NCBI GenBank assembly: GCA_964609255.1
Contig: CAZSSS010000001.1
Span: forward strand, 1 to 25,533
Length of the DNA: 25,533 nucleotides
Source of the DNA: an uncultured Rhodobacterales bacterium
GTDB taxonomy: Bacteria > Pseudomonadota > Alphaproteobacteria > Rhodobacterales > Rhodobacteraceae
Reading direction: 5' to 3'
Part shown: piece by piece, positions 1 through 25,533 of the stretch
How the letters are laid out: each line of letters starts with the position of its first letter
Numbering within the stretch: position 1 is the first letter of the stretch
Made by a program: the position numbers and the translations under genes
Notes under the pieces: generated by a model
The model's input: the letters and a program-made list of their open reading frames with translations, nothing else
Databases searched by the model: none
What the model was told of the DNA's origin: nothing

Positions 1-463
1 GCGCCAAAATCGCCTTAAAATGCGCCTCGGTCATACCGTTTCGTGCCAAAACCCGGGTTTTTTGCACATTCACGGGCGCAGTAACCACCAAGACTGCATC
101 AAGCCATTTTTCCGCGCTGGTTTCAAAAAGCAATGGGATATCCATTAAAACAAGCGATGCATCGGCGTTATTTACCAAAAACGCCGCGCGATGTGTCGCC
201 ACAAGAGGGTGAATGACTGCTTCGATTTTATCAAGCAATGTGGCGTCTTTTGCTATTTCACTGCGCAAAATTTCCCGGTCAACTATGCCGTTAACAATCG
301 CATTTGGCACCAGCGCGGCGATTGCTCCCACGCCCGTATCTGCATAAATCTGATGCACAGCAGCGTCAGCATCCCAAACCGGAATACCATCATCAGCGAA
401 AAACCCGGCAGTCGTAGATTTACCCATGCCAATGGATCCGGTAAGACCAAGCAAAAAGCTCAT
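1..463 (-). CDS. coaE: Dephospho-CoA kinase (5' part only; runs off the left edge)
   Basis: Not in the ORF track. Manual minus-strand translation from ATG 463 gives MSFLLGLTGSIGMGKSTTAGFFADDGIPVWDADAAVH (CoaE P-loop and DAD motif). ATGA overlap with the aroE stop at 460-462. Confidence 0.95.
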   Translation of the reverse strand, partial: MSFLLGLTGSIGMGKSTTAGFFADDGIPVWDADAAVHQIYADTGVGAIAALVPNAIVNGIVDREILRSEIAKDATLLDKIEAVIHPLVATHRAAFLVNNADASLVLMDIPLLFETSAEKWLDAVLVVTAPVNVQKTRVLARNGMTEAHFKAILA

Positions 464-1296
464 AACCCTAGAACAGCGTTTCTTAATCCGTCCGTAACCT
501 CTGGGCGCATCCCGAACCAGTTTTCAAACCCTGGAACCCCCTGATGCAACAGCATTCCCAGCCCGTCAACGGTTTGCAGCCCACGGCTACGGGCGGCTTT
601 CAAAAAGTCGGTTTCCAGCGGTGTATAAACAATATCGCTAACGATGGCAGTTAGGGGCGCAGAATCCAGTATAACCGGCAATTCCGGCTGGCCCGCCATA
701 CCCAACGAGGTTGTGTTAACAATGGTCAAAGCCCCATCCATCGCATCCGATGCTCGATTCCAGTCTATGACCTCAACTTTGGCACCAAATTGATCCGCCA
801 GCATTTCTGCGCGGCCCCGGGTTCGGTTGGTTAATCGTAACTCGGTTACGCCCTCGGACAGCAATGCCGAAACGATTGCCCGCGCCGCGCCGCCAGAACC
901 AAGCACCAAGGCAGGCCCATCATCCGCCCGCCAATCCGGCACATTTTGCCGCAAGTTTTGAATAAACCCGTATCCGTCGGTATTATCCGCGCTGATTGAA
1001 CCATCTTCTTTGAAGGTTAACGTGTTGGCCGCGCCAATCAGCGCTGCGCGATCCGTCGTAGTATCCGCAAGACCCAGCGCCGGAATTTTATGGGGTAATG
1101 TCACATTAACACCCTTGAACCCAAGCTTTATCAAGGAACGCAACCCGCCAACAAATTCTGCTTGTGACATCAATAACGGCACATAATAACCCTGAATGCC
1201 CAGCTCTCGCAGCCAATACCCGTGCAGAATCGGAGATTTGCTGTGGCTGATCGGAAAACCAATCACGCCAGCCAATGGTGGTGCGGTATCATTCAT
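460..1296 (-). CDS. aroE: Shikimate dehydrogenase (NADP+)
   Basis: Motifs GFPISHSKSP, NVTLPHK, GAANTL, DNTDGYGF, GSGGAARA, DGLGMLLHQG. Start is ATG 1296 or GTG 1299, overlapping the maf stop. Confidence 0.96.
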   Translation of the reverse strand: MNDTAPPLAGVIGFPISHSKSPILHGYWLRELGIQGYYVPLLMSQAEFVGGLRSLIKLGFKGVNVTLPHKIPALGLADTTTDRAALIGAANTLTFKEDGSISADNTDGYGFIQNLRQNVPDWRADDGPALVLGSGGAARAIVSALLSEGVTELRLTNRTRGRAEMLADQFGAKVEVIDWNRASDAMDGALTIVNTTSLGMAGQPELPVILDSAPLTAIVSDIVYTPLETDFLKAARSRGLQTVDGLGMLLHQGVPGFENWFGMRPEVTDGLRNAVLGL

Positions 1297-1888
1297 CACA
1301 ATAACCTTTTTGGCGTAATATCGCCAATAATTCCAAAAGTGGTAACCCTAATATACTAAAGTAATCGCCATTGATGGCAGAAAACAACTGCGCGCCAGCT
1401 TGTTCAATTTTATATCCACCAACTGTGGTAAACAGGTTGTCGCCATTCTGAGCGATGTATTTCTCAAGAAACCCATCCGAAAAATCCCGCATTGTCAGGG
1501 TTACACGGCCAATATATCGCCAAATCGGCGTGTTATTTTCAAATAAAACTGCCGCAGAATATAGATTATGCCGCTGATTACGCAGACTTATCAACTGGTT
1601 ACGTGCCTGAACCAGTGTTTCGGGTTTATCAAAAACCTTACCTTTAAAATCCAGAATTTGATCAGCGCCCAAAACCAGCCGCCCCGGGTTTTTCTGTGCA
1701 ATCCGGCGTGCTTTGGCCTCTGCCAATGCGTCCGCGATATCGCGCGGTTGCGCGCCTTCTGCCAATAACGCTATTTTGATAGCAGATTCATCAACCCGCG
1801 CGGGTTTGATTTCCAGATTAATACCAGCGTTTTGCAGCATATCAGCGCGAATAACTGACCCGGAGGCAAGAATTAACGGCTGAGTCAT
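1289..1888 (-). CDS. maf: Maf-family nucleoside triphosphate pyrophosphatase
   Basis: LILASGS..R, LAEAKA, VLGADQIL, GGYKIE and ILGLPL motifs. Start trimmed to ATG 1888 (GAGG RBS upstream); the ORF-track extension to 1945 runs into DnaA boxes. Confidence 0.92.
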   Translation of the reverse strand: MTQPLILASGSVIRADMLQNAGINLEIKPARVDESAIKIALLAEGAQPRDIADALAEAKARRIAQKNPGRLVLGADQILDFKGKVFDKPETLVQARNQLISLRNQRHNLYSAAVLFENNTPIWRYIGRVTLTMRDFSDGFLEKYIAQNGDNLFTTVGGYKIEQAGAQLFSAINGDYFSILGLPLLELLAILRQKGYCDE

Positions 1889-1921
1889 TGGAACCTCTTG
1901 TGTTGTGCTATGTGTAAACTT

Positions 1922-1930
1922 TGTGGATAA
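1922..1930 (-). promoter_or_regulatory. DnaA box (perfect TTATCCACA)
   Basis: TGTGGATAA on the + strand. Preceded by TGTGTAAAC (1911-1919) and followed by the inverted box TTACCCACT (1938-1946). Confidence 0.85.
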
Positions 1931-2040
1931 CTGACAGTTACCCACTGCAAAATTGTGTTGGGTGAACTTTACTCAAAAAGTTCCATGGAACATACCGGCA
2001 CTATGCACAGTTAACAGATTTATATTGGAAATTTCAATTC

Positions 2041-2049
2041 TGTGGATAA
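2041..2049 (-). promoter_or_regulatory. DnaA box (perfect TTATCCACA)
   Basis: TGTGGATAA on the + strand inside the maf-hemE intergenic region. Confidence 0.85.
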
Positions 2050-2116
2050 ACCGGTATTCCCTTTGCTTGTTGCTTTGTCACGCAGGATAATTCTGTTGAG
2101 AACTTTTAAATCACGG

Positions 2117-2177
2117 TAATCCACATTATTCAAATACCCCTATTACAATCACTACTTTTCTTAAATATATTATTTAA
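2117..2177 (+). promoter_or_regulatory. Origin unwinding module: tandem DnaA boxes, C-run, DnaA-trio-like repeats and AT-rich tract
   Basis: TAATCCACA (2117-2125) abuts TTATTCAAA (2126-2134), then TACCC, then CTA TTA CAA TCA CTA CTT (2140-2157), then TTCTTAAATATATTATTTAA. Confidence 0.65.
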
Positions 2178-2193
2178 GAGTAGGGAGAACTAA

Positions 2194-3222
2194 ATGTCTG
2201 ATAAAAATCTATTGCGCGTGCTTGCTGGGGAAACTTTAAAGACGCCTCCGGTTTGGGTTATGCGCCAAGCAGGGCGATATTTACCTGAATATCGTGCGCT
2301 GCGCGAAACGGCAGGTGGGTTTCTGGACCTTTGCTATAACCCTGATTTTGCCACCGAGGTTACCTTACAACCAATCAGGCGGTTTGGTTTTGATGCTGCG
2401 ATTTTATTTGCCGATATTTTATTAATCCCGCAGGCTTTGGGAATGAAGCTGTGGTTTGAAACAGGCGAAGGCCCTCGATTAGACCCTGTAACAAATATGG
2501 CTGAGATTATTAATCTTAAGCCCATTGAAGATATTCATAAAACCTTAAATCCGATCTATGAGACGGTTGGACGGCTTTCGGAGGAACTCCCCAAAGAAAC
2601 GACGCTTATCGGCTTTGCCGGGGCACCCTGGACCGTGGCCACGTATATGGTGGCAGGTCGGGGCACCCCTGATCAAGGGCCAGCGCGAAAATTGATGTAT
2701 GAGGATCCGATAGCATTTTCAAAATTGATCGATATTATTACCGATGCAACAATTGAATATCTGGCGCGTCAAGTAAAAGCCGGCGCAGAAGTGGTGAAAC
2801 TTTTTGATAGCTGGTCGGGCGCGCTTGGTGGGTCTTGTTTTGAAAAATATGCTTTAAAACCAGCCATTAGAATTGCAACTGAATTAAAACGGCGTTTTCC
2901 AGGCCTGCCAGTAATTGGTTTTCCAAGGGGGTCCGGTGGTGGATATATCCAGTTTGCCGATGCCGGTTGTTTTGATGCACTGGCATTAGATACGTCAATT
3001 CCGGCAGCATGGGCGCGGGATAATCTGCAAGCAAAAGTTGCCGTGCAGGGTAATCTGGACCCAATGCATATGGTGACAGGCAGCGATATGCTGGTATCTG
3101 AAACCCAACGATTATTGGATATTTTGGGTGGTGGACGTTATATTTTCAATTTAGGCCACGGCATAACCCCGCAAGGCGACCCAAAGAACCTTGAAAAAAT
3201 GCTGAAGGTTATTCGTGGATGA
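2194..3222 (+). CDS. hemE: Uroporphyrinogen decarboxylase
   Basis: [43 protein letters not shown] and IFNLGHGI motifs. GGAG RBS. Confidence 0.97.
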
Positions 3223-3674
3223 TACAGAATTTTCTGGTTGATTGGCAGTTTTGGATAAAATCCCTGCATGTGATTTCAGTAATAAGCTGGATGGCAGGGA
3301 TGCTATATTTGCCGCGCCTGTTTGTGTATCACGTTGAAAAAGCCCCGATTGGTTCAGAAATGTCTGAGACATTCAAGATTATGGAACGACGATTGCTGCG
3401 TGCCATTATTAACCCGGCGATGATTGCCACATGGATTTTTGGTCTGTGTCTGGTGTTTACCCCCGGTATCATTGACTGGTCACAGGGTTGGCCATGGGTT
3501 AAGGCCCTCAGTGTTTTGCTGATGTCTGGTTTTCATGGTTGGCTGTCAACACGGCGCAAAGATTTCGCGCGGGATAAAAACACCCGTTCTAGCCGGACCT
3601 ATCGGCTGGCGAATGAAATTCCCACGGTGTTGATGCTTGTGGTTGTGATTATGGTGATTGTTAAACCGTTCTAA
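3219..3674 (+). CDS. hemJ: Protoporphyrinogen IX oxidase HemJ (membrane protein)
   Basis: [44 protein letters not shown] and VIVKPF motifs. ATGA overlap with hemE. Confidence 0.95.
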
Positions 3675-3703
3675 TTTGACTCCCTTACCAAATTTCCGTA
3701 TCT
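3675..3703 (+). promoter_or_regulatory. Candidate sigma70 promoter for rho
   Basis: TTTGAC (3675-3680), 17-nt spacer, GTATCT (3698-3703), resembling the alphaproteobacterial CTTGAC-N17-CTATAT consensus. Confidence 0.5.
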
Positions 3704-3789
3704 AATGCCGCAAGCAGGGCTGTTCTGGCCTAGATACGCTTTTTCCAAACACAAAAAACAGGGCTTTTGGCCCAATTGCGAGTATTTTA

Positions 3790-5073
3790 ATGGATGATTT
3801 ATCCCAAATCGAACACCTGTCTTTAGCTGAGCTGAAGGCTAAAAAAGCCTCTGACATCTTGAAAATAGCGGAAGAGCTGGAAATTGAGAATGCGTCCACC
3901 ATGCGCAAAGGCGACATGATGTTTGCGGTGCTTAAGGAAATGGCCGAAGAAGGTGTGGCGATTTCGGGTGATGGCGTGCTTGAAGTGCTGCAAGACGGGT
4001 TCGGGTTTTTACGGTCACCGGAGGCGAATTATTTGTCGGGGCCGGATGATATTTATGTGTCCCCCGAGCAGATCAAAAAATACAGCCTGCGCACTGGCGA
4101 TACTGTGGATGGCCCAATTCAGGTGCCTCAAGAAGGCGAAAAATACTTTGGATTAACGGGCGTAACACTGATTAATTTTTGTGATCCGGACGAAGCACAA
4201 CACAAAATCCATTTTGATAATTTAACCCCGCTTTATCCTGATGAACGGTTTAAATTGGAAATCGAAGATCCAACCATCAAAGACAAAACCTGCCGGATGA
4301 TTGACCTTGTGGCCCCCATTGGCAAAGGCCAGCGCGGGTTGATCGTGGCACCGCCGCGCACCGGTAAGACTATGATTTTGCAGAATATTGCTAAATCTAT
4401 TGCAATCAACCATCCGGAATGTTTCCTGATCGTTTTGCTGGTTGATGAGCGCCCGGAAGAAGTTACAGACATGCAGCGGTCGGTTAAGGGCGAGGTGGTT
4501 TCCTCCACCTTTGACGAACCTGCCACCCGCCACGTGGCTGTTGCCGAAATGGTTATCGAAAAAGCAAAACGGCTGGTTGAACATAAACGCGATGTGGTCA
4601 TTTTGCTGGATTCCATCACCCGTCTTGGTCGCGCCTTTAATACTGTGGTTCCCTCCTCGGGCAAGGTGCTGACAGGTGGTGTTGATGCCAACGCATTGCA
4701 ACGCCCGAAACGGTTTTTCGGGGCCGCGCGGAAAATTGAGGAAGGCGGGTCGTTGACCATTATCGCCACCGCCTTGATCGATACGGGCAGCCGCATGGAC
4801 GAAGTGATTTTTGAGGAATTCAAAGGCACCGGTAACTCTGAAATTGTGCTGGATCGCAAGATTTCGGATAAGCGGGTTTATCCGGCGATTGATATTTTGA
4901 AATCGGGCACCCGAAAAGAAGAACTGCTGGTAAGCAAAGCCGATTTGACCAAGATGTTTGTGCTGCGACGCATTTTGAACCCGATGGGCACGGTTGATGC
5001 TGTGGAATTCTTGCTTGGCAAAATGAAGCAAACCAAAACCAATTCCGATTTCTTTGATTCAATGAATACCTGA
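3790..5073 (+). CDS. rho: Transcription termination factor Rho
   Basis: [54 protein letters not shown] and [10 protein letters not shown] motifs. Confidence 0.99.
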
Positions 5074-5101
5074 CGCAAAAGCGTTCATTTCCGAGGTATA
5101 A

Positions 5102-6403
5102 ATGGATAATCTAGACACAATCTATGCGCTGGCAAGCGCACGGGGTCGCGCCGGTGTTGCGATCATTCGTGTGTCTGGCCCCGGGGCTTTTGGGTGTTGT
5201 ATCAGTTTGGCAGGGTCGGTTCCCCCCATACGGCATGCTCAATTATCGTTGTTAACACATAAGGGCCAGATGCTGGATCAGGCATTGGTTTTGGCATTTC
5301 AAAAAGGCGCGAGCTTTACCGGCGAGGACGTGGTGGAGTTTCATCTGCACGGCGGCAAAGCGGTTATTGACGGTGTTTTGCGCAGTTTATCGGAATTTCC
5401 GGGGTTGCGCATGGCTGAAGCTGGCGAATTTACCCGTCGGGCGTTGGAAAACGATTGTCTGGATTTGGCACAAGTCGAGGGTCTTTCAGACTTGATAGAG
5501 GCGGAAACAGAGGCACAGCGCCAGCAGGCGTTTCGGGTGCTGCAAGGTGTTGTGGGTGAAAAGGCGAATATTTGGCGTGCTGATCTGTTGCGTGCTGCGG
5601 CGCTGCTGGAAGCCACAATTGATTTTGTTGATGAAGATGTGCCGGTTGATGTCTTTCCCGAGGTTAAACACCTGATTGACAGAACATATGCCGCGCTTTC
5701 GCAAGAGATCGACGGGAGCTTTATATCTGAAAAAATACGGGACGGGTTTGAAGTTGCCATTGTTGGACCACCAAATATCGGGAAGTCAACGTTACTGAAC
5801 ACCATATCTGGTAGGGACGCTGCAATAATATCAAATATTGCCGGGACAACCAGAGACGTTATTGAGGTGCAGACGGACCTTAACGGGCTGTCTGTAACTT
5901 TTCTGGATATGGCCGGTATTCGCGAGAGCGTGGACGAGATTGAAAGCATTGGTGTTGAGCGGGCGATGTTTCGTGCGGGCAATGCCGATATTCGTTTATT
6001 TATTATTTCTGATAAATCCGATCTTGATACTATGAATGTTCCTGTCCAAAAGGACGATATTGTTGTTTGTGGCAAAGGCGACATTCAGTCCTGTGAATCA
6101 CGGTCTATTTCCGGCAAATCCGGCGCGGGTATTGATGGTGTTATGCGGGAAATTTCAAACACGCTTACTGAATGGGCTGGCAATGCTGGCAGTTTTACGC
6201 GTGAACGGCATCGAATCGCTATGGAAAATGCGGTTAGTGGACTAATATCCGCGTCAGAGATGATTTCGGAAGAATCGTTATTGCCGGAATTGCTGGCAGA
6301 TGAATTAAGATTGGCTGTTCGCGCATTGGATAGCTTGATTGGTCGTGTTGATGTTGAACACATCTTGGGAGAGATTTTCTCAAGTTTTTGTATCGGGAAG
6401 TAG
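5102..6403 (+). CDS. mnmE: tRNA uridine-5-carboxymethylaminomethyl(34) synthesis GTPase
   Basis: [48 protein letters not shown] motifs and the C-terminal FSSFCIGK. Confidence 0.97.
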
Positions 6404-6406
6404 GAT

Positions 6407-6422
6407 TGTTTCACGTGAAACA
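6407..6422. promoter_or_regulatory. parS site 1 (perfect 16-bp palindrome)
   Basis: TGTTTCACGTGAAACA matches the universal parS consensus and overlaps the probable mnmG GTG start codon. Confidence 0.93.
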
Positions 6423-8277
6423 TTTTGATGTTATTGTGATTGGCGGGGGCCATGCGGGTGCTGAGGCAGCACAAGCCGCTGTTCGAGTAGGTGCGAAAAC
6501 CGCTCTTATCACGCATGAGTTCGCCAAAATTGGTGAAATGTCTTGTAACCCTGCGATTGGCGGGCTTGGAAAGGGCCATTTAGTTCGTGAAATCGATGCT
6601 TTAGATGGGGTAATGGGGCGCGTTGCAGATCAGGCGGGGATTCAGTTTCGATTGCTTAATCGACGAAAAGGCCCAGCAGTTCAGGGGCCGCGAACCCAGG
6701 CAGACCGTATTTTATACCGAATTGCCATGCAGGAGGAGTTTCGGAACAAGCCGAACCTTACCGTTATTGAAGCCGAAGTCGTGGATTTCAAATTTAATGG
6801 CGGGGAAATTGGCGGTGTTATCCTAAAGGATCAATCGGAGATTTTAGCCGGCGCAGTTGTGTTGACCTCGGGCACTTTTCTGCGCGGTGTTATACATATC
6901 GGCGATCAGTCCAGTCAGGGGGGGCGTCTTGGCGATAAACCATCAATTCCGCTGGCTGAGCGGATCGATGCGTTTGGCTTACCATTGGGGCGTCTTAAGA
7001 CAGGCACGCCGCCGCGATTGAACGGTAAAACCATCAATTGGAAGAACTTAGAGATGCAGGAAGCGGACATTGATCCGGTGAAATTCTCATTTATTCCCAG
7101 TAAGATAACACAAAAACAAGTTGCCTGTGGAATCACCTTTACGAATGAAAAAACTCATGAAATCATCAGAAAAAACCTTCAGCGCTCTGCTATGTATGGT
7201 GGCCAAATTGACGGTGTCGGCCCGCGCTATTGCCCATCGATAGAGGACAAAGTTGTGCGTTTTGCTGACAAAACCGCGCATCAGATATTTCTGGAACCAG
7301 AGGGGTTAACGACCGATACCATCTATCCAAACGGCATTTCGACATCTTTGCCAATTGACGTGCAAACAGAATATGTCCGCTCCATTGCGGGGCTGGAAAA
7401 TGTAGAAATCGAACAGCCCGGTTATGCAATTGAATATGATTACGTTGATCCGCGTGCACTGAACCATTGCCTTGAAATCAAAGACATACCCGGCCTGTTT
7501 TTAGCAGGCCAAATCAACGGCACAACAGGTTATGAGGAAGCCGCTGCACAGGGTTTGGCCGCCGGATTGAACGCGGCCGCCAAGGTTCTTGGGCGCAGCA
7601 AAGTGGTTTTTGATCGTGCAACTGCGTATATCGGGGTGATGATCGATGATCTGGTAACCCGAGGCGTTAGCGAACCGTATCGCATGTTTACCTCTCGTGC
7701 AGAATACCGTCTTTCACTGCGGGCTGATAATGCCGACCAACGGTTGACCCCCTTGGGAATTGATATCGGGTGTGTTTCGCCGCATAGGCAAAGTATTTTT
7801 GAACAAAAGTGCCAATCTATTGAAGTTGCACGGGAAATTTACCAGAATCTTAAGATTAATTCGAGCAAAGCCGCGGGTTTTGGTATTGTTGTTAATCAGG
7901 ATGGGCGTCAACGTTCAGCGCTGACACTGCTTAGCTATCCAAAGATCACTGCGGATAAACTAATGGAAATTTGGCCGGAAACTTCGGTAATTGACAAGGG
8001 AATTCGCAGGCAGATTGAATGCGATGCAAAATATGCGACATATATTGAGCGGCAACAAAAGGACATTGAAAAGCTACGGCGGGATGCGGCGCAAATAATT
8101 CCTGTGGGGTTTGATTATTCCGGTATTTCTGGCCTGTCAAATGAGCTAAAAGAGAAATTGGAGAAAATCCGCCCCGATGATTTAGGCCATGCCGGCAGAA
8201 TTGATGGGATGACACCAGCCGCCCTGACCCTTATTTTGGCCAATATTCGTAAAACAACTCGGCGACGGTCGGCGTGA
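6415..8277 (+). CDS. mnmG: tRNA uridine-5-carboxymethylaminomethyl(34) synthesis enzyme (GidA)
   Basis: [65 protein letters not shown] and [12 protein letters not shown] motifs. Start set at GTG 6415 (AGGA 9 nt upstream); TTG 6406 and TTG 6388 are alternatives. Confidence 0.97.
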
Positions 8278-8915
8278 TGACCTTGATTTCAAAAGATTCT
8301 GATCAATTTTGCCATCTATTTGATGTTCCACGTGAAACAATAGAAAAGCTGTCTTTGTTTGAAATCCTGTTAACTAAATGGAATAAAACGATAAATTTGG
8401 TTGCGCCGTCAACTATTCCAAACATTTGGCACCGGCATTTTATTGATTCAGCGCAACTTTTTGCGCATAAGCCAGCAACTGCACATACATGGTTGGACAT
8501 CGGTTCTGGCGCAGGTTTTCCGGCGGTTGTCTTGGCGATTCTATCACAAAACACGGAAAACCCCGTTGAATTCACGTTGGTTGAAAGTGATCAGCGAAAA
8601 TGTGCATTTTTAATGACAGTTTCAAATGAATTAGGGCTGGAATTAACAATTTTACCGGAACGAGTGGAAAGCCTGCCCGCACAGAAATATGACGTAATAT
8701 CCGCACGAGCCGTTGCTTCGGTTGAAAAACTATTGGAAATGTCTGAGCGGTTTGTTGAGCAAAACACGATTTGTTTCTTTCCTAAGGGTGCAAAATACGA
8801 ATCTGAATTGACCGAGGCACGTAAAATTTGGCATATAGAATGCAACCAATTAAAAAGCCTGACCGATGCCAATGCGGTCATTCTTTGCATCGAAAGTTTT
8901 GCGCGTGTCAAATAA
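8274..8915 (+). CDS. rsmG: 16S rRNA m7G527 methyltransferase (GidB)
   Basis: [49 protein letters not shown] and FPKG motifs. Start GTG 8274 or ATG 8277 overlaps the mnmG stop. Confidence 0.96.
8324..8339. promoter_or_regulatory. parS site 2
   Basis: TGTTCCACGTGAAACA fits TGTTNCACGTGAAACA and encodes DVPRET inside rsmG. Confidence 0.88.
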
Positions 8916-9720
8916 TCCTACCAAGCCGCTTAAACAACAGGTCATTGCCGTTTCCAACCAAAAAGGCGGTGTTGGTAAAACAACGACGGCTATTAATTTG
9001 GGAACAGCGCTTGCGGCTATCGGGCGTAAGGTATTGATATTAGACCTTGATTCTCAAGGTAACGCATCAACCGGCTTGGGTGTTTTTCAAAACCAGCGGA
9101 ATGTCACAACCTATGATTTGCTATTGGGCGATGCGGATCTTACGGATGTTAGCCAAGAATCGCCGGTGCCCGGGTTGTTTGTGGCGCCTTCCACGGTCGA
9201 TCTCAGCTCAGCTGATGTTGATCTGGTTGATGATCGAAACCGTGTTTTGCGGCTACGTGAAGCGCTAACATCTGAGGCCGCTAAAAAATGCGCTTATGAT
9301 TATGTGCTTATCGACTGTCCGCCCTCATTGAATTTGTTAACTGTCAACGCGATGGTTGCTGCCAATTCGGTTTTGGTGCCGCTTCAATGCGAGTTTTTTG
9401 CGCTTGAGGGCCTATCGCAACTTATGATGACAATTCGCGAAGTGCGCCAAACGCTTAATCCCGGGCTGGAAATTCAAGGCGTTGTTTTGACAATGTATGA
9501 TGGCCGGAACAACCTGTCGCGGCAGGTTGAGGAGGATGTGCGCCAAAATCTTGGTGAACTGGTTTTTGAGACAACAATCCCGCGAAATATCCGTCTTTCC
9601 GAGGCACCATCACATTCAATTCCCGCGCTTATTTATGACCATAAAAGTTCTGGCGCGATCGCCTATCAGAAATTGGCAGGGGAATTATTACGCCGTGTTA
9701 ATGATCCAATTATTGCCTAA
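8905..9720 (+). CDS. parA: Chromosome partitioning ATPase ParA/Soj
   Basis: NQKGGVGKTTT deviant Walker A, DLDSQGNAS, YVLIDCPPSL, QCEFFALEGL and IPRNIRLSEAPS motifs. Start trimmed to GTG 8905, overlapping the end of rsmG. Confidence 0.96.
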   Translation: MSNNPTKPLKQQVIAVSNQKGGVGKTTTAINLGTALAAIGRKVLILDLDSQGNASTGLGVFQNQRNVTTYDLLLGDADLTDVSQESPVPGLFVAPSTVDLSSADVDLVDDRNRVLRLREALTSEAAKKCAYDYVLIDCPPSLNLLTVNAMVAANSVLVPLQCEFFALEGLSQLMMTIREVRQTLNPGLEIQGVVLTMYDGRNNLSRQVEEDVRQNLGELVFETTIPRNIRLSEAPSHSIPALIYDHKSSGAIAYQKLAGELLRRVNDPIIA

Positions 9721-9735
9721 ACCCGAGGTATCAAA

Positions 9736-10617
9736 ATGACCAAAAAACCAACCCGACGGAGTCTTGGCCGCGGTCTGTCTACGTTGCTGGCAGATGTTGA
9801 TCTGAATGCTGATCGGCCAAGTGCGCATCGACCGATGGGCGAATCCACATTGCCGATTGAACAGTTACACGCCAATCCCGACCAGCCACGGCGGGATTTC
9901 AGTGTTGAAGACCTCGAGGACCTTGCCAACTCAATTCGCACAAAAGGTATCATTCAGCCCCTAATCGTGCGTCCTGACCCAAAAATTAGTGATGAATATC
10001 AAATAGTTGCAGGTGAACGTCGCTGGCGTGCTGCTCAGATGGCGCAAGTGCATAGAATCCCGGTAATTATTCGTCAGCTCGACGACACAGAGGTCTTGGA
10101 GCTGGGAATTATTGAAAATATCCAGCGAGCTGACCTGAATTCGGTTGAAGAAGCCTTGGGCTATCGTCAATTGATGGACCGTTTTGGCCATACGCAGGAA
10201 AAGCTGGCGGTGGCTTTGGGTAAATCTCGCAGCCATATTGCAAACCTTTTGCGTCTTTTGACTTTGCCTGACGAAGTTCTGACATACCTGCGTGAGGGAA
10301 AATTGTCATATGGCCATGCGCGTGCGCTTATTCCGTCGGTTAATCCGGCTGAATTGGCCCGCACAATTATTCGAAAATCGTTGAATGTGCGTCAAACGGA
10401 ACAATTGGCAAAATCTGATGGCACGCAATTGTCGAAAAAACGCCAGCTTCGCCCGGTAAAAGATGCTGATACGCGTGCGATCGAATCAGATCTTCAGGCG
10501 CATTTGAGGTTGAAGGTAAATATTGAGCACCGACATAATTCGGGCACCGGAGAGCTACGAATTTCGTATTCCTCATTGGAGGAGCTGGACGGGCTTTGTC
10601 AGCTCCTCTCAAAATAG
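9736..10617 (+). CDS. parB: Chromosome partitioning protein ParB/Spo0J
   Basis: LGRGLSTLL, NPDQPRRDF, GIIQPLIVR, IVAGERRWRAAQ (CTP-binding), IENIQRADL and HTH KSRSHIANLLRLL motifs. Confidence 0.97.
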   Translation: MTKKPTRRSLGRGLSTLLADVDLNADRPSAHRPMGESTLPIEQLHANPDQPRRDFSVEDLEDLANSIRTKGIIQPLIVRPDPKISDEYQIVAGERRWRAAQMAQVHRIPVIIRQLDDTEVLELGIIENIQRADLNSVEEALGYRQLMDRFGHTQEKLAVALGKSRSHIANLLRLLTLPDEVLTYLREGKLSYGHARALIPSVNPAELARTIIRKSLNVRQTEQLAKSDGTQLSKKRQLRPVKDADTRAIESDLQAHLRLKVNIEHRHNSGTGELRISYSSLEELDGLCQLLSK

Positions 10618-10618
10618 T

Positions 10619-11047
10619 TTAGTTGCGCACAACAAAAACGGATTGTCTGGCATAACGCACGACGCGCGCAGCGTTAGGGCCAAGAACAATATCAGTGCTG
10701 TTGGGCTGATATGATGAAATAACAATAAGGTCAGCGCCCAATTTATCGGCTATCTTATTGATTTCCTTATAGATTGACCCATGCCTAACGTAACAGGTCA
10801 CTTTCTGATCAGCCGGGACATGGTTTCGTGCAACTGCTTTCAGCTCATATTCCGCGTGCTCTATTGCTTTTTGAGCATAGTCTTTGGGAAAAAATGACCC
10901 CACCATGGCCATGCCAAAATCTGGGACAACATTAAATAACAACAGTTCTGCGTTGTCTTCTTTGGCCAGTTTTAGCGCCCTGGGCAGTGCAAGTTTCCAG
11001 GATGGTTCATCGTTAAGATCGATAGGCACAAATATCTTATTAAACAT
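10619..11047 (-). CDS. Universal stress protein, TRAP-associated (TeaD-like position)
   Basis: MFNKIFVPID, HGSIYKEI, ADLIVISS and LGPNAARVVRYA..SVFVVR USP motifs. Lies 11 bp after the TRAP permease; AAGGAG RBS. Confidence 0.88.
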   Translation of the reverse strand: MFNKIFVPIDLNDEPSWKLALPRALKLAKEDNAELLLFNVVPDFGMAMVGSFFPKDYAQKAIEHAEYELKAVARNHVPADQKVTCYVRHGSIYKEINKIADKLGADLIVISSYQPNSTDIVLGPNAARVVRYARQSVFVVRN

Positions 11048-11058
11048 GGTTTTCTCCT

Positions 11059-13680
11059 TTATGCCGTTTGGCTATTTAATTTACGTGCGCGGCCCGATTG
11101 CAAGAACCAGATAAGGGCCAGTAGCATTAATGCTGGAATATAGAACAGTTCTTTTGGCAGGCGTTCTGCGTCGATTTCTACCCGAATCACGTTCCAATAA
11201 AGATCAACACCGCGTTCGTCTGCGAAACTTTGCCCAACTATATTGTTAACAACATAATTGTCGCCGTCCGGTGCAAAAACCACACCAGCTATTTCCTTGA
11301 GCCGCGCGGCGCCATCGCCAATGCTCAATAATCCCAGCGGCAGTTCAAGCGTGGTTTCGGTTTGTCGGAAGGTTCGCGAATGCTCACCCGACATTCGAAT
11401 TCTCAGCACGGCGTCATCGGGCGCTTGGGTTGCCAAACGCTCAATTTCCGAAGCCGGAACAGTCACATAGGGTGCTTCAACCATATCCAGCCAGAATCCG
11501 GGTCGAAACAGGGTGAATGCAATTAATATCAGCGCCAGACTTTCCCAGATTCTTGATTTGGTAATAAACCAGTTTTGGGTTGCGGCGGCAAAAAGCAGCA
11601 TGGCAATAACCGCGATAATAAACACAAAAACCGCTTTCATCGGGGTCACGTCAATCAGCAAAAGTTCGGTGTTAAAGATGAACAAGAATGGCAGAATCGC
11701 CGTCCGCACATCATAACTAAACCCGATCAGGCCGGTTTTAATCGGATCCCCTTTTGAAATCGCCGCCGCGGCAAAGGCCGCCAACCCTACGGGCGGTGTG
11801 TCATCTGCCAGAATGCCAAAGTAAAACACAAACATATGCACCGCAATCAGCGGCACGATCAGGCCTGATTGTGCGCCGACCTCAATAATAACTGGTGCCA
11901 TTAGCGCAGTAATAACAATATAGGTGGCCGTGGTTGGCAGCCCCATGCCCAGAATAAGCGAGAATATCGCCACAAAAATCAGCATAAGCAGCAGCGAGCC
12001 ACCCGATATTGTCTCAATAAATTCGCCAATAACTTGATGCGCACCGGTTAATGTTACCGTGCCAACAATAATACCGGCGGTGCCTGTGGCAACCGCGATC
12101 CCGATCATATTGCGTGACCCGGAAATAAGGCCATCAATCAGTTGGCTCCAACCGGTTTTGATACCTGCGATGATGGCCCCGCTGCCTCGAAACATCGATT
12201 TCAGCGCGTTTTGGGTTATGGCCACAAATATCATGGCGATGGTTGCCCAAAATGCTGACAGCCCCGGTGAGAACCGTTCAATCATCAGACACCAGATAAG
12301 CACCACAACCGGCAGGCCGTAATAATACCCGGTCTTGGCAACATCGCCTGCAACAGGCAATTCCAGCAAGGGTTCGTCGGGGTCATCAACCACCAGATCG
12401 TCATACTTGGACGCCATATAAATAAGGCCAAGATAGGCAATCAGGAATACCACGGCCATGCCATAAACGGTATAATCACCAAACATGGGTTTTAACCAGC
12501 CAAGCCCGTAATAAACCCCGAGCGATAGCGCGATAAACACCAAAAATCCAAAAACCACGCTCATCAGACGTTGGGCTTTGGTGCGGTGATCACCCGGGCG
12601 AGGCATGCCCTCAAGGCCCATTTTGCAGGCCTCAAGGTGCACAATATAAACCAGCGCGATATAGCTGATAATCGCTGGCAGGAATGCGTGTTTGATAACC
12701 TCAAGATAAGGGATACCGACATATTCGATCATTAGAAATGCTGCTGCCCCCATCACAGGTGGGGTTAATTGACCATTGGTTGACGATGCAACCTCAACCG
12801 CGCCAGCTTTTTCGGCTGAAAACCCAACGCGTTTCATCAACGGAATGGTAAATGTGCCGGTGGTAACGGTGTTGGCAATGCTTGAGCCAGAGATCAGGCC
12901 AGTGGCGGCAGATGCCACCACGGCGGCTTTGGCCGGCCCGCCTTTTAGATGCCCCATCAGGGCAAAAGCAACTTTGATAAAATAATTCCCTGCTCCGGCT
13001 TTTTCAAGCAATGATCCAAACAGAACAAACAAAAATACCATAGAGGCCGAAACGCCCAGTGCTTGGCCAAATACGCCCTCGGTCTGCATCCAGAAATGCC
13101 CCATAGCTTTCTTAAAGCTGGCACCTTTCCATTGCATTGCATCGGGAATGAACTGTTGATCGCCAAAGAAAACGTAAATCAGAAAGAACCCGGCAACAAT
13201 GACCATTGGCAGGCCCAGCGCGCGATAGGTCGCGATTAACACAATCGTCAGACCAATTGCGGAAACAATCTGGTCTTTTGCAGTCCAGATACCGGCTGTA
13301 TCAGCGATCGCTTGTTGTGAAACCACAATATAGACACAGACCGAAACACCAGCCAGCGCCAGCACCCAGTCATAGATTGGAATATTGGTTTTGGATGACC
13401 CTTTGAACAACGGAAACGCAGTGCAGGCAAGGAACAAGGCAAAGGCCAGATGAATGGCGCGGGCTTTGGTGGAATCAACCACGAAAAAGCTTTGTCCGGT
13501 CCATGCGTTCAGATCAAACGGCAGGTTTGATGCGATATAAAGTTGAAAAATCGCCCAGGTTAAAGCAACCGATGTAATCAGTTTACCTTGCCATCCTATG
13601 GGGTTACGCGCGCCAACATCCAAATCGGCTGCCATTTCGGCGGCATCGATTCCGTTACCAGTATCTGTTGAATCTGTCAT
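11059..13680 (-). CDS. TRAP transporter 4TM/12TM fused permease with C-terminal extension (DUF3394-like)
   Basis: 873-aa highly hydrophobic protein with GGPAKAAVVAS, SGSSIANTVTTG, EVASSTNGQLTPPVMGAAAF, LGMGLPTTATY and ADDTPPVGLAAFAAA signatures. Confidence 0.93.
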   Translation of the reverse strand: MTDSTDTGNGIDAAEMAADLDVGARNPIGWQGKLITSVALTWAIFQLYIASNLPFDLNAWTGQSFFVVDSTKARAIHLAFALFLACTAFPLFKGSSKTNIPIYDWVLALAGVSVCVYIVVSQQAIADTAGIWTAKDQIVSAIGLTIVLIATYRALGLPMVIVAGFFLIYVFFGDQQFIPDAMQWKGASFKKAMGHFWMQTEGVFGQALGVSASMVFLFVLFGSLLEKAGAGNYFIKVAFALMGHLKGGPAKAAVVASAATGLISGSSIANTVTTGTFTIPLMKRVGFSAEKAGAVEVASSTNGQLTPPVMGAAAFLMIEYVGIPYLEVIKHAFLPAIISYIALVYIVHLEACKMGLEGMPRPGDHRTKAQRLMSVVFGFLVFIALSLGVYYGLGWLKPMFGDYTVYGMAVVFLIAYLGLIYMASKYDDLVVDDPDEPLLELPVAGDVAKTGYYYGLPVVVLIWCLMIERFSPGLSAFWATIAMIFVAITQNALKSMFRGSGAIIAGIKTGWSQLIDGLISGSRNMIGIAVATGTAGIIVGTVTLTGAHQVIGEFIETISGGSLLLMLIFVAIFSLILGMGLPTTATYIVITALMAPVIIEVGAQSGLIVPLIAVHMFVFYFGILADDTPPVGLAAFAAAAISKGDPIKTGLIGFSYDVRTAILPFLFIFNTELLLIDVTPMKAVFVFIIAVIAMLLFAAATQNWFITKSRIWESLALILIAFTLFRPGFWLDMVEAPYVTVPASEIERLATQAPDDAVLRIRMSGEHSRTFRQTETTLELPLGLLSIGDGAARLKEIAGVVFAPDGDNYVVNNIVGQSFADERGVDLYWNVIRVEIDAERLPKELFYIPALMLLALIWFLQSGRARKLNSQTA

Positions 13681-13737
13681 TTTGTTCCCTATCGTTCTAT
13701 AAAACCCAGCCGATATGTTTCAGCTTTTGGGTAAAGA

Positions 13738-13761
13738 GGTGAGGCCCGACCGGGCCTCACC
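13738..13761 (-). terminator. GC-rich stem-loop between the TAXI gene and the permease (weak terminator or mRNA-stabilising hairpin)
   Basis: GGTGAGGCCC-GACC-GGGCCTCACC, a 10-bp stem 9 nt after the TAXI stop, followed on the minus strand by only TCTTTA. Confidence 0.6.
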
Positions 13762-13770
13762 AAGAGGAAA

Positions 13771-14736
13771 TTAATCCATTAATCCAAGTTCCTGATACGC
13801 ACGGATCGCACCGGGGTGCAATGGCGCGGACAGGCTGTCGCGGATCATTTCTTCAGCTTTGAGGTTGGCAAATGCAGGGTGCAGTTTGCGGAAATCCTCT
13901 AGGTTGCCCAAAACAGCCAAGGCTACTTGGTAAACCGCTTCCTCAGACACGCTTGCGGATGTCACAAAGGTTGCGCCAACACCAAATGTCTGGATGTCGT
14001 CAGGGTTGCCCGGATACATGCCGCCCGGAATTGTGGCGTAACGATAATAATCGTTGGCCTCAACCAAAGCGTCAATTTCTGGCGAAACAGCTGGCACAAT
14101 AATCGCATCACAAGATGCAATGGTTTCTTGTGTCAGGCCGGATGGGTGACCCACCAACCAGAAATAACCGTCGATTTTGTTGTCGCAAAGTGCGCCAGCA
14201 GTTTCAGACGATTTCATGCCGGACGCCAGCGCCAGATCTTCACGAGCCCAGCCCATGGCACCTTCAATAACTTCCCATGTGCCCAATGTGCCCGAACCCG
14301 GGTTGCCAATATTAAAGCGTTTGCCCGGAATATCGGTGATATTGTTGATACCCGAATCGCGGCGCGCCAAGATGGTTACAGGTTCAGCGTGAACCGAAAA
14401 CACAGCGCGAAGATCTTCAAATGCGCCCTGTTCTTCGAATTTCGACGTGCCGTGATAGGCATGGTATTGCCAATCTGACTGCGCCACACCAAATTCCAAT
14501 TCGCCTTCGCGAATGGTGTTGATATTATAGATAGAGCCACCGGTTGATTCAACCGAGCAACGGAATCCGTGTTCAGCACGGTTTTTGTTGACCAAACGGC
14601 AAATCGCGCCGCCAGTTGGGTAATAAACCCCTGTCACACCGCCGGTGCCGATTGAAATAAATTGTTGCTGCGCAGCGACAGAGCCGCCCAAAGCACCAAC
14701 AACGGCTGCTGCAAGTGTAATATGTGTAAGTTTCAT
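13771..14736 (-). CDS. TAXI-family TRAP transporter solute-binding protein
   Basis: Signal-peptide-like N-terminus, then FISIGTGGVTGVYYPTGGAIC, STGGSIYNI, VAQSDWQYHAY, NIGNPGSG and APLHPGAIRAY motifs. Confidence 0.95.
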   Translation of the reverse strand: MKLTHITLAAAVVGALGGSVAAQQQFISIGTGGVTGVYYPTGGAICRLVNKNRAEHGFRCSVESTGGSIYNINTIREGELEFGVAQSDWQYHAYHGTSKFEEQGAFEDLRAVFSVHAEPVTILARRDSGINNITDIPGKRFNIGNPGSGTLGTWEVIEGAMGWAREDLALASGMKSSETAGALCDNKIDGYFWLVGHPSGLTQETIASCDAIIVPAVSPEIDALVEANDYYRYATIPGGMYPGNPDDIQTFGVGATFVTSASVSEEAVYQVALAVLGNLEDFRKLHPAFANLKAEEMIRDSLSAPLHPGAIRAYQELGLMD

Positions 14737-14781
14737 TCTTTTCTCCCAATAGACATATGTATTTTCTTACATGTTGCCATC

Positions 14782-14810
14782 CTAATATTTGTCGTCTAGG
14801 CGACATTCAA
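14782..14810 (-). promoter_or_regulatory. Candidate sigma70 promoter for TAXI-TRAP-USP with a 16-bp palindromic operator in the spacer
   Basis: Minus strand reads TTGAAT-N17-TATTAG. The palindrome TGTCG-TCTAGG-CGACA occupies 14790-14805. Confidence 0.5.
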
Positions 14811-14846
14811 GGTAAACGATGGCGTTTCGACCCCGAAATTAGAATT

Positions 14847-16454
14847 CTAAAAAGCCCCCGCATACTGGGTTTTATCGATGCGACAAGCAAGTAAACTGAA
14901 ATTTTTTGAACAGAGTGCACTATTTAGAGCGTTTTTCAACGATTTACTAGAATCAACCCAAACGGCGTTGCCGCCATAGGCGTTTACTATACTCACAAAA
15001 TCCGTTGACGCAAAATCTACTCCCAGATTGGGCAGGTTGCTTCGGCTTTGTTTAAGTTCAATGAGTGACAGCGACTGGTCAACCAGCAACACAACTATGA
15101 CCGGTAAGTGCATGTCGCGCAAGGTTGCCAGTTCTCCGATTACCATTTCCAAACCGGCATCGCCAATAAATGCGATAACTTTTGGACCATTTGGTCCGGC
15201 CGCCTTGGCATAACCAATGGCCAATGGCAGGCTGATGCCCATGGTGCAAAAACAACTGGATTGCAGCAAGGTTTGCGGCGCCAGACAGTGCCACATCTGG
15301 GATAGTAGAATCCGGTGTGCGCCGCTATCGGCAACAGCGATTGATCCGGCGGGAATAGTGTTTTGGATGGTGGCAAAAACAGTGTGCGGGCCCCATTCAG
15401 CACGGTCAGAAAACATGTCCTGCAGGGCGGTTTTGACGATGGATGGTTCACCATTAACCCAAGATTGCCCATGGGATGTTGTGTTTGATAAGGCCGCGAT
15501 GGCATTGGCAACATTGCCAATAAACCGCACCGCACTTCCGTGCATACCGTGTTGAATATCCGCATGGCTGATATCAATCGCAACGGTTGCATGCCACGGT
15601 TCGATCCAGCCGTTGCGCATTTCAATGGGGTCATAGCCTGCCAGAATGATGCAATCAGACTTGGCCAATAGCGGCAAAACCACCGTATCCGACAAAGGCG
15701 AAAGCCCGTGCCCGCCCAGCGATAACGCATGATCTTCGGGGATGATTCCCTTGGCCTTATAGGTGGTCAAAACCGGGATATTACGGGTTTCTGCCAGCGC
15801 CAGAATTGCGGCACCCGCATGGTGATGCACTGCGCCAAGGCCTGCCAAAATAATTGGCCGCCCAGCGTTTGCCAGCATTTTTCGGGCTTTGGCCAGCCCA
15901 TCGTCTTCAGCCCAGTTTACAGCGGCAGGGTATTGCAACGCGCGTTCAATCACCTGAATTTCAGATGGCGCAATATTGTGCGGAACATCCACATGAACCG
16001 GTCCCGGCGGGTCGGCTTTGGCGATTGCTATGGCTTTTTCAATCATGGCTTGGGCGCTGCCCTCACCAATTTGAAACTGTGCTTTGGTGATCGGGGCCAT
16101 TAAGGCGCTTTGGTCGATCACTTGATGGGTGAAACTGGCGGCCTCGGTGGCGGTGATACAGCCCGACAAAACAATCATCGGAACCTGTTCCTGAAACGCA
16201 TTGGCAACCGAGTTCAGCCCGTTGGCCAACCCCGGCCCGATCGTAGTCAGCAATATCGCTGGTGCGCCAGTGGCATGATATGTCCCCTCAGCCATGTATC
16301 CGGCGTTGTTTTCATGCTTGCACAGTGAAAATTCGATCCCAACCTGATCCAATGCTTGCATCAGCACCAAAACCTCGCCGCCGGGCATGCCAAATGCGTG
16401 GCGACATCCGGCATCATGCAGCTTTTGCGCAATGATTTCTGCGGCTGTGGTCAT
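14847..16454 (-). CDS. ThDP-dependent enzyme, acetolactate synthase/decarboxylase superfamily; substrate unknown
   Basis: AFGMPGGE, KHENNAGYMAEG (catalytic Glu), TIGPGLAN, PPGPVHVDVP, DSGAHR and MGISLPLAIG motifs. The ThDP motif reads GDA-x24-VD. ATGA overlap with acd. Confidence 0.85.
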   Translation of the reverse strand: MTTAAEIIAQKLHDAGCRHAFGMPGGEVLVLMQALDQVGIEFSLCKHENNAGYMAEGTYHATGAPAILLTTIGPGLANGLNSVANAFQEQVPMIVLSGCITATEAASFTHQVIDQSALMAPITKAQFQIGEGSAQAMIEKAIAIAKADPPGPVHVDVPHNIAPSEIQVIERALQYPAAVNWAEDDGLAKARKMLANAGRPIILAGLGAVHHHAGAAILALAETRNIPVLTTYKAKGIIPEDHALSLGGHGLSPLSDTVVLPLLAKSDCIILAGYDPIEMRNGWIEPWHATVAIDISHADIQHGMHGSAVRFIGNVANAIAALSNTTSHGQSWVNGEPSIVKTALQDMFSDRAEWGPHTVFATIQNTIPAGSIAVADSGAHRILLSQMWHCLAPQTLLQSSCFCTMGISLPLAIGYAKAAGPNGPKVIAFIGDAGLEMVIGELATLRDMHLPVIVVLLVDQSLSLIELKQSRSNLPNLGVDFASTDFVSIVNAYGGNAVWVDSSKSLKNALNSALCSKNFSLLACRIDKTQYAGAF

Positions 16455-17644
16455 GGCATGTATCCGTCGCGGCTTTGCGGTAATTTCATGTCCAGAATTT
16501 TCCCAGCAATGAGATTGCGCAGCATTTGCGCTGTGCCGCCACCGATCGTAAACATACGCGCGTCGCGCACCATTCGTTCCAGCGGCAAGTTGCGGGAATA
16601 TCCGGCTGCGCCGTGTAATTGCAGCGCATCATTGCTGACTTTGACCGCAGTTTCTGAGGCGGTAAGTTTGGCCTGCGCTGCCAATAAAGGGTCTGGAAAG
16701 CCGCTTTTTGTGTGTTCAGCACTTGCAGCGGCGCGCCAAATCATCATTCTGGCCGATTCAAGCGCCACATTCATATCCGCCAGCATCCATTGCAACCCTT
16801 GAAATTCGGCAATCGGACGGCCGAATTGTTCTCGCATTTTTACAAAATCCAAGGCTTGTTCATAGGCACCGGCCGCGATGCCCAGCGCCACGGTTCCCGC
16901 ACCAACCCGCTGACCGTTATAGGCGTTCATCAATCCGGCAAAGCCGCGTTTAACACCACCGGGCGGGATAAGCGCCATGCTGGCATCGATCTCCATATTG
17001 TCAAAAATAACTTCGGTTTCGGGAATTCCGCGCAGGCCCATAGCCGGTTCGCGGGTGCCAATTTTCAGCCCGTCATCCTCTCCGCGCACCGCAATAAACC
17101 CGCCAATGCCCAGCCGTTCGCCGTTTTCCTCAACCTGCGCAAAAATCAGATGCGTCTTGGAGACACCGCCGCCGGTAATCCAGTGTTTGACGCCATTAAG
17201 AATATATTTATCAGCCCGTTTAACCGCCGTGGTTGTCATTTGTGTTGCCGCAGATCCCGACCCCGGTTCAGTAATGCAAATCGCCGGTTTGTCCCCGGCC
17301 AAAATCAATGGCGCAATTCGATTTATCTGAGCATCAGAGCCATAAGCACAAATCGCGCCGATTGCGCCCATATTGCCCTCAACCACAATGCGCGCCGTAA
17401 CTCCGCATGTTTTTGCCAGTTCCTCAACCACCAACACAACATCCATATAAGAACAACCCATTCCGCCGTATTTCTTGGGAATAGTCATGCCCATGAACCC
17501 CGCCTCGGTCAGGGATTTTATGTTATGCCACGGGTATTCTTCGCTGCGGTCAACATCCGCTGCGCGCGGGCCGATAACATCTTTTGCCAGTTTTCGCGCG
17601 GCGTCCCGAAGCAACAATTGTTCATCCGTTAGGTAAAACATCAT
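16451..17644 (-). CDS. acd: Acyl-CoA dehydrogenase-fold protein, probable 3-sulfinopropanoyl-CoA desulfinase
   Basis: ACAD fold lacking both canonical catalytic Glu positions (YNGQR instead of xxER; FTIGGGTAQ instead of YEGTxQ). ARIVVEGN, KPAICITEPG, WITGGGVSK and the C-terminal KILDMKLPQSRDGY match the Advenella mimigardefordensis AcdDPN7 sequence as recalled. Start 17644 (ATGA overlap) or 17641. Confidence 0.82.
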   Translation of the reverse strand: MMFYLTDEQLLLRDAARKLAKDVIGPRAADVDRSEEYPWHNIKSLTEAGFMGMTIPKKYGGMGCSYMDVVLVVEELAKTCGVTARIVVEGNMGAIGAICAYGSDAQINRIAPLILAGDKPAICITEPGSGSAATQMTTTAVKRADKYILNGVKHWITGGGVSKTHLIFAQVEENGERLGIGGFIAVRGEDDGLKIGTREPAMGLRGIPETEVIFDNMEIDASMALIPPGGVKRGFAGLMNAYNGQRVGAGTVALGIAAGAYEQALDFVKMREQFGRPIAEFQGLQWMLADMNVALESARMMIWRAAASAEHTKSGFPDPLLAAQAKLTASETAVKVSNDALQLHGAAGYSRNLPLERMVRDARMFTIGGGTAQMLRNLIAGKILDMKLPQSRDGYMP

Positions 17645-18831
17645 TTGTCCCCGCGCCCCAGCCATTCATCCAATACCTCGTTTGTATTGGCCCCGCAAAG
17701 CGGCGGTGGATTACGGTATGTTACTGGCGACGCTGAAAATTTAACCGGATTACCGATAAGATCAACGGAGCCACCCAGATGCGCCATAGAAATTTTCATG
17801 TGCCGCGCCGCGACCTGATCGCTGTTGAAAACCTCAGCCAGATTGTTGATTGGCCCACAAGGCACCAAGCCTGCACTTAACCGAGATTCAAGATCAGCCT
17901 TTGCAAATGCTTTAATCACCGGAACCAGCAATTTTATCAGCGCATCGCGGTTGATAATGCGCTGCGGGTTTGTTGAATACAGGGCATCATTGGCCAGCGC
18001 GGATTGCCCGATAATATCACAAAACCGCTGGAATTGTTCATCATTTCCAACTGCTATCAAGATATGCCCGTCGCTGGTTTCAAAGGCTTGGTAAGGCACG
18101 ATATTTGGGTGCTGATTGCCGCGTCGCTGTGGAATGTCGCCTGATAACAGGTAATTCGTGCCTTCATTTACCAACCATGCAACCTGACAATCGACCAGTG
18201 CAATATCAATATGCTGCCCTTCTCCGGTTTGGTCGCGGTGCCGCAGGGCTGCCAGAATTGCGGTGGTGGCATACATGCCGCACATCACATCAGCAATGCC
18301 TACGCCAACTTTCATCGGTTCACCATTTGGCGCGCCGGTCAGGCTCATGATGCCGCCATACCCTTGCGCCATCAGATCATAGCCCGGCAAATGCGCGTTG
18401 GGGCCAGTTTGGCCGTATCCCGTAATGGAGCAATAAATCAGCCGGCTATTTATTTTCTTAAGGCTGGCATAATCCAGCCCATATTTTTTCAACCCGTTCA
18501 GCTTGAAATTCTCGATGAAAATATCGCTGACTTTTGCAAGATCCCGAATGGTTTTTGCGCCAGCTTTGGTGGTTATATCCACCCCGACCGAGCGCTTGTT
18601 GCGGTTTGACGACAGGTAATAAGCGCTTTCACTGGTTGGGCTGCCATCCGTTGCCGGAACATAGGGCGGCCCCCATTTTCGGGTATCATCCCCCATGCCG
18701 GGCCGCTCTATTTTTGCAATATCAGCGCCATAATCGCCCAGTAATTGCGTGCAGGTCGGCCCCGCCAAAATCCGCGAAAGGTCAAGCACCTTAAGCCCAT
18801 GCAGGGGACCATTTTTTGATTGATGCGCCAA
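17641..18831 (-). CDS. CaiB/BaiF family-III CoA-transferase (SUGCT/Act-like; probable succinyl-CoA:dicarboxylate-analogue transferase)
   Basis: VLDLSRILAGP, GDDTRKWGPP, YYLSSNRNKRS, YCSITGYGQTGP, GVGIAD (catalytic Asp) and HPNIVPYQAF motifs. TTG start. Confidence 0.88.
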   Translation of the reverse strand: MAHQSKNGPLHGLKVLDLSRILAGPTCTQLLGDYGADIAKIERPGMGDDTRKWGPPYVPATDGSPTSESAYYLSSNRNKRSVGVDITTKAGAKTIRDLAKVSDIFIENFKLNGLKKYGLDYASLKKINSRLIYCSITGYGQTGPNAHLPGYDLMAQGYGGIMSLTGAPNGEPMKVGVGIADVMCGMYATTAILAALRHRDQTGEGQHIDIALVDCQVAWLVNEGTNYLLSGDIPQRRGNQHPNIVPYQAFETSDGHILIAVGNDEQFQRFCDIIGQSALANDALYSTNPQRIINRDALIKLLVPVIKAFAKADLESRLSAGLVPCGPINNLAEVFNSDQVAARHMKISMAHLGGSVDLIGNPVKFSASPVTYRNPPPLCGANTNEVLDEWLGRGDK

Positions 18832-18868
18832 ATCGGTATTTTCCAGAGTCGTTACTCCGACAGATTAC

Positions 18869-18881
18869 TTAAATTTGTTAA
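18869..18881. promoter_or_regulatory. Candidate LysR recognition box (T-N11-A with dyad)
   Basis: TTAA-ATTTG-TTAA in the 116-bp divergent CoA-transferase/lysR intergenic region. Confidence 0.45.
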
Positions 18882-18947
18882 ATATAAAAGTTACTTTTTG
18901 TCGAAAATTGGCTGGTTAGTTTACCAAAACTAAACTAAACACCCTTA

Positions 18948-19826
18948 ATGAATTTACAGCAAATCAAAACGCTTGTCGCCATCATGGAGGAAGGCAGTTT
19001 TTCAGCCGCTGCTGAGCGGTTAGGGCTAAGCCATCCGGCAATTTCCCTACAAATCCGGCATCTTGAGCAGGAGTTTAACCGACCAATATTTGATCGATCT
19101 ACCCGGCCGCCGACCTTTACCGAAACAGGGTTGCGCGCCGCAGAAGCCGCACGACAATCGCTGGAAACTATTGCAAACATTACGTTAATTGGTTCGGGTA
19201 AACATCACACAGATACGTTGACCGTTGGGGCGGTGCCCACCGTTTTACAAGACAGCCTGCCTGTGATTTTGCGGAAAATTCAACTAAAACAACCCAACTT
19301 GCAGGTTAAAGTGCGGTCCGGCTTGTCCAGTGATTTAACTTCGCAAGTTTTAAACAGGGAAATCGATGTGGCGTTGGTCACTGGCCCTATTGCGCAATTT
19401 CCTGAATTGGACATTGTGCCGCTGGCCAAGGAACCGCTTTTTGTTATTGCTAACAAAGACATGCAGGGTTTGTCGGAAATTGACCTGTTACAAAGCCAGA
19501 CATTTATCGCATTTTCCTATAAAACCCTGTTGGGGCAGCAAATTTCGCAACAACTTCGAAAACGCAATATTTTTGTCAAAGAAAGCATGGAGGTCGATTC
19601 CGTTGCCGCGATCGAAAGTTTTGTGCGCGAAGGTTTTGGCGTCTCCATTGTTCCGCAACGGTATCTGGCCCCTGAGTTGTCAGATTATCTGACCCTTGTG
19701 CCGTTTTGTGAACCACAAGATTATCGCCAGCTTGTTGCGGTGTCCCTTAAGGACAGGTATCTGACAAACGGTATTCCGATTATTCATCGCGTAATTTCCG
19801 ACCTTAGAAAAGCATCGCGGCGCTAG
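18948..19826 (+). CDS. LysR-family transcriptional regulator
   Basis: N-terminal HTH MNLQQIKTLVAIMEEGSFSAAAERLGLSHPAISLQIRHLE, FDRSTR, 292 aa, divergent from the CoA-transferase operon. Confidence 0.95.
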   Translation: MNLQQIKTLVAIMEEGSFSAAAERLGLSHPAISLQIRHLEQEFNRPIFDRSTRPPTFTETGLRAAEAARQSLETIANITLIGSGKHHTDTLTVGAVPTVLQDSLPVILRKIQLKQPNLQVKVRSGLSSDLTSQVLNREIDVALVTGPIAQFPELDIVPLAKEPLFVIANKDMQGLSEIDLLQSQTFIAFSYKTLLGQQISQQLRKRNIFVKESMEVDSVAAIESFVREGFGVSIVPQRYLAPELSDYLTLVPFCEPQDYRQLVAVSLKDRYLTNGIPIIHRVISDLRKASRR

Positions 19827-19837
19827 GCTGTTGGCTG

Positions 19838-20206
19838 TTATTTTTCCGGTCGTGACCAGATAAATATTGCTGCGCCAAGCAGGCAAACCGCTTGAATCGC
19901 CAAAAATACTAGGGGGACCGTCAGGGTAACAGCCAGCCCAAGCGACGCCAGCATTGACACACTAGCATAAAATTTAACCCGGCGGCTGATGGCGCCGTTC
20001 TTTTCCCAATCCAGAATGGGAGGGCCGAAATATTGATGACTTATCAGCCAGTTATGCGTTTTGTCCGAAGATTTCCCAAATCCAATTGCTGCCAAAAGCA
20101 AAAACGGAACAGTTGGCAATATCGGTAGAAATATTCCGACTATGCCTAGCCCCAGTGCAAAAATACCAAGTAAAAACCAGAATATCCGTAAAATATCCTT
20201 GGTCAT
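19838..20206 (-). CDS. ybaN: YbaN/DUF454 inner-membrane protein
   Basis: LGIVGIFLPILPTVPFLLLAA, HQYFGPPILDW and GAISRRVK motifs. ATGA overlap with hemW. Confidence 0.88.
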   Translation of the reverse strand: MTKDILRIFWFLLGIFALGLGIVGIFLPILPTVPFLLLAAIGFGKSSDKTHNWLISHQYFGPPILDWEKNGAISRRVKFYASVSMLASLGLAVTLTVPLVFLAIQAVCLLGAAIFIWSRPEK

Positions 20207-21357
20207 AACAGCTCCCTCAGGATGCCGTTAAGCAATGGTTTACCTTTGGCGGTGCTGCGTAAATTTCCGCGGTAATTCTCGATTAACCCGTCGCTGGTCA
20301 AATCGTTAATAACGCTGGTTTTCAGTTTGGTTTTTGCCAATGATTCATATCGCGCAAGGTCCGCGCCTTCATTCAGACGCATCGACATCATCAGATATTC
20401 AATCGCTTGGTCAGTAGTGCTAAGCCGTTCAAATTCTGCCCGGCCAAGCCCGGTTTTTTTTACCTCATCCAGCCATTTTTCCGGCGATAAATGGGTGCTG
20501 CTGGCGAATCTCTGGCCATTTATGGTCAGGCGGCCATGGGCGCCCGGCCCGATGCCGGCGTAATCACCGTAACGCCAATAATTCAGATTGTGCAGACATT
20601 CTTTGCCATTTTTGCAGTGGTTTGAGGTCTCATACCCCGCCATTCCCGCCGCGCCGCAGATATCCTGAGTGGCAAAATACATGTCGGTCGCAATCGCTTC
20701 GTCGGGCAGGTTACGCAGTTTTCCGCGATTATAAAGATCACCAAAACGGGTGCCGTTTTCGATGGTTAATTGATATAATGACAGGTGGTCAACGGCCATA
20801 TCAATGGCCTTTTTCAGCTCATTGCACCAGTTTTCCAATGTTTGATTTTGCCGCGCGTAAATCAGATCAAAACTAACGTTTGAGAAATATTTCTTAGCAA
20901 TATCAAATGCTTTTATCGCATCCTCAGCAGAGTGCATGCGCCCCAGCGCCTTTAGATCCGTGTCATTCAGCGCCTGAATGCCCATCGATAAACGGTTTAT
21001 TCCCGCATCAGAAAACGCCGCAAACCGCCCGGCCTCAACCGATGTCGGGTTGGCTTCCATGGAAATTTCTGCGCCGGGGTTCAGGCCCCAAACTTTGTTA
21101 ATCTCGGCAATTATGATGGTGATGGTTTCGGGGGGCATCAGGCTCGGGGTGCCGCCGCCAAAGAAAACCGTATTAACATCGCGTGGGCCGGTGATTTTCG
21201 CGGTTTCGCGAATTTCGCTCACTAATGCATCGCGCCAAGCGGTTTGATCAATGTCAGCCCGAACATGGCTGTTAAAGTCGCAATAGGGGCATTTTGCCAA
21301 GCAAAACGGCCAGTGGATATAGACGCCAAATCCGGAATTTTGCCAGTCGTTGATCAT
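20203..21357 (-). CDS. hemW: Radical-SAM heme chaperone HemW (HemN-like)
   Basis: YIHWPFCLAKCPYCDFNSH, FGGGTPS, EANPTS, HLSLYQLTIE, HNLNYW and GIGPGAHG motifs. 384 aa, next to rdgB. Confidence 0.93.
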   Translation of the reverse strand: MINDWQNSGFGVYIHWPFCLAKCPYCDFNSHVRADIDQTAWRDALVSEIRETAKITGPRDVNTVFFGGGTPSLMPPETITIIIAEINKVWGLNPGAEISMEANPTSVEAGRFAAFSDAGINRLSMGIQALNDTDLKALGRMHSAEDAIKAFDIAKKYFSNVSFDLIYARQNQTLENWCNELKKAIDMAVDHLSLYQLTIENGTRFGDLYNRGKLRNLPDEAIATDMYFATQDICGAAGMAGYETSNHCKNGKECLHNLNYWRYGDYAGIGPGAHGRLTINGQRFASSTHLSPEKWLDEVKKTGLGRAEFERLSTTDQAIEYLMMSMRLNEGADLARYESLAKTKLKTSVINDLTSDGLIENYRGNLRSTAKGKPLLNGILRELL

Positions 21358-21740
21358 CCTTGAAACGCTGTGACCTCTATTTCGATTAACATTTCCGGTT
21401 TGATCAGCCCTGCGATGATCATGGTTGCTGCGGGGCGAATATCGCCAAGATATTTGCTGAAAACAGGCGACAGGCTGTCAACCAGATCGGAGCGAATAAC
21501 CGTATACTGAACCCGCGCGATGTCGGCCATTTCGAATTTGGCTTCGGCCAGCACTTTTGCGATGGTTTCAAAACAATTGCTGGCCTGCTCAACGATCAGC
21601 TCGGGCATTTCCATTGTGGTATAATTATACCCCGTAACGCCGGATACAAAACACCAATCGCCCTGCACCACAGCGCGGCTATATCCCATGGTTTTTTCAA
21701 ACGGAGATCCGGTGCTAATAAGTGTGCGTTCAGATTTCAT
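21354..21740 (-). CDS. RidA/YjgF/UK114-family protein
   Basis: GSPFEKTMGYSRAV, FVSGVTG, IRPAATM and EIEVTA motifs. Start set at ATG 21740 (ATGA overlap with the rdgB stop). Confidence 0.88.
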   Translation of the reverse strand: MKSERTLISTGSPFEKTMGYSRAVVQGDWCFVSGVTGYNYTTMEMPELIVEQASNCFETIAKVLAEAKFEMADIARVQYTVIRSDLVDSLSPVFSKYLGDIRPAATMIIAGLIKPEMLIEIEVTAFQG

Positions 21741-22348
21741 GTTGAAAAACATCCCCTTACGAGTTTTCGAAACGCGTCAGCGCGGTGGCTTATTTCGTTT
21801 TTCTCCCAGCGGTCCATCTCACCGAATGTGATGTCAAAACCGTTTGGCTGGAAAATCGGGTCATAACCATGGCCCTCCTCTCCCTTCATTGGCCAGACAA
21901 TTTGCCCGTCGATTTTGCCTTCAAAAACCTCGTCATGGCCATCAGGCCACGCCAAAACCAAGGTGCTGCAAAATCGGGCGATGCGCGGAAACGGTGCGTT
22001 AACTTCTTCTAGTTTGGCCCAGGTTTTGGTCATCGCCATAACAAAATCACGGCCATTCGGGGTTTCGGCCCAGTCGGCTGTGTAAACGCCCGGCGCGCCG
22101 CCTAAACCGTCGATCTCAATGCCGCTGTCATCCGCCAGCGCGGGCATGCCAGATTTTTTAGCAGCATAATGCGCCTTTATCCGGGCATTTCCGATAAAGT
22201 TATCTTCGGTCTCAACGGGTTCGTCAAAACCCAATTTGCCCGCAGAAACGGTCGAAATCCCGAAAGGTTGCATAAGCCGCGCAATTTCCTCCAACTTTCC
22301 TTGGTTATGGGTGGCTACAACCAGCTTTTCGGATTCAAACTTACGCAT
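21737..22348 (-). CDS. rdgB: dITP/XTP pyrophosphatase (HAM1 family)
   Basis: [32 protein letters not shown] and SHRADAF motifs. Confidence 0.95.
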
Positions 22349-23057
22349 TTACCGCTGCTTTTTGCGTCAAAACCAGCTCTGCCACGCCTTTTTCGGCCAA
22401 ATCCATTAGTTGGTCAAATTCTGCGCGGCTAAATGTTGCGCCCTCAGCAGAGCCTTGGATTTCGATCAATCCCTTATTGTCCGTCATTACAAAATTCGCA
22501 TCCGTGCCCGCGTCGCTGTCCTCAGGATAGTCCAGATCAAGCACCGGAACGCCGCCGTAAATTCCGCACGAAACCGCCGCAACATGGCTGGTTAGTGGAT
22601 CATCCTTAATATCGCCTGCTTTCAGCAATGCATTTACCGCCAGCCGTAACGCCACCCAACCACCAGTGATTGAGGCGCAGCGCGTGCCACCGTCAGCCTG
22701 AATAACGTCACAATCCACCGTGATCTGACGCTCCCCCAATGCTACGCGGTCAACACCAGCCCGCAAGCTGCGCCCGATAAGCCGTTGAATTTCTTGTGTT
22801 CTTCCAGATTGTTTACCCGCCGTCGCCTCACGCCGCATGCGTGATCCGGTGGAGCGTGGCAGCATGCCATATTCCGCCGTGACCCAGCCCAAACCAGAGT
22901 TGCGCAACCAAGGCGGCACGCGCGTTTCCAATGACGCGGTGCATAAAACATGGGTATCACCGCATTTTATCAGGCATGATCCTTCGGCATGTTTGGTGAC
23001 GTTTGTTTCGATCACAATATCGCGCATTGTGTCGTTGGTTCTACCGGATGGGCGCAT
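22341..23057 (-). CDS. rph: Ribonuclease PH
   Basis: [39 protein letters not shown] and [13 protein letters not shown] motifs. Start trimmed to ATG 23057 (AGGAG RBS). Confidence 0.97.
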
Positions 23058-23125
23058 GGGTATTCTCCTGATTTTGTTGAATATGCTCATACAGCGGCAC
23101 AACCAAGAGGTCCAGCATCCTTGCA

Positions 23126-23154
23126 TTGACGCTGCCCCTTAGAATGCTTAAATT
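23126..23154 (+). promoter_or_regulatory. Candidate sigma70 promoter for hrcA
   Basis: TTGACG (23126-23131), 17-nt spacer, TAAATT (23149-23154), ending 9 nt before the hrcA ATG. Confidence 0.55.
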
Positions 23155-23163
23155 CTTGCTGAT

Positions 23164-24219
23164 ATGACCAGTAAATCACCAATTTCGGACCTGAATGCGC
23201 GCTCCCGTGAGGTTTTTCGCCTGATCGTTGAGTCCTATTTAAAAACCGGAGAGCCGGTCGGCTCCCGCACGCTTTCGCGTGATATGGTTGAAAAAGTATC
23301 CGCAGCGACCATTCGAAATACTATGCAAGATCTTGAGCATCTCGGGTTGCTTGATAGCCCGCACACCTCTGCGGGGCGGTTGCCAACCCATCAGGGTCTG
23401 CGGCTTTTTGTTGATGGAATTCTTGAAATTGGCGATGTTTCAGGGCCAGAGCGGCAGGAAATTGAGAAATCGATCGATTCTACCGAAAATGACATGCAGT
23501 CGGTGCTGGATAACGCAGGTGCAATGCTGTCGGGGTTGACGCAAGGCGCAAGCCTGGTTTTGGCGCCCAAATCTGAGGCGCCTATCAAGCATCTGGAATT
23601 TGTATCCCTCGCGCCTGATCGCGCTTTGGTGGTGCTTGTCACTGCTGACGGCAATGTTGAAAACCGTCTTTTCACGCCGCCCGCTGGCTTGACCCCATCA
23701 GCCATGCGCGAGGCTGCGAATTTTCTGAATGCCATTCTGAACGGCCATACCGTTTCTGAAATTCGCACAATTGTTTCACGTGAAATACAGAAACATCGCT
23801 CGGAGCTGGATATCCTGTCTCAAAACCTCATCGAATCAGGGGTGGCGATTTGGGCGGATGCCCATCAGGAACGCCTGATCGTGCGTGGTCGCAGTAATTT
23901 ACTGGATGATTCCGCCACCGAGGCTGACCTTGAGCGCATTCGCCAACTGTTTGATGACCTAGAGCGCAAGCGTGATTTGGAACATTTATTGAACCTAACC
24001 GAGGCTGGCGACGGTGTGCGCGTTTTTATTGGTGCCGAGAACAAATTATTCTCACTTTCGGGTAGCAGTCTGGTGGTTTCTCCCTATATGAACGCTGAAC
24101 GGAAAATTGTTGGGGCGGTGGGTGTCATCGGGCCGACGCATTTGAATTACGCGCGAATTGTGCCAATTGTGGATTACACCGCGCAACTGATGGGAAGGCT
24201 GGTTTCAAACCAGTTGTAA
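23164..24219 (+). CDS. hrcA: Heat-inducible transcription repressor HrcA
   Basis: YLKTGEPVGSRTL, SAATIRNTMQDLE, PHTSAGRLPT, VFIGAEN and GVIGPTHLNY motifs. Confidence 0.97.
   Translation: MTSKSPISDLNARSREVFRLIVESYLKTGEPVGSRTLSRDMVEKVSAATIRNTMQDLEHLGLLDSPHTSAGRLPTHQGLRLFVDGILEIGDVSGPERQEIEKSIDSTENDMQSVLDNAGAMLSGLTQGASLVLAPKSEAPIKHLEFVSLAPDRALVVLVTADGNVENRLFTPPAGLTPSAMREAANFLNAILNGHTVSEIRTIVSREIQKHRSELDILSQNLIESGVAIWADAHQERLIVRGRSNLLDDSATEADLERIRQLFDDLERKRDLEHLLNLTEAGDGVRVFIGAENKLFSLSGSSLVVSPYMNAERKIVGAVGVIGPTHLNYARIVPIVDYTAQLMGRLVSNQL
23772..23787. promoter_or_regulatory. parS site 3 (one mismatch)
   Basis: TGTTTCACGTGAAATA inside hrcA, encoding IVSREI. Confidence 0.72.
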
Positions 24220-24228
24220 AGGAAAGAC

Positions 24229-24813
24229 ATGGCGCAGGAAGACGAAAACCCGTTTTTGGACAACCCCGAAACAATGGAAGAAGAGGAACTTGAAGCGCAG
24301 GAGCTGGCAGACCTCGCGCCAGCCTCGGTTGAGGATCTGGAGGCTGAAAATATTCAGCTCAAAGATCGGTTGATGCGTGCCATGGCCGAAACCGAAAATA
24401 TCCGCAAGCGTGGCGAACGTGACCGCCGTGAGGCAGAGCTTTATGGCGGCACCAAATTGGCGCGCGATTTGCTGTCAGTGCATGATAATCTGGGCCGCGC
24501 ATTGGAGAATCTGGATGATTTGTTGCGCGAAAATAATGCGTCGCTGGTCGAAGGGTTGGAGCTGACTCAACGTGAATTATTGTCCGTATTTGAAAAACAT
24601 AAAATCCTGAAGGTTGAACCTGAAATCGGGGCTAAATTTGATGCAAAACAGCATCAGGCGATGTTTGAAGCACCCGTGCCAAACACCAAAAAAGGCCACA
24701 TAATTCAGGTTATGGCCAATGGTTTTGTGATTGGTGACCGCCTTATTCGCCCTGCGCAGGTGGGCGTTTCGTCAAATACTGACCCTGTAAAGGCTGAAAA
24801 ACCCGAAGAATAG
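24229..24813 (+). CDS. grpE: Nucleotide exchange factor GrpE
   Basis: RAMAETENIRKR, DNLGRAL, FDAKQHQAM and GDRLIRPAQVGV motifs. AAAGGA RBS. Confidence 0.96.
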   Translation: MAQEDENPFLDNPETMEEEELEAQELADLAPASVEDLEAENIQLKDRLMRAMAETENIRKRGERDRREAELYGGTKLARDLLSVHDNLGRALENLDDLLRENNASLVEGLELTQRELLSVFEKHKILKVEPEIGAKFDAKQHQAMFEAPVPNTKKGHIIQVMANGFVIGDRLIRPAQVGVSSNTDPVKAEKPEE

Positions 24814-24815
24814 GA

Positions 24816-25533
24816 TTATTTCTCCAATATTTCGCGAAGCCTGTAAATTTCGGCTAAGGCCTCGCGAGGGCTAAGATCATCGGGGTGAACGGCTGCAAGC
24901 GCGGCCTCCACCTCGGATTGTTTTTGCTTTATTGGCATGGGGCTTGGGCTGGTATTAAACAGCGGTAAATCATCGATTAACACTTTGGCCTTGCCGCCGC
25001 CCTCACGCTCGCCTTGCTCCAATTTGTCCAAAATAACCCGCGCGCGGTCGGTTACCGAATGCGGTAATCCGGCCAGTTTGGCAACTTGAACCCCATAAGA
25101 CCGATCCGCGGCGCCCTCAACAACTTCGTGCAAGAATATCACATCGCCTTGATGTTCACGCACTTTCACAGTTGCATTTCGCAGCCCTTTCAGCTTTTTG
25201 GTAAGCACCGTAAGCTCATGATAATGCGTGGCAAAAATCGTTCGGCAACGGTTGATATTATGCAAATGTTCCAGCGTAGCCCAAGCGATGGACAAGCCGT
25301 CATAGGTTGCGGTGCCGCGGCCGATCTCATCCAAAATAACCAGTGCGCGGTCATTTGCGAGGTTCAAAATGGCTGCTGTCTCAATCATTTCCACCATAAA
25401 TGTTGATTGCCCGCGCGCCAGATCATCAGCCGCGCCAACCCGGCTGAAAAGCTGGGTAATCAGGCCGATATGGGCAGAGCCCGCCGGAACAAAAGCCCCC
25501 ATTTGGGCCAGCAGAGCAATGATCGCATTTTGC
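24816..25533 (-). CDS. mutS: DNA mismatch repair protein MutS (3' part; continues beyond the right edge)
   Basis: [59 protein letters not shown] and [16 protein letters not shown] motifs. Confidence 0.97.

Follow-up and report, generated by a model that had tools for sequence, protein, structure and literature searches.

Gene layout and control region

The window analysed here, 25,533 nucleotides of DNA from an uncultured Rhodobacterales bacterium, carries a seven-gene catabolic module at positions 10619-19826, formed by act, acd, a ThDP enzyme gene, TAXI, TRAP and usp, with a divergent lysR:

18948-19826, plus strand: lysR, LysR-type transcriptional regulator, divergent from the operon (Pfam HTH_1 and LysR_substrate)
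18832-18947, no strand: lysR-act intergenic region, 116 bp, AT-rich, putative control region (dyad and motifs)
17641-18831, minus strand: family III CoA-transferase, Act (Pfam CoA_transf_3, 405.9 bits)
16451-17644, minus strand: acd, predicted 3-sulfinopropanoyl-CoA desulfinase, ACAD fold, non-redox (NF042439, 5AF7/5AHS, key residues)
14847-16454, minus strand: ThDP-dependent enzyme, unassigned clade (Pfam TPP_enzyme_N, _M and _C)
13771-14736, minus strand: TAXI-family TRAP solute-binding protein, glutamate-type pocket (TIGR02122, 317.7 bits against a cut-off of 84)
11059-13680, minus strand: fused TRAP permease with a C-terminal DUF3394 domain (TIGR02123, 636.7 bits against a cut-off of 320; Pfam DctM and DUF3394)
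10619-11047, minus strand: universal stress protein (Usp), last gene of the unit (Pfam Usp, 77.8 bits)

An earlier note had described three minus-strand genes coupled by ATGA overlaps and divergent from lysR, and we confirmed this layout. At 16451-16454 and 17641-17644 the plus-strand letters are TCAT, hence ATGA on the minus strand; at the second of these sites the stop of the CoA-transferase gene overlaps the start of acd. Overlaps of four nucleotides are frequent in operons and, taken alone, are weak evidence. The start of acd lies at 17644 if the genes are coupled, with an alternative ATG at 17665, and a TTG located 116 bp from lysR is the sole start candidate of the CoA-transferase ORF. 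The note had ended the unit at the ThDP gene (14847); instead, the TAXI, TRAP permease and Usp genes follow in the same orientation, with synteny in around 15 loci. This early end had left out the transporter, the part of the unit that points most strongly to the substrate. We found neither an aminotransferase nor an aldehyde dehydrogenase encoded in the window. Checked over every ORF of 120 aa or more, the note's statement is correct that thiol dioxygenase, aldehyde dehydrogenase and sulfite exporter/oxidase are missing from it.

Regarding control, the LysR protein reached no NCBIfam equivalog; of about 80 related loci, 39 have a LysR gene next to acd or act. The divergent position of lysR agrees with the layout of the Advenella cluster, where LysR MIM_c31370 is placed likewise (PMC5373536). 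The intergenic region contains a dyad, TGGTTAGTTTACCA, at 18913-18926, a T-N11-A element at 18869-18881 and, on the reverse strand at 18880-18894, a motif ACTTTTAT(A/T)TT common to loci L001, L003, L011 and L013. From their sequence we infer that these elements are regulatory; LysR would probably sense a pathway intermediate.

Act, Acd and the ThDP enzyme

The ACAD-fold protein is, judging by its sequence, clearly assignable as Acd, as the note had proposed. It passed the NCBIfam equivalog NF042439 (647.8 bits, cut-off 600), its best PDB match was AcdDPN7 (5AF7/5AHS; 494 bits over the full length, the next match giving 249), and it is around 60% identical to this solved Advenella enzyme. Both catalytic glutamates are missing: Gln245 (YNGQR; 397-aa numbering) occupies the IVD-type base position, and Gly369 (IGGGTAQ), at the position of MCAD Glu376, stands where butyryl-CoA dehydrogenase 5OL2 has the YEGT glutamate in the alignment. 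Arg85, Cys123 and Gln245, the equivalents of R84, C122 and Q246 that the note had singled out for checking, are all conserved, and the key residues are kept in 83-85 of 86 family members.

For the CoA-transferase, the nearest NCBIfam model was succinate-glutarate CoA-transferase (480 bits against a cut-off of 750), and the best PDB matches were 4ED9 and human SUGCT. It shares 55-56% identity with the enzymes whose genes immediately precede acd in C. necator N-1, Paraburkholderia and Diaphorobacter. Its identification as Act was upheld by synteny, since its counterparts adjoin acd in these bacteria and in Advenella. The DTDP/3SP cluster of A. mimigardefordensis DPN7 (LysR MIM_c31370, CoA-transferase III c31380, Acd c31390, Mdo c31400; PMC5373536) resembles the window in having LysR, Acd and, encoded just before acd, a family III CoA-transferase. 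The two differ in the gene after acd (Mdo in Advenella, the ThDP enzyme here) and in the transporter (TctC versus TAXI-TRAP); the Advenella substrate is a thiol (3-mercaptopropionate), with activation by SucCD according to the literature.

The ThDP enzyme has intact cofactor motifs (HEN with Glu48; GDA431-X25-D459) and reached no NCBIfam cut-off, the best model being PRK08322 (327 against 509). Its closest family in fold and sequence is that of the catabolic acetolactate synthases (B. subtilis AlsS, 4RJJ; K. pneumoniae, 1OZF). The best PDB sequence match gave 181 bits and the family profile 300 bits on AlsS, and the AF2 model (pLDDT 88.7) reached a TM of 0.9 to AlsS at 25% identity. Three domains, the His-Gln motif, the GYDPIE motif, the Mg-binding Asp and the lack of an obvious FAD requirement are shared with these synthases. 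However, identity to them is around 25-30%, no ALS cut-off was reached, AlsS has Asp, Ala and an active-site Gln in place of Arg280, Arg381 and Cys403, and the gene context is unrelated to acetoin or branched-chain amino acids. R280 and R381 are invariant in the ThDP family at active-site-lining positions, which would fit a substrate with an anionic distal group.

One could argue for a CoA thioester as the substrate of the ThDP enzyme, as with oxalyl-CoA decarboxylase or 2-hydroxyacyl-CoA lyase, or for a role on downstream products, for example as an Xsc-like enzyme handling sulfite. The classic Oxc/Frc arrangement combines a ThDP enzyme with a CoA-transferase of family III, and Rhizobium plasmids pair a basal relative of the ThDP enzyme with an Act-like CoA-transferase (52% identical) in the absence of acd. 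We consider this very improbable, since the family profile gave only 170-208 bits on OXC/HACL structures versus about 300 on acetolactate synthases, the Xsc model was outside the best 25 NCBIfam hits (a score below 169 bits), many acd-ThDP loci have no CoA-transferase at all, and aminotransferase and SSADH partners in other loci point to a 2-oxo acid and an aldehyde in free form.

The note had also held the ThDP enzyme to be absent from known act/acd clusters, which our comparison did not support. C. necator N-1 carries on pBB1 a 46%-identical orthologue, 5.3 kb from acd, and V. paradoxus TBEA6 encodes a ‘putative acetolactate synthase IlvX’ (VPARA_05550), likened by annotation, in its act/acd/mdo cluster (PMC6370202). 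This TDP cluster (acdA 05440, act 05450, ilvX 05550, semialdehyde dehydrogenase 05570, mdo 05600) shares with the window Act and AcdA and, by annotation, the acetolactate synthase-like ThDP protein; this protein and the neighbouring semialdehyde dehydrogenase are both induced on 3SP, ilvX by 6.8-fold, and deletion of ilvX gave no TDP phenotype (PMC6370202). Unlike in the window, its genes are scattered over about 16 loci and not overlapped, and mdo is present; no function has ever been assigned to IlvX.

Conservation of the locus and its transporter

The gene-neighbourhood survey for act-acd-ThDP co-occurrence that the note had called for bore out the linkage: of 91 loci, 47 have a ThDP orthologue as the next gene after acd, in Alpha-, Beta- and Gammaproteobacteria, Actinobacteria and SAR324. 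The two genes mostly overlap, by 1-8 nt in 25 of 42 loci and by exactly 4 nt in 17, and all acd-linked ThDP enzymes fall in one monophyletic clade. The basal relatives, from Rhizobium and Bosea plasmids, are found with OpgC and a TPR protein and without acd, an observation that counts against the route proposed below.

An aminotransferase gene was present in 10 of the 47 ThDP-positive loci and in none of the 44 ThDP-negative ones, while CDO/Mdo genes showed the opposite distribution (0/47, searched within 10 kb, versus 2/44). Acidovorax, Streptomyces and C. necator have fuller versions of the locus; the additional genes encode an AspAT-like aminotransferase and a succinate-semialdehyde-type dehydrogenase, as well as an ArgE-like deacylase and a YeiH-type exporter. 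In Acidovorax (L092), the order is LysR / AspAT-like aminotransferase - CoA-transferase - Acd - ThDP - two TctC - ArgE-like M20 - SSADH - YeiH-family putative sulfate exporter, and the SSADH scores 658.8 on TIGR01780 (cut-off 646). A Streptomyces locus (L093) and a Burkholderiales MAG (L094) show LysR / aminotransferase - CoA-transferase - Acd - ThDP; C. necator N-1 has a row of aminotransferase, ThDP enzyme, aldehyde dehydrogenase and M20, 5 kb from LysR - CoA-transferase - Acd; and in L052 an aminotransferase lies between the ThDP and TAXI genes.

The TAXI protein matched VcGluP (8S4J) with 408.7 bits and around 65% identity in the printed alignment. VcGluP/VcGluQM (VC0430/VC0429) is a glutamate-specific TAXI-TRAP system of V. 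cholerae, and VcGluQM has the same architecture as the fused permease of the window, DUF3394 included (PMC11574862). At the level of sequence, the pocket keeps the ligand-anchoring Y45, S75, Q93, H123 and E125 of VcGluP, as well as G156, with no change at the residues binding the alpha-amino and alpha-carboxyl groups. It departs from VcGluP at four positions (S40G, D157T, Y200W and M201L); every full-length acd-linked TAXI has W200 with L/A201, and the six unlinked ones compared all lack it, the W200/L201 pair being confined to acd-linked copies. The Usp gene lies 3' of the TRAP permease in 15 related loci and likewise in unrelated TAXI modules; in the window it ends 1 bp from a convergent parB. 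Since TAXI-TRAP-Usp also occurs elsewhere as a module of its own, alongside a class-III aminotransferase and a BKACE enzyme, part of this linkage could be inherited synteny.

It is hardly credible that the locus is a chance grouping of a glutamate transporter, a paralogue of acetolactate synthase and a short-chain acyl-CoA dehydrogenase of the ordinary kind. The homologues of the ThDP enzyme do bear generic annotations (‘acetolactate synthase large subunit’, ‘thiamine pyrophosphate-binding protein’), but the idea is contradicted by the ACAD, which has neither catalytic base and scores above the cut-off of the Acd equivalog model, as well as by the failure of the ThDP enzyme on the ALS models and a gene order conserved, with overlaps, across phyla.

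A candidate route from homocysteine sulfinate

The note had reasoned that the sulfinate is imported or arises by another route, and the TAXI-TRAP and the neighbouring enzymes allowed us to develop this into a pathway. TAXI-TRAP would import a glutamate-like L-amino acid in which a sulfinate replaces the distal carboxylate, L-homocysteine sulfinate being the most likely candidate. An aspartate-aminotransferase-type enzyme, encoded in the operon of other bacteria, would convert it to 2-oxo-4-sulfinobutanoate; the ThDP enzyme, which we predict from genomic context to be a 2-oxo-4-sulfinobutanoate decarboxylase, would yield 3-sulfinopropanal; and a succinate-semialdehyde-type dehydrogenase would oxidize this to 3-sulfinopropionate (3SP). 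Housekeeping enzymes must be assumed for the transamination and the oxidation, as the window lacks both genes. By homology to known chemistry, Act would then move CoA, probably from succinyl-CoA, onto 3SP, and Acd would split 3SP-CoA into propionyl-CoA and sulfite. The route would be the sulfinate counterpart of glutamate to 2-oxoglutarate, succinate semialdehyde, succinate and succinyl-CoA, with the ThDP enzyme filling the place held by the thiol dioxygenase Mdo in Advenella-type clusters.

We regard this as the best reading of the locus, although with somewhat less than even confidence. The arginine transaminase pathway (AruH, AruI, KauB) runs on the same three-step logic of aminotransferase, ALS-like decarboxylase and aldehyde dehydrogenase. 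AruI, a 5-guanidino-2-oxopentanoate decarboxylase, is an ALS-like fold able to act as a simple 2-oxo-acid decarboxylase; its substrate is cationic, whereas that of the window enzyme is predicted to be anionic, and membership of the AruI family was rejected (232 bits against a cut-off of 500). The acetolactate synthases nearest to the ThDP enzyme are carboligases and not simple decarboxylases, which counts against the route, as does the fact that the substrate is deduced solely from which amino acid would give 3SP. 3-Sulfinopropanal might, on chemical grounds, readily lose sulfite to give acrolein. Our literature search turned up no account of homocysteine sulfinate serving as a nutrient, in the environment or for bacteria.

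Alternatively, the 3SP degraded by Act and Acd may enter the cell ready-made, or an Mdo whose gene lies beyond the window may produce it from 3-mercaptopropionate (derived from DMSP/MMPA, DTDP or TDP), the ThDP enzyme being an accessory with no part in 3SP formation. According to the literature reviewed in PMC6370202, 3SP requires no enzymes besides Act and Acd; being an analogue of succinate, it is within reach of a TRAP system; and the V. paradoxus ilvX deletion had no effect on growth with TDP, a result that also fits an alternative upstream branch. Nevertheless, this is rather unlikely given the overlapped acd-ThDP coupling kept over several phyla, the alpha-amino-binding residues retained in the TAXI pocket, the inability of VcGluP to bind 2-oxoglutarate or adipate, and the confinement of aminotransferases to ThDP-containing loci, none of which has Mdo within 10 kb.

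The decarboxylase could also act on a thiol or thioether 2-oxo acid, with the sulfinate formed later by an Mdo encoded elsewhere: 4-mercapto-2-oxobutanoate (from homocysteine) would give 3-mercaptopropanal, or 4-methylthio-2-oxobutanoate (from methionine) would give methional. The same three-step logic fits equally well, sediment studies derive 3-mercaptopropionate from methionine and homocysteine, and ilvX and mdo share one cluster in V. paradoxus TBEA6. We consider it improbable, because the dicarboxylate-type partners (AspAT-like aminotransferase, SSADH above its cut-off, SUGCT-like CoA-transferase), the glutamate-type transporter and the two invariant arginines favour an anionic distal group at every step, and no CDO/Mdo gene stands within 10 kb in the 47 loci. 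For the same absence and the same dicarboxylate- and glutamate-type partners, among the sulfinate sources listed by the note homocysteine sulfinate is favoured, and 3-mercaptopropionate, DTDP, TDP and DMSP/MMPA are less likely here.

No description of the upper part of the homocysteine sulfinate pathway was found in the literature searched, and the breakdown route that we propose from genomic context for a glutamate-like sulfur compound would be new. The host, a marine alphaproteobacterium, probably uses act/acd, a ThDP enzyme and a glutamate-type transporter to break down a sulfur-containing glutamate analogue.

The desulfinase operon and its setting

The unit is encoded on the minus strand, divergently from a lysR gene, and consists of the following genes (coordinates in the window, strand, feature):

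17641-18831, minus, family III CoA-transferase gene (act), read directly and from the ORF listing; Pfam CoA_transf_3
16451-17644, minus, ACAD-fold gene (acd); three Pfam ACAD domains (Acyl-CoA_dh_N, _M and _1)
14847-16454, minus, ThDP-enzyme gene; three Pfam ThDP-enzyme domains
13771-14736, minus, TAXI-family solute-binding protein gene; TIGR02122, 317.7 bits (cut-off 84)
11059-13680, minus, fused TRAP permease gene with a DUF3394 domain; TIGR02123, 636.7 bits (cut-off 320)
10619-11047, minus, Usp gene; like the TAXI and permease genes, it follows the ThDP gene
18948-19826, plus, lysR; Pfam HTH_1 and LysR_substrate, 116 bp from the CoA-transferase start

The coordinates and features proposed in the earlier note agree with the ORF listing, direct reading and Pfam; at 16451-16454 and 17641-17644, TCAT on the plus strand gives ATGA on the coding strand. 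As also stated there, the window is without a thiol dioxygenase, an aldehyde dehydrogenase or a sulfite exporter. Its neighbours are parB and a DUF454 gene, and it lies amid otherwise ordinary origin-proximal housekeeping genes: rho, mnmE, mnmG, rsmG, parA and parB on one side (3790-10617), and a hemW-like gene, RidA, rdgB, rph, hrcA, grpE and a mutS fragment on the other (19838-25502). In close relatives (locus L001), this module is flanked by very different genes (SMC, TPR and thioredoxin), and it therefore behaves as a mobile cassette.

The lysR-act intergenic region (18832-18947) contains a dyad, TGGTTAGTTTACCA, at 18913-18926 and a T-N11-A at 18869-18881. A motif ACTTTTAT(A/T)TT in this region is common to loci L001, L003, L011 and L013, and other relatives carry a TGTTA-N7-TAACA dyad close to lysR. 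A weak terminator-like hairpin (13708-13725, minus strand) lies inside the 90-bp gap between the TAXI and permease genes and may adjust how much binding protein is made relative to permease. Scanning 10400-20300 for promoters and terminators gave counts not above those of shuffled sequence, uninformative on sub-operon structure. An antisense ORF inside acd (16712-17632, plus strand, 306 aa), found in 62 related loci, was discarded as a shadow of the conserved acd frame and not taken as evidence for a gene.

Acd matched the NCBIfam model for 3-sulfinopropanoyl-CoA desulfinase (NF042439) with 647.8 bits (cut-off 600) over profile positions 2-379 of 379, while the runner-up, acryloyl-CoA reductase, gave 320.6 bits against a cut-off of 640. 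Its nearest solved relative is AcdDPN7 from Advenella mimigardefordensis (5AF7/5AHS; 494 bits, full length), with the next structure at 249. Both catalytic glutamates of acyl-CoA dehydrogenases are absent, as the earlier note had read: Gln245 (YNGQR) takes the position of the IVD-type catalytic Glu, and Gly369 (IGGGTAQ) sits where 5OL2 has YEGT, leaving Acd without the MCAD-type Glu. The check proposed there on the equivalents of Arg84, Cys122 and Gln246 returned Arg85, Cys123 and Gln245 in the 5AF7 alignment, and this trio and the Gly at the MCAD-Glu376 position are kept in 83-85 of 86 aligned family members. The NCBI annotation pipeline already assigns Acd automatically in plasmid matches, and the Acd of C. 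necator N-1 is said to have been characterised experimentally by Schürmann et al. in 2014. The assignment is as firm as homology allows; release of sulfite and propionyl-CoA from 3-sulfinopropanoyl-CoA (3SP-CoA), without dehydrogenase activity, is predicted.

The CoA-transferase gene lies directly upstream of acd, with an ATGA overlap. CoA_transf_3 spans its whole product (405.9 bits, profile positions 1-366 of 366), which shares 55-56% identity with the CoA-transferases encoded next to acd in C. necator N-1, Paraburkholderia and Diaphorobacter. The putative catalytic Asp, judged from the motif G-I-A-D181-V-M-C-G alone, would be D181. Against the succinate-glutarate CoA-transferase model (NF052585) it scored 479.8 bits with a cut-off of 750, and is related to that family without being a member. 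By homology, the Acd/Act reading of the earlier note is right, and already known in kind.

A ThDP enzyme family linked to acd

The ThDP protein has the PYR, middle and PP domains of the ALS/POX/PDC-type superfamily, and its cofactor motifs are intact (Glu48 in HEN; GDA431-X25-D459), all invariant in the family alignment. Its AlphaFold (AF2) model (pLDDT 88.7) superposes on AlsS, the catabolic acetolactate synthase of B. subtilis, with a TM of 0.9 at 25% identity; structure prediction and a PDB fold search confirmed the fold and did not discriminate the function. The protein reaches the cut-off of no curated NCBIfam model. Membership of the acetolactate synthases was rejected at 327 against 509 (PRK08322), 262 against 510 (AlsS) and 258 against 538 (TIGR00118). 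Sulfoacetaldehyde acetyltransferase (Xsc) is absent from its best 25 NCBIfam matches, the weakest of which has 168.6 bits, and 5-guanidino-2-oxopentanoate decarboxylase (AruI, NF005712), with 231.9 bits against a cut-off of 500, is analogous in logic only. Oxalyl-CoA decarboxylase or 2-hydroxyacyl-CoA lyase as closest kin was set aside, as a family profile gave 170-208 bits on OXC/HACL compared with 280-300 on catabolic acetolactate synthases, which are the nearest solved proteins (about 300 bits).

Two arginines are invariant in the family, R280 in GYDPIEMR and R381 in DSGAHRI, at positions occupied in AlsS by Asp and Ala, respectively. By homology to AHAS, their loops would line the substrate site. 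In a neighbour-joining tree, the acd-linked ThDP proteins all group in a single clade, separated from B. subtilis AlsS by a long branch. Basal to it are two rhizobial plasmid proteins, encoded beside OpgC and a TPR protein without acd; the Rhizobium neighbourhood also holds an Act-like CoA-transferase. Homologues down to 55% identity all carry generic annotation.

The earlier note had described the ThDP enzyme as absent from known act/acd clusters. That does not hold for V. paradoxus TBEA6, whose cluster comprises acdA (05440), act (05450), caiD, IlvX (05550), a semialdehyde dehydrogenase (05570) and mdo (05600) (PMC6370202). There, the ThDP protein IlvX, labelled ‘putative acetolactate synthase’, is up 3.9-fold on the thioether growth substrate TDP and 6.8-fold on 3-sulfinopropionate (3SP), and deletion of ilvX leaves growth on TDP unchanged (PMC6370202). 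The Advenella cluster runs LysR - family III CoA-transferase - Acd - Mdo - AhpD - TctC (PMC5373536). A literature search (desulfinase, thiamine, CoA-transferase, marine 3-mercaptopropionate dioxygenase, homohypotaurine) returned no paper assigning the ThDP enzyme or describing the route proposed below. Hence, a ThDP enzyme in an acd cluster has been seen before and never explained. The window enzyme, not unprecedented in this context, belongs to a conserved family without an assigned function, of which IlvX is a candidate member.

Gene neighbourhoods of acd and the ThDP gene

An Acd-centred scan with one genome per species gave 80 loci with an Acd identity of at least 67%, and 91 acd loci together with other fetched loci. 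Genes were counted by tblastn; greedy gene calling gave shadow ORFs and over-long N-termini in GC-rich loci. In 47 of the 91 loci, the gene right after acd encodes a ThDP orthologue (45-71% identical). The two genes overlap by 1-8 nt in 25 of 42 ThDP-positive loci, with ATGA, as here, in 17 of the 42.

Partner genes in acd loci with and without the ThDP gene
Partner; ThDP-positive loci; ThDP-negative loci
Act; 30/47; 8/44
TAXI; 17/47; 1/44
Aminotransferase (class I/II or III); 10/47; 0/44
Thiol dioxygenase (CDO/Mdo); 0/47; 2/44

Both loci with a thiol dioxygenase are betaproteobacterial plasmids with the order CoA-T - Acd - CDO - LysR.

Searching for homologues with the C. necator ThDP protein gave operons from Acidovorax, Streptomyces, Rubrivivax and SAR324, with no Variovorax entry among the 120 matches listed. 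The arrangement in Acidovorax sp. NCPPB 4044 is LysR | AspAT-like aminotransferase - CoA-T - Acd - ThDP - TctC - TctC, continuing with ArgE-like M20 deacylase - SSADH - YeiH-family putative sulfate exporter; its Acd gives 670 bits on NF042439 and its SSADH 658.8 on TIGR01780 (cut-off 646). A Streptomyces and a Burkholderiales MAG share the order LysR | aminotransferase - CoA-T - Acd - ThDP. On plasmid pBB1 of C. necator N-1, LysR - CoA-T - Acd - TctC is followed 5 kb on by aminotransferase - ThDP - aldehyde dehydrogenase - M20. A gammaproteobacterial MAG (L052) has ThDP, aminotransferase and TAXI genes in that order, and a SAR324 contig carries Acd-ThDP with a CoA-transferase and TauD near. 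On plasmid pW43B of Parasedimentitalea marina (L086, 7761-8986), acd is a pseudogene in four frameshifted pieces, and the overlapping ThDP gene and the divergent lysR beside it are intact.

Other acd contexts were a TTC38-like TPR protein (12 loci) and a TauD-family dioxygenase (6 loci). The former, of about 460 aa with many conserved histidines, occurs in L024, L031, L045, L046, L059, L061, L066-L068, L077 and L084, with further genes in L087 (11861-13261), L088 (7042-8370) and L096 (10151-11482). It stands with ThDP and OpgC genes on Rhizobium and Bosea plasmids (in Rhizobium, with the Act-like CoA-transferase too), and with PuuA- and PuuD-like genes on pML2037 of M. loti, beside CoA-T - Acd - YeiH. 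This protein may be part of another route to 3SP. The TauD-family Fe/2-oxoglutarate dioxygenase gene is divergent from acd in L049, L054, L063, L064 and L073, and is also found in L095 (5990-6820); the pairing may reflect a further upstream supply of the substrate of Acd. In one alphaproteobacterial lineage (L004, 7779-8726; L005, 2020-2967), a thioredoxin-reductase-like Pyr_redox_2 gene takes the place of the CoA-transferase upstream of acd-ThDP, and might provide a disulfide reductase step.

The transporter and a proposed route to 3-sulfinopropionate

The TAXI protein and the TRAP permease each score above the cut-off of their models, as a TAXI-type TRAP transporter. Against VcGluP (8S4J), the glutamate-specific TAXI protein of Vibrio cholerae, the former gave 408.7 bits and roughly 65% identity in the printed alignment. 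In the VcGluP structure, Y45, S75, Q93, H123, E125 and G156 hold the alpha-amino and alpha-carboxyl groups of glutamate (PMC11574862). All six, including the key determinants Y45 and Q93, are kept in the window protein, whose pocket departs from VcGluP at four residues (S40G, D157T, Y200W and M201L). W200 with L or A at 201 is found in all full-length acd-linked copies, whereas VcGluP and five unlinked plasmid relatives have Y200 with T, G or M. Gly40 also occurs in unlinked TAXI proteins, so S40G was rejected as cluster-specific, leaving only W200 with L/A201; T157 is seen too in an unlinked S. meliloti copy. Because the residues holding the alpha groups are conserved and other pocket residues are changed, the predicted ligand is a glutamate-shaped L-alpha-amino acid with a different distal group.

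As a caveat on the TAXI linkage, Thalassospira and Paracoccus have a separate module in which TAXI-TRAP-Usp is joined by a class-III aminotransferase and an enzyme of the BKACE type (3-keto-5-aminohexanoate cleavage family), under a MurR/RpiR regulator; in Pseudosulfitobacter only the class-III aminotransferase adjoins TAXI-TRAP-Usp. These modules (L101, 3455-10052; L102, 5926-12252; L098, 4344-10028) all have the pocket G40/Q157/Y200/T201, a third subtype. The idea that BKACE and the class-III aminotransferase, downstream in L001, L006 and L007, make 3SP-CoA from a beta-keto acid was set aside, since the pair forms this independent module and is absent from the window.

The partner families all handle glutamate, succinate or their derivatives: a VcGluP-type transporter, an AspAT-type aminotransferase, an SSADH-type dehydrogenase and a SUGCT-type (succinyl-CoA:dicarboxylate) CoA-transferase, together with Acd, whose substrate is the sulfinate counterpart of succinyl-CoA. 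Among alpha-amino acids, only homocysteine sulfinate, which corresponds in the same way to glutamate, yields 3SP through transamination, decarboxylation and oxidation. On these grounds we propose that homocysteine sulfinate would be imported (step 1), transaminated to 2-oxo-4-sulfinobutanoate (step 2), decarboxylated by the ThDP enzyme to 3-sulfinopropanal (step 3) and oxidised to 3SP (step 4), to which Act would transfer CoA, probably from succinyl-CoA (step 5) for desulfination by Acd to propionyl-CoA and sulfite (step 6). Steps 5 and 6 are predicted from strong homology, and steps 1 to 4 are proposed from gene context only; the aminotransferase and the dehydrogenase needed for steps 2 and 4 are both absent from the window. 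One could argue against a decarboxylase, as the nearest relatives of the ThDP enzyme are carboligases, and its substrate may instead be a thiol or thioether 2-oxo acid. The proposed ThDP route would offer a way of producing 3SP in place of Mdo, which fits the mutual exclusion of ThDP and Mdo genes among the loci, the rise of IlvX on 3SP and the fact that V. paradoxus can do without it on TDP.

Taken together, the acd-ThDP coupling and the transporter point to an undescribed upper pathway. Its specific form is a tentative reading, to which we give clearly less than an even chance: a widespread pathway in which L-homocysteine sulfinate, or an N-acylated form, would be catabolised as a glutamate mimic, with an importer of its own (TAXI-TRAP or TctC) and a new activity of the ThDP enzyme, 2-oxo-4-sulfinobutanoate decarboxylase, feeding Act/Acd. 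With the same reserve, it would possibly range over marine Alpha- and Gammaproteobacteria, SAR324, soil Betaproteobacteria and Streptomyces. In the literature search, no paper described homocysteine sulfinate as being used by bacteria or as occurring in the environment.

Acd was discovered in two soil bacteria degrading synthetic thioether and disulfide compounds, and to our knowledge its natural role has so far been unclear. Acd is common in marine bacteria, joined in about half of the loci to the ThDP enzyme and, in fuller operons, to an aminotransferase, a succinate-semialdehyde-type dehydrogenase and a sulfate/sulfite-type exporter. The proposal offers a concrete natural function, the breakdown of a sulfinate analogue of glutamate, and is directly testable in genetically tractable hosts such as C. 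necator N-1. It would account for the orphan IlvX in V. paradoxus and give a new substrate to the ‘acetolactate synthase-like’ family, misannotated in thousands of genomes. If true, Acd would be fed by interchangeable upper pathways (Mdo, the ThDP route, the TTC38-like TPR protein with Puu-like genes, and TauD-like dioxygenases), and sulfinates at the level of homocysteine would make up a genuine pool, as yet unmeasured, in the organosulfur cycle of sea and soil. Confirmation would extend the marine organosulfur cycle by a class of compounds and by a route through which sulfite is released.

Follow-up and report, generated by a model that had tools for sequence, protein, structure and literature searches.

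We propose that a ThDP-dependent enzyme of an uncultured Rhodobacterales bacterium is a non-oxidative 2-oxoacid decarboxylase of the 2-oxoglutarate decarboxylase type that acts on 2-oxo-4-sulfinobutanoate in a pathway for homocysteine sulfinate, a reading to which we assign a probability of roughly 55%. The gene (positions 14847 to 16454, minus strand) lies in a window of 25,533 nucleotides, by which we mean the whole stretch of DNA that was analyzed. 2-Oxo-4-sulfinobutanoate is the sulfinate analogue of 2-oxoglutarate. In the proposed route, a TAXI-TRAP transporter would import a compound analogous to glutamate (L-homocysteine sulfinate is the most likely one), which a transaminase encoded outside the window would convert to the 2-oxo acid (an aspartate-type aminotransferase is present in the betaproteobacterial and actinobacterial operons). 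The ThDP enzyme would strip CO2 from this acid to yield 3-sulfinopropanal, and a succinate-semialdehyde-type dehydrogenase, encoded elsewhere in the genome, would oxidize the aldehyde to 3-sulfinopropionate. A family III CoA-transferase would then form 3-sulfinopropanoyl-CoA, from which the desulfinase Acd would release sulfite and propionyl-CoA. Here, the substrate of the ThDP enzyme, the aldehyde product, and the imported compound are our proposals. If they are right, the cluster encodes an undescribed bacterial breakdown of oxidized homocysteine that mineralizes its sulfinate sulfur to sulfite, and it gives the one desulfinase pathway known so far a second starting point, an oxidized amino acid in place of 3-mercaptopropionate. 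A large family of "thiamine pyrophosphate-binding proteins" that still lacks a name would also gain its first assigned function. Because the cluster is present in several cultured strains, with Acidovorax sp. NCPPB 4044, C. necator N-1, and Marimonas arenosa KCTC 52189 as candidates for such work, the prediction is directly testable.

The open reading frame is real, as the first-pass annotation had it: the minus-strand frame runs for 535 aa with no internal stops, and the plus-strand frame is stop-rich. Its product is a member of the pyruvate oxidase/acetolactate synthase-type ThDP enzymes, with their three-domain architecture (TPP_enzyme_N, PF02776, E = 9e-32; TPP_enzyme_M, PF00205, E = 7e-22; TPP_enzyme_C, PF02775, E = 1e-25; all above cutoff), catalytic Glu, and metal motif. 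The catalytic Glu that had been placed in a KHEN motif is E48 of LCKHENNAG, which aligns with the catalytic Glu of Bacillus subtilis AlsS (ARHEQNA). The GDA-x24-VD motif described earlier reads IGDAGLEMVIGELATLRDMHLPVIVVLLVDQ (G431-D432-A433, 24 residues, V458-D459), and its G431-D432-A433 and D459 were invariant across the 64 context-classified homologues compared. An AGYDPIE segment had also been reported and lies at residues 272 to 280 (AGYDPIEMR). AlsS carries GYDPIEY at the same place and an Asp 27 residues past the GDG aspartate, so the comparison with catabolic acetolactate synthases made in the first-pass annotation holds. Its statement that a small regulatory subunit is missing was likewise borne out, as there is no ACT-domain or small-subunit gene nearby, and the neighbors encode Acd, the CoA-transferase, a LysR-family regulator, a TAXI protein, a TRAP permease, and a universal stress protein. 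The AlphaFold model of the enzyme (pLDDT, 82; pTM, 0.85) had AlsS as its top fold match (TM, 0.83; ~24% identity), and 2-hydroxyacyl-CoA lyase/synthase structures were also among its good fold matches. The family is large: confirmed matches among GTDB representatives, taken as one genome per species, numbered at least 598, many of them in marine Rhodobacterales, Hyphomicrobiales, Rhodospirillales, and SAR324.

Immediately upstream lies the gene for the desulfinase (16451 to 17665, minus strand), which scored 647.8 bits against the NCBIfam equivalog NF042439 (cutoff, 600) and matched Acd of A. mimigardefordensis (PDB 5af7) with an E value of 3e-147. In the alignment to 5af7, the protein has the equivalents of Arg84 and Gln246 and lacks the catalytic Glu (GGGTAQ). 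We take Arg84 to bind the sulfinate and both residues to be key to the enzyme. Judged by its equivalog score and this alignment, the protein is a genuine 3-sulfinopropanoyl-CoA desulfinase orthologue. Its true start is likely the ATG at 17641, which is residue 9 of the listed open reading frame and the residue at which the 5af7 alignment begins. Next comes the family III CoA-transferase (17641 to 18831, minus strand; Pfam CoA_transf_3, E = 2e-121). Its nearest NCBIfam model was succinate-glutarate CoA-transferase (480 bits; cutoff, 750), its score against the formyl-CoA transferase model was 229 (cutoff, 442), and its PDB matches were SUGCT-like. The ThDP and Acd genes overlap in ATGA, and the CoA-transferase stop overlaps the Acd start in TGATG; to judge from these junctions, the three genes are translationally coupled. 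A divergent LysR-family gene (18948 to 19826, plus strand; Pfam HTH_1 and LysR_substrate) encodes the probable operon regulator and occupies the same position in many related loci, and also in Acidovorax, Rubrivivax, and Streptomyces. The AT-rich gap of 116 bp between it and the CoA-transferase gene (18832 to 18947) is the presumed promoter/operator region. Promoter and terminator predictions between 10400 and 19100 did not exceed chance (13 versus 11.0 and 17 versus 11.9 expected from shuffled sequence, respectively). The last gene of the cluster encodes a universal stress protein (10619 to 11047, minus strand; Pfam Usp), and its position directly after the TRAP permease is kept in about 10 related loci. 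Neither an aminotransferase nor an aldehyde dehydrogenase is encoded in the window. Rfam and tRNA scans of the window gave no matches, and its composition profile carries no island signature (GC, 46 to 54% throughout). A search of sequencing runs returned one DNA run (an epibiont metagenome) and no RNA run.

The gene identities, operon structure, conserved neighborhoods, and residue patterns are observations, and the neighborhoods tie the ThDP gene to Acd well beyond the window. Among 81 aligned homologues (window included), 33 had Acd within 8 kb, in nearly every case directly upstream and in the same orientation; they are spread over Alpha-, Beta-, and Gammaproteobacteria and SAR324. Further lookups added Acd-linked ThDP genes in Acidovorax, Rubrivivax, and Streptomyces. 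The link to the desulfinase route that had been suggested for this gene is thus found across phyla. Of 77 loci, about 46 have the CoA-transferase gene next to the ThDP gene. In Acidovorax, a divergent LysR gene is followed by genes for an aminotransferase (aspartate-transaminase-like, 470 bits), the CoA-transferase, Acd, the ThDP enzyme, two TctC proteins, an ArgE-like deacylase, an aldehyde dehydrogenase of the SSADH subfamily (TIGR01780, 658.8 bits versus a cutoff of 646), and a YeiH-type protein, a putative sulfate exporter. The Rubrivivax and Streptomyces operons hold an aspartate-type aminotransferase, the CoA-transferase, Acd, and the ThDP enzyme, and a Comamonas locus holds an aminotransferase, the ThDP enzyme, and TctC. 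In C. necator N-1, genes for an aspartate-type aminotransferase, the ThDP enzyme, and an SSADH-like aldehyde dehydrogenase (606 bits, slightly under the cutoff of 646) lie 5 kb from those for the CoA-transferase and Acd. The orthologous operons therefore hold precisely the steps missing from the window (aminotransferase and aldehyde dehydrogenase). A tblastn search with the Cupriavidus aminotransferase, aldehyde dehydrogenase, and M20 proteins in 80 genome loci returned only two distant aldehyde dehydrogenase matches about 9 kb away, so in the marine clusters these genes are missing locally. Five of the closest marine clusters have a class III aminotransferase gene at their end. Our model does not include it, since the window has no such gene and, in some loci, other genes lie between it and the cluster.

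The transporter genes point to the import of a glutamate-like compound. The TAXI-family TRAP solute-binding protein (13771 to 14736, minus strand; TIGR02122, 318 bits) is a homologue of glutamate binders with a changed side-chain pocket, and the fused TRAP permease with a C-terminal DUF3394 domain (11059 to 13680, minus strand; TIGR02123, 637 bits; Pfam DctM and DUF3394) is co-conserved with it in the closest loci. The TAXI protein matched V. cholerae VcGluP (PDB 8s4j; E = 2e-121; about 58% identity), which is specific for glutamate and binds neither 2-oxoglutarate nor aspartate; we took the roles of the ligand residues from PMC11574862. The ligands of the alpha-amino and alpha-carboxyl groups are kept (Y45, S75, Q93, and E125), and the differences from VcGluP (S40G, D157T, Y200W, and M201L) fall around the side-chain carboxyl site. 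This pattern of kept and changed residues holds in 12 of 13 cluster-linked orthologues. If our reading is true, a distinct subgroup of the TAXI-TRAP transporters, which are poorly understood, gains a concrete ligand hypothesis.

The first-pass annotation had suggested that a ThDP enzyme could decarboxylate 2-oxo-4-sulfinobutanoate toward 3-sulfinopropionate for Acd, and besides the comparative genomics, the active-site residues support this idea. Three positions set the family apart from B. subtilis AlsS and match the cyanobacterial 2-oxoglutarate decarboxylase MaKGD, and all three are invariant within the family. AlsS K40 corresponds to E27 here and to E29 in MaKGD (the Glu after PG), the Ala of SHAI in AlsS corresponds to R381 and K386 (AH[KR]), and AlsS Q487 corresponds to K468 and K471, with an LIExK motif common to the latter two proteins. 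The comparison with MaKGD covers short local segments taken from mutagenesis primers and the deposited model, and the ligand contacts come from docking and not from a crystal structure: K471 and K386 were docked onto 2-oxoglutarate, the only substrate that MaKGD accepts. Over these segments, MaKGD E29, E50, H112, H385, and K386 correspond to E27, E48, H110, H380, and R381, and M410, D435, D462, L467, and K471 correspond to M405, D432, D459, L464, and K468; Q254, A408, and Y465 are not matched. In the segments compared, the predicted active site resembles that of a 2-oxoglutarate decarboxylase more than that of AlsS. There are broader likenesses to the OgdA/KGD enzymes (Sll1981, SynPCC7002_A2770, and Microcystis MaKGD), which are also acetolactate synthase-like ThDP enzymes, measure about 540 aa, are not reported to need a flavin, and have a cofactor-supporting Met, an Asp metal ligand 27 residues past the GD[GA] aspartate, and a Lys docked on the distal carboxylate. 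A succinate-semialdehyde-type dehydrogenase is the partner in cyanobacteria as well as in the Acidovorax and Cupriavidus clusters, where its gene lies in the operon or adjoins the ThDP gene, respectively; it is absent from the window and the marine loci. However, the partners here are Acd, the CoA-transferase, and the aminotransferase instead of tricarboxylic acid cycle genes, and several segments differ: KHENNA versus RHEQGA, GDAG versus GDGG, VDQSLS versus NDGGYG, and, within the local segments, C403/T404 versus A408/A409 and S252 versus Q254.

These likenesses also raise the possibility that the enzyme is a general 2-oxoglutarate decarboxylase that yields succinate semialdehyde, as OgdA/KGD does. 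Its link to Acd would then be indirect, e.g., through succinate or succinyl-CoA for the CoA-transferase, and in clusters that contain an OpgC gene it would feed the succinylation of periplasmic glucans. In 31 of the 81 homologues (about 40%), the ThDP/CoA-transferase pair is accompanied by an OpgC-domain acyltransferase, a TPR protein, and an esterase; none of these 31 has Acd within 8 kb. Between OpgC- and Acd-linked members, the predicted active-site residues are all identical, and only T123/V discriminates the groups. The family substrate may therefore be more general, e.g., 2-oxoglutarate, which the KGD-like E27, R381, and K468, the SSADH-type dehydrogenases of Acidovorax and Cupriavidus, and the homology of the OpgC proteins to succinyltransferases would all suit. 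Yet this explanation leaves unaccounted for the translational coupling to Acd, the single Acidovorax operon with aminotransferase, Acd, and sulfate exporter genes, and the altered side-chain pocket in the linked glutamate-type TAXI protein, and the segments in which the enzyme is unlike MaKGD also speak against it. We consider it unlikely.

Decarboxylation at the sulfonate level is rather improbable. Here, L-homocysteate would give 2-oxo-4-sulfobutanoate, which the ThDP enzyme would convert to 3-sulfopropanal, followed by 3-sulfopropanoate and its CoA ester. Homocysteate is likewise a glutamate analogue, and the evidence from gene context for the sulfinate route fits this one equally. In contrast, Acd is a close orthologue of an enzyme characterized on the sulfinate and has no catalytic base, which by our own reasoning sulfite elimination from a sulfonate would require, and the cluster contains no desulfonating enzyme.

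The CoA-transferase opens two further readings, both very unlikely in our view. The first holds that the adjoining CoA-transferase makes a CoA-thioester substrate for the ThDP enzyme, in the style of Oxc/Frc or of a 2-hydroxyacyl-CoA lyase. The CoA-transferase is indeed the most constant neighbor (about 46 of 77 loci), its regular pairing with a ThDP enzyme recalls Frc/Oxc, and the lyase/synthase structures gave good fold matches. However, PDB sequence matches to acetolactate synthases (E values of about 1e-50) were better than those to oxalyl-CoA decarboxylase and the lyases (about 1e-33), and the 2-hydroxyacyl-CoA lyase-type cleavage that had been named as an alternative is not favored. The ThDP enzyme lies nearer ALS/KGD than Oxc, the CoA-transferase resembles SUGCT/Act rather than Frc, and the aminotransferase and SSADH partners suggest that both the 2-oxo acid and the aldehyde are free; the presumed order here is decarboxylation first and CoA transfer afterwards. 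In the second reading, the ThDP enzyme and the CoA-transferase, aided by a housekeeping aldehyde dehydrogenase, would form a portable module for 3-sulfinopropanoyl-CoA that is used by either Acd or an OpgC-type acyltransferase. If this were true, Acd would consume the thioester in one set of genomes, in an undescribed pathway of homocysteine-sulfinate catabolism, and the periplasmic glucans of the OpgC set (Roseibium, Yoonia, Pseudovibrio, and Rhizobium and Sinorhizobium plasmids) would carry a sulfinate-bearing acyl decoration, which has never been reported.

We think it highly improbable that the enzyme makes acetolactate as a conventional catabolic synthase, carries out some other carboligation, or cleaves a C-S bond as Xsc does. 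AlsS is the best fold and sequence match and shares with the ThDP protein the THQ..D motif, the GYDPIE segment, the Asp metal ligand, and the lack of a regulatory subunit. The protein nevertheless reached none of the NCBIfam acetolactate synthase cutoffs and scored far under those of the AlsS/BudB equivalogs (262.5 versus 510 for NF006378 and 234.2 versus 551.1 for TIGR02418). A biosynthetic acetohydroxyacid synthase was rejected as well (TIGR00118, 258 versus a cutoff of 538; no small-subunit gene found nearby). Lys40, Gln424, and Gln487 (B. subtilis numbering), which we take to be active-site residues of AlsS, are replaced by the family-invariant E27, C403, and K468, and Arg381 is an added residue relative to AlsS. 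The active-site comparison with AlsS called for in the first-pass annotation separates the two enzymes. Neither the window nor any of the more than 85 loci that we examined contained acetolactate decarboxylase or acetoin genes. No Xsc model was among the NCBIfam families listed (25 of 52). As in the Xsc route, a ThDP enzyme would serve organosulfur catabolism with sulfite released at the end, but the C-S bond would be cut here by Acd and not by the ThDP enzyme. On chemical grounds, an Xsc-type mechanism could not eliminate a sulfinate that sits two carbons from the one bound to ThDP, which is too far away. The Xsc-like C-S cleavage once offered as an alternative is not favored either. In none of the loci examined did pta adjoin the ThDP gene. 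The sole Pta found, in Rubrivivax, adjoins a separate Xsc-like gene about 6 kb off the operon.

The closest characterized system is the 3-sulfinopropionate pathway of Advenella mimigardefordensis and Variovorax paradoxus (Mdo, SucCD/Act, and Acd), which has the CoA-transferase and Acd core and a LysR regulator in common with the window. There, the known feeder is 3-mercaptopropionate dioxygenase, and transport involves TctC; here, there is no dioxygenase, the transporter is of the TAXI-TRAP type, and a decarboxylase, joined by the aminotransferase and aldehyde dehydrogenase that orthologous operons encode, would supply the pathway from a C4 amino acid. Literature searches for bacterial catabolism of homocysteine sulfinate or sulfinobutanoate gave only mammalian or chemical papers, and the literature searched documented no natural supply of homocysteine sulfinate to marine bacteria. 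It is hardly credible that a homocysteine- or methionine-derived thiol or thioether 2-oxo acid (2-oxo-4-mercaptobutanoate or 4-methylthio-2-oxobutanoate) is decarboxylated and the resulting 3-mercaptopropionate oxidized by a dioxygenase to 3-sulfinopropionate: the V. paradoxus cluster does unite genes for a ThDP enzyme and 3-mercaptopropionate dioxygenase, but neither the window nor the Acidovorax, Rubrivivax, and Streptomyces operons showed a thiol dioxygenase, and the cationic R381 and K468 and the glutamate-type TAXI protein favor an anionic distal group. The ThDP enzyme of V. paradoxus, a putative counterpart of the window protein, is the uncharacterized "putative acetolactate synthase IlvX" in the mdo/act/acdA cluster of strain TBEA6. 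Deletion of its gene left growth on thiodipropionate unchanged, a substrate that would bypass the decarboxylase regardless, and the protein was 6.8-fold more abundant on 3-sulfinopropionate (PMC6370202).

The ThDP gene lies on the minus strand at 14847-16454, where, as the first-pass annotation had it, a stop-free translation gives 535 aa (the plus-strand frame is interrupted by stops). The protein carries all three Pfam domains of ThDP enzymes, and the motifs picked out by that annotation are in place: E48 within CKHENNAG, a ThDP/Mg motif G431-D432-A433, x24, V458-D459, and AGYDPIEMR at residues 272 to 280. The second Asp of the metal motif and the GYDPIE segment had been likened to catabolic acetolactate synthases. 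The profile alignment with AlsS, the catabolic acetolactate synthase of Bacillus subtilis, spans both ends and has GYDPIEY and an Asp, 27 residues past the GDG aspartate, at equivalent positions, and the comparison is therefore sound. Among the 25 of 52 NCBIfam matches listed, the protein falls below every equivalog cutoff, with its top score to PRK08322 (327 versus 509). It also scores too low against the models for AlsS (262 versus 510 and 234 versus 551) and for biosynthetic AHAS (258 versus 538). The top structural match of its AlphaFold model (pLDDT, 82; pTM, 0.85) is AlsS (TM, 0.83; about 24% identity).

The ThDP gene is third in a minus-strand operon. A family III CoA-transferase (17641-18831) and Acd, with an acyl-CoA-dehydrogenase fold (listed ORF 16451-17665), precede it, and a TAXI solute-binding protein (13771-14736), a fused TRAP permease with DUF3394 (11059-13680), and Usp (10619-11047) follow; a LysR gene (18948-19826, plus strand) diverges. 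By sequence, Acd is a true 3-sulfinopropanoyl-CoA desulfinase, with an NF042439 score of 647.8 (NCBIfam cutoff, 600) and a match to the crystallized Advenella enzyme (PDB 5af7; E value of 3e-147). The equivalents of its functional residues Arg84 and Gln246 are kept, and GGGTAQ occupies the position of the catalytic Glu of dehydrogenases. Since the alignment starts at residue 9, the listed start is probably 8 codons too far upstream, and we place it at 17641. This shorter form overlaps the CoA-transferase stop as TGATG, and the ThDP start codon in turn overlaps the end of Acd as ATGA, which makes the three genes translationally coupled.

The known 3-sulfinopropionate pathway of Advenella and Variovorax comprises 3-mercaptopropionate dioxygenase, SucCD or Act, and Acd. 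The 3-sulfinopropionate cluster of Variovorax paradoxus TBEA6 includes a "putative acetolactate synthase IlvX" (VPARA_05550), near semialdehyde dehydrogenase and 2-hydroxy-acid dehydrogenase genes; its abundance rose 3.9-fold with thiodipropionate and 6.8-fold with 3-sulfinopropionate, a deletion mutant grew on thiodipropionate as before, and the authors gave it no role (PMC6370202). A full-text literature search returned no paper on bacterial homocysteine sulfinate catabolism or on a ThDP enzyme associated with Acd.

The protein belongs to a large, unnamed family whose members bear the label "thiamine pyrophosphate-binding protein." When one genome per species was scanned, at least 598 matches were confirmed, and 80 loci were kept; neighborhoods were read by tblastn and ORF clustering and placed as context labels on a neighbor-joining tree of 81 aligned sequences. 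In 33 of the 81, an Acd gene is found no more than 8 kb from the ThDP gene, nearly always immediately upstream in the same orientation and usually accompanied by the CoA-transferase. These members come from Rhodobacterales, Rhodospirillales, Hyphomicrobiales, gammaproteobacterial MAGs, SAR324, and Cupriavidus, and the closest 14 or so also share TAXI, TRAP, and Usp genes. Another 31 sequences have no Acd within 8 kb and are linked instead to an OpgC-domain membrane acyltransferase, a TPR protein, and a PHB-depolymerase-family esterase, with a CoA-transferase in most loci and often a YedE-like protein, DUF302, and the glucan synthesis genes mdoG/mdoH (L017-L019, L024, L027, L029, L036, L052, L067, L073, L078, L082, L083, and L085; e.g., L082, 7042-12959). 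Their hosts are Roseibium, Pseudovibrio, Yoonia, and plasmids of Rhizobium, Sinorhizobium, and Bosea; the Rhizobium and Bosea plasmid loci have extra YHS-domain, DsbD/DsbA, and CopD genes.

Some orthologous loci carry further genes. On plasmid pBB1 of Cupriavidus necator N-1 (ThDP protein 46% identical to ours), the order is LysR, CoA-transferase, Acd, TctC, permease, LysR, class I/II aminotransferase, ThDP gene, aldehyde dehydrogenase, and M20 hydrolase. Acidovorax sp. NCPPB 4044 has the whole set in a single co-directional operon with LysR divergent: aminotransferase (nearest NCBIfam model, aspartate transaminase, 470 bits), CoA-transferase, Acd, ThDP, two TctC, M20 (grouped with ArgE-type deacylases), aldehyde dehydrogenase (succinate-semialdehyde dehydrogenase subfamily, 658.8 versus a cutoff of 646.35), and a PF03601 protein of the YeiH putative sulfate exporter family. 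Streptomyces and Rubrivivax have aminotransferase, CoA-transferase, Acd, and ThDP with LysR divergent, and a Comamonas locus has aminotransferase, ThDP, and TctC. These genes are exactly the steps from a glutamate-like amino acid through the CoA ester of a succinate-like acid to sulfite. On chemical reasoning, homocysteine sulfinate is, to our knowledge, the sole amino acid that would yield 3-sulfinopropionate in this way.

Other genes accompany individual loci. A class III aminotransferase (PRK07483, 743 bits), absent from the window, ends five of the closest marine clusters (L001, 9961-11286; L002, 16587-17918; L003, 11700-13031; L010, 17602-19083; L011, 481-1812), as the next gene after ThDP in L003 and behind a 3-keto-5-aminohexanoate-cleavage-enzyme-like gene in L001 and L002. 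An Orn/DAP/Arg-type PLP-dependent decarboxylase fragment between Acd and ThDP in a gammaproteobacterial MAG (L004, 9240-9995) and an Asp/Glu racemase-family gene after ThDP in a Hyphomicrobiales MAG (L057, 7946-8689) might provide accessory steps when the substrate is an amino acid. The Rubrivivax operon has an Xsc-like 609-aa ThDP enzyme (L091, 15851-17638) with a phosphotransacetylase gene about 6 kb away, which suggests a wider organosulfur catabolic region.

The window TAXI protein resembles VcGluP of Vibrio cholerae (PDB 8s4j; E value of 2e-121; about 58% identity by tblastn), which binds L-glutamate at 65 nM through published contacts and shows no binding of 2-oxoglutarate or aspartate (PMC11574862). 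Residues that hold the alpha-amino and alpha-carboxyl groups are conserved (Y45, S75, Q93, E125, and G156), and four positions are changed (S40G, D157T, Y200W, and M201L); in VcGluP, S40 and Y200 order waters about the side-chain carboxyl (PMC11574862). Kept alpha-group ligands and changed side-chain contacts thus make a glutamate-shaped L-alpha-amino acid with a different distal group the most likely import, and homocysteine sulfinate, or homocysteate, would fit this pocket. Among the 13 TAXI proteins whose genes accompany the Acd/ThDP cluster, 12 carry all four substitutions. Proteins with this G, T, W, L signature (the window, L001, L002, L004, L006-L010, L013, L045, and L053) form a distinct subgroup of glutamate-type TAXI binders, always adjoining Acd/ThDP genes.

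In the ThDP family, E27, H47, E48, H110, Q111, R280, H380, R381, C403, M405, D432, D459, K468, Q469, and Y531 are invariant in both Acd-linked and OpgC-linked members. Four positions differ from AlsS: K40 is E27, Q424 is C403, Q487 is K468, and the Ala of SHAI is R381. We compared them with MaKGD, the acetolactate-synthase-like 2-oxoglutarate decarboxylase of Microcystis, which accepts only 2-oxoglutarate. Its substrate and cofactor are surrounded by E50, Q254, H385, K386, A408, M410, D435, D462, Y465, L467, K471, and Y531, with a salt bridge from K471 and hydrogen bonds from K386 and Q254 to docked 2-oxoglutarate. The MaKGD sequence consisted of local segments from mutagenesis primers (SNGFAAMG, TGDGGFM, and NDGGYGLIEW, aligned to our SSCFCTMG, IGDAGLEM, and VDQSLSLIELK) and the deposited model (GLPGEENL, SHQ.LD, and VGLQ, aligned to GMPGGEVL, THQVID, and HGLS). 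On these local alignments, the family therefore agrees with the 2-oxoglutarate decarboxylase at three of its four differences from AlsS (E27/E29, R381/K386, and K468/K471). Of these three residues, two are cationic and would be positioned to hold a distal anionic group. The active site thus points to a probable decarboxylase for a 2-oxoglutarate-shaped substrate, be its distal group carboxylate or sulfinate.

As with every functional claim here beyond gene identity, we infer the best-supported function of the ThDP protein: with a probability of roughly 0.55, it is a nonoxidative 2-oxo-4-sulfinobutanoate decarboxylase feeding the Act/Acd route. The aminotransferase of the orthologous operons would convert the glutamate-like amino acid to a 2-oxo acid, the ThDP enzyme would decarboxylate this to an aldehyde, and the aldehyde dehydrogenase would give the succinate-like acid; its CoA ester would finally release sulfite. 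The window has no aminotransferase or aldehyde dehydrogenase gene; the source organism must carry both at another place in its genome. In the leading alternative, 2-oxoglutarate itself is what the family decarboxylates, for which the strongest argument is the active site common to OpgC-linked and Acd-linked members; this reading leaves the changed TAXI contacts and the coupling to Acd unexplained, and the family may accept both analogues. A sulfonate version of the pathway, starting from homocysteate, is less likely, since Acd is a close orthologue of an enzyme characterized on the sulfinate. So is a reaction directed at a CoA ester: oxalyl-CoA decarboxylases and 2-hydroxyacyl-CoA lyases (E value of about 1e-33) come next among solved relatives after catabolic acetolactate synthases (about 1e-50). 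A thiol or thioether substrate is also less likely, given a pocket that would hold an anion, as is plain acetolactate synthesis, despite the closest solved relatives.

The cluster sits among housekeeping genes of the alphaproteobacterial origin region, with rho, mnmE, mnmG, rsmG, parA, and parB on one flank and DUF454, hemW, Rid, rdgB, rph, hrcA, and grpE on the other. Base composition is uniform across the window, which comes from an epibiont metagenome (sequencing-run record). The sequence TTATCCACA occurs as a perfect DnaA box at 1922-1930 and again at 2041-2049; together with a third box that has one mismatch (2117-2125), the two form a cluster upstream of hemE, spanning 1922-2125 (maf/hemE intergenic region, 1946-2193). 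GC skew changes from negative to positive there, rho to parB lie in the same window, and the region is probably the chromosomal replication origin. From Usp to rph (10619-23126), the genes, apart from the divergent LysR, are on the minus strand with negative GC skew, which orients them head-on if the origin is near 2 kb; this block may reflect an inversion or skew that tracks transcription.
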